Of a DNA stretch of 64,000 bases, positions 1-64,000 are shown one piece after another. The position numbers and the translations under genes were made by a program. Source of the stretch: Actinomycetota bacterium (GTDB lineage: Bacteria > Actinomycetota > Acidimicrobiia > Acidimicrobiales > SZUA-35). The stretch covers positions 8,173 to 72,172 of the forward strand of contig JBCCVL010000004.1 of the NCBI GenBank assembly GCA_039195375.1, written 5' to 3'. Below the pieces are notes generated by a model. It ran no database searches. It worked only from the letters and a program-made list of their open reading frames with translations, and had not been told where the DNA came from. Every line of letters begins with the position of its first letter. Position 1 is the stretch's first letter.

Positions 1-1875
1 CGCAACGTGTTCTATCGCCAGACCACCGAGGTGGTCGTGTCGTTCACCCTGCCGGGCGGGCGGGCCAGGAGCGACGAATTGACCCGGGTCAACGAGGCCT
101 ACGCCGCCTTCGAGGCGTGGGTCGACCCGTGGTTGGAGGCGGCGACGGTGACCGTCGTCGTGCCGGAGGGTTTCGTCGACCGCGGCACCGGGTCTGACGG
201 GTTCGGTCGGCCGACGGCAACCGAGGACGCCGACGGTGACGAGGTGCTCGTGTTCGAGAACACCGGGATCGATCCCGAGGAGTACTGGGCCGCCGTCTCG
301 CTCGCCCGGGACGAGGAGCTCGTGACCACCGAGGTCGAGGTCGACGGGATCGAGATCGACATCCAGTCGTGGCCGGGCGACGAGCCGTGGACCCGGTTCG
401 TGGTCGACAGCCTGGAGGACGGTCTGCCGATCCTGATCGACGAGGTCGGGCTCGACTGGCCGCTCGACGAAGACCTGCTGATCATCGAGTCCTACACGCC
501 GTACCTCAACGGCTACGCCGGTTGGTACGACCTGTTGACCAACGAGATCGAGATCGGCGACGAGCTCGACACCCACGTCATGTACCACGAGCTGTCCCAC
601 GTGTGGTTCAACGGCGAGCTGTTCGCCGAGCGGTGGATCACCGAGGGCCTGGCCGACGAGTTCGGGGCCGAGGTGACCGAGGCGGTCGGGGAGGAACGGC
701 CGACGCCGCCACGGGCCCGGTCGAACGAGGCGGTGGCCCAGCCGTTGAACCGGTGGTCGAGCCTGACCGAGGACGTCGAGCTGGAGCAGTGGGGCTACGC
801 CGCCAGTTGGACCGTGACCCGGGCCCTGGTCGACCAGGTCGGATTCGACGTGCTGTCCGGCGCGGTGCAGGCCGCGGCCGTCGACCAGATCGCCTACGTC
901 GGCGATCTGCCACCCGAGACCGAGGTCCGTCGCAACGACTGGCGGCTGTACCTCGATCTCCTGGAGAACGGCGGTGTGGTGAGCGACGGGGCCGTTGCCG
1001 ACCTGTTCGTCGAGTGGGTGCTGACGCCGAGCGAGGCCGCCGACCTCGACCAGCGGGCGGTCAGCCGTGACCGCTACGCCGCCCTGGTCGGCGACGGCGG
1101 GGCGTGGGCTGCACCCCTGGCGGTCCGCAGCGCCATGTCGGACTGGGGGTTCGACGAGGCCGACCAGCTGATGGCGGACGCCGGCGAGATACTGGCCATC
1201 CGCGACGACGCCGCCGAGGTGGTCGACGGGCTGGCGGCGTCGTTGCCGGCCGGGTCGACGGCGGCGTTGCCGGACGAGCTGGAGTCGACGTACGCGGCGG
1301 CCGAGGACGCCGACGAGCTCGGGGAGGCCGAGGCGCGGACCGCCGAGGCCCTGGCCACGGCCGAGGCGCTTGCCGCCACCGCCGTTGCCGTCGATGACGC
1401 CGACGGGTTCGTGCAGCGCATCGGCGCCATCGGGACCGACCACACCGGGGAGCTGGTGCTGGCCGCCGAGCGCTTCAGCGACGGCGAGCTCGGCCAGGCC
1501 GCCGCCGAGTCGGCGAGGCTCGACGGCGAGGTCGACGACCTCGGTCGCCGCGGTTGGATCCGGATCGGGGTGGCACTTGGACTCGTCGTCCTGCTCGTTG
1601 CGGTCGCCATCGTGATCGTGCGCCGCCGGCGCCGCCGTCGGCCCGCGGACGAGCCGGTCATCGAGGCCGGGCCGCCGGCTCCGACCGAGCCGGTGACGCC
1701 GCCGGCGCTCCCGGCCACGACCGCCCCCGAGCCGCTCCCGGCCCTGCCGAGCGGCCCGGTCCCGGCGACCGAGGCTGGTCGCCGCCCGGTGAGCCCCGCG
1801 ACCGAGCCGGCGCCCGATCCCGGTCGCCGTCCGGCGAGTCCGGCCGACGACCCGGCACCGACGGCCGGCTCCTGA
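1..1875 (+). CDS. Membrane-anchored zinc metalloprotease-like protein (HExxH); 5' end probably outside the window
   Basis: ORF track 7..1875, and the frame stays open back to nt 1. MYHELSHVWF...WITEGLADEF gives HExxH plus a downstream Glu (gluzincin-like). A C-terminal hydrophobic helix WIRIGVALGLVVLLVAVAIVIV is followed by an RRRRRRR stop-transfer and a Pro/Ala-rich tail. Confidence 0.6.
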   Translation, partial: RNVFYRQTTEVVVSFTLPGGRARSDELTRVNEAYAAFEAWVDPWLEAATVTVVVPEGFVDRGTGSDGFGRPTATEDADGDEVLVFENTGIDPEEYWAAVSLARDEELVTTEVEVDGIEIDIQSWPGDEPWTRFVVDSLEDGLPILIDEVGLDWPLDEDLLIIESYTPYLNGYAGWYDLLTNEIEIGDELDTHVMYHELSHVWFNGELFAERWITEGLADEFGAEVTEAVGEERPTPPRARSNEAVAQPLNRWSSLTEDVELEQWGYAASWTVTRALVDQVGFDVLSGAVQAAAVDQIAYVGDLPPETEVRRNDWRLYLDLLENGGVVSDGAVADLFVEWVLTPSEAADLDQRAVSRDRYAALVGDGGAWAAPLAVRSAMSDWGFDEADQLMADAGEILAIRDDAAEVVDGLAASLPAGSTAALPDELESTYAAAEDADELGEAEARTAEALATAEALAATAVAVDDADGFVQRIGAIGTDHTGELVLAAERFSDGELGQAAAESARLDGEVDDLGRRGWIRIGVALGLVVLLVAVAIVIVRRRRRRRPADEPVIEAGPPAPTEPVTPPALPATTAPEPLPALPSGPVPATEAGRRPVSPATEPAPDPGRRPASPADDPAPTAGS

Positions 1876-1916
1876 CTACCCTCGTTGAGTCGACGACCGG
1901 GCTGGGAGGCGAATCG

Positions 1917-2909
1917 ATGGCCGAGGGAACGGACCGGGATCCGAGCCTGCGGGAGCTCGCACTCGAGGCGACGATCGGTGGGATCGGGGTCGATGCCGAC
2001 CGGCCGATCCCCGTCATCAGCCTCGAACGGTTCGAGGAGCGCCGACGTGGCATCACCGACGAGCTGTGGGCCGCGGCCACCGATGTCGGCTTCTTCCAGC
2101 TCGTCGACCACGGCATCGACGCCGAGCTGATCGACGGCTCGTTCGCCGCCGCCGAGGCCTTCTTCGCCCTCGCCGACGACGTCAAGGCCACGGTCCCGTG
2201 GCGGCGAGAGCTCAACGCCGGCTGGGAGTCCAGGAGCCAGGTCCGACCGTCGACCCGGGTCAACGACCAGAAGGAGTCGTACCAGATGACCCGGCCGAAC
2301 ATGGACGGGTTGTGGCCGGCCGACGACCTGCTCCCGGGGTTCCGGGCAACGCTCGAGGCGATGGAGCGGGCGTCGTGGCGGGTGGCGATGGACGTGCTGT
2401 CGTGCTTCGCCGACCGGCTCGGTTTCGACCGTGACTTCTTCGCCGGCGCCCACGATCCCGACGGCGACGGCTACCAGAGCACCGTGCGGCTGCTGCACTA
2501 CTTCCCGATGTCGGCCGCCGACTTCGAGGGGGGCCAGTGGCGGGCCGGCGCCCACACCGACTACGACTGCCTCACGCTGCTCTTCCAGCGCGACGGCCAG
2601 TCCGGCCTGCAGGTCTGCCCCGGGGACGATGCGGCCAGCGGGCGCTGGACGAGCGTCGCAACCGACCAGGACCGCATCACGTGCAACATCGGCGACATGC
2701 TGATGCGTTGGAGCGACGACCAGCTCCGCTCAACGCTGCACCGCGTCCGGGGCCCGCGGCCGGGTGAGTCCTCCCCGTCGCGCTACAGCGTCGCCTTCTT
2801 CGCCCAGGCCAACAAGCCGGCCCTGATCGAGAGCCCGTCTGGCAGCTTCGAGTCGATCACCGCCGCCGACTTCCTGCAGCAGCGGATCGCCGCCAACTTC
2901 GCCAGCTGA
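1917..2909 (+). CDS. 2-oxoglutarate/Fe(II)-dependent oxygenase (isopenicillin N synthase-like family)
   Basis: In-frame ATG at 1917 preceded by SD GGGAGG (1904-1909). Motifs: HTDYD (HxD), distal His in STLHRV, RYSVAFF (RxS). The 121-aa N-terminal extension in track ORF 1554..2909 overlaps gene 1 and is R/P/G junk. Confidence 0.8.
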   Translation: MAEGTDRDPSLRELALEATIGGIGVDADRPIPVISLERFEERRRGITDELWAAATDVGFFQLVDHGIDAELIDGSFAAAEAFFALADDVKATVPWRRELNAGWESRSQVRPSTRVNDQKESYQMTRPNMDGLWPADDLLPGFRATLEAMERASWRVAMDVLSCFADRLGFDRDFFAGAHDPDGDGYQSTVRLLHYFPMSAADFEGGQWRAGAHTDYDCLTLLFQRDGQSGLQVCPGDDAASGRWTSVATDQDRITCNIGDMLMRWSDDQLRSTLHRVRGPRPGESSPSRYSVAFFAQANKPALIESPSGSFESITAADFLQQRIAANFAS

Positions 2910-2950
2910 CCGAGCGGTCGGCGCGCAACCGGGCCGGTGCGATCGTCATC

Positions 2951-2977
2951 GCCGACGGGCCGGCGTCACCCGTCGGC
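2951..2977. terminator. Perfect 9-bp hairpin between convergent genes (possible bidirectional terminator)
   Basis: GCCGACGGG (2951-2959), 9-nt loop, CCCGTCGGC (2969-2977). It sits 42 nt after the oxygenase stop and overlaps the stop codon of the minus-strand hydrolase. There is no U-tract. Confidence 0.35.
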
Positions 2978-3682
2978 GGCGAGCTCGAGCAGCAGCTCGG
3001 CCAGCTCGACCGGGTGGGTGACCATCATGTCGTGGCCGGCGGCCAGCTCCCGGAAGGTCCACTCGGGATCGTGGCGGACCCAGGCAACGGTGCCGGCCAT
3101 GTTGGCGTAGGCCGGGTCGGCGGCGGCGATGTAGCTGCGGCGCAGGCCGTCGACCCCGCCGTTGGTCAGCTCGATCGGCTCGGTGTAGCAGCCCCGTGGC
3201 ATCGGGCTGAGGCGGGCGTCGACCGAGGCGGCCAGGTCGGGATCGTCGATACCGAACGCCGAGGCGGGGAACGGTGGCATCCCGAGCCCGTTGCCGGGAC
3301 CGTCGATGTCGGCCATGCGGGCATCCCACTGGTCGGGGTTGAGGTACGACCACCCCCAGCGGGTCGAACCGGGGGTCGGAACCGAGGCGTCGACGAACAC
3401 GTAGTGGCCGACCCGGTCACGGAGCCGGTCGGCGACCCCGGCCAGCACGCTGCCGGCGTAGCTGTGGCCGGCGAGCACGCAGCCGTCGAGCCTGTCGAGC
3501 TCGATGAGGTTGGCGATGTCGGTGACGTGGGTCGCCAGGTCGACCGACGGTGAGAACAGGTGGCGCCGGTCGCCGAGCCCGGTGAGGGACGGGGTATGGA
3601 CCCGCACGCCGTGGCGGGTCAGTTCCGCCGCCGTGGCCGACCAGCACCAGCCGCCGTGGAAGGCCCCGTGGACCAGGACCAT
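2966..3682 (-). CDS. Alpha/beta-fold hydrolase (esterase-like)
   Basis: Starts MVLVHGAFHGGWCW. Nucleophile elbow GHSYAG (GxSxG). The ATG at 3682 lies 1 nt after the stop of the upstream GNAT gene. The upstream part of track ORF 2966..4168 is an alternate-frame reading of the 36-bp repeat and is rejected. Confidence 0.75.
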   Translation of the reverse strand: MVLVHGAFHGGWCWSATAAELTRHGVRVHTPSLTGLGDRRHLFSPSVDLATHVTDIANLIELDRLDGCVLAGHSYAGSVLAGVADRLRDRVGHYVFVDASVPTPGSTRWGWSYLNPDQWDARMADIDGPGNGLGMPPFPASAFGIDDPDLAASVDARLSPMPRGCYTEPIELTNGGVDGLRRSYIAAADPAYANMAGTVAWVRHDPEWTFRELAAGHDMMVTHPVELAELLLELAADG

Positions 3683-3683
3683 G

Positions 3684-4421
3684 TCAGGCACGGTCGATGG
3701 CCTCCGAGGCCGCCGCCGGACCGGGTTCGAGTTGGCGCTCGTACAACACGTCGACGATCGACGGCGGCTCGTTGGCCAGGGTCGGCCCCGGGACCAGGCA
3801 CCAGCCGTGGCGCTCGTACAGGCTGCGGGCGGTGGCGTTGGCCTCGAGCACCCACAGGTTGATGGCCGTGGCGCCCCGCCGGGCGGCCCGGGCGAGCGCC
3901 AGGTCGTGCAGGGCGACCCCGAGCCCACGACCCTGGCACCCGGGGTCGACGTAGAGGCGGTGGAGCAGGAGGCCGGTCGGCACGTCATCGTTCGGGCCGA
4001 CGGCGACTGCGCCGACGACGGCATCGTTCGGACCGACGGCGACCGCGCCGACGACGGCATCGTTCGGGCCGACGGCGACCGCGCCGACGACATCGTCGTT
4101 CGGGCCGACGGGTACCGCGCCGACGACATCGTCGTTCGGGCCGACGGGTTCCGCGCCGACGACGGCATCGTGTTCGATCTCCGACGCCGGGCCCGACTCG
4201 GCGGGCCGACGGGGTCCGGTGGCGACGAGCACGTCGGCGAGGGGGTGCGGGTCGGCGAGGAGCGTCGCCCACCCGCCGGCCAACGCCTCGGGGGTCGGCG
4301 GGGTGGCGTCGGCTGGGAAGATGTTGGCGTAGGCCAGACGGGCGGCGACGGCGTGGACCCGGCCGATGGCGGCGAGGTCGTCCGCGGTGGCGGGTCGGAG
4401 CCGGTCGGTCGGGTCGGTCAT
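3684..4421 (-). CDS. GNAT-family N-acetyltransferase carrying an internal 12-aa tandem repeat
   Basis: Acetyl-CoA motif LYVDPGCQGRGLGVALHDLA. Start taken at MTDPTDRL (4421); the track start at 4481 is also possible. Contains (VGPNDxVVGAVx)x5. Confidence 0.7.
   Translation of the reverse strand: MTDPTDRLRPATADDLAAIGRVHAVAARLAYANIFPADATPPTPEALAGGWATLLADPHPLADVLVATGPRRPAESGPASEIEHDAVVGAEPVGPNDDVVGAVPVGPNDDVVGAVAVGPNDAVVGAVAVGPNDAVVGAVAVGPNDDVPTGLLLHRLYVDPGCQGRGLGVALHDLALARAARRGATAINLWVLEANATARSLYERHGWCLVPGPTLANEPPSIVDVLYERQLEPGPAAASEAIDRA
3984..4166. repeat. 36-bp direct tandem repeat, about 5 copies, in frame inside the GNAT CDS
   Basis: atcgttcggg/gtcgttcggg recurs at 3987, 4023, 4059, 4095 and 4131, exactly 36 nt apart. 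Copies differ by a few substitutions. Confidence 0.9.
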
Positions 4422-4464
4422 CGGCTCGAACGGTACCGCCGAGCCGATGGCCGGGAGCAAACGC

Positions 4465-4502
4465 TTGACAGGCACATACATCGGCGCGACATATATACAT
4501 CA
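4465..4502 (+). promoter_or_regulatory. AT-rich island with a -10-like TATATA 5 nt before the ATG (possible leaderless promoter)
   Basis: TATATA at 4492-4497 and ATG at 4502 with no SD. TTGACA at 4465-4470 is 21 nt upstream, too far for a canonical -35. This is the only AT-rich patch in the divergent intergenic region. Confidence 0.3.
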
Positions 4503-5113
4503 TGAGTACACATATCGATCCGATCGTCGATCTCGACGAACTCGTCGCCCGCATCGACCAGGTGGTGGCCGGTGGTCCGCTCGCCGTGGCCATGGCCGAT
4601 CTCGACGGGTTCCTGCAGCTCAACGAGACCTACGGCCGAGACGCCGGCGACCGGGTGCTCGTCGCCTGGCGTGAGACCCTGGCCGGTTCCCTGCCTGACG
4701 ATGCCATCATCGGCCGACTCGGCGCCGACGAGTTCGCGGTCGGACTCCCGGGGGCCTCGTCGGAGAACGCGCTCATCCTGCTCGACGAGATCCGCTCCCA
4801 CCTCGCCGAACACCCGATTGAGCACGCCGGCACCGAGGTGACGGTGAGCGCCACCTTCGGCGTCGCCTCCCGCCCGCCCCACGCCACCGATACCGCCGAG
4901 CTGTTCCGGTGCGCCGACGAGGCGCTCGCCCGGGGCAAGGCCGAGGGTGGCGGTCGGGTCGCCATCTACGTCGAGGAGAAGATGGTGCTCAAGAGCAACT
5001 ACTACTCCAGGGCGTCGCTCGCCCGCTTGTCGAAGCTCGCCGGCCGCCTCAACCGCACCGAGGCCTCATTGCTCCGCGAGGCACTCGACGATCTGTTCCG
5101 CAAGCTCCGCTGA
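4502..5113 (+). CDS. Stand-alone GGDEF-domain protein (GADEF variant) fused to a C-terminal ribbon-helix-helix DNA-binding module
   Basis: DLDGFLQLNETYGRDAGDRVL, RLGADEFAV and CADEALARGKAEGGGRV are GGDEF-domain landmarks. The tail KSNYYSRASLARLSKLAGRLNRTEASLLREALDDLFRKL looks CopG/Arc-type RHH. Confidence 0.7.
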   Translation: MSTHIDPIVDLDELVARIDQVVAGGPLAVAMADLDGFLQLNETYGRDAGDRVLVAWRETLAGSLPDDAIIGRLGADEFAVGLPGASSENALILLDEIRSHLAEHPIEHAGTEVTVSATFGVASRPPHATDTAELFRCADEALARGKAEGGGRVAIYVEEKMVLKSNYYSRASLARLSKLAGRLNRTEASLLREALDDLFRKLR

Positions 5114-5195
5114 GGTCAGCCATCGGCTCCATGAATAGTTTCTTACGCTGCGTGTCGAGGCGACTACGGTCCCCTTCGACAACCAGGAGGGAACC

Positions 5196-5663
5196 ATGGA
5201 ACTTCGTGACGACGCGCCCCGGGGACTGCCCCGGCGGCGCTTCCTCGGCGGCGCGGCTGCGGCTGCGGCGGTGGGAACGGCGACCACCATCGGGGTGGCG
5301 AGTCCGGCCGGGGCGACCAACGGCGGGCGGAACTTCGCCAAGCTGCCGATGCCGAAGCCGATCGCCTTCAGCACCCCACCGAGCGATCCGGGACCGCCGG
5401 ACCCGTTCAACTCGATCCACTGGACCCTGCCGGGGCCCGAGGGTTCGGCCACCCAGAAGATCGGCATCCCCGCTTTCGGCCCCGACACCGATCCGAACAC
5501 GATCGGCGACTTCGATGGCTTCACCGCCTACGCGGTGGTCGCCGGCGAGGCCACCAGCAGCGACGGCGAGACGTTCGACTGCGAGTTCGACGTCCGGGTG
5601 ATGCAGGGCCGCTACGTGGCCGAGGACGGCAACGAGTACCACGGCACGTTCGCCTTCATATGA
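5196..5663 (+). CDS. Tat-signal secreted protein of unknown function; ends at TGA 5661, and is possibly the N-terminal part of a selenoprotein
   Basis: SD AGGAGGG lies before the ATG at 5196. Twin-arginine signal PRRRFLGGAAAAAAVGTA. The stop is TGA followed by C. Confidence 0.65.
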   Translation: MELRDDAPRGLPRRRFLGGAAAAAAVGTATTIGVASPAGATNGGRNFAKLPMPKPIAFSTPPSDPGPPDPFNSIHWTLPGPEGSATQKIGIPAFGPDTDPNTIGDFDGFTAYAVVAGEATSSDGETFDCEFDVRVMQGRYVAEDGNEYHGTFAFI

Positions 5664-5703
5664 CTCGACCTGCTGCTTCCCGGTCAGGGAGGCCCCGGTC
5701 AGG
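5661..5703 (+). promoter_or_regulatory. SECIS-like hairpin immediately 3' of the in-frame TGA (candidate Sec recoding signal)
   Basis: Upper stem GCUUCCC (5675-5681) pairs with GGGAGGC (5687-5693): 7 bp with one G.U. The loop is GGUCA (5682-5686). Lower stem CCUG (5669-5672) pairs with CAGG (5700-5703). The loop G G U C falls at +22 to +25 counted from the U of UGA. Confidence 0.4.
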
Positions 5704-6101
5704 TGCACGACTTCAACCCCGGCATCACTCCGAACGGCTTGTTCTGGACGATGGAGATCCCGCCCGAGTCGTTCGTGGTCCGGCGGGGTGGGCGCGGTGC
5801 CCGCCTGCGGCTCCGCAACGCCCCGGTTCCCGACACGTTCTTCTTCGCCAACAACGTGTCGGTGGCGGCCGAGATCGACGTCGACCTCAACTGGATCGCC
5901 CGCTCAGACGTCATCACCCGCGGCAACGGCACCTCGGTCCCGCCGGACGCCCCGGACGCATATCTCGGCGAGATGCGTGACGCCACGTGTCGCGGCCGAG
6001 CCGACGGTCGCGAGACCGGCTTCGCCATGCGGTCGAGCTGGCTGACCGAGGAGGGGTTCGTCGCCTTCCTCGGCCACAGCCGCAACGGCGTGTACCTCTA
6101 G
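5703..6101 (+). CDS. Hypothetical protein in the same frame as 5196..5663; either an independent GTG-started ORF or the C-terminal part of the same protein
   Basis: 5703-5196 = 507 = 3x169. The 13 codons between the TGA and the GTG contain no stop and have high GC3. There is no signal peptide of its own. GGGAGG (5687-5692) could serve as an SD 10 nt upstream. Confidence 0.5.
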   Translation: MHDFNPGITPNGLFWTMEIPPESFVVRRGGRGARLRLRNAPVPDTFFFANNVSVAAEIDVDLNWIARSDVITRGNGTSVPPDAPDAYLGEMRDATCRGRADGRETGFAMRSSWLTEEGFVAFLGHSRNGVYL

Positions 6102-6160
6102 CCGGCCAGGCCCGGCGGGCCGCGATCGTGCGCCGCAGCGATCGGTGTCGTCGCCCGTCG

Positions 6161-6898
6161 TCACGTTGGATCGACGGCGGGGTCGATCCAGCGGGCGACC
6201 GTTGTCCGGGTGCCGGCCGGGATCTCGGTGAACCCGCCATCGCGTATCTCGACGTCGGCCCGGTCGGCCAGCCCGGCCCACCGGGCGGCGTCGGGATGCA
6301 CGATCTGGACCGGGCGACCAGCCGCCGTCCACGCCGCCTGCCGATCGGGCGAGGCCTGCTGCCAGGCCCGGTGGGCGGCGTGGGCGCACTGGGCCGCCCG
6401 CTTGCCCCACGTCATCGTGACCTCGGGTGTGACGGCGATCAGCAGTCCGGGCCGGGCCTCGATCGACGACACGGTCGGTGACTCCTGCAGCGGCGTTGCC
6501 TGGATCTGCAGGCGGGCCACCGGTCGGGGCACCCGGTCGATCGGACCGGGCACGAAGGCCCTGGTCGAGACGCCGTCGACGGTCACGGTGACCCCGTCGA
6601 CCTCCTGGGCCCGGCGCCAGTCGGCGCCGCGCCCCCGGCGGACGATCTTGCGGATCCTGGCCCCGTTCCACCGAGCCACGGCGTCGTGCCAGGGACCGTC
6701 CGGCCCGCTGCGCTCGTCGTCGAGCAGGGCGATGGTGGCCAGGGCGGCGGAGACGGCCGCCTGATCGGCGGTCGGCGGGGCGGTCTTCTCGACCCGGACC
6801 GCGAGCTGGAGGGCCAGCGGCGCCGTCGACGGGATCTCGAGATCCGGACCGGCGTCGGTTTCGTCGTCTTCCGGTGCGTCGGGTCCTGGTCGGCTCAT
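6161..6898 (-). CDS. PTH2-like (peptidyl-tRNA hydrolase 2 family) protein, apparently two tandem PTH2-like halves
   Basis: C-terminal half: WGKRAAQCAHAAHRAW ... IRDGGFTEIPAGTRTTVA, the GKxxAQxxHA and DxGxTEIxxGTxT landmarks. The N-terminal half is a degenerate copy (IRKIVRRGRG...VDGVSTRAFVPGP). Confidence 0.5.
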   Translation of the reverse strand: MSRPGPDAPEDDETDAGPDLEIPSTAPLALQLAVRVEKTAPPTADQAAVSAALATIALLDDERSGPDGPWHDAVARWNGARIRKIVRRGRGADWRRAQEVDGVTVTVDGVSTRAFVPGPIDRVPRPVARLQIQATPLQESPTVSSIEARPGLLIAVTPEVTMTWGKRAAQCAHAAHRAWQQASPDRQAAWTAAGRPVQIVHPDAARWAGLADRADVEIRDGGFTEIPAGTRTTVARWIDPAVDPT

Positions 6899-8130
6899 CA
6901 GGTCGCCAGTCCGGCCGGGCGGCGCCGCTCGGTCACGCCGAACAGGAAGACCGTGACCGCCAGGGCCAGGAACACGCCGTTGGCGGCCAGGGCCAACGGC
7001 AGGGACGTGGCGTCGGCCAACGCACCGCTGAGCGGCGGCGACAACACGATGCCGAGGTCGCCGTAGGTCCGGTAGACCCCCATGGCCGAACCCCGCAGCT
7101 GCTCGGGGGCGATGTCGGCGACGAAGGCAGCGGGGGCCGGGCCGCTGATGCCGGTCCCGATGGCCGAGAACAGCAGTCCGGCGACGAACAGCTCGACGGT
7201 CGGGGCGAACGCCGAGGCCACCACCCCGACGGCGGCGATGTAGCCGGTCGGGACGATCAGTGGCTTGCGCCCGATGCGGTCCGCGGCAACCCCGGCCGGC
7301 CCGATCAGCACCAGCCCGACGATCCCGAGCCCGGTGAAGATCAGCCCGATCCGTCCGGCCGTCAGTCCGAACTCCTCGCTGGCGTACAGCGGGACGAGCG
7401 TCTGGCGTGACCCTCGGATCGAGAACACGGCGGCCGCCACCAGCCCGACGGCGAGGAACGACGGCGAACGGAAGAACGCCCGCCTGGCCCGCGGGTCGAT
7501 CGGCTCGGCGGCCGCCTCGGCCTCGGCGGCGGCGTCACGGGTCTCCGGCAGCCGGTACCAGCCGTAGATCGCCGTCAGCACGGCAGCACCGCCGACCACG
7601 AGGAACGGCGCCCGCAGCCCGAAGCCGTCGGCCAGGAGGCCACCGATCGCCGGGCCGGCGCTCACCCCGACGAGCAGGGCCCCCTGGTTCGTGGCGATGT
7701 AGCGGGCCCGCTGCTCCGGGGCGGCGATGTCGATCACGTAGATCTGGGCCCCGGTCATGTAGAGGGCCGAGCCGGCCCCGGCGACGAGCCGCCAGGCGAG
7801 CAGGACCCAGATCGAGGGGGCCAGGCCGGAGCCGATCATGCCGATGGCGGTGATCAGCGGCCCGCCGACGAGCAGGAACCGCCGACCTCGGCGGTCGGCC
7901 CACAGCCCGGCCGGGATGTTGAGCAGCAGCCGAGCGAGCCCGAAGGCGGTGAACGTCAGCCCGACCACCGCAGCGCCGACCCCGAAGTCCCGAGCGAACA
8001 GCGGCAGCACCGGACCGACAACGCCCTGGCCGGCCATGACGAGCACGGTCGAGCCACAGATGACGAGTAGGCGTTCGTCGGCCCGCAGCCGGGACAGGCC
8101 GGCGACGAGCCGGCGGGGGAGCAACCTCAC
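6898..8130 (-). CDS. MFS transporter
   Basis: About 12 hydrophobic segments. MFS motif A: GLWADRRGRRFLLVGG. Its stop overlaps the start of the downstream PTH2-like gene. Confidence 0.8.
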   Translation of the reverse strand: MRLLPRRLVAGLSRLRADERLLVICGSTVLVMAGQGVVGPVLPLFARDFGVGAAVVGLTFTAFGLARLLLNIPAGLWADRRGRRFLLVGGPLITAIGMIGSGLAPSIWVLLAWRLVAGAGSALYMTGAQIYVIDIAAPEQRARYIATNQGALLVGVSAGPAIGGLLADGFGLRAPFLVVGGAAVLTAIYGWYRLPETRDAAAEAEAAAEPIDPRARRAFFRSPSFLAVGLVAAAVFSIRGSRQTLVPLYASEEFGLTAGRIGLIFTGLGIVGLVLIGPAGVAADRIGRKPLIVPTGYIAAVGVVASAFAPTVELFVAGLLFSAIGTGISGPAPAAFVADIAPEQLRGSAMGVYRTYGDLGIVLSPPLSGALADATSLPLALAANGVFLALAVTVFLFGVTERRRPAGLAT

Positions 8131-8149
8131 CCCGGCTGAACGTATCCGG

Positions 8150-9124
8150 TTACCTGGAGGTGCGGTACTTGGCGTCCGACCAGCTCTTCTTTCGGAGCTC
8201 CATCTCGGCCCGATTGACCCGCAACTGCACCGACCGCTTGAGCGGCTGGCTGCGGATGGCCCTGGCCGCCAGGTCGGCGGCGGTCAACCGGACGCCGAAG
8301 CGCTGGACCCGCCCGGCGATCCGGCCGGCCCGGTCGTGCCAGCGGAGCCAGTTGAGCTGGCGGTCGCTCGGGTCGAGACGATCCTGGCCCGATACCGGGA
8401 AGCCGGCCCGGACGAGCCGGTCGCCGACCCGGGCCTCGACCAGCCGGACGTCCTGTGACGACAGCGTGTCCCGCCAGTCGCCGGCCAGCATCGGGTTCGG
8501 CTCCTGGTAGTCGGTGTCGTTCACGTAGCTCAGCATCTGGCCGGTGTAGTCGACGCCGAGGAAGCGGCAGATCGTGGTCAGGGTGGAGTGGTGGTCCCGC
8601 ACGAGGTCGCCGAAGCGAACGGTCAGGCGTCGGTCCGGGGCCACGAGCGGTTCGACGGCGGCCCACTCGTCCTCGGCCCGGATCCAGTGCTCCACCGCGT
8701 GCCACGGATTGCCGGCCAGGCCGATGGCGATCCGAGCTGCGGCCACGTCGCGGGGGTCTCGCACGAGGTGGAGGAGGCGGACCCGAGGCCAGAGGTGCAG
8801 GGCCCGGGAGAAGCCGTGGTGCACCGTGGCGCCGACGACGAGGGCCTGCGAGCGGCGTTGCCGGGAGGCGAGGAAGCCGTTGACGAGCTCGGGGAAGTCG
8901 AGCGAGGGGTCGAACTCGAAGCCCGAGGTGGAGAAGGAGCGGTCGAGGGCGAGGCGGGCGCCGAGTTCGACCGTGCTCGGGAACTCCCCGTCCGCCGAGA
9001 TCACATCGATGGCGTAATCGAACTCCTCGGCGAACGAGACCTCCGGGTGGGAGTCGAGCATCAGGCGAAGCAACGTGGTGCCCGACTGCTCCGCTCCAAC
9101 GAGAAGCACCGGTTCCTCGATCAC
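8150..9124 (-). CDS. Sulfotransferase-family protein
   Basis: 5'-PSB-like loop GAEQSGTTLLRLML and 3'-PB-like LVRDPRDVAAARI. Confidence 0.7.
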   Translation of the reverse strand: MIEEPVLLVGAEQSGTTLLRLMLDSHPEVSFAEEFDYAIDVISADGEFPSTVELGARLALDRSFSTSGFEFDPSLDFPELVNGFLASRQRRSQALVVGATVHHGFSRALHLWPRVRLLHLVRDPRDVAAARIAIGLAGNPWHAVEHWIRAEDEWAAVEPLVAPDRRLTVRFGDLVRDHHSTLTTICRFLGVDYTGQMLSYVNDTDYQEPNPMLAGDWRDTLSSQDVRLVEARVGDRLVRAGFPVSGQDRLDPSDRQLNWLRWHDRAGRIAGRVQRFGVRLTAADLAARAIRSQPLKRSVQLRVNRAEMELRKKSWSDAKYRTSR

Positions 9125-9261
9125 GTCCCCAGTCTACGGAATTCGACTTCTTTTCGTAACGCAGCTGACAACGAATGTCGATCGGTGTCATGGGCGGCGG
9201 TCGCCAGGCGCGGCCGCCATGTCGATGGGGTCCTGTCGGTGATGCTGACTACTGTGGGGAG

Positions 9262-9828
9262 ATGGCCGATCGCGCCACCTTCGTCGAGGACACCGAGCCC
9301 TTCATGGGCTCGCTGTACTCCACCGCGGTCCGGCTGACCGGTAACCGGACCGACGCCGAGGACCTCGTCCAGGAGACCTATCTGCGGGCCTACCGCTCGT
9401 ATGACTCGTTCACCGCAGGCACCAACCTCCGGGCCTGGCTGTTCCGGATCCTCAACAACACCCACATCAACCGGTATCGGGCCCGGACCCGGCGCCCCGA
9501 GGAGGCGGAGCTCGACGACATCGAGGACCTCTACCTCTATCGCCGTCTCCAGGACTCGAGCCGCTACGGCCGCAGCGCCGAAGACCAGCTGATGGACGTG
9601 TTCTCCGAGGCCGAGGTGGTCGACGCCGTCGAGGGCCTGCCCGAGGCCTACCGCATGGCGGTGCTGCTGGCCGACGTCGAGGGCTTCAGCTACAAGGAGA
9701 TCGCCGAGATCCTCGACATCCCGGTCGGAACGGTCATGAGTCGGCTCCACCGGGGAAGAAAAGCCCTCCAGAAGGAGTTGTACGAATTCGCAGAGGCCCG
9801 AGGTCTCGTGTCGGCCCCGGCGGAGTAG
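9262..9828 (+). CDS. sigH: ECF sigma factor, SigH/SigR type
   Basis: DAEDLVQETYLRAY (region 2), NLRAWLFRILNNTHINRYR, and region 4 ADVEGFSYKEIAEILDIPVGTVMSRLHRGRKAL. Followed by an RsrA-like anti-sigma gene. Start taken at MADRATF (9262). Confidence 0.85.
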   Translation: MADRATFVEDTEPFMGSLYSTAVRLTGNRTDAEDLVQETYLRAYRSYDSFTAGTNLRAWLFRILNNTHINRYRARTRRPEEAELDDIEDLYLYRRLQDSSRYGRSAEDQLMDVFSEAEVVDAVEGLPEAYRMAVLLADVEGFSYKEIAEILDIPVGTVMSRLHRGRKALQKELYEFAEARGLVSAPAE

Positions 9829-9901
9829 TAGCTTCCATCCGGAGGCGGCGGCCCACCGCGCCGCCGACAGCCCCCCGCCCGGGAACCCGGGCTCGAACGT
9901 C

Positions 9902-10273
9902 ATGACTGAACCGAGCGATCAACCCATCGAGTCCGTCCCCCCGACCGGCCCGTCGCCAGACGTCGAGACCGACGCCGTCGCCAACCCGTACTGCACGGGA
10001 GTGCCGCCCGTTCGGTGCAACCCGTCGCTCGAGGAGCTCTACCACTACATGGACGGGTTCCTCGACGAGGGCCGCGCCGCCGAGGTGCGCCAGCGGCTGG
10101 CGGACTGTCGGGGCTGCGGGGAGATCTACGACGTGCAGACCCAGTTCCGGCGTCTCATCGAGCAGCGCTGCCAGACCGAGCTGCCGCCCGACCTCAAGGA
10201 CAAGGTCTTCGGCGCCATCGCCGAGATCTCGCTCGGCCCCGCTCGCCCGGACCGTCCGGACCGCTCGAGCTGA
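9902..10273 (+). CDS. rshA: Anti-sigma factor, RsrA/RshA-like (ZAS family, non-canonical motif)
   Basis: C..LEELYHYMDGFLDE...RQRLADCRGCGEIYD...EQRC aligns with the RsrA cysteines. The residue 4 before CxxC is Arg instead of His. Confidence 0.7.
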   Translation: MTEPSDQPIESVPPTGPSPDVETDAVANPYCTGVPPVRCNPSLEELYHYMDGFLDEGRAAEVRQRLADCRGCGEIYDVQTQFRRLIEQRCQTELPPDLKDKVFGAIAEISLGPARPDRPDRSS

Positions 10274-10360
10274 GTCATCGGGTCGGGCGGCGGATCCCCG
10301 GTTCCGGCCGGCGGTCGCCCGAGGCGCCGACCACCGGCCCCCACGTCCTACACTGGGTCC

Positions 10361-10489
10361 ATGTTCGCTGTGGTATGGCACTGGTGGCTCGGATTCTTCC
10401 TCGCAATCGGCGGGGTGCTCGGCGTCGTCGGCCTCATCGTCGGCTATTTGGCCAAGGTCCAGAATCCCCGCTATCCCCGCAAGCCCTGA
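10361..10489 (+). CDS. Small (42-aa) single-pass membrane protein, not in the ORF track; likely leaderless
   Basis: MFAVVWHWWLGFFLAIGGVLGVVGLIVGYLAKVQNPRYPRKP. The -10-like TACACT (10349-10354) ends 6 nt before the ATG. GC3-rich codons. Confidence 0.35.
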   Translation: MFAVVWHWWLGFFLAIGGVLGVVGLIVGYLAKVQNPRYPRKP

Positions 10490-10552
10490 GCACGTGCAGC
10501 TGTGGCGGACGCACCTGCGGCGAGTGGGCACGATCACGACAGGTGGTGACCA

Positions 10553-11761
10553 GTGAATCCTGAGGTCGACTGGGACTTCGCCAGGACGGTGGCCGGGCGC
10601 ATCGCCGGACGCGAACCGTTCGCCGACAGCTACCACCACGACTCGATCGAGGCCGACTTCCTGGAGCTGACCTCGCAGGCCGAGGAGCTGGTGGCGGCCG
10701 AGACCGGGCTGCACTCCGACGCCGGCAAGGCCAGGGCCAGGATCACCGACCGCATGGGCTGGGTCGACGCCAACCTGGCGTCGTTCGACCGGCTGCTCCG
10801 GCCGCTGCTCGGCAAGGCCGAGGCGGCCGCAGCCGAGAAGGAGGCCGAGGCCGCCGAGGCCGAAGCCGACGGCGAGGGTCGTCCCCGCTTCGCCGATTCG
10901 ACCATCGGTCGGGCCCTCGGGCCGCTGGCCGACGTGGTCGCCCCCGTCGGCAGTGCCGTCGGTGAGGTCTTCGGTCAGGTCGGCGACGCCGTCGGTCCGA
11001 AGGTCGCCGGCGCCGAGGCCGGCGCCCTGCTCGGGTGGATGTCGAGCCGGGTGCTGGGCCAGTACGACCTGCTGATCATCGAGGACGAGCGTCCCGAGGA
11101 CCAGGATCTCGTCTACTACGTCGGGCCCAACATCCTGTCGCTGGAGAAGCGCTACGGCTTCCCGCCCCGCGAGTTCCGGCTCTGGATCGCGGTCCACGAG
11201 TGCACCCACCGGGCCCAGTTCACCGGCGTCCCGTGGCTGCGGCCCTACTTCCTGTCGCTGGTCAACGAACTGGTCGACACGGTCGATCCCGACCCGGGCC
11301 GCTTCCTCGAGGTCGTGCGCGAGCAGGTGGCCGAGCGGCGGGCCGGCAACGGTCGATCGCTGGCCGACGGCGGCATCTCCGCCCTGCTCGCCACCCCGGA
11401 GCAGCGGGCGACGATGGACAAGGTCACCGGGCTCATGAGCCTGCTCGAGGGCCACGGCGACATCACGATGGACCGGGCGGCGAAGGACCTCATCCCGTCC
11501 CAGCCCCGCTTCGCCAAGGTGATGAGCCAGCGCCGCAAGAACGCCTCCGGTCTGAGCAAGCTCGTGCAGCGGCTCACGGGCATGGAGGCCAAGCTCGCCC
11601 AGTACGAGGAGGGCGAGGCGTTCGTCCATGCGGTCGAGGAGGCCGGCGGTCGGGAGCTGTTCGACCTCGTGTGGACCTCACCCGAAACGCTGCCATCGAT
11701 CGACGAGATCCGGGATCCGGCCCTGTGGATCGAGCGGGTGGGGGCCGGAGCCGCGGCCTGA
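10553..11761 (+). CDS. Zinc-dependent metalloprotease-like hydrolase (actinobacterial family usually found upstream of tilS)
   Basis: HExxH in IAVHECTHRAQFTGVPWL. GTG start with SD AGGTGG. Conserved position next to tilS. Confidence 0.7.
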   Translation: MNPEVDWDFARTVAGRIAGREPFADSYHHDSIEADFLELTSQAEELVAAETGLHSDAGKARARITDRMGWVDANLASFDRLLRPLLGKAEAAAAEKEAEAAEAEADGEGRPRFADSTIGRALGPLADVVAPVGSAVGEVFGQVGDAVGPKVAGAEAGALLGWMSSRVLGQYDLLIIEDERPEDQDLVYYVGPNILSLEKRYGFPPREFRLWIAVHECTHRAQFTGVPWLRPYFLSLVNELVDTVDPDPGRFLEVVREQVAERRAGNGRSLADGGISALLATPEQRATMDKVTGLMSLLEGHGDITMDRAAKDLIPSQPRFAKVMSQRRKNASGLSKLVQRLTGMEAKLAQYEEGEAFVHAVEEAGGRELFDLVWTSPETLPSIDEIRDPALWIERVGAGAAA

Positions 11762-11774
11762 CCGGAGCGGACCG

Positions 11775-12686
11775 GTGACCGCTGGCGATCGCGAGGTCGA
11801 TCGACTGGTTGCCGACCTCCTCAGCCGCTGCACGTTCCCCGAACCGGCCGCGCCGTCGTCCGGCCGGCCGGCCGAGGCCATCGCCGGTGTCTCGGGCGGC
11901 GCCGACTCGCTCGCCCTGCTGGTCCTGGCCACGGCTGCCGGCCTACCGGTCACCGCGGTGCACGTCGACCACGGGCTACGGCCCGGATCCGCAGCCGAGG
12001 CCGACGTGGTCGCCGTCGCAGCCGAGCGGTTCGGGGCCGGCTTCCGGTCCGAGCGGGTCGTCGTCGAGCCCGGCTCCGACCTGGAGCAGCGGGCCAGGGA
12101 CGCCCGCCTGGCGGTCCTCGGGGTGACGGCGATGACCGGGCACACCGCCGACGACCAGGCCGAGACCGTGCTGCTCAACCTGATGCGGGGCGCCGGCCCG
12201 CCCGGTCTGGCGGCGATGGCCCCCGGTCCCCGACATCCGATCCTGGGCCTGCGCCGCTCTGAGACCGAGGCGCTCTGCCGGGCGGTCGGACTCGACCCGG
12301 TTGCCGATCCGAGCAACCGCGACCCGCGGTTCCGTCGCAACCGGGTGCGCAACGAGCTCCTGCCGCTGATCGGGGACATCGCCGACCGGGACCCCGTGCC
12401 GCTGCTGGCCAGGACCGCGGCGCTGGCCAGGGCCGTCCGCGACCACGTCGACGGCGAGGCCGCCGATCTCGACCCGACCGACACCGCAACGCTGGCGCAG
12501 GCGCCGCTTCCGGTGGCCCAGGCCGCCCTGCGGCGGTGGCTGGCCGACGAGCGGGGCCATCCACCGTCGGCCGCCGAGCTCGATCGGGTCATGGCCGTCG
12601 TCGATCACGAGGTGGTCGCCTGCCAGATCTCCGGCGGCCGCCGGATCGCCCGAAGCCGCGGTCGGCTTCGGATCGAGGCGACCTGA
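11775..12686 (+). CDS. tilS: tRNA(Ile)-lysidine synthase
   Basis: PP-loop AGVSGGADSLALL, HVDHGLRP, GHTADDQAETVLLNLMRG. Start placed at GTG 11775, just after the upstream stop. Confidence 0.85.
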   Translation: MTAGDREVDRLVADLLSRCTFPEPAAPSSGRPAEAIAGVSGGADSLALLVLATAAGLPVTAVHVDHGLRPGSAAEADVVAVAAERFGAGFRSERVVVEPGSDLEQRARDARLAVLGVTAMTGHTADDQAETVLLNLMRGAGPPGLAAMAPGPRHPILGLRRSETEALCRAVGLDPVADPSNRDPRFRRNRVRNELLPLIGDIADRDPVPLLARTAALARAVRDHVDGEAADLDPTDTATLAQAPLPVAQAALRRWLADERGHPPSAAELDRVMAVVDHEVVACQISGGRRIARSRGRLRIEAT

Positions 12687-12687
12687 T

Positions 12688-12706
12688 CCGACCCGACACG
12701 GGTCGG
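12688..12706 (+). terminator. Perfect 8-bp GC hairpin 2 nt after the tilS stop
   Basis: CCGACCCG, loop ACA, CGGGTCGG. No U-tract. Followed by about 3.5 copies of a 10-nt unit GGGCCGC(A/C)TC (12705-12742). Confidence 0.4.
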
Positions 12707-12821
12707 GCCGCATCGGGCCGCCTCGGGCCGCATCGGGCCGACCAACCCCGATGGCGGTGCCCCGATGCGTCGACCCGGGCAGATCCGCTCCGGCCCCGGG
12801 CCGGAAGCGGCTCGCTAGAGT

Positions 12822-13691
12822 GTGGGTCTCGTGTCCCCGTCGACCGCTCCGCCAACCGCCCCGCCATCCGGTTCCACGTCGTCGACCCGGAACGTCCGAG
12901 CGCTGGTGCTCGGCATTCTCAACGTCACCCCCGACTCGTTCAGCGACGGCGGACGGTTCCTCGATCCCGACCGGGCGATCGAGCACGCCGAGACGATGCT
13001 GGGCGAGGGGGCCGACATGATCGACATCGGCGGCGAGTCAACCCGCCCCGGGGCCGAGCCGGTCGACGTCGCCACCGAGCTCGGTCGGGTCATTCCCGTC
13101 GTCGAGCGCCTCAGCTCTCGCTGCCGGGTGGCGATCGACACCCGCCGCCCCGAGGTGGCTCGGGCTGCGGTCACCGCCGGGGCCTCGCTGATCAACGACA
13201 CGACCGCCGAGCTGTGGCCGGTCGCCGCCGAGCTCGGCGTCGGCTGGATCGCCATGCACATGCAGGGCTCCCCGGCCACGATGCAGCAGCGACCGACCTA
13301 CACCGACGTCGTCGCCGAGGTGCGGGACTTCCTGGTCGAGCGGGCCGGGCAGGCCAGGGCCGCCGGGGTCGAGGAGGTCTGGATCGACCCCGGATTCGGG
13401 TTCGGCAAGACGCTCGACCACAACCTCGAGCTGCTGGCCAACCTCGATGCGCTGGTGTCGACCGGATGGCCGGTCGCCGTCGGCACGAGTCGCAAGTCGA
13501 TGCTGGGGCAGCTGTTGGCCCGCTCCGACGGGGCCGATCAGCACGTTCCCGCCGACGATCGGCTTGTAGGCTCGGTGGCGACGGCGACGTATGCGATGCT
13601 GCAGGGGGCGGGACTGGTCCGGGTACACGATGTGAAGGCGGCCAGACAGGCTGCGATGGTGGTCGCAGGCGAGGCCGCAGGAGAAAGGTGA
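12822..13691 (+). CDS. folP: Dihydropteroate synthase
   Basis: LGILNVTPDSFSDGG, DIGGESTRPGA, DPGFGFGKT. Confidence 0.9.
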   Translation: MGLVSPSTAPPTAPPSGSTSSTRNVRALVLGILNVTPDSFSDGGRFLDPDRAIEHAETMLGEGADMIDIGGESTRPGAEPVDVATELGRVIPVVERLSSRCRVAIDTRRPEVARAAVTAGASLINDTTAELWPVAAELGVGWIAMHMQGSPATMQQRPTYTDVVAEVRDFLVERAGQARAAGVEEVWIDPGFGFGKTLDHNLELLANLDALVSTGWPVAVGTSRKSMLGQLLARSDGADQHVPADDRLVGSVATATYAMLQGAGLVRVHDVKAARQAAMVVAGEAAGER

Positions 13692-13692
13692 C

Positions 13693-14214
13693 ATGGCCAA
13701 AGGCAAGTGGGCCCAGGGGATCCGCCCGAGAGCATTCCACTGGATCATCCAGGAACAGCTGGCGATCTGTGAGCGCCCCGGCGGCTACGGCGCCAACCAT
13801 CGTCGGGTCCGGCGCCAGGAGGAGGTCATCTGGATCCGGGAGAACGACTTCTCGTTCGTCGTCTCGCTGATCCCGTCCGACCACAACCTCCACAGCTACG
13901 ACGAGCAGGGCATGCCCTGGAAGCACTGGCCGTTCGCACCGTCGCTCGACCTCGATGCCGCCCTGCCCCAGATCTACAAGGAGATGCAGAGCCTGCTGGC
14001 CGACGGCAACAAGCTCCTCGTGCACATGGAGGAGGTCGGCGACCGCCTGGCCGGGCTGATGGCCGGCTACCTCCGTTGGACCGGCATGGTGCCGGTGACC
14101 TTCGACGCGGTGATGGTGGTCGAGCAGATCCTGAGCCGCCAGATGGGTCCCCCCGGCCGGTCGATCGTCGCCGCGGCCGAAGCCGCCGCCAACCGCCCGG
14201 CCTGCGAGGCCTGA
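13693..14214 (+). CDS. Dual-specificity-phosphatase-like protein lacking the catalytic Cys
   Basis: SD GGAGAAAGG before the ATG. P-loop-like LLVHMEEVGDRLAGLMAGYL, where HMx5R replaces HCx5R. Inserted between folP and folB. Confidence 0.5.
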   Translation: MAKGKWAQGIRPRAFHWIIQEQLAICERPGGYGANHRRVRRQEEVIWIRENDFSFVVSLIPSDHNLHSYDEQGMPWKHWPFAPSLDLDAALPQIYKEMQSLLADGNKLLVHMEEVGDRLAGLMAGYLRWTGMVPVTFDAVMVVEQILSRQMGPPGRSIVAAAEAAANRPACEA

Positions 14215-14221
14215 GCCAGAC

Positions 14222-14638
14222 GTGACCGACCGACAACGCGACGGCGGGCCGGCCCCGTCAGAGGGTCGACCGGGTGACCGGGTGGAAGTCCGTGGGTTGG
14301 AGATGTTGGTCATCTGCGGCGTGCTACCCGAGGAGCAGGCACGTCGGCAGCCGTTCATCGTCGACCTCGACCTCCACCTCGACCTGCGGGCCGCCGGCGC
14401 CAGCGACGACCTCGACGACACGGCCAACTACGGCGCCCTGATCGACGTGCTCGTCGAGCGACTGGCCGACGAGCGTTTCATGTTGTTGGAGCGCTTCGCG
14501 GCCCGGGTTGTCGAGCTGGTCTTCACCAACACCGACGCAGACGAGGTCACCGTCGCCGTCCGCAAGCTTCGACCCCCGGTGGCGGCCCACGTCGATACCA
14601 CCGGTGTCCGGATCCACCGGGTCAGGCCAGCCGGCTGA
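14222..14638 (+). CDS. folB: Dihydroneopterin aldolase
   Basis: VEVRGLEMLVICGVLPEEQARRQPFIVDLDL...DDLDDTANYGAL. Sits between folP and folK. Confidence 0.85.
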   Translation: MTDRQRDGGPAPSEGRPGDRVEVRGLEMLVICGVLPEEQARRQPFIVDLDLHLDLRAAGASDDLDDTANYGALIDVLVERLADERFMLLERFAARVVELVFTNTDADEVTVAVRKLRPPVAAHVDTTGVRIHRVRPAG

Positions 14639-14651
14639 CGTGACCGAACCG

Positions 14652-15104
14652 ATGCGGACGGCCTACCTTGGCCTCGGCTCCAACCTCGGCGACCGGCGAG
14701 CGACCCTGCGGCAGGCCGTCGCTGCGATCCCCGAGGTGGTGGCGGTGTCGCCGGTCTACGAGACCGACCCCGTCGGCGGTCCCGAGCAGGGGGCGTTCCT
14801 CAATATCGTGGTCGAGCTGGAGACCAGGCGGTCGCCCCGCGAGCTGCTGGAGCTCTGCCGGGAGCTGGAGGCCGCCGCCGGCCGGGTCCGGGTGGTCCGC
14901 TGGGGCCCGAGGACGCTCGACGTCGACGTGCTGCTGGTCGGCGAGGAGTCGGTCGACGAGGACGACCTGACCGTCCCCCATCCCCGCATGGCCGAACGCA
15001 ACTTCGTCGTGGTGCCGCTCCTCGACCTCGCCCCCGACCTCGACATCCCCGGGTACGACCCGGAGACCGCGATCGGTGCCGTGACCAACCTCGGCCCGCT
15101 CTAG
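14652..15104 (+). CDS. folK: 2-amino-4-hydroxy-6-hydroxymethyldihydropterin pyrophosphokinase
   Basis: MRTAYLGLGSNLGDR..., RWGPRTLDVDVLL, VPHPRMAERNFVVVPL. GTG 14640 is an alternative start. Confidence 0.85.
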   Translation: MRTAYLGLGSNLGDRRATLRQAVAAIPEVVAVSPVYETDPVGGPEQGAFLNIVVELETRRSPRELLELCRELEAAAGRVRVVRWGPRTLDVDVLLVGEESVDEDDLTVPHPRMAERNFVVVPLLDLAPDLDIPGYDPETAIGAVTNLGPL

Positions 15105-15124
15105 CTGCGGCGTCGGTCGGTCCG

Positions 15125-15697
15125 ATGCGAGCTGCGATCCGCCGCCTGGTCGATGATGTCGATCCGCTCGACCCGTTGGAGGCCGCGCACCGCGCCGATG
15201 CCCTGACCTGGATCGACAGCGGGGCCGACATCTTCCGCCTGGCCAAGCCGGCGACACCGCCGAAACACCTGGTCTCGTACTGCGTCCTCGTCGATCGGCC
15301 AGGCGAGCAGCTGCTCCTCGTCGATCATCGTGATGCCATGCGCTGGTTGCCGACCGGGGGGCACGTCGACCCTGGGGAACACCCGGTGGCGACGGCCAGG
15401 CGGGAGATCGCCGAGGAGCTCGGCATCTCGCCACCGTTCCACCCTCGCATCGGTGCGCGCCCGTTGTTCGTCACGGTGACGGAGACCGCCGGGCGTTCGG
15501 CTGGCCATACCGACGTGAGCCTGTGGTTCGTCTTCCAGTGCGGGCCCGACGCCGCCATCGCGCCGGATGAGCGGGAGTTCATCCGCGCTCGATGGTGGTC
15601 ACCAGACGAGATACTGGCCGCCGGGACCGAGCGGTTCGATCCCCACCTCCAACGGTTCGTCGACAAGCTCCGCCGCCGGGTGGCCGACCGGGTCTGA
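15125..15697 (+). CDS. NUDIX hydrolase
   Basis: Complete Nudix box GGHVDPGEHPVATARREIAEELGI. Confidence 0.8.
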   Translation: MRAAIRRLVDDVDPLDPLEAAHRADALTWIDSGADIFRLAKPATPPKHLVSYCVLVDRPGEQLLLVDHRDAMRWLPTGGHVDPGEHPVATARREIAEELGISPPFHPRIGARPLFVTVTETAGRSAGHTDVSLWFVFQCGPDAAIAPDEREFIRARWWSPDEILAAGTERFDPHLQRFVDKLRRRVADRV

Positions 15698-15826
15698 TCC
15701 CGACCGACATTCCCCTTTCGCCGGGCCGCCGACCGTGGTGTGATGGAGGTCGGGAGCGGCGGGCACGCACTTGGAACCGGGACCGCCGAGGGGCCCGGCG
15801 GCGACACCGGAGGGGAAGCGGACGCC

Positions 15827-16261
15827 ATGGACCACCTGGACGATCTCGACGGGATCGGTGAGCGTCGGGCCGAGATCGGCTCGGCTCTGGCCCGGCTGGA
15901 GGATGCGCTGGCCCGACCGATCGGGTCGCGCCGGGAGTGGACCGACCGGGTCGACCTGGCCCTCGACGAGCTCTTGATCGTCGGTCGCATCCAGGTCGGC
16001 GCCCTCCTGGCCGAGGGCGGCCCGCTCGACGAGGCCGTCCGATCGATGCCCCGGCTGCTGGCCACGGTCGAGCGGCTCCGGCGGGGGATGCCGGCGATCG
16101 AGGAGGAGATCGAGCTGCTCCAGAAGGAGCTGTGCGAGCTCCAGCCGGTCGAGATCCGGCGCCGGCTGGTGCCGCTGCTCGGTCGCACCGTCGGCCATCG
16201 CCAGCAGGTGGCCGACACCATCTGGGAGGCCTACAACGTCGATATCGGCGGCCCCGGATGA
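15827..16261 (+). CDS. Hypothetical helical protein
   Basis: High GC3 and no recognisable motif. Start uncertain (15740 or 15827). Confidence 0.4.
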   Translation: MDHLDDLDGIGERRAEIGSALARLEDALARPIGSRREWTDRVDLALDELLIVGRIQVGALLAEGGPLDEAVRSMPRLLATVERLRRGMPAIEEEIELLQKELCELQPVEIRRRLVPLLGRTVGHRQQVADTIWEAYNVDIGGPG

Positions 16262-16387
16262 CGGCGGTCTTCGGCCCGCTCGGTCACGGGCACTGCCGCT
16301 GATCCACCAGGGATCGGGGCGGCGGGCTCGTATGCTCGATGGCGCAACCGAGCCGAACCGGGGCTCGGCCGACTCGAACCGAGCATC

Positions 16388-17266
16388 GTGACCATCCGCA
16401 CCGACCTCCAAGCCCCCGTCGCCGACATCCGCTTCCTCGTCGAGCGGGCGCTGGCCGAGGACCTCACCCCGCTCGGCGACCTCACGTCGTCGTTGCTCGA
16501 CCCGGCCCGCCAGGCCACCGCAACGTTCGGGGCCCGCTCGGCCGGGGTGATCTCCGGGTGCCGCTGCGTCGAGGAGACGTTCGCGGCGGTCGACGAGGCG
16601 CTCAGCGTCGAGTGGTCGAAGACCGACGGCGATCGGGTCGAGGCCGGCGAGACCTTCGGTGTGGCCCGCGGCTCGTTCGCCACGCTGCTGACCGCCGAGC
16701 GGACGGCCCTCAACTTCCTCAGCCACCTCTCGGGGGTGGCGACCAACGCCGCCCGCTGGGTCGACCTGGCCGCCGGCCGGGTGATCGTGTGGGACACCCG
16801 CAAGACGCTCCCCGGCTACCGGTCGCTGCAGAAGGCGGCGGTGCGGGCCGGTGGGGCCAACAACCACCGGGGCAACCTGTCCGACTGGCTGATGCTGAAG
16901 GACAACCATCTCATCGGGACCACCGTTGCCGCCGCGGTCGGCGAGGCCAGGGGCCGCTGGCCCGGCCGCACGATCCACGTCGAGGCCGACACCGAGGGGC
17001 TGATGTTCGAGGCCCTGGAGGCCGGGGCCGACATCATCCTGCTCGACAACTTCACCCCGGCGGAGCTGACCGCCCTCGTGCCGAAGGTCGACGCCTGGGC
17101 CGCCGACGGCGGCGGAAAGCGGCCGCTGCTCGAAGCCTCGGGTGGTATCACGTTGGACACCCTCGACGCCTATGCCGGCACCGGGGTCGACCTCGTGTCG
17201 TCCGGCTCGATCACCAACTCCGCCCGGGTGCTCGACATCGGCCTCGACGTCGTGCCCGAGCGTTGA
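16388..17266 (+). CDS. nadC: Nicotinate-nucleotide pyrophosphorylase (quinolinate phosphoribosyltransferase)
   Basis: AERTALNFLSHLSGVAT, DTRKTLPGYR, KDNH, LLDNF, ASGGIT. Confidence 0.9.
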   Translation: MTIRTDLQAPVADIRFLVERALAEDLTPLGDLTSSLLDPARQATATFGARSAGVISGCRCVEETFAAVDEALSVEWSKTDGDRVEAGETFGVARGSFATLLTAERTALNFLSHLSGVATNAARWVDLAAGRVIVWDTRKTLPGYRSLQKAAVRAGGANNHRGNLSDWLMLKDNHLIGTTVAAAVGEARGRWPGRTIHVEADTEGLMFEALEAGADIILLDNFTPAELTALVPKVDAWAADGGGKRPLLEASGGITLDTLDAYAGTGVDLVSSGSITNSARVLDIGLDVVPER

Positions 17267-17289
17267 CCGAGACGCCAACTGGAAGCCCC

Positions 17290-18714
17290 ATGTCCGATTC
17301 CCCCACCATCCCCTACCGCTTCGAGCCGACCACCACCTCGGGTGAGATCCGCGACCGCTACGACTCGATCGACGACGGTCACGAGACCGGCGAGCAGGTC
17401 ACCATCGCTGGCCGCCTGATGTTGCGCCGGGTCCAGGGCAAGCTCGCCTTCGGCACCCTGCAGGACGGCGGCGGCCGCATCCAGCTCTTCGCCCCCGGCA
17501 AGGTGACCCCCGACTTCGATCGGTTCTGCTCGCTATCGCTCGGCGACTGGATCGGGGTCACGGGCGAGGTGATGAAGACCCGCAAGGGGGAGCTGTCGGT
17601 CAAGGTCGAGCAGTGGGTTGTGCTGGCCGAGGCCAGGCGCCCGTTCCCCGACAAGTTCCACGGCATCACCGACCAGGACCTCCGCTACCGCCAGCGCTAC
17701 GTCGACCTGTGGGTCACGCCCGAGAGCCGCGAGGTGTTCGTGCTCCGGTCGAAGCTGGTGTCGCTGACCAGGCGCTGGCTCGAGGACCGCGGTTTCATCG
17801 AGGTCGAGACGCCGATCTTCCACCCGATCCCCGGCGGGGCCCTGGCCCGACCGTTCACCACCCACCACAACGCGCTCGATGAGGACTTCTTCCTCCGCAT
17901 CGCCCCCGAGCTGTATCTCAAGCGGCTCATCGCCGGGGGCCTCGAGCGGGTGTTCGAGGTCGGTCGGGTGTTCCGCAACGAGGGGATCAGCACCCGCCAC
18001 AACCCCGAGTTCACGATGCTCGAGCTGTACCAGGCCTATGCCGACTACGCCGACATCATGGAACTGGTCGAGGAGCTCGTCGCCCACCTGGCCATCGAGC
18101 TCAAGGGAACCACCACGCTGAGCTACGGCGACCGGGAGATCGACGTCGCCCCGCCGTGGCGTCGGGCCACGATGACCGAGCTGATCGAAGAGGCCATCGG
18201 CACGCCGGTCGGGCTGATGATGGACCTCGACGAGCTGCGGCGCATCGCCATCGAGCACGGCGTCGAGGTGCGGGACAGCTACGGCCCCGGCAAGCTGATC
18301 CTCGAGATCTACGAGAAGACCGTCGAGCCCGAGCTGTGGGGTCCGGTGTTCGTCACCGACTACCCGGCCGAGGTCTCGCCCCTGTCCCGCGAGCACCGGG
18401 AGCGGCCCGGGTTCACCGAGCGGTTCGAGGCGGTCGTGGCCGGGCGGGAGCTGTGCAACGCCTTCTCCGAGCTGATCGACCCGGACGAGCAGCGAGCGCG
18501 GTTCGAGGACCAGGTCCGCCAGAAGGAGGCCGGCGACGACGAGGCGATGGTCGTCGACGAGGACTACCTCCGGGCCCTCGAGTACGGGCTGCCCCCAACG
18601 GGCGGGCTCGGCATCGGGATCGACCGGCTGGTGATGCTGCTGGCCGACGTGCAGACGATCCGCGACGTCGTGCTGTTCCCGACACTGCGGATCGAGCGCT
18701 TCGACGAGAGCTGA
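17290..18714 (+). CDS. lysS: Lysine--tRNA ligase, class II
   Basis: OB-fold N-terminus (GRLMLRRVQGKLAFGTLQDGGG), FRNEGISTRHNPEFTMLE, GGLGIGIDRLVMLL. The N-terminal 317 aa of track ORF 16339..18714 overlap nadC and are rejected. Confidence 0.9.
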   Translation: MSDSPTIPYRFEPTTTSGEIRDRYDSIDDGHETGEQVTIAGRLMLRRVQGKLAFGTLQDGGGRIQLFAPGKVTPDFDRFCSLSLGDWIGVTGEVMKTRKGELSVKVEQWVVLAEARRPFPDKFHGITDQDLRYRQRYVDLWVTPESREVFVLRSKLVSLTRRWLEDRGFIEVETPIFHPIPGGALARPFTTHHNALDEDFFLRIAPELYLKRLIAGGLERVFEVGRVFRNEGISTRHNPEFTMLELYQAYADYADIMELVEELVAHLAIELKGTTTLSYGDREIDVAPPWRRATMTELIEEAIGTPVGLMMDLDELRRIAIEHGVEVRDSYGPGKLILEIYEKTVEPELWGPVFVTDYPAEVSPLSREHRERPGFTERFEAVVAGRELCNAFSELIDPDEQRARFEDQVRQKEAGDDEAMVVDEDYLRALEYGLPPTGGLGIGIDRLVMLLADVQTIRDVVLFPTLRIERFDES

Positions 18715-18852
18715 GCCAGACCGACCGGCGCCGCCCGGTCCGTCACCTGCTCGTCGATGGCCCGTCACCGGGCCGCAATTCGCTTGCCCGGACCAAGGCA
18801 ACCGGGTTTCCTGGTCGCTCCATGTCCACGCCAACCTCCCCTCCCGACGCTG

Positions 18853-19875
18853 GTGGCCGAGAGCGGCCTGCACAGCGTGATCTGGGCCCGGTTCGTCGCG
18901 CCCGTCCTGTCGGGCGACGAGCCGATCGTCCGCCAGATCGACCTGCCCGGGCGGGAGGAGGGCGACGTCGAGATCGGTGGCGTCGGCGAGGTCGTGCTCG
19001 ACGTCAGTGGGTCGGGGTGGTCGGTCCGGCTCGTCGACGGCGTCGGTTGGACGGCCCTGGTCGACCAGCGTCAGCACGGGCATGGCTCGATCACGGTCCG
19101 GGCCCCCGATCTGGCCGGGGCGAAGGCCGGCGCCGCCCTGTTCGCCGAGCGCGTCCCCGACGAGGAGCCGACGCCCGGTGAGGTGCCGATCGACTTCTGG
19201 CAGGTCAGCGACGACGACGTGTACCGCCGCACCCGGGAGCTGGAGGCACCGACCTGGTCGGACATCGCCGGGAACTACCCCGACGAGGTGGCGGGTGCTG
19301 TGGCGTCGCTCGTCGACACCGACCTCGACGTCGCCGTCGGCCGGCTCGTGCTCTGGCACGGACCACCGGGGACCGGCAAGACGACTGCGCTACGGGCCCT
19401 GGCCCGGGCGTGGGCCGGCCGGTGCCGGGTACAGGTCCTGCTCGACCCCGAGCGGATCTTCTCGTCGTCGAGCAACCTGTTCGAGGTCGTGATCGACGCC
19501 GGCAGCGAGGCCTCCGCCTGGCGGCTGATCGTGATCGAGGATGCGGACGAGCTGATCCGGGCCGATGCCAAGGAGCGGGTCGGCCAGTCGCTGGCCCGGC
19601 TGCTGAACCTGTCCGACGGTCTGCTCGGCCAGGGACTTCGGGTCCTCACCCTCATCACCACCAACGAGCGGATCGACCGGCTCCATCCGGCGCTGGTCCG
19701 CCCCGGGCGCTGCCTGGCCGAGATCGAGTTCCGGGCCTTCGCCCCCGAGGAGGCCCGGGCTCGTTGGCCCGAGCGGTCGTTCGGCCCCGGGCCGGTGACG
19801 CTGGCCGAGGCGCTGCACCCCCCGTCCGGCGACGGCAGACGATCCGACGACGTCTCGACCGGCCTCTACCTGTAG
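18853..19875 (+). CDS. AAA+ ATPase with an uncharacterised N-terminal domain
   Basis: Walker A HGPPGTGKTT, Walker B LIVIEDADE, TTN sensor, RPGR. GC3 only becomes coding-like from about 18845, so the start is placed at GTG 18853 rather than ATG 18757. Confidence 0.7.
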   Translation: MAESGLHSVIWARFVAPVLSGDEPIVRQIDLPGREEGDVEIGGVGEVVLDVSGSGWSVRLVDGVGWTALVDQRQHGHGSITVRAPDLAGAKAGAALFAERVPDEEPTPGEVPIDFWQVSDDDVYRRTRELEAPTWSDIAGNYPDEVAGAVASLVDTDLDVAVGRLVLWHGPPGTGKTTALRALARAWAGRCRVQVLLDPERIFSSSSNLFEVVIDAGSEASAWRLIVIEDADELIRADAKERVGQSLARLLNLSDGLLGQGLRVLTLITTNERIDRLHPALVRPGRCLAEIEFRAFAPEEARARWPERSFGPGPVTLAEALHPPSGDGRRSDDVSTGLYL

Positions 19876-19964
19876 CGCCGCTCCGTCGGTCGGCACCGCG
19901 GGTGAACCGGGCGGGTCGGCACCGCTCGGGTCGATCGGCCCCGGGATCTCGGCCCCGCGGTGGC

Positions 19965-20561
19965 TCAGCCGACCGGGCTGGATCCCGGGCCGGCGTCCGC
20001 CCCTGGGCCGGGATCGGTGTCCTGGTCGAGCAGCTCCCGATCCCCGTCGTCGAAGGCCACCAGGCGTCCGCCGCCGAGCACCCAGGCGTCGCCGAGCGCC
20101 GCCTCGGCGTGGCGCAACAGGTCGGCAGGTTCGTCCTCGGCTCGGCTGACGGCGACGCCGATGGCCCAACGGGTCGGGCTGCGCTCGGCGTCGACGGCCA
20201 GCGATTCGAGCTCGGGGCCGAGCCGCTGGGCGATGCGGCGGGCGAGGCCCTCGGCCGCCGCCGGTGCATCGAGTGGCGCACGGACGACGGCCAGCTCGTT
20301 GGTCGAGGCGGCGATGATCTCGTCGGTGACCCGGGTGCAGGCCGTCACCGTGAACACCACGCTCCGCTCGACCTGCAACTCGTGGACGCCGTACACCTCG
20401 TCGAGACGATCCCACCCGATGAGGAGCACCCCGGCGGGCGGCCGGTCGAGGCTCGCGGTGAGGCGCGCCAGAACCCCGCCCCGGCCGACGGGGACGAGTT
20501 CGGACGGTGCACTCGGCTGTCGGTCCGGTTCAGCGCCTGTCTCGGGGTGGCCGCCGGTCAC
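19965..20561 (-). CDS. Degenerate GGDEF-like domain protein (signature replaced by STNEL)
   Basis: VLLIGWDRLDEVYG..., ASTNELAVVR where RxGGDEFxxx is expected, and HAEAALGDAWVLGGGR resembling ADxALYxAKxxGR. Confidence 0.45.
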   Translation of the reverse strand: MTGGHPETGAEPDRQPSAPSELVPVGRGGVLARLTASLDRPPAGVLLIGWDRLDEVYGVHELQVERSVVFTVTACTRVTDEIIAASTNELAVVRAPLDAPAAAEGLARRIAQRLGPELESLAVDAERSPTRWAIGVAVSRAEDEPADLLRHAEAALGDAWVLGGGRLVAFDDGDRELLDQDTDPGPGADAGPGSSPVG

Positions 20562-20623
20562 CCCGCAGGTATCGGCGCCGTCGACCCCGATCTGGAGCGG
20601 CGGCGGGGCGGGGAGGATCGACG

Positions 20624-21127
20624 TCAGATCGTCGGGCGATACCCCCCTGCCGCCGTCGGCACCACAACCGACGGTGGCGGTGTCGGCGGCCGAGGACGGA
20701 CCGGCGCGGTCAGGTAGATCGACGATGAGGGGTCGTTGGCGATCGCCTCGTTCCAGGCGTCGAACTCGCGCTGGTAGTCGGTGGTCGCCCGCCGGTGGTC
20801 GGACATCGCCTCGTCATGGAGCCGGTCCTGGCGGGCCTCGGTGGCGTCGGCCCAGAACCGAGCCCAGGCGTCGGCCTCCTCGACGAGGCGGTTCCTGGCG
20901 GTGACGGCCGAGGCCTGCTCATCGGCGTGCAGCTGCTCGAAGGTGTCCCGGTGGGGGCCGGTCCAGTGGCGGACGGCCAAGGCCGCGTCGCCCGCCCTCC
21001 CACCGGAACCGCCGGCGCCGAGGCTGAGCACCCGGACCTCCTCCGATGCCTCGTGCAGGACCCGCGCCAGGTCGAGGGCGAGCTCCAGCTCGGCCTGGCT
21101 GAGGTAGCTCATGGGCGGGTGGGACAT
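20624..21127 (-). CDS. Helical protein with a WxG-like turn and a Pro-rich tail (possible T7SS-type substrate)
   Basis: AVRHWTGPHRDTFEQL sits about 50 aa from the start, between predicted helices. The tail is PVRPRPPTPPPSVVVP. Divergent from the EccC-like gene. Start is 21127 or 21112. Confidence 0.4.
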   Translation of the reverse strand: MSHPPMSYLSQAELELALDLARVLHEASEEVRVLSLGAGGSGGRAGDAALAVRHWTGPHRDTFEQLHADEQASAVTARNRLVEEADAWARFWADATEARQDRLHDEAMSDHRRATTDYQREFDAWNEAIANDPSSSIYLTAPVRPRPPTPPPSVVVPTAAGGYRPTI

Positions 21128-21215
21128 GGAGGCGAGTATGGCCGACGCACCGGTCGACGACGATGGGGACCGGTCCCCCTCGCCCGATGGGGTGGGTCTC
21201 CCTACCGTCGGCGAC

Positions 21216-24200
21216 ATGGAGATCTCGCTTCGCATCGAAGACCGCCGGGGTGACGGGCCGCACCATGTCGGTGATGTGGTCGCCCGGGTCGAGCCCGGTC
21301 ATCGGGTCGGTGCCGTCGTCGACGCTGTCGCCGGTGAGCTCGGTCTGCTCGTCGACCGGGAGTGCCCCGTGGCGAAGGCCTCGACGGAAGGCGTCGGTGG
21401 CGACGGCGCCGATCGGGTGGTCGCACTCGATCGTCTGGCCACGGTCGTCGAGGCCGGGCTCGTGTCGGGTGATGCGCTGGTCGTCGGCGGGCGGGGTCCG
21501 GCCCGGCACGGGGCCGCCGTGGCGGGCCGGCCCCGACTGGTGGTTGCCTCGGGCCCCGATGCCGGTCGTTCGATCGAGCTTGGCTGGGGTGTGCACGTGG
21601 TCGGCCGGGACCCGGCCACCGACCTGGTGCTCACCGATCCCCAGGTCTCGCGCCGCCATCTCGAGGTGGAGGTCACACCGGGTGACGGCCTCGGCGAGGC
21701 CATCGTCACCGCCCGGGTGGTGGCGGCCGACCGCAACCAGGTCCGGAGCGGCGGGGCAGTGGTCGTCGACGGTGCCACGCTGCGGCCCGAGCAGGTCGTC
21801 CGGCTCGGTGCCAGCACGCTCGTCGTGCGGGGTGACCGGCTGGCCGACACCGGTCGCCGTGCTGCGGCGGGCGGCAACCCCACCCGCACCGATGTGTTCG
21901 GTCAGATCCCGTTCCACCGCACGCCCTACTTCCCTGCACCGGTTCGCGCTGCGGTCGTCGAGCCGCTCGGTGACATCCCGGCCAAGCCGGAGGGCTCCCG
22001 TTTCGCCTACCTGTCGGCGCTCCTGCCGGTGCTGATGGGGGTCTCGTTTGCGTTCGTGCTCGGCAATCCCCGCTACCTGTTGTTCGCCGCCTTCTCCCCG
22101 GTCATGGTGATCGGCAACTGGTTCGATCAGCGGCGGCGATCCGGCAAGGAGTTCGCCAGGGCGGTGGAGCGGTTCGAGGAGGAGCTGGCGGCCAAGGCGG
22201 TCGAGGTCGAGCGGGCTTTGGCCGACGAGCGTGACCGGCGCTTCGCCGCCGCCCCCGATGTCGCCGTCCTCGCCGATCGGGCAAGCGCCCGGTCGGGTCA
22301 GCTGTGGGTTCGCGATCGGTCGGCCGACGATTTTCTGCATCTGCGGGTCGGGGTCGGCGACGTCCCGGCTGCACTCGAGGTTCGTCACCTCGACCGTGGC
22401 GACGCCGACTACCGGGACCGGGTGGTCGACGCCTACGGCGAGACCGACACCGTGACCGATGTGCCCGTGCGGCTGCCACTCGGCGATCTCGGGGTCGTCG
22501 GCCTGGTCGGTCGATCGTCGGAGACCTCGGCGCTGATGACGTCGCTGGTCCTCCAGGCCGCCTGCCTCCACAGCCCCGAGGACCTGGTGGTGGTCGCCGC
22601 CACGGGACCCGAGCGCCGGGCCGGCCGCTGGTTGTGCTGGCTGCCCCACACCCGATCCACCAGCTCGCCGCTGGCCGGCCCCCACCTGGCCGAGACGACG
22701 GCGGGGATCGATGCGCTGGTCGGCGAGCTCGGGGCCGAGGCCGGCCGTCGGCTGGAGGGTTCGACCACCAGGCGGTTTCCCCGGATCCTCGCCGTGCTCG
22801 ACCGCTCCCTCGAACCCGATGCCGCCCTGGTCTCCCGCCTGCTCGACGCCGGCCCCGAGGTCGGGATCACGATCGTGTGGCTCACCGATCGGGCCGAGCG
22901 GGTCCCCCGCCAGGCCAGCGCCGTCGTCGACTGTCGACCGGCGGCCACCGGCGATCTGTCCCGGATCACGTCGACCGACCCCGAGATCGCCGATCAGCTG
23001 GTCGACCACGAGCGGGTCTCGCCCGAGCTGGCCCTGGCCACCGCAAGGGCCCTGGCCCCCGTCCGCGACGCCTCGTCGGCCAACGCCGTGACCGCCATCC
23101 CCCGAGTCGTCCCGCTGTTCACCGCCCTCGGCGTGTCGTCGATCGACGCCGACACGGTCGCCCGCCGGTGGTCGGTCGACCGGGGCCACTCACTGCGGGG
23201 CCCGATCGGCCACACCGAGTCGGGTCCCCTGCTGCTCGACCTGGTCGAGCACGGTCCGCACGGTCTGATCGGCGGCACGAGCGGGGCCGGCAAGAGCGAG
23301 CTGGGGATGTCGCTCGTGGCCGGGCTGATGGCGGAGAACCCGCCGACCCGGGTCAACTTCCTGTTCATCGACTACAAGGGCGGCGCCTCCAGCGACGTGT
23401 TCCGGCGGGCACCCCACACCGTCGGCTACGTCACCAACCTCGACGGGCTGCTGGCCATGCGGGCGCTCACGTCGCTGCGGGCCGAGCTGAATCGACGCAT
23501 GAACCTCCTCCAGGGGCGGGCCAAGGACCTGGCCGAGATGATCGAGCGCCACCCCGATGAGGCGCCGCCGTCGCTGGTCATCGTGGTCGACGAGTTCGCC
23601 ACGCTGGTCAAGGAGATCCCGGACTTCGTGGCCGGGATGGTCGACATCGCCCAGCGGGGCCGGAGCCTCGGCATCCACCTCCTGCTCGCCACCCAGCGGC
23701 CGTCCGGGGCGGTCAACGACAACATCAAGGCCAACACCAACCTCCGCATCGCCCTGCGGATGCTCGACGGCGGTGAGTCGACGGCGGTCATCGGTACGCC
23801 AGATGCCGCCGCCATCCCCACCCCACTCCGGGGTCGGGGCTACGCCCGGCTCGGGGCCGGTGAGCTGATCGCCTTCCAGTCGGCCTGGTCGGGTGCACCG
23901 CTGCTGGCCGAGTCGGGCCCGCCCCCGGTCGGGGTCGACCGCTTCGGGACCACGGTCGCGCTGCGTGACGCCGCCCGATCGGCCGCGGTCGCCGGTGGTG
24001 CAACCGGAGCGACGTCGCCCGCCGCCCGGTCGGACGCTTCGGGAGGCGCTGGGGCCACATCGGGTCGGACCCAGCTCGACGCCCTGCTCGACGCCGTCGT
24101 CGAGGCCGGCGAACGGCTCGGTCTCGGTCGGGGTCGGGCGCCGTGGCTGGAGGTGCTGCCCGAGGTCATCGCCCTCGACGAGGCCAGAGTTGGTCTCGCC

Positions 24201-26009
24201 ACGGGACCGGGGGAGCCGGCACCGGGGACCAGGGTCGTGCTCGGCATGGTCGACGACCCCGAGGCCCAGGCCCAGTACCCGGCGGTGGTCGACCTCACCC
24301 GCTCGGGTGGGTTGTTGATCGCCGGAACCGGCGGGTCGGGCAAGTCGACGGCGCTGATCACGGCGGCGGTGTCGGCGGCGCTCGACGATGCCGAGGCCGG
24401 TGGCGGCCACCTGACCATCGTCGGGCTCGACGTCGCCTCCCGCGAGCTGGTCGGGCTCGCCCGTCTACCGCAGTGCGCCGCCGTCGCCACCGGCGATGAC
24501 CTGGAGGCCGTCACCCGCATCATCGATCGCCTCGACCGCGACTTCGAGCGACGGCGCACCGCGCTGGCCGAGTCGGTGGCCCGCTCCGCGGCGCCGCCGG
24601 CCGAGACGGCCGTGCTGCTGGTGATCGACGGGCTCGATGCCCTGATCCAGACCCTGGAGCAGGGCGCGGGAGCGGCCGGGCTGGCCCCCACGCTCGCCGC
24701 ACTCCAGCGCCTGATCACCGAGGGTCGCCAGGTCGGCATCCATCCGCTGGTGGCCACATCACGGCTCTCGGCGCTGCGAGCGGCCGTCACGTCGGCCATC
24801 TCGGGTCGGCTGGTGCTGCGCCAGGCCGATGCCCAGGGCTACGGCGAGGCCGGCATCCCGGCGGCCCAGGCCAAGGATCTCGACCTGCGGCCGGGCCAGG
24901 GTTTCCTGGATGGCTCGACGTTGGTCCAGATCGCCTCGCTCACCGGGCCGGACCCCGTCGGGACGACCGCAGCCGTTGCGTCCGCCTCCGATGACGCCAG
25001 TGTCGCCACCGGGTCCAGGGCCCGCTCGGCGGCCGAAGCGCGCCGGCGACGCAACCGCCAGGCGCTCGTCGACCTGGCCGAGCATCTGCCCGGCCGGGTC
25101 GATCCTCGCCTCGCCACCCGGCCGCTCCCTCGTCGGGTCACGCTGCCGGTCGTCACCGGCGACCGTGTCGGCGAGGTCGCCGATCCCCGTCGCCCGATCG
25201 TTGCGGTCGCCGACCTGACCGGCGATGCGTACGCACTCGATCTGCGACACGCCAACCTCTCCGTCGTCGGCGACCCCCGCAGCGGCCGGTCGAGCGTCCT
25301 GGCCGCAATCGGCCGGCAAGCGGCAGCGGCCGGTGCCGAGGTGTGGGTGGTGGCCCCACCGGGGTCTCCGCTCGGCGAGTTGCGTGAGGCCACCCGCCGC
25401 TGCACGAACGAGGGAGAGGAGCGGGCGACGGCGCTGGAGGAGCTGGCGGAGCTGGCCGCCGAGCCGAGCGACGCACCTCGTCTCCTGCTGCTCGACGATC
25501 ACGACCTCCTGCCGGAGCACGACCGCAGCGTCACCGGCCCGCTCGAACGCCTGCTCGGTTGCCCGTCGCTGCGGTGGGCGGCGGCCGGGGCCAAGCCCCG
25601 TGGCTTCAGCGCCAGCCCGATCGCGCAACTGGTTCGGGCCGCCCGATCGGTCGTCTACCTGCGTCCCCACGATCCCCGGGAGGCCCACGAGGTGGTCGGC
25701 ATGCCGATCCCCTGGCATCCCGGCCTTCCGATGACCGAGGGTCGGGGTGTCGCCGTCGTCGATCGGTTGGCCGCGATCGTGCAATTCGCCGACCCCTTCG
25801 CCGAGCCCGACCCCCGGTCCCCGTTGGAGGCGGCGTCCGATGGCTCCGCCCTGGCAGCAGGCGTCGCCGGGGCGGCCGCACCGCGACCTCGCCCCGCAGC
25901 GCGACCGCGCCCACCCGTGATCCGGAGCGCCCGGCTGGTCGCAGCGCCGTCTCGGGCGGTCGAGCTGGCGGAGCGGCCGGCAGCGTCCGAGGTGGCCGTA
26001 CCGACCTGA
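21216..26009 (+). CDS. FHA-domain FtsK/SpoIIIE-family ATPase, EccC/EssC-like (type VII secretion-type motor)
   Basis: FHA: VHVVGRDPATDLVLTDPQVSRRHLEVEV. Two TM segments (YLSALLPVLMGVSFAFVL / LLFAAFSPVMVIGNWF). Three P-loop domains: GGTSGAGKSE, AGTGGSGKST and a degenerate GDPRSGRSS. Start uncertain (21111, 21138 or 21216). Confidence 0.85.
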   Translation: MEISLRIEDRRGDGPHHVGDVVARVEPGHRVGAVVDAVAGELGLLVDRECPVAKASTEGVGGDGADRVVALDRLATVVEAGLVSGDALVVGGRGPARHGAAVAGRPRLVVASGPDAGRSIELGWGVHVVGRDPATDLVLTDPQVSRRHLEVEVTPGDGLGEAIVTARVVAADRNQVRSGGAVVVDGATLRPEQVVRLGASTLVVRGDRLADTGRRAAAGGNPTRTDVFGQIPFHRTPYFPAPVRAAVVEPLGDIPAKPEGSRFAYLSALLPVLMGVSFAFVLGNPRYLLFAAFSPVMVIGNWFDQRRRSGKEFARAVERFEEELAAKAVEVERALADERDRRFAAAPDVAVLADRASARSGQLWVRDRSADDFLHLRVGVGDVPAALEVRHLDRGDADYRDRVVDAYGETDTVTDVPVRLPLGDLGVVGLVGRSSETSALMTSLVLQAACLHSPEDLVVVAATGPERRAGRWLCWLPHTRSTSSPLAGPHLAETTAGIDALVGELGAEAGRRLEGSTTRRFPRILAVLDRSLEPDAALVSRLLDAGPEVGITIVWLTDRAERVPRQASAVVDCRPAATGDLSRITSTDPEIADQLVDHERVSPELALATARALAPVRDASSANAVTAIPRVVPLFTALGVSSIDADTVARRWSVDRGHSLRGPIGHTESGPLLLDLVEHGPHGLIGGTSGAGKSELGMSLVAGLMAENPPTRVNFLFIDYKGGASSDVFRRAPHTVGYVTNLDGLLAMRALTSLRAELNRRMNLLQGRAKDLAEMIERHPDEAPPSLVIVVDEFATLVKEIPDFVAGMVDIAQRGRSLGIHLLLATQRPSGAVNDNIKANTNLRIALRMLDGGESTAVIGTPDAAAIPTPLRGRGYARLGAGELIAFQSAWSGAPLLAESGPPPVGVDRFGTTVALRDAARSAAVAGGATGATSPAARSDASGGAGATSGRTQLDALLDAVVEAGERLGLGRGRAPWLEVLPEVIALDEARVGLATGPGEPAPGTRVVLGMVDDPEAQAQYPAVVDLTRSGGLLIAGTGGSGKSTALITAAVSAALDDAEAGGGHLTIVGLDVASRELVGLARLPQCAAVATGDDLEAVTRIIDRLDRDFERRRTALAESVARSAAPPAETAVLLVIDGLDALIQTLEQGAGAAGLAPTLAALQRLITEGRQVGIHPLVATSRLSALRAAVTSAISGRLVLRQADAQGYGEAGIPAAQAKDLDLRPGQGFLDGSTLVQIASLTGPDPVGTTAAVASASDDASVATGSRARSAAEARRRRNRQALVDLAEHLPGRVDPRLATRPLPRRVTLPVVTGDRVGEVADPRRPIVAVADLTGDAYALDLRHANLSVVGDPRSGRSSVLAAIGRQAAAAGAEVWVVAPPGSPLGELREATRRCTNEGEERATALEELAELAAEPSDAPRLLLLDDHDLLPEHDRSVTGPLERLLGCPSLRWAAAGAKPRGFSASPIAQLVRAARSVVYLRPHDPREAHEVVGMPIPWHPGLPMTEGRGVAVVDRLAAIVQFADPFAEPDPRSPLEAASDGSALAAGVAGAAAPRPRPAARPRPPVIRSARLVAAPSRAVELAERPAASEVAVPT

Positions 26010-26115
26010 CCCCGTCGCGCCGACCACGGCCCGAGCCCGGTCGCCGGGGGGCACGGGAGCGTCCCAGCTTGTGATCGCCGGGGTGCCACGCCAAGGTGAC
26101 GGGGTGGTGTCGACG

Positions 26116-27333
26116 ATGCGGCGGCCGGTCCTGGGGATCGGCGTCGCCGCGCTGGTCATCCCGCTGACCACGATCGTCTCCCACTCGTTCGGACGCTCCA
26201 CCTACCCGCTGCTTCTGCCGGCGATGAAAGACGAGATCCTCGGCTCCAACACGGTCGCTGGCTTCGGGGGAACCGTCGTCTACCTCGCCTACCTGGCCGG
26301 GGTGACCGTGGTCACCGCCCTGGCCGGGCGGTGCGAACCGATGACCCTGATGCGGGGCGGGCTCGTGATCTGCATCGCCGGCCTCGGCCTCCTTGGCCTG
26401 GCCACCACCACCTCGATGGTGTTCGCCGGGTTGTTCCTGTCGAGCGCCGGCGGCGCCGGCATCTGGATCACCGCCCCCGGTCTGGCCTCCGAGGAGGTCC
26501 CGGCCGCGAGACGGGGTCTGGTCATCGGCTTCCTCACCGGTTCGATCGGGCTCGGTACCTCGTTGCTGGCCCTCGGTACGGGCCTGGCCCGTTCGGCCAC
26601 GGGCAACGACGACCTGTGGCGTCCGATCTACCTGGCCGAGGCCGTGGCAGCGGCCCTGATACTCGCCGCCGTCGTCGCCCTCGTCCGCTCCCGGACCACG
26701 GTCTCCACCCGGGACGGCATCTCGCTCCGGTCGCTCCGCCAGCTCCACCACTGGCGTCGCATCACCTGGGCCTACGGCATCTTCGGCGCCATCGCCGCCG
26801 GCTACCTGGCGTTCCTGGCCGAGGCGCTCGAGGTCGACGCCGGGCTGTCTCGGGCCGACGTGGCCAACCTCTACCTCGGTCTCGGGCTCGTCTCGATCGT
26901 GGCCGCCCCCGGGGTCGGCTGGTTGTCCGACCGCTACGGTCGGCTCGTGGCCAAGGTCGGGGTGATGGGCGGCCTCGCCTTCGGCGCCGGCGCTCTCGCC
27001 GTCGGTCCGACGTGGCTGGTCGTGGTCGGCGTGCTGGCCATGGGTGGCCTGTGGTCGAGCTACCCGACGCTCACCGCCACCTACGTCCGGGACCAGCTCG
27101 ACGACCGGGCCTTCGGCTCGGCCTATGGCACCATGACGATCTTCTACGGGTTGGCCGCCATGGCCGCACCGGCTGCGGTCGGCGTGCTGGCCGACCGTTT
27201 CGACGGCTTCACCGTTCCCTACCTCGCGGTGGCCGCCCTGGCCGTCGTCGGCCTGGTGACGTTGTTGACGGTGCCGGGCCGCTCGCCAGATGCGGCGGCT
27301 GCGCAACCGGCCGGCGGGCCGGCAGGTCGGTGA
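26116..27333 (+). CDS. MFS transporter
   Basis: About 12 hydrophobic segments and the motif-A-like LSDRYGRLVAKVG. Confidence 0.75.
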   Translation: MRRPVLGIGVAALVIPLTTIVSHSFGRSTYPLLLPAMKDEILGSNTVAGFGGTVVYLAYLAGVTVVTALAGRCEPMTLMRGGLVICIAGLGLLGLATTTSMVFAGLFLSSAGGAGIWITAPGLASEEVPAARRGLVIGFLTGSIGLGTSLLALGTGLARSATGNDDLWRPIYLAEAVAAALILAAVVALVRSRTTVSTRDGISLRSLRQLHHWRRITWAYGIFGAIAAGYLAFLAEALEVDAGLSRADVANLYLGLGLVSIVAAPGVGWLSDRYGRLVAKVGVMGGLAFGAGALAVGPTWLVVVGVLAMGGLWSSYPTLTATYVRDQLDDRAFGSAYGTMTIFYGLAAMAAPAAVGVLADRFDGFTVPYLAVAALAVVGLVTLLTVPGRSPDAAAAQPAGGPAGR

Positions 27334-27379
27334 CCGGCCGCCGGAGCCGTACGTGAGCGACCGTTGCTGGACGGAGGCC

Positions 27380-28723
27380 TCAGTCCCCGATCACCTCGTG
27401 CACGCCCCAGCGCTCGGGCAGGCCCTTGAACTCGTGGACACCCCTCGGTTCGAAGCGGATCGGTGAGCCGGCCACCAGGCCGCGGATCACGTCGGACACC
27501 ACGATCTCACCCGGCCCCGCCACCTCCAGGAGCCGGGCCGCCAGGTGGACGGCGATGCCGCTGATGTCGTCGCCCCGCCGCTCCACCTCACCGGTGTGGA
27601 TGGCGATGCGGATCGGCAGGTCGCTGGCGGTCAGCTCCCGACGCAGCTGCTGGGCGGCCCTGATGGCGGCCGCCGGTCCGTCGAACTGCACGAGGAACCC
27701 GTCACCCAGGTTCTTGAGCGGGCGCCCACCCTGGCGCTGGATCGCCTCGACGGTCAACGAGTCGTGCCGATCGAGCAGCTCCCGCCACCGGCTGTCGCCC
27801 AGGTCGCTCGCCGTCGCCGTCGAATCGACGAGATCGGTGAACATGATCGTCACCAGCTCCCGGGGGCTGGCCCGGGGCACGTGATCGCCCAGCAGGAACC
27901 GCTCGATGTGGTCGACGATCAGGTCGGCGTCGCCCGACCACCAGTAGTTGTCGGCCCCGTCGAGCTCGACCAGCTCGGCCCCCTCGATCTGTTGGGCCAG
28001 CCAGCGGGCACCGCCGAGTGGCCACCAGCTGTTGTCCCGCCGGTGCAGGATCAACGTCGGGGCGTGCACCGACGGGGCGATGTGGCGGACGTCGAGCTCT
28101 CCGAGCATCCGCATCAGCGCCAACCCGGCCTCGGGTGACGCCTGCTGGCGGCGGGACCGGGCGTACCAGTGGCGCCACCACGGATCGTGGGCGGTGGCGG
28201 CGATGTGGGACTCACCGCCGGTGCCCCGGGCCCACAGGTCGACGATGCCGTCGAGATCGGGCCGCCACAGCTCGGCGGCGACGCCGTGGGGCCAGTCGTC
28301 GGTCGCCGTCATCCGAGGTCCGGTGTTGGCCAGCACGACCGCCGCAGTCCGGTCGGGGAGGCTGGCCGCATGCAGCAGGGCGATCGGGCCGCCCTCGTGG
28401 GTACCGAACAGCACCGCCCGCTCGGTGCCGACGGCGTCGGCAACCGCCACCACATCCCGCACCCACAACTCCGGCGTCGCCACCTCCTCGTGGGACCCGT
28501 CCGACAGCCCGGTTCCCCGCTTGTCGAAGCTGATCAGCCGGGCGAACGACGCCAGCCGGTCGAGGCGCCCGGCGATGGCCGGCACGTCCCACCGGGCCTC
28601 CAGCGGGGTCGCCCACTCGTCGAGCAGGATCAGGTCGAGCGGGCCGTCACCGACCACCTGGTACGCCAGGTTGAGCCCGTCGACCCTGGCGTAGTGGACC
28701 GCCGGGGAACCCGAGCGACTCAT
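27380..28723 (-). CDS. Alpha/beta-hydrolase-fold domain fused to a class III adenylate/guanylate cyclase
   Basis: N-terminus: VHYARVDGLNLAYQVVGDGPLDLILLD...FGTHEGG. C-terminus: VTIMFTDLVDSTA..., KNLGDGFLVQF, IRIAIHTGEVE. Confidence 0.8.
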   Translation of the reverse strand: MSRSGSPAVHYARVDGLNLAYQVVGDGPLDLILLDEWATPLEARWDVPAIAGRLDRLASFARLISFDKRGTGLSDGSHEEVATPELWVRDVVAVADAVGTERAVLFGTHEGGPIALLHAASLPDRTAAVVLANTGPRMTATDDWPHGVAAELWRPDLDGIVDLWARGTGGESHIAATAHDPWWRHWYARSRRQQASPEAGLALMRMLGELDVRHIAPSVHAPTLILHRRDNSWWPLGGARWLAQQIEGAELVELDGADNYWWSGDADLIVDHIERFLLGDHVPRASPRELVTIMFTDLVDSTATASDLGDSRWRELLDRHDSLTVEAIQRQGGRPLKNLGDGFLVQFDGPAAAIRAAQQLRRELTASDLPIRIAIHTGEVERRGDDISGIAVHLAARLLEVAGPGEIVVSDVIRGLVAGSPIRFEPRGVHEFKGLPERWGVHEVIGD

Positions 28724-28766
28724 GGCCGGCGGCCGAGCAGGCCGGGCCGGGTCGGACCCGGATTGG

Positions 28767-29771
28767 TCACGCCCCGGCGGCCGATCCGTCGGGATCGGCG
28801 AGGCCGCGGAGCGGTAGCCCGGCCGCCGTGTACACCGCGTCGATAGCCGCCATGTTGGCGATCGAGTCGGCTCCAGCGGTCGGGAACGGGGCGCCGTGCA
28901 CGAGATGGTCGACGAACGCCCGCAGCATGTGGTCGTAGCTGATGCCGGCATCGACCGGCCCGGCCGTTGTCCCGGCGGCGGTGGTGATCCGCAGCAGGTT
29001 CCCGTTCTGCGGGGCCATCGGGTTGGTGGCGTGGATCCGCCCGTCACCCCCCTCGATCGTCAGCTCGAGGGCCGGGCCCCGGTCCATGGCGCTGGCCACG
29101 AGCCCGGTGGCACCGGACGGGAACCGCAACTCGGCCGAGATGGCGGCGTCGATGTGGGGCGGTCCGACCTCGGCCGTTGCCGACACCACCTCGGGCTCCT
29201 CGCCGGTCACGTGCCGGACCCAACTCATCGGGTAGCAGCCGAGGTCCATCAGCGAGCCGCCCGAGGTGGCGTAGTCCCAGCGAATGTCGGGTTGCCCGAT
29301 CGGCACCTCGAACCGGGCCTCGACCCGGTTGATCGTGCCGATCCGGCCGGACGCCACCTCGTCGAGGATGCGGAGGAACATCGGGTGGTAGCGGTAGTGG
29401 AAGGCCTCGCCGAGCACGAGCCCGGTCTCGTCGGCCACCCGGACCATCTCCGCCGCCTCCTCGGCGTTCGAGGCGAACGGCTTCTCGCAGAACACGTGCT
29501 TGCCAGCCCGCAGGGCGTTGATCGTCCACGCTGCGTGCAGCGACATCGGCAGCGGGTTGTAGACCACATCGACGTCGTCGGCCGCAACCAGTTCGGCGTA
29601 GTCGGCGGCGACGCCGGCGATGCCGTGCTCGTCGGCGAACGCCCTGGCCCGCTCGGGGTCGCGGGCCGCGACCCTGGTGACCTCGACGCCGTCGAGCTTG
29701 GCCGCCGGGTCGACCAGTGCTTTCGGTGCGATCCGGGCCGCCCCGAGGATGCCGATGCGAAGCTGTTCCAT
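28767..29771 (-). CDS. Gfo/Idh/MocA-family oxidoreductase
   Basis: Rossmann motif RIGILGAARIAPKAL and the EKP motif FCEKPFA. Confidence 0.85.
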   Translation of the reverse strand: MEQLRIGILGAARIAPKALVDPAAKLDGVEVTRVAARDPERARAFADEHGIAGVAADYAELVAADDVDVVYNPLPMSLHAAWTINALRAGKHVFCEKPFASNAEEAAEMVRVADETGLVLGEAFHYRYHPMFLRILDEVASGRIGTINRVEARFEVPIGQPDIRWDYATSGGSLMDLGCYPMSWVRHVTGEEPEVVSATAEVGPPHIDAAISAELRFPSGATGLVASAMDRGPALELTIEGGDGRIHATNPMAPQNGNLLRITTAAGTTAGPVDAGISYDHMLRAFVDHLVHGAPFPTAGADSIANMAAIDAVYTAAGLPLRGLADPDGSAAGA

Positions 29772-29830
29772 CCAGTCTGTCTACCGCCCGCCCATCCGCC
29801 CCACCACCGCCCCGACAGTAGGATCGACCC

Positions 29831-32554
29831 ATGCTGCTGGAGCGCGGCGACCTGCTCGGAGTGATGCGGGGCCACCTCGAACGGGCTGCGTCCGACGGGG
29901 GTGGGGCGCTCGTGCTGCTCGCCGGCGAGGCGGGTGCGGGCAAGACGTCGATGGTCCGCGCCCTCGCCGATTCGGTCGACCCGGCCACCCGGGTGCTGGT
30001 CGGCGCCTGCGACAACCTGACCACACCCCGTCCGCTCGGTCCGCTGCACGACATCGCAGCCGCACCCGGTTCTGGCCTGGCCGGGCTGATGGACGGCGAC
30101 CGCTCGGCCGTCGAGCGCTTTGCCGAGGTCCGTGATGTCCTTCGGTCGGGTGCCAGGGCCACGCTCATGGTCGTCGAGGACGCCCACTGGGCCGACGAGG
30201 CGACGCTCGATCTGCTGCGATTCCTCGGTCGGCGGATCGCCGAGACCCGGGCCGTCCTCGTCGTCACCTACCGGGACGACGAGGTGGGGGTCGACCACCC
30301 GCTGCGCCCGGTCCTCGGTCAGCTCCTCCCGATCGACTCGACCGATCGCATCGTCGTCGAGCCGTTGAGTCTCGCCGCCGTCTCCCGTCTCGTGCTCGAG
30401 ACACCGGTATCGGGTCCTGGCGTCGCCGACCCGGCCGAGCTGCACCGGGTGTCCGGCGGCAACCCGTTCTTCGTCACCGAGATCCTGGCCGCCGGCTCGA
30501 CGGGCTCAACCGGTTCGACCGGGCCGACCCGGCCAACCGCAGACCCGACCGCAACGTCGACCGTGTGGCCGACCGATGGCCCGACCACGGTGCCCGCCAC
30601 CGTGCAGGACGCCGTCCTGGCCCGGCTGGCCGCCGTCGACCCGGACGCCCGCCGGGTGGTCGAGGCCGTGTCGATCGCCCCACGCCACCTCGAGCTCGAT
30701 CGGGTGGTCGCCCTGACAGCCACCACCGCTGCCGCCGTCGACCGGGCCGTCGACGGCGGCATCCTGCTGGCCGAGGGAAACCGGCTCCGCTTCCGGCACG
30801 AGCTGGCCAGGGCCGCCGTCGAAGAAACGCTGCCGCCGGCCAGACGGCTCGGCCTGCACCGGGCGATGATCGACCTGCTCGACGGCGACGACGAGGACCG
30901 CGACCTTGCCGCATTGGCCCACCACGCCGTCCGGGCCGACGTGCCCGACCTGATCGTGCGGCACGCACGGGAGGCGGGCCGGGAGGCCGCGGCCCGCGGG
31001 GCCCGCCGCCAGGCCATCGAGTTCTACCGGGCCTGCCTGGCCCACCACCGCCGCCTCGACGCGTCAGCCGAGCTCGACGCTCGTCTCGCCCTGGTCGACC
31101 AACTGCGGATCGTCGACCGCCAGACCGAGGCGCTCCTGGAGCTCGACCGGGCGATTGCGCTCGGCCGGGAACTGGACGACGTCGAGAGCTTGGCCGAGGC
31201 CCTGAGCCTCCGTCCGACCATCGTGTGGAACACCGAGCTCGATGCGGCCGAGGGTCGCGAGGCGGCCGACGAGGCGCTCCGACTGCTCCGCCGGCGAGGA
31301 CCGAGTGAGGGCCTGGCCCGCCACCTGTACCGGACGGGCCATCTGCACATGCTGGCCCGCCGCCGCGAGCCGGCGTCGGCCGCGGTTCGGGAGGCGGCGG
31401 CCATGGCCGAGGAGGTCGGCAGCGAGGAGGTCCGGTGGTTGGCCTCGATGATGGCAGGCTGCATCGACCTGGTCCTGAGCCCGACCGACGGCGGGGCCGT
31501 CGAGGGTGCCGATCGGCTGGAGCTCGCCCTTGCCGAGGCGGAAGCGCTCGGTCGCCCCGGTTTCCGGTCGATCGCCCTCGGCATGCTCGGCACCGGCGGC
31601 GGCGAGGCTCGCCTGTACGCCAGGGCGATCCCCGCACTGGAGCAGGGCATCGCCCAGGGGCTGGCCACCGACGAGGACTACGCCGTCGCCTACAACCGGG
31701 CCTGGCTGGCCCGCATCGCCTTCGAGCAGGGGCGGTGGGACGACGCAACCGATCTCGTCGCCCTCGTCGAGCGCACCACCAACAATCAGACCGGGATCGC
31801 CGGTCTGACCGCCGGCAGCGTGCTCGGCCGGGTCCGGGTCCGGCGTGGTGACCCCGGGGGGATCGAGTTGCTCGACCGGATGATCGAGCTCGGTCGTGGC
31901 CATGAGCTCCAGCACGCCTGGACCGCCATCTGCGGCCGGGCCGAAGGCCACTGGCTCGCCGGGAACGACGAGGCGGTGGTCGACGTCGTGACCCCGGCCT
32001 ACGAGCGGGCGCTCGTCGCCGACAGCCCCTGGGCCAGGGGCGAGCTCGGGTTCTGGCTGTGGCGAGTCGGGGCGATCGACGAACCCCCCGCCGACTCGGC
32101 CGAGCCGTTCGCCCTCCAGATGGCCGGCCAGTGGCGGGAGGCGGCCGAGCATTGGGCCGACATCGGCTGCCCCTACGAGTCGGCGATGGCCCTGGCCGAC
32201 GGTGACGCCGACGCCGTCACCCGTGGGCTCGCCGCCATCGATGGCCTTGGCGCTGCGCCGGCGGGGCGACGACTCCGACGAGGTCTCCGGGCGGCTGGCG
32301 TCGATCGGGTGCCACGAGGCCCGGTTCCCGCCACCCGGGCCAACCCGGCCGGACTGACGGCTCGCCAGCTCGACGTGCTCCGCCTGATCGTCGACGGGCG
32401 GACCAACACCGAGATCGCAACCCAGCTGTTCGTGGCCAAGAAAACCGTCGAGCACCACGTGTCCGCCGTCTACGCCAAGCTCGGCGTGACCGACCGGGCC
32501 AAGGCCATCGCCGCGGCCCGGGACCGTGGTCTCGTGCTCCCGACGTCGGGGTAG
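29831..32554 (+). CDS. Large ATP-binding LuxR-family regulator (LAL/MalT-like)
   Basis: Walker A LLAGEAGAGKTSM, Walker B LMVVEDAHWAD, a helical-repeat middle region, and the C-terminal HTH LTARQLDVLRLIVDGRTNTEIATQLFVAKKTVEHHVSAVYAKLGV. Confidence 0.85.
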   Translation: MLLERGDLLGVMRGHLERAASDGGGALVLLAGEAGAGKTSMVRALADSVDPATRVLVGACDNLTTPRPLGPLHDIAAAPGSGLAGLMDGDRSAVERFAEVRDVLRSGARATLMVVEDAHWADEATLDLLRFLGRRIAETRAVLVVTYRDDEVGVDHPLRPVLGQLLPIDSTDRIVVEPLSLAAVSRLVLETPVSGPGVADPAELHRVSGGNPFFVTEILAAGSTGSTGSTGPTRPTADPTATSTVWPTDGPTTVPATVQDAVLARLAAVDPDARRVVEAVSIAPRHLELDRVVALTATTAAAVDRAVDGGILLAEGNRLRFRHELARAAVEETLPPARRLGLHRAMIDLLDGDDEDRDLAALAHHAVRADVPDLIVRHAREAGREAAARGARRQAIEFYRACLAHHRRLDASAELDARLALVDQLRIVDRQTEALLELDRAIALGRELDDVESLAEALSLRPTIVWNTELDAAEGREAADEALRLLRRRGPSEGLARHLYRTGHLHMLARRREPASAAVREAAAMAEEVGSEEVRWLASMMAGCIDLVLSPTDGGAVEGADRLELALAEAEALGRPGFRSIALGMLGTGGGEARLYARAIPALEQGIAQGLATDEDYAVAYNRAWLARIAFEQGRWDDATDLVALVERTTNNQTGIAGLTAGSVLGRVRVRRGDPGGIELLDRMIELGRGHELQHAWTAICGRAEGHWLAGNDEAVVDVVTPAYERALVADSPWARGELGFWLWRVGAIDEPPADSAEPFALQMAGQWREAAEHWADIGCPYESAMALADGDADAVTRGLAAIDGLGAAPAGRRLRRGLRAAGVDRVPRGPVPATRANPAGLTARQLDVLRLIVDGRTNTEIATQLFVAKKTVEHHVSAVYAKLGVTDRAKAIAAARDRGLVLPTSG

Positions 32555-32671
32555 GGGTCGCCCGATCTGGGGGTGGGCCCCGATGCGGGGGATGGGGGAT
32601 CCGTCGTAGCGTCGCCGTTGGGCCGGATCGACCGGCCGCCCGGATGGCCGGGACGACGAGAGGAGGGGCCG

Positions 32672-32953
32672 ATGCCCCGCTACATGGTGGAGCGCACGTT
32701 TCCCGACGGGGTCGAGATCCCGACCGACGACGGGGGGCTCGATGCCCTCCGCGGCATCATCGAGCGCAATGCGGCCGAGGACGTGACCTGGGTGCGCTCG
32801 TTCGTGACCGACGACCACCGCCGGACGTTCTGCGTGTACGACGCGCCGACCCCGGAGGCGATCCGCCGGGCCGCCGGCAGCAGTGAACTCCCGGTCGACT
32901 CGATCTCGGAGGTCAGCGTCCTCGACCCCTACTTCTACGTCGGCCGGACCTGA
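32672..32953 (+). CDS. DUF4242-like small protein
   Basis: MPRYMVERTFPDG...WVRSFVTDD..FCVYDAPTPEAIRRAA...P...ISEV. SD GAGAGGAGG before the ATG. Confidence 0.55.
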   Translation: MPRYMVERTFPDGVEIPTDDGGLDALRGIIERNAAEDVTWVRSFVTDDHRRTFCVYDAPTPEAIRRAAGSSELPVDSISEVSVLDPYFYVGRT

Positions 32954-33005
32954 CCGGCAACCGGCGGCCCCGTGACCCGCCTCCGACACCGATCTCGTCG
33001 GCTAC

Positions 33006-34322
33006 TCAACCGACGACGTCGGTATCGGGGTGGTAGCGGGACCAGGCGAACCAGAACGTGTCGAGGTGGGGGAGCGGGTCGAGGCGCCGGCCGGCGAGTG
33101 GTCCGTCGATCGCCCGGCCGAGCACGTCCCACGTCGAACCGGTGGTCGAATCGACGACCGTGCCACGGCCGTCGCCACCCGGCTCGAACGTGAGCCGCTC
33201 ACCGTCGAGCTCGCCGAGGAACACACCGACCGCGCCGACCGCCAGGCCGTCGGCGATGGCCTCACCGTCGAGGGCCGAGGTCGTGCCCGGCTCCCATCGG
33301 ACCACGACGGGCTGACCGCCGACGTCGAGCTCGACCACGCCGTCGTCGGCCAGGGCTCGGCGGTCGATGGCCACCCGCTCGCCGGCGAGGTTGATGCCGA
33401 CCACCCGCTGCTTCGGGTCGAGCCGGTCGTCGATCTCGCCGGTGACGTGCCCGGCCGACGGCGGTGCCGTCTCGTAGTTGGGATACGGGGCCTCGCCGTA
33501 CGGCCGGCCGACGAGGCCGGTCGGTCGGTCGAGCACGAGGGCGTCTGGGTTGGCGGCCCTGGCGTCGCGCCACGACACCATCGCCGCCGGCAGGATCGTC
33601 AGTTCGGTCCCGAGCAGGTCGCCGACAACGGCAACGCCGTCGAAGTGGGTCCACAGCGACTCGGTCTGGCGGTCGTACATCACCAGCGCCGACTGGTAGA
33701 GGGCACCGCTGGTGCCGAACTCGAGCACCGTCCCGCCGTCGCCGTCGATCGTCGACTCGAATGCCACCACCGAGTTGCACAGCGGGCAGTAGGTCATGGC
33801 CACCGGGACGCCGGCGACGACGTCGTTCACGATCTCGTGCCACACGAGGATCTGGGCCGGGTAGATCCTGGTCTCGCCACCGACGGTCAACACCGCGACC
33901 GGTTCGTCGTCGGCCAGCCAGTCGACGGCGTCGATCGGCAGGTGGGTCGGGTCGTCGATGCTCTGGATCCCGTCCGGCGGCGGCCCGCCGGAGACGATGG
34001 CGAACCGGTCGACCAGGGTGTCGGGGTGGCGCTCGGGTTCCAGGTGTCGTGGCGGGAGGGCCGAGTTGTCGACCGGGCGGGCCTGCCTGGCCCGGACGGC
34101 GAGGGCCCGGGTCTGGGCGTCGGGGTAGTCCTCGATGGTCGTTGAGGTCGAGTCCGAGGTCGACGTGGTCCCGTCGCCACGCATGTCGCCTGTCGCGGCC
34201 ACGGCCCCTTCCGCCACCTCCTCGGCTGCGGCGGCGTCGTCATCCGACGACCCCGAGCCGCCGGCGCACGCCGACCCGACGAGCGCGACGGCCAGCAGCG
34301 TTGCGGGGAGGCGAGGGGTCAT
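33006..34322 (-). CDS. DUF3179-family lipoprotein
   Basis: Lipobox LVGSAC. Core GGETRIYPAQILVWHEIVNDVVAGVPVAMTYCPLCNS. Confidence 0.7.
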   Translation of the reverse strand: MTPRLPATLLAVALVGSACAGGSGSSDDDAAAAEEVAEGAVAATGDMRGDGTTSTSDSTSTTIEDYPDAQTRALAVRARQARPVDNSALPPRHLEPERHPDTLVDRFAIVSGGPPPDGIQSIDDPTHLPIDAVDWLADDEPVAVLTVGGETRIYPAQILVWHEIVNDVVAGVPVAMTYCPLCNSVVAFESTIDGDGGTVLEFGTSGALYQSALVMYDRQTESLWTHFDGVAVVGDLLGTELTILPAAMVSWRDARAANPDALVLDRPTGLVGRPYGEAPYPNYETAPPSAGHVTGEIDDRLDPKQRVVGINLAGERVAIDRRALADDGVVELDVGGQPVVVRWEPGTTSALDGEAIADGLAVGAVGVFLGELDGERLTFEPGGDGRGTVVDSTTGSTWDVLGRAIDGPLAGRRLDPLPHLDTFWFAWSRYHPDTDVVG

Positions 34323-34402
34323 GGCACCAGGAACCGCCGTCGGCCGCTGCGGCTTCCCGGCTCGACCGGACCAGCACGGAGGCCCCGAAGTAGCATCGGT
34401 TC

Positions 34403-35758
34403 ATGGCCGTCACCGACAAACTTCCGTTCCATCTGCGGGGGAACTACGCCCCGATCGGCGACGAGATCACCGCAACCGAGCTGGAGGTGACCGGCGAGAT
34501 CCCGCCCGAGCTGGATGGCCGCTACCTCCGCAACGGCGCCAACCCGATCACCGGGGAGAGCGAGCACTGGTTCTTCGGCGACGGCATGATCCACGGCGTG
34601 CGCCTGTCCGACGGTCGGGCCGAGTGGTACCGCAACCGCTACGTCAGGACCCCGTTCGTCGACCCGCTGGCTAGCGCCGACGGTGAGACGCCAACACCCG
34701 ACTCGGCGAACTCGAAGGCCAACACCCACGTCGTCGCCCACGCCGGTCGGATCCTCTGCCTGGAGGAGGGCCACGTTCCTTACGAGATCGACGGCGAGCT
34801 CGACACGGTCGGTCCCCACACCTTCGGCGGCCGGCTCGATTCGTCGTTCACCGCCCATCCGAAGATCTGCCCCCGCACCGGCGAGATGATCGGCTTCGGC
34901 TACGGATTCGGGCCGCCGTACCTGACCTATCACCGGGTCTCGGCCGACGGCGAGCTGGTCCAGAGCTCCGAGATCGACCTGCCGGCCCCGGTGATGATGC
35001 ACGACTTCAACGTCACCGACCGTCGGGTGGTGTTCATGGACCTGCCGGTGGTGTTCAGCATGGACCGGGCGATGGCCGGAACGATGCCCTTCGCCTTCGA
35101 GCCAGACAATGGGGCTCGTCTCGGGGTCATGCCCCGCGATGGTGACAACAACTCCGTGCAGTGGATCGATGTCGAGCCCTGCTACGTCTTCCACCCGGTG
35201 AACTCCTACGACCACCCGAGCGATCCGGACCGGGTGATCGTCGACGTCGCCCGCTACCCGTCGATGTGGGCCGCCTCCCCCGAGTTCGACGAGGTGGCCG
35301 CCCTGTGGCGCTGGGACATCGATCTGACCACGGGCTCGGTCGCCGAGACACAACTCGACGACCGGCCGATCGAGTTCGGTCGGGTCCCAGACGGCCGAGT
35401 GGCCCAGGACTACCGCTACGGCTACGCCGTGTCCTCCGGCGATGACGCCGGCCTCGTCTCCGGCGGCGGCTCCGCCATCGTGAAGTACGACCTGGAGGCC
35501 GGCACCTCGTCGGCCCACGAGTTCGGTGGCGGCCGTCAGCCGGGGGAGATGGTGTTCGTGCCGGCCGACGGCGTCGATGCCGACGACCGTGGCGCCGAGG
35601 ATCACGGCTACCTGCTCGGCTACGTGTACGACCGGGCCGCGGATCGGAGCGACCTCGTCATCCTCGATGCCGCCGACGTGGCGGCCGAGCCCCTCGCCAC
35701 CGTGCACCTGCCCCGCCGGGTGCCGTTCGGGTTCCACGGTTCGTGGGTCCCGGCCTGA
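34403..35758 (+). CDS. Carotenoid/apocarotenoid cleavage oxygenase family (RPE65-like)
   Basis: FHLRGNYAPI..E, plus four His landmarks (FTAHPK, MMHDF, VFHPVN, PFGFHG). Confidence 0.85.
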   Translation: MAVTDKLPFHLRGNYAPIGDEITATELEVTGEIPPELDGRYLRNGANPITGESEHWFFGDGMIHGVRLSDGRAEWYRNRYVRTPFVDPLASADGETPTPDSANSKANTHVVAHAGRILCLEEGHVPYEIDGELDTVGPHTFGGRLDSSFTAHPKICPRTGEMIGFGYGFGPPYLTYHRVSADGELVQSSEIDLPAPVMMHDFNVTDRRVVFMDLPVVFSMDRAMAGTMPFAFEPDNGARLGVMPRDGDNNSVQWIDVEPCYVFHPVNSYDHPSDPDRVIVDVARYPSMWAASPEFDEVAALWRWDIDLTTGSVAETQLDDRPIEFGRVPDGRVAQDYRYGYAVSSGDDAGLVSGGGSAIVKYDLEAGTSSAHEFGGGRQPGEMVFVPADGVDADDRGAEDHGYLLGYVYDRAADRSDLVILDAADVAAEPLATVHLPRRVPFGFHGSWVPA

Positions 35759-35807
35759 GCCTGGCCGCCGGCCTCCGTCACCCGCCTGGCCCGGCCGGTC
35801 ATCGCTG

Positions 35808-36167
35808 ATGTTGCCCCGTTCGGTCGAGCTGCCGATCGACGCCGCTGCGGCCATGCGCCAGATCATCGGCATCATGAGCGACCACGGCTGGGCCGGTGTC
35901 GGTTACGACGAGGCGGTCCGCGGTGAGCTGCTCGACGCCCGCCTGCTGCAGGCGTGGACGTCGGAGGAGTGGGCGCAGCTCCGCGGCGAGGATCGTTCGA
36001 TCGAGTTGGAGCTGGAGGATGCGGCGATGCTGCTCGGCGGGCTGTCGTTCACCGAGATGATGAGCGTCGACTTCCCGTGGATCGACCTCGTCCGGTGGAG
36101 CGTCGACTTCATCACCGCCGAGTTGCGGCCCCTGTGGACCGACGATGAGTGGGCGCTGGTCGGGTGA
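35808..36167 (+). CDS. Hypothetical protein
   Basis: GC3-rich with no motif. Start at 35808 or 35875. Confidence 0.4.
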   Translation: MLPRSVELPIDAAAAMRQIIGIMSDHGWAGVGYDEAVRGELLDARLLQAWTSEEWAQLRGEDRSIELELEDAAMLLGGLSFTEMMSVDFPWIDLVRWSVDFITAELRPLWTDDEWALVG

Positions 36168-37129
36168 CCGAGGGGGCAGAGGGGGCAGAGGGGGCGGCCG
36201 GGGAGGCCGGCGTCACCTCGATCGAGGAGGCCGCGGCCCGGCTCTACGACCTCCCGCTCGGCGAGTTCGTCGGTGCCCGCGATGACCTGGCCAAGCGGAC
36301 CCGGGTCGACGGCGACCGGGAGCTGGCCGGTGCGATCAAGGCGCTGCGCAAGCCGACGGTGGCCGCCGATGCGCTCAATCGCGCCGTCCGGGCGGATCGA
36401 GCGGCCGTCGACGCGCTGCTGGAGGCGGCCGACCGGCTGCGGTTGACCCAGGAGGCGCTGCTGGCCGGGAAGGAGGCGCCGGCCGGCGCCGATTTCGGTG
36501 CCGACCAGGCTGCCTACCGCGCTGCGGTCGATGCCGTCGCCGCCGGTGCGCCGAGTCACGAGGTCGAGGTCCGGGCCGCGATCGAGGCGGCGGCAACCGG
36601 CGGCCTCGGCGCCGAGCTCCGGGCGGGGTGCTTCGCCGTGCCGCCCGAGCCGACCGGCGGTCTCGGCCCGTTCGTCCCCGGCGCCGGTGCCCTCACCCCG
36701 ATCGGGTCATCGCCGGGCCGGTCGGGACGTCGGGCCGACACCTCCCGGCGCCGCCGTGCGACTGCGCGGTCCGCCGGCTCGGGTCTGGCCGATGGGGGTG
36801 ACGGCGTCGGCGAGGCGGACGACGCCGACGCAGCGCCTCCCGGGCCGTCGGCGGCCGAGCGTCGGCTGGCCGAACGGGCCCGGGTGGCCGCCGAGCGGTC
36901 GCTCGGCGAGGCCGAGGCAGCCGAACGGGACGCCCGTGAGGCGGCCGCCGCTGCCGGCGAGGTCGTCGCCGGCCTCGACGCCGAGGTGGCCGAGCTGGTC
37001 GAGCGACTCGACGCCCTTCGGGTCAGGCGGGACGAGGCGGTGATGGCCCGAGCCGAGGCCGAGGCGGCCCACTCGGCGGCCGTCGAACGGGCGACGCGGG
37101 CCAGGGCCGTGCTCGACGAGCTCAGCTGA
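36164..37129 (+). CDS. Hypothetical Ala/Glu-rich coiled-coil protein
   Basis: GTGA overlap with the upstream stop (36164-36167). N-terminus RLYDLPLGEFVGARDDLAKR. The C-terminus is coiled-coil-like. Confidence 0.5.
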   Translation: MTEGAEGAEGAAGEAGVTSIEEAAARLYDLPLGEFVGARDDLAKRTRVDGDRELAGAIKALRKPTVAADALNRAVRADRAAVDALLEAADRLRLTQEALLAGKEAPAGADFGADQAAYRAAVDAVAAGAPSHEVEVRAAIEAAATGGLGAELRAGCFAVPPEPTGGLGPFVPGAGALTPIGSSPGRSGRRADTSRRRRATARSAGSGLADGGDGVGEADDADAAPPGPSAAERRLAERARVAAERSLGEAEAAERDAREAAAAAGEVVAGLDAEVAELVERLDALRVRRDEAVMARAEAEAAHSAAVERATRARAVLDELS

Positions 37130-37140
37130 CCGCTGGCGCC

Positions 37141-37164
37141 GCACCGGACGACGTGTTCCGGTGC
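37141..37164 (+). terminator. Perfect 8-bp hairpin 11 nt after the stop
   Basis: GCACCGGA, 8-nt loop, TCCGGTGC. No U-tract. Confidence 0.45.
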
Positions 37165-37324
37165 ACCGGTTGGACCTGCGTGGAACCGACGTTCCAGACC
37201 CGTCGGCCCGGGCCATCGCCGAGACGCCAGGCGCCGCAACGGCCACGAGCAGGCTGAGAACCAGCTGAGACGCCGGGTCATGGCCTCAGGCTGCTCTCAG
37301 CCGCAGCGTGGTCTCCTGCGCCGT

Positions 37325-38770
37325 ATGAGCAGCACACGGAACCTCCGAGTCCTCCCCGCCGTGATCGTGACCTCGCTGGTCGTCGCCGCCTGCGGGGCGG
37401 CGGGGTCGTCGGCGGACGACGCCGTACCGTCAACCGTCGACCGCCAGGTCGAGGGGGCCGGTGCCGGCGATCCGGGCGGTCCCGACGGACAGACCGACAC
37501 CGGCGATCCAGGCGACCTCGACCCGGCCGACCTCGACCCGGCCGACCTCGACACCGCCATGAGTCGCATCGCCGTCGCCTACGACCGGATCGACGGTGCC
37601 TGGACGGGCTTCGTCCCGAACGAGCACCCGGTCGTGCTCGCCTGGAAGGCCCCCGATGGCACCCTGTTGTCCGCCATCACCATCAACCACCCCGACCCTG
37701 GCGCCATCGGGTCGGCGACCCCGGTCGAGGTCGACGGGTTCACCCCCGGTACGGTCCACCGGATCGACGACGTCGGCGCGGGCGCCGCCGAACGTCTCGA
37801 CGGGATCGACACGTTCGACTTCGGGACCGAGATCGGCGGTGTCGACTCGTTCGTGCAGGTGGCCGGCGGCCCGGACGCCTTCTTCGACCCGACCACCGTC
37901 GACTACGCCAGCACGCTGCTGCACGAGCTGTTCCACCGCTACCAGTTCCAGTCGTTCGCCGCCGGCGACGGGCCCCAGGATGTCGAGGGATACGACTACC
38001 GGGCCTCGAACCTGGAGCTGGCGGCGCTGGAGGAACGGGCGCTGTCGGCCGCACTGGCTGCTGCGGGTGACGGCGACGCCGATCGGCGGGACGAGGCCGC
38101 TCGCCGGTTCGTCGCCATCCGCCTGACCCGTCTGGACGCCGACGAGCGGGTCCGGCTCGACGAGTCGCAGGAGGCGCTGGAGGGCACGGCGAGGTTCCTC
38201 GAGCACCGGCTCGGCCGGACCGACGACGCCTACACCTATCACGACGGCAACTTCGCCGCCGAGCTCAGAACCGACCCGACGACCGGACCGGTCAAGGAGC
38301 ACTATGGGTTCGGTCGCTGGTATGCGACCGGCGCCGCCGTGGTCCACCTGGCCGAGTCGGCCGGGGCCGACGACGTCGCCGCCCGGGTCGAGGACGGGGC
38401 CAGCCCGGCCGAGGTGCTCCGCCAGGCGCTCGGGCTCGACGGCGCCCCCGACGCCACGATCGCCGAGCTGGTGGCCGACGCCCGCCTGGCCTACGACCCC
38501 GACGGCGAGCTGCCGGACCTGGCGGTGGAGGCCGCCGCCACCGCCGAGGACGAGGGTCCGGTCTTCGGCGGGGACGGGAACGGCGACGGTGACAGCGACT
38601 CCCGCGGCGAGAGCGACGTCGACGGCGTCGAGACCGACGGCGATGGGGACGGGATGGCGATCACCGACGAGGAGCTTGCCTGTCTCGACGACTTCGGCGT
38701 CGAGTTGGAGCCGGACGACGACGGCTTCGTCGAGATCCCCGATGATGCCGTCGAGGCCTGCTTCGCTTGA
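37325..38770 (+). CDS. Secreted lipoprotein with an HExxH motif (putative metallopeptidase) and an acidic Cys-containing tail
   Basis: Lipobox SLVVAAC. LLHELFHRYQF. The tail is GDGNGDGDSDSRGESDVDG...ELACLDD...VEACFA. Confidence 0.6.
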   Translation: MSSTRNLRVLPAVIVTSLVVAACGAAGSSADDAVPSTVDRQVEGAGAGDPGGPDGQTDTGDPGDLDPADLDPADLDTAMSRIAVAYDRIDGAWTGFVPNEHPVVLAWKAPDGTLLSAITINHPDPGAIGSATPVEVDGFTPGTVHRIDDVGAGAAERLDGIDTFDFGTEIGGVDSFVQVAGGPDAFFDPTTVDYASTLLHELFHRYQFQSFAAGDGPQDVEGYDYRASNLELAALEERALSAALAAAGDGDADRRDEAARRFVAIRLTRLDADERVRLDESQEALEGTARFLEHRLGRTDDAYTYHDGNFAAELRTDPTTGPVKEHYGFGRWYATGAAVVHLAESAGADDVAARVEDGASPAEVLRQALGLDGAPDATIAELVADARLAYDPDGELPDLAVEAAATAEDEGPVFGGDGNGDGDSDSRGESDVDGVETDGDGDGMAITDEELACLDDFGVELEPDDDGFVEIPDDAVEACFA

Positions 38771-38865
38771 GCCTGGCCTGAGCCCGGTCCGAGCCCGGCC
38801 GATCGACCGCCGACCGACCGTCGACCGGCCCGCCGGAGCCGGATGGCGGTCGGTAGCGTGGGGCG

Positions 38866-40287
38866 GTGAGCAAGCGGTACGCACAGGTCCTGGTCTTCGT
38901 CACCTCGGGGGCGGTGCTGGTCCTGGAGATCCTGGCCGGCCGGTTGATGGCCCCCTACGTCGGCGTCTCCCTCGAGACCTTCACCGGGATCATCGGCACG
39001 ATCCTCGCCGGCATCGCCCTCGGCGCCGCCGTCGGCGGGAGCCTGGCCGACCGCCACGACCCCAACAAGCTGATCGGCCCGGCGCTCATGCTCGGGGGGA
39101 TCCTCGCCTGGATCTCGATCCCGGTGGTGACGGTGCTCGGGCCCGGGCTCGGCAACGCGGTCCCCGCCATCATCCTCCTCGCCTTCTTCGGCTTCTTCCC
39201 CTCGGCCCTCGTGCTGAGCGCCATCAGCCCGATGGTGGCCAAACTGCGGCTGCAGAGTCTGGAGGAGACCGGCGAAGTCGTCGGTGGCCTGTCGGCCGCC
39301 GGCACCTTCGGCGCCCTGTTCGGCACGTTCTTCACCGGCTTCGTCCTCGTGTCGGCCGCGCCGACCCGCCCGGTCGTCATCGTGGTCGGCATGGCGTTGC
39401 TGGTCTGGGGGGCGGCGTTCCACCTGCGCCGCGGGTTCGACCTCAGCGCCCGCTACGGCCTCGGCGGCATGGCCGCCCTGTTCCTGGCGCTGGTCGCCGT
39501 CGATCCCTGCGAGTTCGAGTCGGCCTACGCCTGCGGCCGGGTCGTCGCCGACGAGACCGACGAGTCGATCCGGTTCCTCCATCTCGACACCCTGCGCCAC
39601 GGCGCCGTCGACCTCGACGATCCGACCCACCTCGAGTTCCGCTACATCAAGCTGATCGGCGACGTGATCGACGCCATGCCGGACGGCCCCATCGACAGCC
39701 TGCACGTCGGCGGCGGTGCCTTCTCCCTCCCGGCCTACATCAACGCAACCAGACCCGGCTCGACCAACCTGGTTTCGGAGATCGATCCGCTGCTCGTCGA
39801 CGTCGGCCGCGATGAGCTCGGCCTCGTCACCGGCGACGACCTCGAGATCATCACCGGCGATGCCCGTCTCGCCATCCCCGACCTCGACGACGACGCCTAC
39901 GACCTCATCATCGGCGACGTCTACGGCGGACTGGCCGTCCCCTGGCACCTGACGACCACCGAGTTCATCGCCGAGCTCGACCGGGTCCTCCGGCCCGGTG
40001 GGATCTACGTCATGAACGCGATCGACGGCGATGAGAACCGATTCGTCGAGGCCCAGTTGGCCACCCTGGCGGAGCACTTCGAGCACCGGACGGTGATCGT
40101 CCCGCCCGAGTGGCCGACCGTCCGCCCCGCCAACCAGATCCTGATCGCCTCACACGAGCCGCTCCCCGCGATCGTCGTCGATGCCGACGACGGTTCGCTC
40201 ATCGACGACGTGGTGGCGTTCACCGGCGATGCCCCGGTCCTGCGCGACGACTTCGCCCCCGTCGAGCAGCTCGCCGCCAACCTCTAG
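38866..40287 (+). CDS. Fused polytopic membrane / spermidine-synthase-like (class I methyltransferase-fold) protein
   Basis: About 7 N-terminal TM segments, then a polyamine aminopropyltransferase-like region (HVGGGAFSLPAY, DLIIGDVYGG). Confidence 0.7.
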   Translation: MSKRYAQVLVFVTSGAVLVLEILAGRLMAPYVGVSLETFTGIIGTILAGIALGAAVGGSLADRHDPNKLIGPALMLGGILAWISIPVVTVLGPGLGNAVPAIILLAFFGFFPSALVLSAISPMVAKLRLQSLEETGEVVGGLSAAGTFGALFGTFFTGFVLVSAAPTRPVVIVVGMALLVWGAAFHLRRGFDLSARYGLGGMAALFLALVAVDPCEFESAYACGRVVADETDESIRFLHLDTLRHGAVDLDDPTHLEFRYIKLIGDVIDAMPDGPIDSLHVGGGAFSLPAYINATRPGSTNLVSEIDPLLVDVGRDELGLVTGDDLEIITGDARLAIPDLDDDAYDLIIGDVYGGLAVPWHLTTTEFIAELDRVLRPGGIYVMNAIDGDENRFVEAQLATLAEHFEHRTVIVPPEWPTVRPANQILIASHEPLPAIVVDADDGSLIDDVVAFTGDAPVLRDDFAPVEQLAANL

Positions 40288-40442
40288 CACCGGCCTCCAG
40301 ACCTCGCACCTCCCTGGCCGCCGTCGGCGGAGGAGAGCCATCGAGAGAAGAAGGCTCCAGCTCTGCCCTCGGGGCCTCCAACCCCTCAAAGATCGCGCCG
40401 TCGCGGCCGATCGGGTTCGTGAAACCCGAGGAGACGACGACC

Positions 40443-43400
40443 GTGCATCGAGCCGACAAGCGTGGAGGCGCGCCAATCGATGCTCCGTCGCGCCCACGAA
40501 CGTTGGCTGTTCTCGCCCTTGGAGTCGGCGCCTGCTACCTGTGGTGGCGGACCACCACGCTCGGCTCCGGCTCCCAGCTGGCCATCGCCGTGCCGGTGCT
40601 CGTGCTGGAGTTCTGGGCCTACGTCGAGCTGCTCCTGCTGACGCTCCAGTCCTGGCGCCTTCCACCGGCCACCGCCCGAAGCCGGAGCGGACGACCGGAC
40701 GGCACCGTCGACATCGTTGTCATCGCCGCCGGCGCCGACCCGGACGACCTGGAACGTACGCTGATCTCGTGCCGGGCGGTCCGGGGCCGCGACCGCATCA
40801 TCGTCGTCGACGACGAGCGGCGGATCCGTCACCGCGCCCTCGCCACCGACGCCGGCGCCTCGTACCGGATCGACCGAAGGGCCCTCTCCGCCCCCGGACT
40901 GGCCGCTCACCGGAACACCACCGCTGCGCTGTACCTGTGGCTGATGGCGGGGCAGCTCCCCACCGCCGATCTGCTCGAGGTCGCCGGCCCCCGCTTCGTC
41001 GAACGCGATCTGGCCGTGTGCCAGCTCGCCATCCGCCTGCTGAACCAGGAGGACCTGGCCCACCTCGGGCGCGACGCCGACGACGATGCCCTCGTCAACA
41101 ACGTGGTCGGCCCCGGCCTCTCCCGCTGGGGTGCGGGACCGTGGATCGGCCCAGCCTCGGTCGTTCGGCGCCGGGCCATCGAAGCGATCGGCGGATTCGA
41201 CCGTCACGTCCCGATCGACCGCCTCGGCGCCAGGCTCCACGGGGCCGGCTGGACGACGGCGTTCGAGCGACGCCAGCTCGTGGCCGCCACCGCTCCCGAG
41301 TCGATCGACCTGTACCTGGCCAAGCGCCGACGGGACGGCGGGGCCGCGCTCTCGGTCCTGCTCTCGCCCGATGGCCCCCTGAACCCTCGGCACGCCATGA
41401 CCGTCGGCCAGCGGGTGGCCCACCTCGCCGCCGCCGCTCGGCACGCCACGAGCCTCCGCCTCCTCGGCCTGGCCACCGCCGCGGTGGCCGTCGTGCTCAG
41501 CGGCGCGTTCCCGGCCGAGACGCCGGCCTTTGCGCTGCTCGTCTCCTGGGCGGCCGTCACCGCCCTGTCGTCGGCGGCCAAGCGAGCCCTGGCCCGGGGC
41601 ACGATGGGCTACGGCGATTGGCTCCGGCAGGGCTGGAGGGTCCTCGGGGCCGACGTCGCCGCCGCCGTCGATGCGGCAACCAAGCGGGTCGGGACGACCG
41701 TCGTCGACGTCGAACCGGACCGGGCCACCGGCGGGTGGCGGTCGTTGCTACACCTGCCGCTGGTCCAGATCGTCGTGCTGACGGTCGACGCCGCCCTGCT
41801 CGTCCGGGCCGCCAGCCTGCTCGATCGCGACCTGCTGCCAGCCTTCACCGGCGCCCAGCGGGTGGTCACCATCGGCTTCGCCATCGCCCTGCTGGTCCCG
41901 ATCGTCGACATGCTGCAGGTCATCGTGGTCCGTCAGCAGCAGCGGACGAGCTACCGGATCCAGGCCGAGCTCGACGCCACGGTCGACGGCACCCCGGCCC
42001 GCACCGTCGACATCACCCCGGAGGGTGCCGGCGTGCTGCTCGCCGCCGAGCCCGCGATCGGCTCCACCGTGTCGCTCGAGATCTCGCTGCCCGGCGCCGA
42101 TGGCGTCATCCGCCGGATCGTGGCCACCGCCGTCACCCGCGCCGCAAGACCGGAGGGCACCGACCGGTGGCGGGCCGGGTTCGAGCTGACCCAGATGGCG
42201 GCCCCGGCCAGGCAGGCGTTGGTTGCGTTCTGCGCCGAGCTGGAGTCGGACGACATCGACGAGGACCAGGCCACGGCCCTCGATCCCGTCGCGGCCCAGG
42301 AGCTGCGTCGCCGCCGGTCGCTCCGCCGGATCACCCTCGGTGCCGGCGTTGCCGGCCTGGCGACGATGGTCTTCGGCCCGACCGTCGCCTCCGCCTCGAC
42401 CACCACCCCCCATCTCGTCGAGTCCGTCTGCGTCGTCGACCCGGACGGCGGTCCCGTCCCCGAGGTCGGGATCAGCCGCCTGACCGGCGACGTCGCCGAC
42501 GTCCTCGGCGCCACGACCCTGACCGGCTGCCTCGATGTCGGCGCCGTCGAGACCACCACCGGGTTCACGATCGACCACCGGGGCCTGGTCCACGAGCTCC
42601 AGCCGGCCGACTACCGCACGACGGAGGCCGTGGTCACGCTGCGCCGCTGGGCGGTCCGGGTCTACGACCTCGATGCGACTCCCCGTGGCGACGTCGAGGT
42701 CCGGTACTTCAGCGACCGCTGGTTGGCCACGGCGCCGCCGACCGCCGTTGACGAGGGCCACCGGTTCGATGCGCCACCGGTCGACGGCGGCGCACTCTCG
42801 GTCGAGGTCACACTCGACGGGTCCCGCCTGGTCCGGGCCTTCGGTGCCGACGGTGTGATCGTGCTGTCGCGGGTCCGGCTGGAGCCCGAGGTCGACGAGG
42901 CCGGTCAGCCGGTGACCACCTGGCTCGACCGCGGTCGTGGCTGGGAGCCGGCGGGCGACGGCATGGAGTTGGTGCCGGGCCGGATCGTGGTCCGGACCGG
43001 TGACGGCACCATCCTGCGCCTCGACGTGCCCGAGGCGTCCGAGCTGCGGCTGCCGGCCGGTGACATCGTGCCCGTCGAGGTCGAGCTGCCCGAGCTGCCG
43101 GTCGACGAGCAACCCCAGCAACCGGCCGACGGCGAGGTGCCGGCCGACGACCCGGACGGCGGTCCGCTCGACGACCCGATCGAGGGAACCACGTCGACCT
43201 CGGTCGTCGACGAGGACACCCCGGCCTCGACCGCAGTGCCGACCGACGACGGTGACGTCTCGACATCGGAGCCGGCGTCCGAGCCAGGCGACGCCGTCGA
43301 TCCCGGCTCCACCTCGACGGCACCGCCGTCGGCCGAGCCGACGCCGACCACGGTCCCGTCCACCACCTCACCGACCCCCTCGCCGTCCTCGACCGCACCG

Positions 43401-43508
43401 ACGACGGCGCCGCCAACGGACGTATCGTCCTCGACGACGGCGACGACCGGTGGGGCCGAGACGTCGTCGACCGCCACCGGCGGTGATCCCGGAGGCGGCG
43501 GTCCATGA
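40443..43508 (+). CDS. BcsA-like GT2-family membrane protein with a PilZ domain and a roughly 430-aa extracytoplasmic S/T/P-tailed C-terminus; catalytic motifs look degenerate
   Basis: SD GAGGAG (40428-40433) before GTG 40443. Two TM segments, then a GT2-like region (VDIVVIAAG..IIVVDDERR, GPASVVRRRAIEAIGGF). PilZ: RQQQR, 21 aa, DITPEG. A further TM segment (ITLGAGVAGLATMVFG) is followed by the C-terminal region. Confidence 0.7.
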   Translation: MHRADKRGGAPIDAPSRPRTLAVLALGVGACYLWWRTTTLGSGSQLAIAVPVLVLEFWAYVELLLLTLQSWRLPPATARSRSGRPDGTVDIVVIAAGADPDDLERTLISCRAVRGRDRIIVVDDERRIRHRALATDAGASYRIDRRALSAPGLAAHRNTTAALYLWLMAGQLPTADLLEVAGPRFVERDLAVCQLAIRLLNQEDLAHLGRDADDDALVNNVVGPGLSRWGAGPWIGPASVVRRRAIEAIGGFDRHVPIDRLGARLHGAGWTTAFERRQLVAATAPESIDLYLAKRRRDGGAALSVLLSPDGPLNPRHAMTVGQRVAHLAAAARHATSLRLLGLATAAVAVVLSGAFPAETPAFALLVSWAAVTALSSAAKRALARGTMGYGDWLRQGWRVLGADVAAAVDAATKRVGTTVVDVEPDRATGGWRSLLHLPLVQIVVLTVDAALLVRAASLLDRDLLPAFTGAQRVVTIGFAIALLVPIVDMLQVIVVRQQQRTSYRIQAELDATVDGTPARTVDITPEGAGVLLAAEPAIGSTVSLEISLPGADGVIRRIVATAVTRAARPEGTDRWRAGFELTQMAAPARQALVAFCAELESDDIDEDQATALDPVAAQELRRRRSLRRITLGAGVAGLATMVFGPTVASASTTTPHLVESVCVVDPDGGPVPEVGISRLTGDVADVLGATTLTGCLDVGAVETTTGFTIDHRGLVHELQPADYRTTEAVVTLRRWAVRVYDLDATPRGDVEVRYFSDRWLATAPPTAVDEGHRFDAPPVDGGALSVEVTLDGSRLVRAFGADGVIVLSRVRLEPEVDEAGQPVTTWLDRGRGWEPAGDGMELVPGRIVVRTGDGTILRLDVPEASELRLPAGDIVPVEVELPELPVDEQPQQPADGEVPADDPDGGPLDDPIEGTTSTSVVDEDTPASTAVPTDDGDVSTSEPASEPGDAVDPGSTSTAPPSAEPTPTTVPSTTSPTPSPSSTAPTTAPPTDVSSSTTATTGGAETSSTATGGDPGGGGP

Positions 43509-44086
43509 GCGTCCGCCGACTGCTGTTCAGCGTCCTCGGTGCTGCCATCGTGCTCGGCGCCGCCGGGTTGCTGACCCTGCGTGCCGTGACCACGTCGAGC
43601 GCCCGACTCAGCGCCTCGACCTCGGGGTCGGGCACGTTCGAGGCCGGCACCGTCGACCTCGCGCAGCCGGAGTCGATCGTCAACCTGCTGTTCGACGCAG
43701 ACGGCCTCTACCCCGGGGTCGTGATCCCGTCGTGTCTGGTGATCGGCTACGACGGCAGTCTCGACGCCGGCGTCCGCCTGCACGCAGCCAACGCCGGGGG
43801 CGACGGGCTGGAGGACCACGTCGACCTGCGGCTGTGGCTCCGGCGCTCCGGCGACTGCCCGGACGACGCAGGCCAGACCGCCGCCGACCGGGGACCGCCG
43901 ACCTTCGACGGACTCCTCGGCGACCTCTGGCGCACCCACCCCGACTACGACCGTGGCCTGATCCTCATCGATCAGGCCACAGCCGGCGATCGCCTGGTAC
44001 TCGACGCCGAGGTGGAGCTGCGCCACGACCCCGACGCCCAGGGTCGGACGACCGAGTTCACCATCACCCTCGAGGCCAGGCCATGA
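43505..44086 (+). CDS. TasA/camelysin-like protein 1 with a SipW-type signal peptide
   Basis: ATGA overlap with the upstream gene. Signal anchor plus ...SGSGTFEAGTVDL..., a YPG strand, and a C-terminal EFTITLEA. Two Cys. Confidence 0.65.
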   Translation: MSVRRLLFSVLGAAIVLGAAGLLTLRAVTTSSARLSASTSGSGTFEAGTVDLAQPESIVNLLFDADGLYPGVVIPSCLVIGYDGSLDAGVRLHAANAGGDGLEDHVDLRLWLRRSGDCPDDAGQTAADRGPPTFDGLLGDLWRTHPDYDRGLILIDQATAGDRLVLDAEVELRHDPDAQGRTTEFTITLEARP

Positions 44087-47000
44087 GGTGGCTCACTGGC
44101 ATCCCGCTCGATCGGGTCCGTCGCGCCGCAGCGAGACCGGACCAGCTGGCGCGCCTGGTCGCCGGCTTCGTCGCCTACCTCTACCTCGCCGTCGTGTTGT
44201 TGCTCGGCGCATGGCTGGTGGTCATCAGCCTGACGACCGGCTGGCGGCCGGTGGTGATCACCGGTGGCTCGATGCTGCCGACGCTTCGGGTCGGCGACGT
44301 CCTCCTGGTCGAGGACCACCCGGACGGGCTCCTCGGCCAGCGCTCGGTCATCACCTTCGAGCCGACCAGGGGCGATGGGGCGATCACCCACCGCATCCAC
44401 GAGGTGTTGCCCGAGTCCCAGACCTACCTCACCAAGGGCGACGCCAACGCCGACGTCGACAGCGATCCGGTCAGCCCGTCGCAGGTGCTCGGGGTCGGAC
44501 GGCTGGTCATCCCGCTGCTCGGCCTGCCCGTCATCTGGGGGCTGAACGGCGACTGGCCGGCTCTGGCCGCCATCGGTGTGCTCTCGATCGGTGCCGTCGT
44601 CATCGTGGTGTCCAACGCCGTCGGTGACCGGTCGAGCAACCGGTCCGGGTCGGGGCGGACCTCGGAGATGGCGAACCGGGGGATCCGCCGCGTCCGGTTC
44701 CTGGCCGGCCTCATGATCGTCAGTGGCCTGTACCTCGACGGCTCCAGCATCGAGGAGGTCGGCTGGGGGCCCGGCCGCAACCAGGTGGTGGCCCTCACCC
44801 TCGCCGTGCTGATCGCCGTCAACCTGATCTCGACCACCGCCTCCAGCCGGGGTCGCCACCTCGGTCGTGATGGCCCGCCCGACTGGCTCGTCCTGGCCGA
44901 GCTCGGCGCCGACACCGTCCTCGCCGGCGTCCTGATCGCCCTCACCGGCGGCTCGGGCATCGCCTGGGCCTTCATCGCCCTGCCGATCGTCGAGGCCGCC
45001 GTGCGGTTCCGACTGGTTGGCGCACTCCTCCACTGGGTCCTGATGACGCTGCTCACCGTCGGGGCCCGCTTGTTCGCGCTCGACCGCGGCGGCGTGCCGC
45101 TGTCGGAGATCATCAACGAGCTGGAGCAGTTGCTCGACCAGCTCGGGATCCTCCTGCTGCTGGTCATCCCCGGCGCCTACCTGACCGAGCAGCTCGTCAC
45201 CGACGTGATCCGCCAGGATCGGGCCACCGCGGTCGCCATCGAGCGGGCCCGGCTGCTCGAGAAGGTGGCCGAGACCGGCTACGAACTGAACCGGATCGGC
45301 AACGAGCTGTTCCAGACCCTCACCAGGGCCGTGACGTCGCTCGGGTTCGACCTCGGCGACGCTCATCTGCTGCTACCGGACGGGCGCTGGAAGGCGCTGG
45401 CTGCGTCACCCATCGAGCGGGATCGGGCGTTGCCGGAACCCGGCGAGGCCGGGAGCGGTCTCCGCACGGACGACCTCGGCATGAACGAGGTCCTCGTCGA
45501 CCACGACGATCCCGAGTTGTCCGAGGTCCTCAGCCTGCAGGCCCACGACCTGGAGATGCTGGCCCGGCTGACCGTGTCGACCGAGGAGGGGCGCCACGTC
45601 GTCGTCCGGGCCGCCAACCTGACCGGTTCCGGCCTCCGGGCCGGCAGCATCGATGCGCTCCGCCTCCTGACCGGCCAGGCCGCGGTGGCGATGCAGAACG
45701 AGCAGCTCGTCGACGAGCTGCAGGGCGTCCAGGAGGAGCTGGCCCAGCAGGCGTTGCACGACGCGCTGACCGGGCTGCCGAACCGGGCGCAGTTCCTCGA
45801 TCGGCTCGAGCGGGGCCTGGCGATGGCAACCGACCCCGAGCGGCGTCATGTCGTGATGTTCATGGACCTCAACGGGTTCAAGGCGATCAACGACTCGCTC
45901 GGTCACGATGCCGGCGATGCGCTGCTCATCGGGGTGGCCGGCCGGCTCACGTCTGCGGTCGCCGACGACGGCCTGGTCGCCCGGCTCGGCGGCGACGAGT
46001 TCACCGTGCTGTTGGAGCCGGTGGCCGACATCAACCGGGCCATGGCGGTGGCCCAACGCATCCACGATGCGGTGGCCGAACCGTTCCAACTCGGCGACGA
46101 GCGGGCCGAGGTCAGCGGCAGCATCGGGCTGGCCCCGGCCGAGCTCGGGCTCGGCGGGAGTGAGATCCTGCGCCGGGCCGACGTGGCCATGTATGCCGCG
46201 AAGTCGTCGAGGGCAACGCCCCGCATCACGATCTACCATGCCTCGCTCGACGGGCAGGACCAGCGGCGTGGTCGGCTCAGCGCCGAGTTCGTCAAGGCGC
46301 TCGAAGCCGGTGAGCTGCACCTCGTCTACCAGCCCCTCGTCGACCGCGACGGCGACATCCGTGGCGTCGAGGCGCTCCTGCGCTGGACCCACCGCGAGAT
46401 GGGGCCCGTCAGCACCGCCACCATCCTCGAACTGGCCGAGGCCGCCGACCGGGTCGACGAGCTGGCCGCCTTCATCTTCGGCACCGCGACGGCCAGCATC
46501 GCCGGGCTCGGTATCCCCCGCCACGTCGACTTCACCCTGGCGGTCAACGTCACCCCGACCGAGTTGGGCTCCCCGAACCTGGTCGAGTTGGTTCGCCAGT
46601 CGCTGGCCGACAGCCGTCTCGGAGCCGAACGGCTGATCATCGAGCTCAACGAGCGGGTGGTGGCCGACGGCGAGGGCTCGCTCGACAACATCCACCGGGT
46701 CGTCGCCATGGGGGTCCGGCTCGCCCTCGACGACTTCGGCGAGGGACGTACCTCACTCGGGCACCTCCGTGGCCTGCCGATCAGCCAGCTCAAGCTCGAC
46801 CTCGGCCTGGTGCAGCAGGCGGCCGAGTCCGACTCGGATCGCATCATCCTCGACTCGATGGTTGGCCTGGCCCACGACCTGCAGTTCGAGGTCGTAGCCG
46901 AGGGCATCGAGACCGAGAAGCAGCTGGAGGTCGTGCTCGGCGCCGGCGCTGATCTCCTCCAGGGGTACGGTCTCTACCGGCCGATGGAGCTCGATCGGCT

Positions 47001-47331
47001 CCGTCGGGTGCTCGGCGAGTTCGACCTGACCGGGCCGGTGACCCGGGCACTTCCCTTGCGTCCGCCAACGGGCCCGGGCCCGATCTCGGCGACGCGGCCG
47101 CCCCCGATGCCGACGCCGATCGTCGTCGACGAACCGGTCGCCCCGGTCGAACCGGCCATGCCCGAGGCCCCGACCAGACCGCCGGCCCGGGGCCCGGATC
47201 CGCCGGTTGCGATGTTGGCCGGCTCGCCCGGTGATGTCGGACCGCCGATCGATGATCCGCCGGCCGATCGGCGGTCGGTTCCGGCACCGCCGGCGCCCCC
47301 GACCCCGCCGAGCAGACGGGGGGTTGGCTGA
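44083..47331 (+). CDS. SipW-type (S26B) signal peptidase I fused to a polytopic membrane domain, a GGDEF domain and an EAL domain
   Basis: ATGA overlap. Peptidase: ITGGSMLPT, AITHRIHEV, TKGDANADVDSD. At least 6 further TM segments. GGDEF: NGFKAINDSLGHDAGD...RLGGDEFTV (about 45988-46002). EAL: YQPLV...EALLRW (46369), DDFGEGRTSLGHL, LKLD, VAEGIET, QGY. Pro-rich tail. Confidence 0.85.
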   Translation: MRWLTGIPLDRVRRAAARPDQLARLVAGFVAYLYLAVVLLLGAWLVVISLTTGWRPVVITGGSMLPTLRVGDVLLVEDHPDGLLGQRSVITFEPTRGDGAITHRIHEVLPESQTYLTKGDANADVDSDPVSPSQVLGVGRLVIPLLGLPVIWGLNGDWPALAAIGVLSIGAVVIVVSNAVGDRSSNRSGSGRTSEMANRGIRRVRFLAGLMIVSGLYLDGSSIEEVGWGPGRNQVVALTLAVLIAVNLISTTASSRGRHLGRDGPPDWLVLAELGADTVLAGVLIALTGGSGIAWAFIALPIVEAAVRFRLVGALLHWVLMTLLTVGARLFALDRGGVPLSEIINELEQLLDQLGILLLLVIPGAYLTEQLVTDVIRQDRATAVAIERARLLEKVAETGYELNRIGNELFQTLTRAVTSLGFDLGDAHLLLPDGRWKALAASPIERDRALPEPGEAGSGLRTDDLGMNEVLVDHDDPELSEVLSLQAHDLEMLARLTVSTEEGRHVVVRAANLTGSGLRAGSIDALRLLTGQAAVAMQNEQLVDELQGVQEELAQQALHDALTGLPNRAQFLDRLERGLAMATDPERRHVVMFMDLNGFKAINDSLGHDAGDALLIGVAGRLTSAVADDGLVARLGGDEFTVLLEPVADINRAMAVAQRIHDAVAEPFQLGDERAEVSGSIGLAPAELGLGGSEILRRADVAMYAAKSSRATPRITIYHASLDGQDQRRGRLSAEFVKALEAGELHLVYQPLVDRDGDIRGVEALLRWTHREMGPVSTATILELAEAADRVDELAAFIFGTATASIAGLGIPRHVDFTLAVNVTPTELGSPNLVELVRQSLADSRLGAERLIIELNERVVADGEGSLDNIHRVVAMGVRLALDDFGEGRTSLGHLRGLPISQLKLDLGLVQQAAESDSDRIILDSMVGLAHDLQFEVVAEGIETEKQLEVVLGAGADLLQGYGLYRPMELDRLRRVLGEFDLTGPVTRALPLRPPTGPGPISATRPPPMPTPIVVDEPVAPVEPAMPEAPTRPPARGPDPPVAMLAGSPGDVGPPIDDPPADRRSVPAPPAPPTPPSRRGVG

Positions 47332-47942
47332 TGGCCCGATCCCTGCTCGACCTGCACGACGCCGACGACGGCGGCACCATCGATGATCGCGAGAATCGGG
47401 TTGGCCGACTGGCCGCCGCTGCCTTGGCGGCGGCGGTTTCGGCGTTGATCATCGGTTCGCTCGTGGTGACGTTCAGCGACCGGGCGCTCGGGCCGGACGG
47501 CACGGTCGCGGCGGCCACGGTCACGTCGGGCACGATCTCGCTGGTCGACGACGACCAGGGGCGGTCGTTGTTCGACCTCGCCGACATGGCCCCCGGGCGT
47601 CCCGTCGTCCATTGCATCGAGCTGGTCTACGACGGCACGATCGTGCCCGTCGACCTGGCCATGCGGGCCGAGGCGTCCGGCGACCTGACCCGCTTCCTCG
47701 ACGTCGCCGTCGAGTCGGGCAAGGGCGGCGGCTTCGATGACTGCAGCGGTTTCGAGTCGACCGGCCAGGTCTACGGCGGGACGCTGGCCGAGCTCGCCGC
47801 CTCGGGGTGGCTCGATCTCGGGACGCTGGTCAATGCGGGCCAGCGCAGTAGCTACCGGATCTCGTTCGAGCTCCAGGATCGCCAGGAGGCACTCGGCCGC
47901 GCCGCCAACGCCTCGTTCGTCTGGGAGGTGACGCCGACATGA
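47331..47942 (+). CDS. TasA/camelysin-like protein 2
   Basis: TGATG junction. ...LVVTFSDRAL...ATVTSGTISL..., MAPGRPVVHCIELVYDG, and a C-terminal SFVWEVTP. Two Cys. Confidence 0.6.
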   Translation: MARSLLDLHDADDGGTIDDRENRVGRLAAAALAAAVSALIIGSLVVTFSDRALGPDGTVAAATVTSGTISLVDDDQGRSLFDLADMAPGRPVVHCIELVYDGTIVPVDLAMRAEASGDLTRFLDVAVESGKGGGFDDCSGFESTGQVYGGTLAELAASGWLDLGTLVNAGQRSSYRISFELQDRQEALGRAANASFVWEVTPT

Positions 47943-48721
47943 CCGAAACGACCGACACCAGCGGCAGGGGGCCGGACCCCGGGCCGATACGCGACGGGCG
48001 GGACACCCCCTCGGGCTCCGGCCCGACAGCCGGTCCGACCGCCGACCCGACGGCCGCGGCCGGCGATCGTCGACGCGTTGCGCTCCTCGTCGCCGCCTCG
48101 GTGGTGGTGGCGCTGCTCGGCGTGTCCGTCCCCGTCGGTGTCGCCCTGGTGAGCCGCAGCTCGTCGGCAAGCTTCGCCGATCGGGAGGTCCTGGCCACGA
48201 ACCGCCTCGGCGCTGCCACCCTCGACCTCCAGGTCGACGGCGGGTCGTCGAACTCCCCGCTCGTCGAGCTCGGCGAGGGTCCGCAGGCGATCGACGAGGA
48301 CACGAGCAACGCGGTGTTCGTCGCCACCAACCTCGCGCCCGGCGATCGTGTGTCCGGCCACCTGGAGATGACCAACCGGGGTGACCTCCCGTTGCGGTAC
48401 GGCCTCCAGGCGGTCAGTTCCGACGGGATGCTCGCCGAGTGGCTGCGGTTCGAGGCGTGGGTCGGGAGCGGAATCTGCTCGCCGGACCAGGCCGGACCCC
48501 GGTTGGTGAGCGAGGCCAGGGTCTCCGCCGAGCCGGCGGTCCTGCTGCCGCTCGCCACACCGGCGGGAGCGACCCCGCTGAACGTGTTGGAGCCCGGCGA
48601 GTCGACCCTGTGGTGCCTCGGCGCCACGCTGTTGCTGGAGACCCCGAACGAGGCCCAGGGTCAGGCGCTCGACGTGACCCTCTTCGTGCCGATCGAGCAG
48701 GTCGTCGAGGTCGGGCCGTGA
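47939..48721 (+). CDS. TasA/camelysin-like protein 3
   Basis: ATGA overlap. ...SSSASFADREVLATNRLGAATLDL..., NLAPGDRVSGHLEMTNRGDLPLRY. Two Cys. Confidence 0.65.
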   Translation: MTETTDTSGRGPDPGPIRDGRDTPSGSGPTAGPTADPTAAAGDRRRVALLVAASVVVALLGVSVPVGVALVSRSSSASFADREVLATNRLGAATLDLQVDGGSSNSPLVELGEGPQAIDEDTSNAVFVATNLAPGDRVSGHLEMTNRGDLPLRYGLQAVSSDGMLAEWLRFEAWVGSGICSPDQAGPRLVSEARVSAEPAVLLPLATPAGATPLNVLEPGESTLWCLGATLLLETPNEAQGQALDVTLFVPIEQVVEVGP

Positions 48722-51700
48722 CCGGCGCCGACGAGCTCGCCTCGCCTCCACCGGTGTCTCGCCGAGCCCGGATCACCGGGATCCTGGTCACGACCACATC
48801 GCTTGTCGTCCTCGGGCTGGTCGGGGTGGTCGTCGGTGGGCTCCTGGCCGGCTATCGCCCGGTCGTGATCCTGACCGGCAGCATGGGCGACACCGCTCCT
48901 CCCGGGTCGCTGGTCGTCGCCGCACCGGTCGACGGCGACGCCGTGGCCACCGGTGACATCCTCGTGATGCGCCGACCGGACGCAGCGACCGTCACCCACC
49001 GGGTGATCGAGATCGAATCCGCCGGCGCCGACCGTTTCGCCATCACCCGGGGCGACGCCAACGAGGCACCGGACGCCGCCCCGTACCCCTTGACCGGTGA
49101 CCAGCTGGTCGGCCGGTTCGCCGTCCCACGACTGGGCGAGCTGGCCCTCACCGTGTTCCAGCCCGGTCTGGTCTTCGCCCTGGTCGGCCTGGCCACGTTC
49201 GTGTTCGCCCTTGGGGCGCTGCGTCGGATCTGGGCCGGACCGGATCTGCCCGCCGACCTCGACCCCGACGTCGACCCCGACCCTGACGTCGATCCCGAGT
49301 ACGAGCACGGCGCCGGCGTCGACCCCGGGCTGCACCACGACGAGACCGGGTCCGGTACCCACGATCGGGGTGGGGCGGCCCCCGCGCCCCGGCGGGGGCG
49401 TCGCAAGCTTGCCCTGTTCGTCGTGCCGGTCGTGCTCGCCGGCAGCGCCGGGGTGGCGTGGGCGCTGGCCCAGGCCACCGCCCCGGTCGACGCCAACACC
49501 TTCGGCACCGCCCAGTGCTTCGACCCCGAGCTCCACTCGGTCCAGCAGGGCGAGACCGTCCATTCGATCAGCGGCACGATCAACGTGCCGATCGCGGCCG
49601 TCGACCCGACCACGTCGTTTGTCGTCGCATCGCTCCGCAGCAACGCCTCCGACCCGGCCGACTCGATGGTCCAGGTCGAGCTCGGCGGCGGGGGCACGAC
49701 CGTCGACCTGGTCAGGGCCACCGATGCCGGCTCGCCTCCGCCGGTGGTCGTGAACTGGTCGGTCGTCTCCTACGCCTGCGGCGTCACCGTGCAGCGGGGC
49801 TCGCTCAACGGCGATGGCACCGCCCAGCTCGACACGGCGATCACCGCCGTCGACCCGGGCTCGTCGTTCGTGCTGGTCAGCTCCGCCCCCGACTCGACCG
49901 CCTCGAGCTACGCCGGCAACGACCTGTTCGTCGGCGAGTTGGCCGACCCGTCGACGGTCCGGATCCGGGCCACCGGCTCGACGTTCCCGACCGGCCAGAG
50001 CTTCGCCTGGCAGGTGGTCGAGTTCGACGACTCCGCCGATGCCACCGTTCAGACGATCTCCGCCACCCTCGGCCTCGGCGTCACCTCGACGACGGCGACG
50101 ATCCCGAGCCCGGCCGACCCGGACACCACGCTGCTGCTGGCATCCGCCCTCTCGGCCGCTTCGGGGGCCGACATCGGCGAGCGGCTGATCCGGACCCATC
50201 TGGTCGACGCCACGACGGTGGCCGTCGACCGGGCCGTCGGCGGCGACCCCGTCGAGGTCCGCATCCAGGTCGTGACTCTGGCCGACGGCTCGATCGTGCG
50301 CCACGGGACCGTCGACCTGGCCGCGGCCCAACCGGCGGCCACCGTCACGATCGACGCCGTCGACCCCGGCCGGGCCGTCGCCTTCTCGACCGTGGCCCAG
50401 CCCGGCGTCCCAGCCGGCGGCCTCAGCGACCACGTGGCCGACGACGTGCCCGGCGAGGCCAGCGCCACCTTCGACGTGACCGACCCGACCACCGTGTCGA
50501 TCACCCGCGATGCGTCGTCCTCCAACGCCTCCTTCGGCTGGCAGGTGGTCGAGTGGGCCGGGCCCCGCTGGTGGGACAGCGCCTACAGCTTCCGGCAGCG
50601 CATCGACGTCGTCACCTCGGCAACCGCTGCTCCCGACGCCTACACCGTGCCTCTCGTCCTCGACCACGCCTCGCTGGTCGGCTCGGGCCTGGCCCAGGGG
50701 AGCGGTGACGACCTGCGGGTCCTGCGGTGGGACGGCACGGCCTGGGCCGAGCTCGACCGCGTGCTCGAGGACGGCTCCGCCTGGAACCGGGCCGACACCG
50801 AGCTCTGGTTCCGCACCACCGACCCGATCGCCGCCGACACCACCAACACCTACTGGCTGTACTTCGGCAACGGGGCCGCCGGCACCGCCCCCGCCGACCC
50901 CGAGGCGGTGTTCCTGCTCACGGAGGACTTCGACGCCGGGACGCTCGGCGACTTCGAGGACCGGACCGGCGGCACCGGCTGGTATCAAGCCATGCCGTGG
51001 ACCCGCCGGATCCCGGTCACCGTCGCCGCCGGCACCGCCAGCGCTGACCTCACCGACTTCCCGCTGCTCGTCTCGCTGACCTCGGCCGACCTTGCGGCCA
51101 ACGCCAACGGCGACGGGAGCGACATCCGCTTCACGTCCGCAGACGGGGTCACCCCCCTCGCCCACGAGATCGAGTCGTACGATGACGGCACCGGGGCTCT
51201 CGCCGCCTGGGTTCGGGTGCCGACGGTCAGCGCCGGTTCGGCCACGACGGTGTACCTCTACTACGGCGCGAGCGACGCCCCGGCCCAGCAGGACGTCCGG
51301 GGCACCTGGCCAGAGGAGATCCGGGCCGCCTGGCACCTGGCTCGCGACCCGTCCGGCTCTGCCCCCCAGCTCGACGACTCGACGCCGTTCAACAACGACG
51401 GCCTCAGTTCCGGGGCCATGACCTCCGGTGACCTCGTCAACGGGGCGGCCGGACCGGCGGTCGACCTCGACGGCGGCGACGACCACCTCCGAGCCGCGCC
51501 GTTCGACGTCGCCGGTGCCGGCGGGCTCACCGTCTCGGCCCTGGTCCGGCTCGACGCCCTGCCGGCCGGCGAAGGCCGGGTCGTGGCCAAGGCCGCCGAC
51601 GGCTCGACCAGGATCGTCGAATTGGCGATCACCGCCGCCGGCGATCTGGTCGGTCGGCTCTCGCTCGACGGGTCCGAATCCCAGCTCACCGCTGGCACGG

Positions 51701-52365
51701 TTTCGACCGGTGTGTGGCGCCACCTGGCCATGACCTGGGACGGCACGACCCAACGGCTGTTCGTCGACGGTGTCGAGGTCGGCTCACAGCCGGCCAGCGG
51801 GGCCATCGACGCCGCAGCCACGATGCCGATCACGATCGGTGACCTGGTCACCGGCGGCGGTGCGATCGACGGTGCCGTCGACGAGGTCCGGATCGAGACG
51901 GTGGCCCGGTCGGCTGCCTGGCTGGCCGCGACCCAGGCCAACCAGCGGACCCCCGGCTCGTTCCTGTCGATCGGCGCAACCGAGGGTGGCTCCTGGTTCG
52001 ACCAGGGCACCTGGTCGTACCGCAAGCCGATCCGGGTCGAATCGGACCTCATCACCGCCGACCAGTCGGCCTACCCGCTGCTGGTCCAGGTGACCGACGC
52101 CGAGCTGTCGGCCGCAGCCACCGTCAACGGTCGCGATCTCGTGTTCACCGCCGCCGACGGCACCACCAGGCTCGACCACACCGTCGAGTCGTGGGACCGG
52201 GGCTCGGGGGCGCTGACCGCCTGGGTGCTGCTGCCGACGCTGTCGTCGAGCACCGACACCGAGCTGTTCCTCTACTACGGGAACGCCTCCGCCGCAGCCC
52301 AGGAGGACCCCACCGCCGTGTTCGGGCCCGAGGCCGACCTGGTCCTCACCGGGGCCGACTCATGA
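48718..52365 (+). CDS. Second SipW-type signal peptidase fused, through an internal SipW-type signal peptide, to a large beta-sandwich / DUF2341 / LamG passenger
   Basis: GTGA overlap. Peptidase: LTGSMGDT, VTHRVIEI, TRGDANEAPD. TM2, a DP-repeat linker, then RRGRRKLALFVVPVVLAGSAGVAWALAQATAPVDANTFGTA. Three W-x-V-V-E repeats follow. Three DUF2341-like units (W.YR..I.V ... DIRF/DLVF ... LYYGN) flank a LamG-like block (VWRHLAMTWDG...LFVDG). Confidence 0.8.
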   Translation: MTGADELASPPPVSRRARITGILVTTTSLVVLGLVGVVVGGLLAGYRPVVILTGSMGDTAPPGSLVVAAPVDGDAVATGDILVMRRPDAATVTHRVIEIESAGADRFAITRGDANEAPDAAPYPLTGDQLVGRFAVPRLGELALTVFQPGLVFALVGLATFVFALGALRRIWAGPDLPADLDPDVDPDPDVDPEYEHGAGVDPGLHHDETGSGTHDRGGAAPAPRRGRRKLALFVVPVVLAGSAGVAWALAQATAPVDANTFGTAQCFDPELHSVQQGETVHSISGTINVPIAAVDPTTSFVVASLRSNASDPADSMVQVELGGGGTTVDLVRATDAGSPPPVVVNWSVVSYACGVTVQRGSLNGDGTAQLDTAITAVDPGSSFVLVSSAPDSTASSYAGNDLFVGELADPSTVRIRATGSTFPTGQSFAWQVVEFDDSADATVQTISATLGLGVTSTTATIPSPADPDTTLLLASALSAASGADIGERLIRTHLVDATTVAVDRAVGGDPVEVRIQVVTLADGSIVRHGTVDLAAAQPAATVTIDAVDPGRAVAFSTVAQPGVPAGGLSDHVADDVPGEASATFDVTDPTTVSITRDASSSNASFGWQVVEWAGPRWWDSAYSFRQRIDVVTSATAAPDAYTVPLVLDHASLVGSGLAQGSGDDLRVLRWDGTAWAELDRVLEDGSAWNRADTELWFRTTDPIAADTTNTYWLYFGNGAAGTAPADPEAVFLLTEDFDAGTLGDFEDRTGGTGWYQAMPWTRRIPVTVAAGTASADLTDFPLLVSLTSADLAANANGDGSDIRFTSADGVTPLAHEIESYDDGTGALAAWVRVPTVSAGSATTVYLYYGASDAPAQQDVRGTWPEEIRAAWHLARDPSGSAPQLDDSTPFNNDGLSSGAMTSGDLVNGAAGPAVDLDGGDDHLRAAPFDVAGAGGLTVSALVRLDALPAGEGRVVAKAADGSTRIVELAITAAGDLVGRLSLDGSESQLTAGTVSTGVWRHLAMTWDGTTQRLFVDGVEVGSQPASGAIDAAATMPITIGDLVTGGGAIDGAVDEVRIETVARSAAWLAATQANQRTPGSFLSIGATEGGSWFDQGTWSYRKPIRVESDLITADQSAYPLLVQVTDAELSAAATVNGRDLVFTAADGTTRLDHTVESWDRGSGALTAWVLLPTLSSSTDTELFLYYGNASAAAQEDPTAVFGPEADLVLTGADS

Positions 52366-52387
52366 CCGGCGGCACCGCGCCGATGCT

Positions 52388-52402
52388 GTGGCCAGTGGCC
52401 AC
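52388..52402. promoter_or_regulatory. Perfect 7-1-7 palindrome in the only intergenic gap of the operon
   Basis: GTGGCCA g TGGCCAC, 43 nt upstream of the ATG of TasA-like gene 4. Confidence 0.25.
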
Positions 52403-52444
52403 CCGATCCGCGCCGGCCACGACGCCGGTGCAGAAAGGCACGAC

Positions 52445-53068
52445 ATGTCCACCTCCCCTCAGGCCCCCTCCAGGCGGGCGCCGGCTCGGCGCCGGGGCAA
52501 CGGTGCCCGCATGCTGGCCAGTGTCGCCGTGCTTGCCCTCGCCGGCGGTGTGTTCACCGTGTCGTCGCTCGCGTTGTTCACCGACTCCGAGGACGTGTCC
52601 GGCAACGCCTTCACCACCGGAACGGTCGACCTGACCGCCACCCCGGCCACCGCCGTGGTGACGGCGGCAAACATGGCTCCTGGTGACCAGGTGACCAATC
52701 CGCTCGACGTCGCCAACTCGGGCACGCTCGAGCTTCGTTACTCGATGGCGTCGGCCACCACCGAGGACGTCCTGGCGGCCGAGTTGGTGCTCACCGTCAA
52801 GGAGGGGGTCACCACGTGTGACGACTCGAACTGGAGCGCCGACGGGACCACCCTCTACTCGGGGCCGCTCGGCTCGACCGGAGGCACGCCCGTCATCGGC
52901 GACCCGACGCAGGGATCGCAGGCCGGTGATCGGGTGCTGGCCGCCGGGGCCGACGAGACGCTCTGCTTCAACGTGACGCTGCCCCTGTCGGCCGGGAGCA
53001 ACGCCGAGGGCCAGTCGACGTCGGCCACGTTCACCTTCGAAGGCGAGCAGACCGCCAACAACCCGTAG
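52445..53068 (+). CDS. TasA/camelysin-like protein 4 (the most canonical SipW-type signal)
   Basis: ...VSSLALFTDSEDVSGNAFTTGTVDL..., NMAPGDQVTNPLDVANSGTLELRY, and a C-terminal ATFTFEGEQ. Two Cys. Confidence 0.75.
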   Translation: MSTSPQAPSRRAPARRRGNGARMLASVAVLALAGGVFTVSSLALFTDSEDVSGNAFTTGTVDLTATPATAVVTAANMAPGDQVTNPLDVANSGTLELRYSMASATTEDVLAAELVLTVKEGVTTCDDSNWSADGTTLYSGPLGSTGGTPVIGDPTQGSQAGDRVLAAGADETLCFNVTLPLSAGSNAEGQSTSATFTFEGEQTANNP

Positions 53069-53125
53069 CCGGGCGGCTCATCTCGACCGGTGACGTCGGG
53101 GTCACGGGACCAGCTGCGCTCGTGC

Positions 53126-54271
53126 TCAGGGCCTGGCGTCGAAGGCGACCCGCTCGTCTGAGATCGCCCGCAGCTCCCGATGGTGCTCGGCCAGTTCGCC
53201 CATGGCGGCGGTGATGTCGTCGATCGTCGAGACCGTGTCGGCCACCTGACCGCCGATCCGGCGTAGCGTGTCGGCGATCTCGGTCCCACTGGCTGCGGAC
53301 TGGCGGGCCAGCTCCTGGACCTCGTTGGCGACCACGGCGAAACCTCGACCGGCCTCACCGGCCCTGGCCGCCTCGATGGTTGCATTGAGGGCCAACAGGT
53401 TGGTCTGGGCTGCGATCTCTTGGATGACATCGCTGGCGGCCATGATCCCGGTGCTGGTGGCTTCGAGCTCTCCGATGGCACCGGAGGCGGCCTGGGTCCG
53501 CTCGTTGACCCGGGACACGATCTCCTCGCCGGTCTGGGCGGCCTCGACCATCCGGTCCTGGAGGCGGATCCGCTCCTGGAGCTCGGCTGCGGCCAGGTCC
53601 AGGCGCTCCCGCTCCGCCTCCTCGGCCGCGGCCGCCGCTTCGGCCTCGGCCTGCCTGGCCTGCTCGTCGGCCAGCGACCTGGCGGCGGCGGCCTCGATCT
53701 CGGCCTCCCGTGCCTTCTCCAGCATCTCGGCTCGGGCGGCGGCCGATGCCTGCTCGTTGGCGACCGCCTCCTCGGCCATCTCCTCGAGCCGCCGTCGCTG
53801 CCAGGCGGCGACGAGGCTGATGAACGACACCAGCAGCCACGAGCTGGCGAACAGCGGGATCGCCTCGAGCAGCGGCTTGGTGAGGAGCTGGGGGACGAGC
53901 AGCGGGGCGGCGACACCACCGATGCAGGCGTACACGTGGTTGCGGGGCAGGACCATGCCAACCCAGAGCATCGTCAGGCCCATGCCGGCACCGAGTCCGG
54001 GGTCGGCGTCGGGGTTGAGGTACTGCACGACCGTGACCAGGGCGAACGCCAGCCACGCCTGGGCTGCTGCAATCCCGGTCGACACGGTCTGCCGTTCGGC
54101 CACCGCGAGCGACACGCCGACGGCGGCGATGATGCCGGCGACCCCGAGCGAGGCCGTTCTCGGATAGCCCTCGGTGCTCATCGAGCCGAGGGCGATGGCG
54201 ACCGCAGCCGCCATCCACGTTCGTGACAGGAACGAGGTCGACATGAGGAGGTCGTCTGATCGGTGCTCCAC
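53126..54271 (-). CDS. Polytopic membrane protein with a short methyl-accepting-chemotaxis-type signalling domain (no HAMP seen)
   Basis: About 6 N-terminal TM segments and an Ala/Glu coiled coil. MCP hairpin tip [40 protein letters not shown]. Start is GTG 54271 or ATG 54244. Confidence 0.7.
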
Positions 54272-54437
54272 GCCGATCCCATCGGCCCAGGTCCCCTGGT
54301 CCTGAGGACTCAGGCGGGTCCCGCTCGGCTGCGACCCGACTCAGTTCCGGGCCGGCTCCGCCGACGGGATGGGGTGCGGCCCGTCCAGCGCGGGCCTGTC
54401 GCCGATCAGCGAGAGCAGCAGCGAAGGAGGTACGGCG

Positions 54438-54515
54438 ATGTCGACATCCGGTGGTCCGGCAGCGGACACCGATCGATCACCGGCCGCCGGACCGCGCTCT
54501 CGCTCCGGATGGTGA
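54438..54515 (+). CDS. 25-codon upstream ORF with the strongest SD in the region, overlapping the start of the giant ORF
   Basis: GAAGGAGG (54423-54430), 7 nt, then ATG 54438. Peptide MSTSGGPAADTDRSPAAGPRSRSGW. Its stop TGA 54513-54515 overlaps ATG 54509 and GTG 54512 of the giant ORF (GTGA). Confidence 0.35.
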   Translation: MSTSGGPAADTDRSPAAGPRSRSGW

Positions 54516-57500
54516 GCCGGTCCGACCTCCGGCGTCGGGTGGCGACCTCGGTCGTCGCCTTCGTCGCGCTCCTGAGCCTGGTGGCGGGAACCCCGAGCCC
54601 CGTCCGGGCCCAGCCGATCGGGAACCAGGACGAGACCCCGACCACGACCGACCCGGGTGAGGCGAGCGATCCGGGTGGGTCGAGCGACCCGGGCGAATTG
54701 AGCGAGCCGACGCGGACGTCGTCGACGGACCCAGACGAGGCGACCGAGCCGGGGTCAGACGACCAAACGGGCCTGACACCAGCGGGTGAGGCGCCGGCCG
54801 ACGACGCCGAGCCGTCCACCGATGGTGAGGCGTCGCCGACCAATGAGGAGACGGCGTCGAGCGACGGGGAGGCGCCGACCGACCGCCCGGCACCGCCGGC
54901 GGCCCTGTTCCTCACCAGGACCGGCCGGTCGACGATCCTGATCACCGACCCGGCGACCGGCTCGACGACGGGGGAGCGCCCGCTCACCGGCGTCGACGCC
55001 GCAGCGCCGTCCGGCCTGACGGTCGACGGCGATGGCGAGGTCTACGCGGCCGACGGCGTCGCCGGGACGGTCGAGCGGTTCGACACCGATGACTCGACGT
55101 CGACGGTGGTCCTCGACCGGGTCGATCGAACCGATGCCGCCGTGCAGGCCGGGCTCGGGGACGCGCCGTTCCTGCCCCGCGGGCTCGCCGCTGGCGACGA
55201 CGGCACGCTCTACGTGGTCGACGCCGGCATCGACCGGGTCCTCGGCTTCGTCCCCGCCGGGCGGACCGGGACCCGGTACAACCGGCGCCCCGGGGTCGAA
55301 GCGCCACCGGTCCCGACGCTCGGCGCCGTCACCGGTGGGGCCCTCCGCGATCCGGTCGACGTGGTCGTCGTCGACGGCGAGCTGCTGGTCTCGGACCGCG
55401 GTGACGACGACATCGAGCGCTACGACGCCGTCACCGGCGAGCACCTCGGCACCCTGGCCACCCTCGAGCCGGGTGATCGACCGGCCGGTCTCGCGCTCAC
55501 CGACGACGGGCGCCTGCTCGTCGCGCTGTCCGGCCGGGGCGCGGTCGCCGCGATCGACCTGGCCGCCGGCGCTGTCGACGACGAGCCGCTGGTCGACGGC
55601 CTCGTCGGCCCGTCCGACGTGACGGTCGCCGCCGCCGGCAACGGCGACCCAGCCGACGACGTGCTGTGGGTCGCCGACGCCTGGGCCGGCACGGTGACCG
55701 CCCACGACACCGACTCCGGCGACCCGACCGGTCTGGCCATGACCGTCGACGACGGCACGCTCCCGTCGCTCCTGGCCGCCCGCTCCGAGCCGGCGCCGGC
55801 CGCCGAGCCGGGCGAACCGCTCGACGGCGACCCCGCCGTCGACGGCGATCCGGCAACAGACGATTCGGCCACCGGCGACGCACTGGACGCCCCACCCGGC
55901 GACGATCCCGTCCTCCCGACCAAGGACATCGACAACGCCGTCGACGGCACCCTCGACCTGTCGGAGCGGACCGACCAGTGGCTCGACCAGCTCGGCGACC
56001 CGGACGAGGGCGTCGAGTTCGCAACCAACACCGGCGCGGCCGACGTCGACGTCGACTTCGCCCTGGTCACGGAGACCTACGACGCCGTCATCGGCGAGGG
56101 TGAGGTCGCGCTGGTGGCCGAAGGCGAGTCGGTCACCGATGCGGTGGTCATGGAGGTGATCGGCTCGGCCCCCGACCCGGACGGCCGGATCCTCGAGACG
56201 TCGCCGATCCGGACCGACGTCGACCCGTCGTCGGAGAACGCCGTCGCCGACGCCCTCCCACCGGTGGTCGACGAACCGGGTGCCGCCGCCGCACCGGGCG
56301 GCAACCCGACCGTGGACCCCGACCTGGCCGACGAGGACGACGCCATCGAGGTCGAGGAGGTCCTCCCCGGCGTCGACGTGGTGTACTCGGCCGACGACGG
56401 CGACGTCGAGTACAGCTTCGTGATCGAACCGGGCGCCGACCCGGACGAGATCACGCTCGACTTCGACGGAGCCGAGGCCGTCAGCCTCCTCCCGAACGGC
56501 GACCTGCTGATCGAGTCGGAGTCCGGGCCCGACTACCGCTCGACCGCGCCGATCACGTATCAGGAGGTCGATGGCGAGCCGGTCATCATCCCGAGCGGCT
56601 ATCTGATCCGCGACGACGGCACCGTCGGCTTCACGCTCGGCGCCTACGACCCGTCGCTGCCGGTTGTCATCGACCCGACGTTCGTCGCCGTGAACAGCGC
56701 GAGCGGCTCGTACACCTCGGGCTCGACGATCGACCTGCCGGTGCCGACGACCGTGGCCACCGACGATCTGATGCTCGCCCACGTCGCCTGGAACATGTGG
56801 GGCAACACGAACGACATCACCCCGCCGGCCGGGTGGAACACCGTCAACGAGACGGCGGCCAACGGCCTGGTCCACGGCGTCTACTGGCGGATCGCCACCT
56901 CGTCGGAGCCGTCGAGCTACAGCTTCACCCTCACCGGCTCGACCGAGACCGCGGCCGGCTCGATCACCGTCTACGACGGGGTCGACACCAGCTCACCGAT
57001 CGATGTGTCCGCAACGCAGGGCAACTCGGCTGGCGCCGCCATCGTCGCGCCGTCGGTCACCACGACGGTCGACGACGCCACGCTGGTGGCGCTGTGGTCG
57101 GTCAGGGACGATGGCTCGTTGACCCAACCGGGTGCCATGACCGAGCGGATCGACGTGACCAGCTCGACCGGCGACACGGCCGACGAGGAGACGGTGGCGG
57201 CCGTGGCCGAGGAGACCATCGGCGCCGCCGGCTCGACCGGTACCCGGACCGCCACCGTCGACGCCTCAGCCGGTTCGATCGGCACCCTGGTGGCCCTCAA
57301 CCCGGCCAGCGGCGGTGGCGGCGGCAGCAATCTGGTGATGGTCACGGCCAACGGAGGATTCACCAGCGGCAACGACTCGGCCAAGCGCACCCTGTTCGAG
57401 GGCTGGGGTTGGACCGTGACCGCCATCGACGACAACTCGTCGGCCAGCGCCTACAGCTCCGCGGCGGCGGCCAACGACGTGATGTTCCTCTCGGACACGG

Positions 57501-60500
57501 CGGGCAATGTCCAGAACAACGCCCGCTCGCTCGACGTCGGGCTCGTCGTCGAGGCGTACAGCAACATCGAGAACAACCTGTTCGCCAGTTCCTCGTCGCA
57601 GTCGTTCACCTCGAACACGTCGATCACGATCACCGACAACAGCCACTACATCACGTCGCCGGTCTCCACCGGTTCGCTCACGATCCAGACCTCGTCCGAC
57701 GACGTCAACTACTGGCGGTCCGACGTGACGGCGTTGCCGGCCGGCGTCGACGTCCTCGCCACGTCGCCAACGTCGTCTCAGCACTCGGCGCTCTTCGTTG
57801 CCGAAACCGGTGGCACCTTGTATTCGGCCAACACGGCGCCGAATCGACGGGTCTGGTTCCCGAGCGACGCCGCCAATCCCTCGCTGTTCACGTCCGACTA
57901 CGAGACCCTGCTGGAGCGGTCACTCGACTGGGCCGCCGGCAACGATGTCGTCGCCGCCGTCGCCTCACCGACCGCCACGGTGAACTCGACCGGCGACTCG
58001 AGCGACAACAACGCCGGCGACGACATCTGCGACACCGGTAACACCAACGCCGCCGGCGAGCCCGAGTGCACCCTGCGGGCCGCCATCCAGGAGGCCAACG
58101 CCTCCTCGCTGACCAACACCATCCGCTTCCTGATCCCGACCGCCGACTCCGGCCAGTCGTCCGGCGTCTGGACCATCAGCTCGGGCTCGGCGCTGCCGAC
58201 GATCACCGCGCCGGTCGTCGTCGACGGCACGACCCAGGACGGCTACTCGACGCCGGTCGTCGCCATCGACGGCTCGAGTCAGGGCTCGGGCGACGGGCTG
58301 GTCGTCTCCGGCGACGACGTGACGATCCGAGGCCTCAACATCCACTCGATGCCAGGCGACGGCGTGCAGGTGACGGGAGACCGGATCACCTTCACCGACA
58401 ACCACATCGGGACCAACGCCGCTGGCACCGCGGTCGACGGCAACGGCGACGAGGGCGTGCAGATCGACGGGGCCGACGCCGTCGTCAGCGGCAACATCAT
58501 CTCGGCCAGCGGCCAGAACGGCCTGACCATCCTGGGCGACGGCCACCGAGCCAGGGTCGTCGGGAACAAGATCGGCACCGATGTCACCGGCAACGTCGGC
58601 TTCGGCAACGGCCAGGAGGGCATCGAGATCACCGGGGCCGACGACGTCGTCATCGGTGAGCCAGGCAACGGCAACGTCATCTCGGGCAATGCCTACGCCG
58701 CCATCAACGGCTGGAACAACACCCCGAGCAACACGGTCGTCCAGGCCAACCTGATCGGTGTCGGTGCCGACGGCACCACGTCGCTGCCGAACAGCACCAC
58801 GGCGGGTGAGGGTGGCATCACCATCCGGACGAGCGCCCAGGACTGGCTCATCGGCGGGACCGGGGCCGGCGAGGGCAACACCATCGCCAACAACATCGGC
58901 GACGGCATCCAGCTCGAAGCGATCAACGGCACCGGCGACAACGTCGCCATCCTCGGCAACTCGATCCGGGCCAACACCGGGCTCGGCATCGACCTGGTCG
59001 ATGACGGCGTCACCGCCAACGACGCCTCCGACCTCGACACCGGCCCAAACGACCTCCTCAACTTCCCGGTCGTCACCTCGACGTCGGAGTCGGGCGGGAC
59101 GATCACCGTCGACTACGACCTCGACGTCCCCTCCGGCAACTACCGCATCGAGTTCTCCACCAACCCTTCCGGGGCCGACCCGGACGGCCATGGCGAGGGC
59201 GAGACGTTCGTCCACGCCCACTCGATCGCCCACACCGGTTCGGGTGTCGAGTCGTTCTCCACGACGTTCGCCGGCTCGACGGGTGCGGTGGTGACGGCAA
59301 CGGCCACCGAGGACCTCGGCAGCGGCAACTACGGGTCCACGTCGGAGTTCTCGCTCGAGGCCTACGTCGCCCCGACGTCGCTCGACCCGGTCGTGCTCGA
59401 CGGGGTGCAGTCGGGGACGACGACCCTCCCGAGCGGTTCGACGTCGGTGACGGTCACGATCGACGCCGTCGACACGACGAGCTCGTTCCTCGAGTTCGGC
59501 GTGCGGGGGACCGGGACCGAACCGGGCCGGCTCCAGATCATCGGCGAGCTGACCAACTCGACCACGGTGACGTTCACTCGCGACAACACCGGCGTCGACG
59601 TGGTGATCGACTGGTCGGTCGTCGAGTTCAGCTCGGGGGTGACCGTCCAGCGCGGCGTGAGCTCCAACTCCGGTGGCGCCGTGGTCGACACGACGATCAG
59701 TGCCGTCGACCGCAGCCGGAGCTTCGTGCTCCTCGGCGGCTACCAGGTCGACGGCGTGACCTTCGACGGCAACGACTTCGTCCAGGCCAGCCTGACCTCG
59801 GCCACCAACCTGCGGCTCGCCGTCGACTTCGCCACGCCGAGCACCGTCCCCTGGCAGGTGATCACGTACAACGACGCCACGGTGCAGCGGGGGACGGCGA
59901 GCTTCGGCGCAAGCGACGCGTCGGCGACGGCCGCGGTCTCGACCGTCGACACGACGAAGGCCTGGCTCGTCTACAACTACTCGACCACGGCCGGCACGAC
60001 GACGAACATCGGCCAGAAGCTGGTCCGCGGCCGCATCACCGACGCAACGACTCTGACGTTCGACCGATCGAGCACCGGGCAGGCCGTCGACCTCCGGTGG
60101 GAGTTGATCGAGTTCACCGACTCGACGACGGTGCAACACGCCTCGGCCTCGTTCGGGACCTCGGTCTCGGCCCAGGGGGTGACGATCAGCGCCGTCGATC
60201 GCGGCCGGGCCATCGCCACCGGCGGTTACCTCGGCCAGGGTGGCCGAACCCCGTTCGCCTCCGACGACAACCCCAACTACGCCTGGTTCACCTCGGAACT
60301 GATCGGCGCAACCGAGCTCCGCCTCCAGCGGGGGGTCACCGGAGCGGCCGCCGACCTCGGATGGTTCGTCATCGAGTGGGTCTGCGCCGACAGCGACGCC
60401 GACGGGATCACCGACTGCCACGAGGATGCGAACACCGACGGCGACAACGACCCGTCGACCAACCCGGGTCCCGACACCGACGGCGACACGACGCCGGACT

Positions 60501-63500
60501 ATCTCGACAGCGACGACGACGGCGACGGCTCGGCAACCAGCTCCGAGAACGCCGATCCGAACGGCGACGGTGACCCCCGGGATGCGCTCGATGCCGACCG
60601 GGACGCTCAGCCCGACTACCTCGACGTCGAGGTCACCAGCAGCGGGCTCCCGGTGCTGGGTGAGCAGAAGATCTCGGCCTCCGTCGGTGGTCTGAGCGGT
60701 CCGACGAACTCCGGCGGCAACTTCGGGTCATCAGCGGCGGCCATCGGGGACATCGACGGGGACGGGATCAACGACGTCGCCGTCGGTGCGCAGAACGATG
60801 GCGACGGGGGCACCGCTCGCGGCGCAGTGTACGTGCTGTTCCTCAACGCGGACGGCACCGTCAAGGGCGAGCAGAAGATCAGCTCGACCCAGGGTGGGCT
60901 CACCGGCCCGCTGACCAACGCCGACCTGTTCGGTCGTGACATCGAGGGGCTCGGCGACGTCGACGGCGACGGGATCGGCGACATCGCCGTCGGCGCGTTC
61001 GGCGACGACACCGGTGGCGGTTCGTCCGGCGCGATCTACGTCCTGTTGCTCAACGCGGACGGCACGGTCAAGGGCGAGCAGCTGATCTCCGAGGGGGCCG
61101 GCGGCTTCACCACCGCGCTCGACCCGGAGGACCGCTTCGGTCTCGGCATCGCCGCCATCGGCGACGTCGACGGGAACGGCGTCCGGGACGTGGCCGTCGG
61201 TGCCCCCCGAGACGACGACGGCGGGACCGATCGGGGCGCGGTCTACGTGCTCTTCCTCGAGGCCGACGGCACGGTCGTCGGCGAGCAGAAGATCTCGGAC
61301 ACCACGGGCGGGCTCGCCGCCGCGCTGGACAACGAGGACCACTTCGGCGAGTCGCTCACCTCACCCGGTGACGTGGATGGCGATGGGGTCGTCGACCTGG
61401 CGGTCGCCGTCGGCGGCGACGATGACGGCGGGACCGATCGGGGCGCGGTCTACGTGCTCTTCCTCAACAGCGACGGCACCGTCAAGGGCGAGCAGAAGAT
61501 CTCCCAGTCGACCGGCGGCGGCCCTGGGCTCGACGACGGCGACGCCTTCGGTTCGGACGTGACCGGTATTGGTGACCTCGATGGCGACGGTGTCGAGGAC
61601 CTGGCCGTCGGCGCCATCGGTGACGACGACGGCGGTACTGATCGCGGAGCCCTCTACCTGCTGACCCTGGCAAGCGACGGCACCGTCAGTGCAACCGAGA
61701 AGCTCAGCTCGACCGCGGGCAGCCTGACCGGACCGCTCGACGACAGCGACGAATTCGGCAGTGGTCTGGCCGGGATCGGTGACCTCGACGGCGATGGGGG
61801 GCTGAACCTCGTCGTCGGCGCCCACCTCGACGACGACGGCGGTTCCGCCCGCGGTGCGGTCTACGTCCTCGACCTCAGCAGCGGGTGCCTCGACACCACC
61901 GACACCGACTCCGACGGCCTCTACGACTGCTTCGAGACCCCGTTCGGCGACACCGACGGCGACACGACTCCGAACGAGCTCGACGCCGACGACGACGGCG
62001 ACGGCACCAACACCTCGGCCGAGAACGCCGACCCGAACGGCGACGGCAGCCCGCAGGACGCCGTCGACACCAACCGGAACGGCATCCCCGACTACCTCGA
62101 CGTCGGCGCCTCCCCAAGCCATGCCTCGGTCGCCGGCGAGCAGAAGATCAGTGACTCGCTCGGCGGGCTGACCGCCACGATCGACGACAGCGACATGCTC
62201 GGTCAGTCCCTGGCCTCGATCGGCGACGTCGACGGCGACGGGATCGCCGATCTCGCCATCGGGGCGCCGGGCGACGACGACGGCGGGTCGGCCAGGGGCG
62301 CAGTCCACATCCTGTTCCTCAACACAGACGGGACCGTGAAGGGTGAGCAGAAGATCAGCGACACCGCGGGTGGGCTGACTGCGACGCTGACCAACAGTGA
62401 CGAGTTCGGTCATGCGATCTCGGGCCTCGGCGACGTCGACGGCGACGGGATCGCCGACATCGCCGTCGGGACCTGGGGTGACGACGACGGGGGCACCGAT
62501 CGCGGCGGGATCCACGTGCTGTTCCTGAACGCCGACGGCACGGTGAAGGGTGAGCAGAAGATCAGCGACACGGCGGGTGGGCTCGCCGCGACGCTCGACG
62601 ACGGCGACCGCTTCGGTGCCGCGTTGTCCGGACTGGGTGACGTCGATGGGGACGGCATCAACGATCTCGCCGTCGACGCCCGCTACGACGATGACGGTGG
62701 CACCGGCCGCGGCGCCGTCTACGTGCTGTTCCTCGACGACGATGGCACGGTCAAGGGTGAGCAGAAGATCAGTGACACCGCCGGTGGGCTCACCGCGGCA
62801 CTCGAGAACGGCGACAACTTCGGGTCAGGAACGGCTGGCATCGGCGACCTCGACGGCGACGGCGTGCCCGATCTCGTCGTCGGCGCGACCGGAGACGACG
62901 ACGGTGGTTCGGCCACCGGCGCCGTCTACGTCCTGCTGCTCAACAGCGACGGCACCGTGAAGGGTGAGCAGAAGATCTCGGACACCACGGGTGGCCTCGT
63001 CAACCCGATTGCCGACAACCAGCTCTTCGGCCGTGACGTCACCGGCCTTGGTGACTATGACGGGGACGGCACGATCGACATCGCCGTCGGCAACTGGGCT
63101 GCACCGGGCACCGGCTCCGCCCGCGGCGGGATCCGCGTCCTGTCCCTCGACGCCGCCGGCCGGGTCATCGAGGATCGGATCATCGACGACGTGTACGGCG
63201 GCCTGACCGCGTTGCTCGACGCCAACGACCGGTTCGGGACAAGCGTCGCCAGCCTCGGCGACCTCGACGGCGACGGCGGCCTGAACCTGGCCGTCGGCGC
63301 CCGCTACGACGACGACGGCGGCACCGATCGTGGCGCCGCCTACATCCTGGATCTGCGGACCCGGGCCGACGCCGACGGCGACGGCCTCTGGGACCACCGG
63401 GAGGACGCCGACACCGATCTCGACGGCAATCCGGCCACCAGCCCGGGGCCGGACACCGACGGCGACACCACCGTCGACTACCTGGACCCGGACGACGACG

Positions 63501-64000
63501 GCGACGGCGCGGCCACCACCACCGAGAACGCCGACCCGAACGGCGACGGCCATCAACGCGATGCCCGCGACTCCGACCACGACGGCCAGCCCGACTACCT
63601 CGACCCCGACGTCGGCTCCGGTGCAACGCCGGTCCGATCGGAGCAGAAGATCAGTGACACGACGGGCGACCTCTCGGCCACGCTCGACGACAGCGACGCC
63701 ATCGGAACCGCCGTTGCCTCGATCGGTGACCTCGACGGCGACGGGATCGGCGACCTGGTGGTCGGTGCGCCCGAAGACGACGACGGAGGCGCCGGTCGTG
63801 GTGCCGTGCACGTGCTCTTCCTCGACGCAGACGGCACGGTCGCATCGGAGCAGAAGCTCAGCTCAACCACCGGTGGGCTGACCGGGCCGCTCGACAACGG
63901 CGACCGGTTCGGGGCGTCGGTGGCCGCCATCGGTGACGTCGACGGCGACGGCGTGCTCGATCTCGCGGTCGGCGCCGACCAGGACGACGACGGTGGCTCG
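54509..64000 (+). CDS. Giant secreted multidomain adhesin-like protein, at least 3164 aa, 3' end outside the window; not in the ORF track
   Basis: My own translation of the + frame (positions = 2 mod 3) is open from 54260 to 64000, and no + ORF in this frame is listed. In order: signal peptide RRRVATSVVAFVALLSLVAGTPSPVRAQP; an acidic S/T/P region; NHL-like repeats (LYVVDAGIDRV, LLVSDRGDDDIERYD); a CSLREA-like CTLRAAIQEAN plus parallel beta-helix repeats; NDASDLDTGPNDLLNFPV; three W-x-V-I/E-F repeats; then TSP3-like Ca-binding blocks and FG-GAP repeats. Confidence 0.85.
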   Translation, partial: MVSRSDLRRRVATSVVAFVALLSLVAGTPSPVRAQPIGNQDETPTTTDPGEASDPGGSSDPGELSEPTRTSSTDPDEATEPGSDDQTGLTPAGEAPADDAEPSTDGEASPTNEETASSDGEAPTDRPAPPAALFLTRTGRSTILITDPATGSTTGERPLTGVDAAAPSGLTVDGDGEVYAADGVAGTVERFDTDDSTSTVVLDRVDRTDAAVQAGLGDAPFLPRGLAAGDDGTLYVVDAGIDRVLGFVPAGRTGTRYNRRPGVEAPPVPTLGAVTGGALRDPVDVVVVDGELLVSDRGDDDIERYDAVTGEHLGTLATLEPGDRPAGLALTDDGRLLVALSGRGAVAAIDLAAGAVDDEPLVDGLVGPSDVTVAAAGNGDPADDVLWVADAWAGTVTAHDTDSGDPTGLAMTVDDGTLPSLLAARSEPAPAAEPGEPLDGDPAVDGDPATDDSATGDALDAPPGDDPVLPTKDIDNAVDGTLDLSERTDQWLDQLGDPDEGVEFATNTGAADVDVDFALVTETYDAVIGEGEVALVAEGESVTDAVVMEVIGSAPDPDGRILETSPIRTDVDPSSENAVADALPPVVDEPGAAAAPGGNPTVDPDLADEDDAIEVEEVLPGVDVVYSADDGDVEYSFVIEPGADPDEITLDFDGAEAVSLLPNGDLLIESESGPDYRSTAPITYQEVDGEPVIIPSGYLIRDDGTVGFTLGAYDPSLPVVIDPTFVAVNSASGSYTSGSTIDLPVPTTVATDDLMLAHVAWNMWGNTNDITPPAGWNTVNETAANGLVHGVYWRIATSSEPSSYSFTLTGSTETAAGSITVYDGVDTSSPIDVSATQGNSAGAAIVAPSVTTTVDDATLVALWSVRDDGSLTQPGAMTERIDVTSSTGDTADEETVAAVAEETIGAAGSTGTRTATVDASAGSIGTLVALNPASGGGGGSNLVMVTANGGFTSGNDSAKRTLFEGWGWTVTAIDDNSSASAYSSAAAANDVMFLSDTAGNVQNNARSLDVGLVVEAYSNIENNLFASSSSQSFTSNTSITITDNSHYITSPVSTGSLTIQTSSDDVNYWRSDVTALPAGVDVLATSPTSSQHSALFVAETGGTLYSANTAPNRRVWFPSDAANPSLFTSDYETLLERSLDWAAGNDVVAAVASPTATVNSTGDSSDNNAGDDICDTGNTNAAGEPECTLRAAIQEANASSLTNTIRFLIPTADSGQSSGVWTISSGSALPTITAPVVVDGTTQDGYSTPVVAIDGSSQGSGDGLVVSGDDVTIRGLNIHSMPGDGVQVTGDRITFTDNHIGTNAAGTAVDGNGDEGVQIDGADAVVSGNIISASGQNGLTILGDGHRARVVGNKIGTDVTGNVGFGNGQEGIEITGADDVVIGEPGNGNVISGNAYAAINGWNNTPSNTVVQANLIGVGADGTTSLPNSTTAGEGGITIRTSAQDWLIGGTGAGEGNTIANNIGDGIQLEAINGTGDNVAILGNSIRANTGLGIDLVDDGVTANDASDLDTGPNDLLNFPVVTSTSESGGTITVDYDLDVPSGNYRIEFSTNPSGADPDGHGEGETFVHAHSIAHTGSGVESFSTTFAGSTGAVVTATATEDLGSGNYGSTSEFSLEAYVAPTSLDPVVLDGVQSGTTTLPSGSTSVTVTIDAVDTTSSFLEFGVRGTGTEPGRLQIIGELTNSTTVTFTRDNTGVDVVIDWSVVEFSSGVTVQRGVSSNSGGAVVDTTISAVDRSRSFVLLGGYQVDGVTFDGNDFVQASLTSATNLRLAVDFATPSTVPWQVITYNDATVQRGTASFGASDASATAAVSTVDTTKAWLVYNYSTTAGTTTNIGQKLVRGRITDATTLTFDRSSTGQAVDLRWELIEFTDSTTVQHASASFGTSVSAQGVTISAVDRGRAIATGGYLGQGGRTPFASDDNPNYAWFTSELIGATELRLQRGVTGAAADLGWFVIEWVCADSDADGITDCHEDANTDGDNDPSTNPGPDTDGDTTPDYLDSDDDGDGSATSSENADPNGDGDPRDALDADRDAQPDYLDVEVTSSGLPVLGEQKISASVGGLSGPTNSGGNFGSSAAAIGDIDGDGINDVAVGAQNDGDGGTARGAVYVLFLNADGTVKGEQKISSTQGGLTGPLTNADLFGRDIEGLGDVDGDGIGDIAVGAFGDDTGGGSSGAIYVLLLNADGTVKGEQLISEGAGGFTTALDPEDRFGLGIAAIGDVDGNGVRDVAVGAPRDDDGGTDRGAVYVLFLEADGTVVGEQKISDTTGGLAAALDNEDHFGESLTSPGDVDGDGVVDLAVAVGGDDDGGTDRGAVYVLFLNSDGTVKGEQKISQSTGGGPGLDDGDAFGSDVTGIGDLDGDGVEDLAVGAIGDDDGGTDRGALYLLTLASDGTVSATEKLSSTAGSLTGPLDDSDEFGSGLAGIGDLDGDGGLNLVVGAHLDDDGGSARGAVYVLDLSSGCLDTTDTDSDGLYDCFETPFGDTDGDTTPNELDADDDGDGTNTSAENADPNGDGSPQDAVDTNRNGIPDYLDVGASPSHASVAGEQKISDSLGGLTATIDDSDMLGQSLASIGDVDGDGIADLAIGAPGDDDGGSARGAVHILFLNTDGTVKGEQKISDTAGGLTATLTNSDEFGHAISGLGDVDGDGIADIAVGTWGDDDGGTDRGGIHVLFLNADGTVKGEQKISDTAGGLAATLDDGDRFGAALSGLGDVDGDGINDLAVDARYDDDGGTGRGAVYVLFLDDDGTVKGEQKISDTAGGLTAALENGDNFGSGTAGIGDLDGDGVPDLVVGATGDDDGGSATGAVYVLLLNSDGTVKGEQKISDTTGGLVNPIADNQLFGRDVTGLGDYDGDGTIDIAVGNWAAPGTGSARGGIRVLSLDAAGRVIEDRIIDDVYGGLTALLDANDRFGTSVASLGDLDGDGGLNLAVGARYDDDGGTDRGAAYILDLRTRADADGDGLWDHREDADTDLDGNPATSPGPDTDGDTTVDYLDPDDDGDGAATTTENADPNGDGHQRDARDSDHDGQPDYLDPDVGSGATPVRSEQKISDTTGDLSATLDDSDAIGTAVASIGDLDGDGIGDLVVGAPEDDDGGAGRGAVHVLFLDADGTVASEQKLSSTTGGLTGPLDNGDRFGASVAAIGDVDGDGVLDLAVGADQDDDGGS
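60640..64000 (+). repeat. 207-bp (69-aa) FG-GAP/VCBS-type coding tandem repeats arranged in roughly 1.48-1.50 kb super-modules
   Basis: gagcagaagatc recurs at 60662, 60869, 61283, 61490, 62138, 62345, 62552, 62759, 62966 and 63641. Steps within a module are 207 or 414 nt. Consensus: FGxxxxxIGDxDGDGxxDxAVGAxxDDDGGxxRGAVYVLFLNxDGTVKGEQKIS. Confidence 0.9.

Follow-up and report, generated by a model that had tools for sequence, protein, structure and literature searches.

What is encoded at the 3' end of the 64,000-nucleotide stretch of DNA analysed here (hereafter the window), where the ORF list gives five minus-strand ORFs (54755..56875, 57965..60421, 60731..61342, 61361..62515 and 62825..63811)? 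The earlier note on this DNA had described these as antisense shadows of a giant plus-strand gene, and the present analysis agrees with it. The product is, with a probability of about 0.75, a giant, Sec-exported, strongly acidic and putatively calcium-binding extracellular adhesin-like or matrix-scaffold protein of an Acidimicrobiia-type actinobacterium. The evidence on this protein consists of metagenome-assembled genome (MAG) sequence, profile matches and predicted structures. Its relatives are referred to below by locus (L001 to L008).

A long open frame and its antisense shadows

The plus-strand frame in which position equals 2 modulo 3 is free of stops from 54260 to 64000 (3247 codons; preceding stop at 54257-54259), against 58.9 stops expected from the local base composition (P about 1.5e-26), and the five other frames of this interval contain 11-97 stops each. 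The frame scan thus found no stop that the earlier note had overlooked, and the 3163 complete codons and one partial codon counted from the ATG agree with its product of at least 3164 aa. GC content at codon positions 1/2/3 is 0.68/0.52/0.92 in the giant gene and about 0.88-0.95/0.47-0.53/0.59-0.76 in the minus-strand ORFs, a shadow signature that arises because their first codon position overlies the third position of the giant gene. The minus-strand products are rich in V, G, R, D and A and none of the five matched Pfam (E<=0.01), as befits the composition-biased, motif-free shadows that had been proposed.

Differences from the 71%-identical orthologue in L003 are concentrated at codon position 3 (123/102/204, 80/45/146 and 80/56/196 at positions 1/2/3 in three blocks), and each block contains 106-163 synonymous codon changes. 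Together with the codon-position GC and the syntenic orthologues, this comparison shows the plus frame to be a real coding gene on which, as read from these substitutions, purifying selection acts. The alternative that the minus-strand ORFs are real genes and the long plus frame a chance product of high GC can appeal to the 72% GC, which makes long spurious ORFs common, and to a best minus frame with only 11 stops over 9.7 kb, but it has a negligible probability and is refuted at the level of sequence evidence by the stop statistics, the codon GC (GC3 of 0.92 on the plus frame; high GC1 and lower GC3 in the minus-strand ORFs), the lack of Pfam matches, and the many significant domain matches and syntenic orthologues of the plus frame.

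The giant gene is absent from the ORF list only because the window stops short of its stop codon, run-off ORFs being omitted by rule. A rule that needs a stop therefore hid the largest gene of the window and displayed antisense shadows in its place, and scans of GC-rich genomes should include run-off ORFs and a codon-position GC check. The window holds the 5' two-thirds or less of the gene, the end of which lies beyond 64000. Orthologous ORFs in Acidimicrobiia MAGs exceed 4671, 4417, 4201 and 4319 codons without reaching a stop, and the L003 gene runs at least 500 codons past the region matching FG-GAP module 3. This is a family of >4000-aa proteins that has so far been seen only as fragments in Acidimicrobiia MAGs.

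Table 1. Features of the giant gene and of its upstream neighbourhood in the window (aa, residues of the giant protein).
Feature	Position	Strand	Basis or remark
Glycosyltransferase, cellulose-synthase-like family 2, with PilZ domain	40110..43508	+	Start of the clearly assignable part of the cluster
SipW-type signal peptidase I domain fused to GGDEF and EAL	44083..47331	+	TIGR02228, 55.5 bits (cutoff 51.85)
SipW-type (archaeal-type) signal peptidase I domain fused to DUF2341 and LamG	48439..52365	+	TIGR02228, 60.9 bits (cutoff 51.85); DUF2341, Laminin_G_3
TasA/camelysin-like gene 4	52388..53068	+	Peptidase_M73, 42 bits; TIGR04088, 29 bits (cutoff 19), SipW-dependent-type signal peptide
MCP signalling domain protein, 381 aa	53126..54271	-	Separates TasA-like gene 4 from the giant gene
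Giant gene, 5' part	54509..64000	+	ATG at 54509; no stop before window end
Signal peptide, Sec-type, aa 1-34, MVSRSDLRRRVATSVVAFVALLSLVAGTPSPVRA	54509..54610	+	Read from sequence; cleaved before QP
Acidic linker, Pro/Thr/Ser/Asp/Glu-rich, aa 35-135	54611..54913	+	Sequence
NHL-repeat beta-propeller region, aa 136-425	54914..55783	+	NHL profile matches
DUF7948 (PF25778), aa about 561-724	56189..56680	+	99-105 bits (cutoff 27), match at aa 612-724
domA, all-beta sandwich or jelly-roll, aa 725-935	56681..57313	+	AF2 model, pLDDT about 90, all strands
domB, alpha/beta, class-I glutamine-amidotransferase-like fold, aa 940-1150	57326..57958	+	AF2 model and fold matches
CSLREA-type motif (..DICDTGNTNAAGEPECTLRAAIQEAN..) and right-handed parallel beta-helix, aa 1151-1520	57959..59068	+	TIGR04214, PF13229
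Post-beta-helix module, about 105 aa, aa 1521-1625	59069..59383	+	Recurrence in relatives; no Pfam match
Repeated beta-rich region, aa 1626-1957	59384..60379	+	Internal repeats; no Pfam match
Asp-rich linker 1, aa 1958-2040	60380..60628	+	Cys 1959 and 1970 pair, DxDxDGxxDC at start; pLDDT about 50
FG-GAP module 1, six 69-aa blades, aa 2041-2460	60629..61888	+	Repeat period, FG-GAP profile, model
Asp-rich linker 2, aa 2461-2535	61889..62113	+	Cys 2460 and 2474
FG-GAP module 2, six blades, aa 2536-2950	62114..63358	+	Repeats; 81% identical to L003 aa 3544-3958
Asp-rich linker 3, aa 2951-3035	63359..63613	+	Sequence and comparison with L003
FG-GAP module 3, first two blades (rest cut by window end)	63614..64000	+	89% identical to L003 aa 4044-4171

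Export signal and N-terminal domains

The signal peptide that the earlier note had assigned to the plus-frame product has the expected layout, a basic N-terminal stretch followed by a hydrophobic stretch and VRA before QP, and contains the only hydrophobic segment (a 19-mer) of the visible 3163 aa. Start and signal peptide are conserved in L003, and relatives likewise begin with signal peptides. It does not match the NCBIfam model for SipW-dependent signal peptides (TIGR04088), so that any direct biochemical link to the SipW domains would be hypothetical, and the visible protein matches neither this model nor that for TasA/camelysin (PF12389). The adjoining acidic linker contains an 18-bp tandem repeat at 54645-54709 (TRF), and the visible protein as a whole has 545 acidic (D+E) against 124 basic (K+R) residues, with Cys pairs confined to the CSLREA motif and the linker starts. 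An N-terminal signal peptide is a trait of sortase-anchored (LPXTG) Gram-positive surface proteins that the giant protein shares. No LPXTG-like motif occurs in the visible 3163 aa and no RTX model (Pfam, NCBIfam) matched them, the C-terminus lying beyond the window. The N-terminal Sec-type signal peptide argues against membership of the type I-secreted, RTX-type (LapA-like) family.

Several of the adhesin modules recognized by eye in the earlier note have profile matches above curated cutoffs. NHL (PF01436) scores 27.7 bits on the whole protein and 43.7 bits, in four stretches, on the segment (cutoff 20); the region also matches SGL (27.6 bits) and, weakly, the NHL domains of TRIM2/3/71. The next two domains beyond DUF7948 have no Pfam family. 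A fold search with domA gave weak matches only, and the domain is widespread in other proteins, often in tandem. The fold of domB matches 2a9v_C, 1i1q_B and 1i7q_B (E 2e-4 to 5e-4, TM 0.62-0.68 normalized to the target). Its identity as a class-I glutamine amidotransferase was considered and rejected, as the Cys-His-Glu triad lacks its nucleophile: cysteine is absent from domB, and no Cys column is conserved among its relatives. The conserved residues are E1015, H1046, R1113, R1114, R1137 and W1141. In Syntrophobacterales, domA and domB occur together as the C-terminal part of prepilin-type (type IV pilin-like) proteins of roughly 600 aa; in other bacteria the two would thus be exposed on a filament subunit. 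These are two unannotated extracellular domains for family curation.

The CSLREA-like and parallel beta-helix module is likewise recovered, marginally in the case of CSLREA_Nterm (TIGR04214, 25.3 bits, cutoff 25, aa 1157-1197) and more clearly in that of Beta_helix (PF13229, 28.3 bits on the whole protein and 41.6 on the segment, cutoff 25.9, aa 1263-1416). As the definition of the CSLREA family has it, ECTLRAAIQEAN directly precedes a right-handed beta-helix, and database fragments of the relatives are named 'CSLREA domain-containing protein'. In contrast to CSLREA proteins proper, the score is barely over the cutoff and the unit is one module among many. A literature search on the word CSLREA found no published functional work on the family. 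The module of about 105 aa follows every copy of the beta-helix in L003, L006, L007 and L008. The beta-rich region after it is composed of about four units, each ending in W-x-h-h-E-F/W; it is kept in L003 and L005 and absent in L004, L006 and L008.

Could such a protein be mainly an enzyme? Beta-helix and NHL/SGL folds occur in enzymes too, which counts against an adhesin or matrix role, and the Beta_helix match, the weak SGL, Vgb_lyase and Lactonase matches, the enzyme-type fold of domB and the proximity of a cellulose-synthase-like glycosyltransferase cluster would all suit a matrix-polysaccharide-remodelling enzyme, with a beta-helix lyase or hydrolase, an NHL/SGL lactonase- or lyase-like domain, and repeats that serve only for retention. 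We regard this as unlikely, since generic fold families apart no catalytic family scored over its cutoff, domB is without the amidotransferase nucleophile, the beta-helix and its following module reach six copies in L008 in the manner of a structural repeat, and propellers and linkers make up most of the protein mass.

FG-GAP propellers and Asp-rich linkers

The 207-bp repeats of the earlier note were confirmed by TRF (207 bp = 69 aa), and its FG-GAP assignment holds by a wide margin: FG-GAP (PF01839, cutoff 22.1) scores 184.2 bits on the whole protein in at least 10 stretches, and 104 bits in six stretches on module 1 alone. All 14 visible blades carry a DxDxDGxxD motif. The AF2 model of module 1 (pLDDT 86.6, pTM 0.80, blades with pLDDT >90) has 24 strands (6 x 4), and the best PDB matches in Foldseek are the integrin alpha5, alphaV and alpha4 propellers (E about 5e-20, with TM only about 0.5); at the sequence level, it is the calcium-binding blades of integrin alpha that are matched. 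The module is therefore modelled as an integrin-alpha-like, putatively calcium-binding propeller, and it is shared by at least 3952 database proteins (E<=1e-20), many of them stand-alone at about 457 aa. We infer calcium binding by linkers and propellers from motifs only, the linker models being of low confidence.

The blades match the models of bacterial FG-GAP proteins (PF01839, PF14312, PF13517) and resemble those of integrin alpha in their DxDxDGxxD loops and modelled propeller. Unlike the integrins, with their seven blades, each module has six 69-aa repeats, the modules are arranged in series with Asp-rich linkers between them, and a beta-subunit partner, thigh and calf domains and a membrane anchor are all missing from the visible part. 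The earlier note had also named a TSP3-like module, and the resemblance of motif stands (DxDxDGxxDC and Asp-rich loops in the linkers), but Pfam TSP_3 matched neither the whole protein at E<=0.01 nor linker 1 alone at E<=1.

How far can the assembly of such an array be trusted? The earlier note had warned that the repeats might collapse in assembly. The 207-bp copies share 50-77% DNA identity and the modules about 69%, with a longest exact repeat of 42 bp, so the copies are too diverged for collapse to be likely at normal k-mer sizes; the concern stands in so far as the contigs of relatives break at the array. A gene that is real but whose displayed structure is partly an artefact, with modules collapsed or mis-joined in the array, would account for several observations. 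Compared with L003, the window is short by about 1000 aa between FG-GAP modules 1 and 2 (L003 has there a stretch without a match and a second beta-helix with the module that follows it), contigs end at or inside the array in L004 and, at one shared residue, in L001, L002 and L005, and many Actinomycetia fragments lie on contigs of 1.3-2.4 kb. Against this, besides the divergence of the copies, the frame is unbroken through all junctions and module content also varies among L006, L007 and L008. An artefact of this kind is thus quite improbable, and module gain and loss appears to be a real feature of the family, whose members shuffle and multiply modules.

Genomic context

The giant gene was said to lie directly beside a SipW/TasA locus. 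This neighbourhood is real, with TasA-like genes and SipW-type domains, but a minus-strand MCP gene intervenes. Among the relatives examined, an MCP gene occupies this place only in L003, the closest, the gene order of which is that of the window; in L001/L005, L006, L007 and L008 the giant gene is directly 3' of TasA-like gene 4 and the SipW-DUF2341-LamG gene. In L004 no TasA-like genes were found within 7.7 kb upstream. The cluster that ends 3' with the giant gene comprises the PilZ glycosyltransferase gene, four TasA-like genes, two SipW-type peptidase fusions and GGDEF/EAL domains (140 and 178 bits, respectively, in the fusion product), and single alignments in L001 and L007 span the GGDEF-EAL fusion. 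The comparison of gene orders shows that the association is conserved across most relatives, with TasA-like gene 4 as the upstream partner.

Known comparators are the tapA-sipW-tasA operon of Bacillus subtilis and the archaeal bundling pili of the TasA superfamily (PMC9674648, PMC10151520, PMC9245690). The cluster resembles them in its TasA/camelysin-like proteins, one of which carries a signal peptide of the SipW-dependent type, and in its archaeal-type signal peptidase I domains, and resembles the Bacillus operon in having a large accessory gene linked to it, as tapA is. It differs in having four TasA-like paralogues and peptidase domains that form part of larger fusion proteins (GGDEF-EAL and DUF2341-LamG) with no separate sipW gene, and in that neither a TasA-like nor a TapA-like domain occurs in the giant protein; its fibres are putative.

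The same context bears on a further reading, that of a giant polymorphic toxin or contact-dependent competition protein of which the stalk is visible and a C-terminal toxin, with a downstream immunity gene, lies past the visible part. The C-terminus is indeed outside the window and outside the available sequence of all relatives, the shuffling of modules among close relatives recalls polymorphic toxin systems, and an FtsK/SpoIIIE-FHA ATPase of the type VII secretion kind is encoded 28 kb upstream. The classic Sec signal peptide, the absence of RHS, PT-HINT, LXG, WXG or filamentous-haemagglutinin modules from the 3163 aa, and a conserved linkage to TasA-like fibre and exopolysaccharide genes, which is a matrix context, make this very improbable.

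Proposed role

As an adhesin-like or matrix-scaffold protein, the giant protein would be exported together with TasA-like fibre subunits and exopolysaccharide, and its expression or activity may follow c-di-GMP. Stiffened by calcium, the propellers and Asp-rich linkers would form an extended stalk, the head at the N-terminus (NHL, domA, domB and beta-helix) could bind surfaces, polysaccharide or other cells, and the protein would in this way help to tie cells into the matrix. The opposite-strand MCP gene, which breaks operon continuity in the window and in L003, counts against this reading, as does the gene order in L004. A more specific proposal is offered tentatively and is rather doubtful as a whole: the protein may serve an undescribed actinobacterial TasA-type fibre system as its dedicated partner in adhesion or anchoring. 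In such a system c-di-GMP, through the signal-peptidase-GGDEF-EAL fusion and the PilZ glycosyltransferase, would coordinate secretion of the four TasA-like subunits, exopolysaccharide and the giant protein, and the head would carry domA and domB as new portable binding domains that are mounted elsewhere on type IV pilin-like subunits. If the tie of this protein family to the cluster is confirmed, TasA-type matrix biology would extend to uncultured marine and soil actinobacteria. The linkage to TasA-like, SipW-type, c-di-GMP and exopolysaccharide genes is the moderately interesting part of the locus; the giant gene otherwise joins the well-known class of giant adhesins that are repetitive and bind calcium, and it leaves established concepts unchanged.

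In Gram-negative bacteria that class includes the calcium-dependent LapA (Pseudomonas fluorescens) and MpIBP (Marinomonas primoryensis), both of them giant repetitive adhesins. They are thousands of residues long and very acidic, with calcium-stiffened repeats of Big/Ig type and ligand-binding modules at one end, and are secreted by type I systems via a C-terminal RTX signal; LapA and LapD are genetically tied to c-di-GMP signalling. The giant protein differs from them in its N-terminal Sec signal peptide, FG-GAP propellers and actinobacterial host, and a LapG/LapD-type retention module was not found in its visible part. It is like them in size, acidity, the expected calcium-stiffened repeats, distinct head modules and an association with c-di-GMP genes.

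A giant stop-free frame on the plus strand

The plus-strand frame whose positions equal 2 modulo 3 has its last stop codon at 54257-54259. From 54260 to 64000 it then runs for 3247 codons with 0 stops where the local base composition predicts 58.9 (P ~1.5e-26), and each of the other five frames carries 11 to 97 stops over the same stretch. Counted from ATG 54509, GC at codon positions 1, 2 and 3 is 0.68, 0.52 and 0.92, which is the usual gene pattern for a 72% GC genome. The closest relative's locus, L003, lies on a 470-kb contig and its orthologue is 71% identical to that of the window. In three non-overlapping aligned blocks the two genes differ at codon positions 1/2/3 by 123/102/204, 80/45/146 and 80/56/196, with 106-163 purely synonymous codon changes per block; the position 3 bias and the synonymous changes together show purifying selection on the plus frame. 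By these sequence criteria the frame is coding, as an earlier note on this DNA had claimed.

The gene is real and large, and its omission from the ORF listing is a useful lesson. That listing leaves out ORFs running off the source and gives instead five minus-strand ORFs at 54755..56875, 57965..60421, 60731..61342, 61361..62515 and 62825..63811. Could these be the real genes? They are V/G/R/D/A-rich, and their GC is 0.88-0.95 at codon position 1 and merely 0.59-0.76 at position 3, the profile of an antisense shadow because their position 1 overlies position 3 of the true gene. None of the five has a Pfam match at E<=0.01. Codon-position GC and the absent Pfam matches refute them as genes as far as sequence can go, and their earlier description as antisense shadows holds.

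Three start codons were considered for the giant gene (GTG 54263, GTG 54374 and ATG 54509), and a signal-peptide-like sequence follows ATG 54509 only. It comprises a basic stretch (RSDLRRR), a 17-residue hydrophobic core and VRA before QP, the cleavage site being read from the sequence. The L003 orthologue has its Met at the identical position and the same signal peptide, which upholds the signal peptide originally proposed, and signal peptides also begin the proteins of other relatives. Both GTG codons were rejected, as neither yields a signal peptide and the part conserved in L003 is the ATG with its signal peptide. This N-terminal segment is the sole hydrophobic 19-residue segment among the 3163 visible residues, and it gives no match to the NCBIfam model for SipW-dependent signal peptides. 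A search of 52900-54700 for a sigma-70-like promoter or an intrinsic terminator came back empty, which means little in a high-GC actinobacterium, and Rfam gave no match at the gathering threshold anywhere in the window.

Domain organization of the giant protein

Features of the giant protein (residues numbered from Met 54509) and of the upstream gene cluster (window coordinates)
Feature	Position	Strand	Basis
Signal peptide	aa 1-34		sequence features, single hydrophobic segment
Acidic linker, Pro/Thr/Ser-rich	aa 35-135		sequence, TRF
NHL-repeat propeller	aa 136-425		43.7 bits, cutoff 20
DUF7948	aa ~561-724		~100 bits
domA	aa 725-935		without Pfam family; structure model
domB	aa 940-1150		without Pfam family; structure model, fold search
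CSLREA-type motif and right-handed beta-helix	aa 1151-1520		TIGR04214 25.3 (cutoff 25); beta-helix 41.6 (cutoff 25.9)
~105-aa module found after every beta-helix copy in relatives	aa 1521-1625		comparison with relatives
Repeated beta-rich region	aa 1626-1957		internal repeats; no Pfam match
Three modules, each an Asp-rich linker (~80 aa) and six 69-aa FG-GAP blades	aa 1958 onward		third cut by window end
Cellulose-synthase-like glycosyltransferase with PilZ	40110-43508	+	
Weak TasA-like protein	43505-44086	+	
SipW-type (archaeal-type) signal peptidase I domain fused to GGDEF and EAL	44083-47331	+	TIGR02228 55.5, cutoff 51.85
Weak TasA-like protein	47331-47942	+	
Weak TasA-like protein	47939-48721	+	
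Second SipW-type peptidase domain fused to DUF2341 and LamG, ~1300 aa	48439-52365	+	TIGR02228 60.9 bits
Clear TasA/camelysin-like protein, SipW-dependent-type signal peptide	52388-53068	+	TIGR04088
MCP-signalling gene, 381 aa	53126-54271	-	

The domain content is directly observed. FG-GAP, Beta_helix and NHL pass their Pfam/NCBIfam cutoffs and the CSLREA domain does so marginally, in agreement with the modules first recognized by eye. The TSP3-like domain named alongside them did not stand: the giant protein does not match Pfam TSP_3, nor does an isolated Asp-rich linker even at E<=1, and these linkers carry a DxDxDGxxDC motif and Asp-rich loops alone. The protein also failed to match the models for TasA-like and SipW-dependent proteins, domB does not qualify as an amidotransferase, and a PDB sequence search with aa 1-2050 gave marginal matches, nothing better. 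The 69-aa blade corresponds to the 207-bp repeat noticed in the DNA, for which TRF finds a period of 207. The visible part is strongly acidic (D+E 545 vs K+R 124). It has six cysteines in three close pairs, of which one lies in the CSLREA motif and the other two where Asp-rich linkers begin; such an arrangement fits an extracellular protein.

Predicted structures give folds for several modules. Linker 1 and FG-GAP module 1 were modelled with a mean pLDDT of 86.6 and pTM of 0.80; the blades exceed 90 and linker 1 is at ~50. The model contains 24 strands in six four-stranded blades, its best PDB folds are the integrin alpha5, alphaV and alpha4 propellers (E ~5e-20), and in sequence comparison the blades align with those of integrin alpha that bind calcium. 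The two domains without a Pfam family were modelled together from a 37-row alignment (mean pLDDT 88.4, pTM 0.71). DomA is predicted to be an all-beta sandwich with weak fold matches, and domB to be of alpha/beta type, matching class-I glutamine amidotransferase subunits best in the PDB (E 2e-4 to 5e-4; target TM 0.62-0.68). Cysteine is absent from domB and no cysteine column is conserved among its relatives, so domB would have the amidotransferase fold without the catalytic nucleophile.

DomA and domB each occur, singly or in tandem, in many uncharacterized secreted proteins of other phyla; database relatives of the two include P0009-P0012, P0016 and P0019. In Syntrophobacterales MAGs the pair forms, in the same order, the C-terminal two-thirds of ~600-aa prepilin-type (type IV pilin-like) proteins that match Pfam N_methyl and bear a G-Y-T-L-I-E methylation motif at the N-terminus. 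The best clue that domA and domB may form a binding head is their occurrence as a pair on such a pilin-like subunit, and these pilin fusions would predict adhesion. Both are candidate new domain families (domA from aa 725, window position 56681; domB to aa 1150, position 57958).

Relatives, module shuffling and assembly

A scan of species-representative genomes placed orthologues in Acidimicrobiales, Acidimicrobiia and "Actinomycetota" MAGs. Within the 10-kb flank read, their ORFs remain open past 4671 (L003), 4417 (L006), 4201 (L007) and 4319 (L008, on a 4.87-Mb contig) codons, and the true protein is therefore probably well over 4500 aa. Modules vary between relatives: three domB copies open the L007 protein, L008 has six beta-helix units, and L003 carries ~1000 extra residues, including a second beta-helix, between the counterparts of FG-GAP modules 1 and 2 of the window. 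This last difference may be biology or assembly, either.

The whole head is found in few database proteins, every one partial. Of the 188 proteins that an exhaustive search with aa 136-1150 retrieved at E<=1e-30, only some six to ten have the full head, and the full-head proteins inspected (P0041, P0043, P0048 and P0050) end abruptly or have seemingly frameshifted sequence. Another, P0001 (1961 aa, 48-50% identical to the giant protein), breaks off within the first Asp-rich linker, where its contig ends, just before the FG-GAP array, and the break falls at the same residue in L001, L002 and L005, three separate assemblies of one species. The L004 contig ends within its second FG-GAP module, and many Actinomycetia FG-GAP versions are fragments on 1.3-2.4 kb contigs. 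The repeat array clearly breaks short-read assemblies systematically, despite the well-diverged copies in the window. Is the structure seen here then itself partly mis-assembled? The blades are 50-77% identical at the DNA level (mean 64%), the modules ~69%, and the longest exact repeat within the giant gene is 42 bp. With copies so diverged, the short-read collapse of the 207-bp repeats feared in the earlier note is unlikely inside the window, and partial mis-assembly has less support than the structure as read.

The FG-GAP module alone is very widespread: at least 3952 proteins match it at E<=1e-20, and "integrin alpha" and "FG-GAP repeat protein" are frequent names among them. Metagenome loci retrieved with the distal FG-GAP part belong to other phyla and encode FG-GAP proteins unrelated to this one, several of which end in NYPNPFNP-type tails, probably type IX secretion sorting domains. 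The 66 bp at 63851-63916 had no exact match in the genome and metagenome contig sets searched. A literature search found no published work on the giant-protein family or on CSLREA function.

The upstream TasA/SipW/c-di-GMP cluster

The giant gene had been placed directly beside a SipW/TasA locus. The cluster is real and the linkage strong, but the minus-strand MCP gene intervenes and a 237-bp gap separates it from the giant gene. This insertion is found only here and in L003 (82% identical); the other syntenic loci lack it. In L001/L005, L006, L007 and L008 a few to ~50 bp separate the giant gene from the TasA-like gene immediately 5' of it, and L004 is the sole differing locus. As protein identities span ~30% to 92%, this gene order is conserved across well-separated species.

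Of the four TasA/camelysin-like paralogues in the cluster, the last alone clearly exceeds the Pfam cutoff and carries the TIGR04088 signal peptide; the remaining three match weakly (E 7.6e-4 to 0.07), yet relatives keep their positions. The fusion of a signal peptidase to c-di-GMP turnover domains is unusual, and it is kept in relatives, single alignments covering it in L001, L007 and L008. Such a fusion suggests a coupling between c-di-GMP signalling and the secretion of the TasA-like proteins. The gene for the second peptidase fusion is conserved just 5' of the TasA-like gene in every relative except L004; its ORF and the preceding gene share 283 nt, so a start later than 48439 is probable. 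Published work on TasA and on bundling pili provides background for these neighbouring genes (PMC9674648, PMC10151520, PMC9245690). Directly upstream of the PilZ glycosyltransferase, three consecutive plus-strand ORFs (36149-40287; ~326, 546 and 476 aa) with coding-type GC3 and no Pfam match may be part of the matrix cluster too.

Possible roles of the giant protein

What might such a protein do? The reading best supported by its sequence is that of an adhesin-like or matrix-scaffold protein, Sec-exported and calcium-binding, which would act together with TasA-type fibres and exopolysaccharide under c-di-GMP control; export, calcium-dependent stiffening, a binding role for the head, co-regulation and contact with the fibres are what we infer for it. 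In its working it would resemble LapA and MpIBP, giant calcium-dependent repetitive adhesins with Ig-type repeats. It is not one of them: it carries a Sec signal peptide, it has FG-GAP propellers where they have Ig-type repeats, and its host is an actinobacterium. There is less support for the beta-helix and NHL modules acting as an enzyme, and likewise for a polymorphic toxin with its toxin domain at the C-terminus, beyond the window. For the adhesin or scaffold, the protein class itself is familiar; its conserved association with a TasA/SipW/c-di-GMP cluster of an unusual kind merits follow-up.

Other genes of the window

A ~1630-aa protein with FHA and FtsK/SpoIIIE ATPase domains is encoded at 21108-26009 (+), an architecture that by sequence is that of a type VII secretion ATPase (EccC/EssC-like). 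Four further genes have no evident link to the giant gene: an alpha/beta-hydrolase fused to an adenylate/guanylate cyclase domain (27380-29059, -), a large LuxR-type regulator with an AAA ATPase domain (29822-32554, +), a DUF3179 protein (33006-34400, -) and an RPE65-type carotenoid oxygenase (34394-35758, +).
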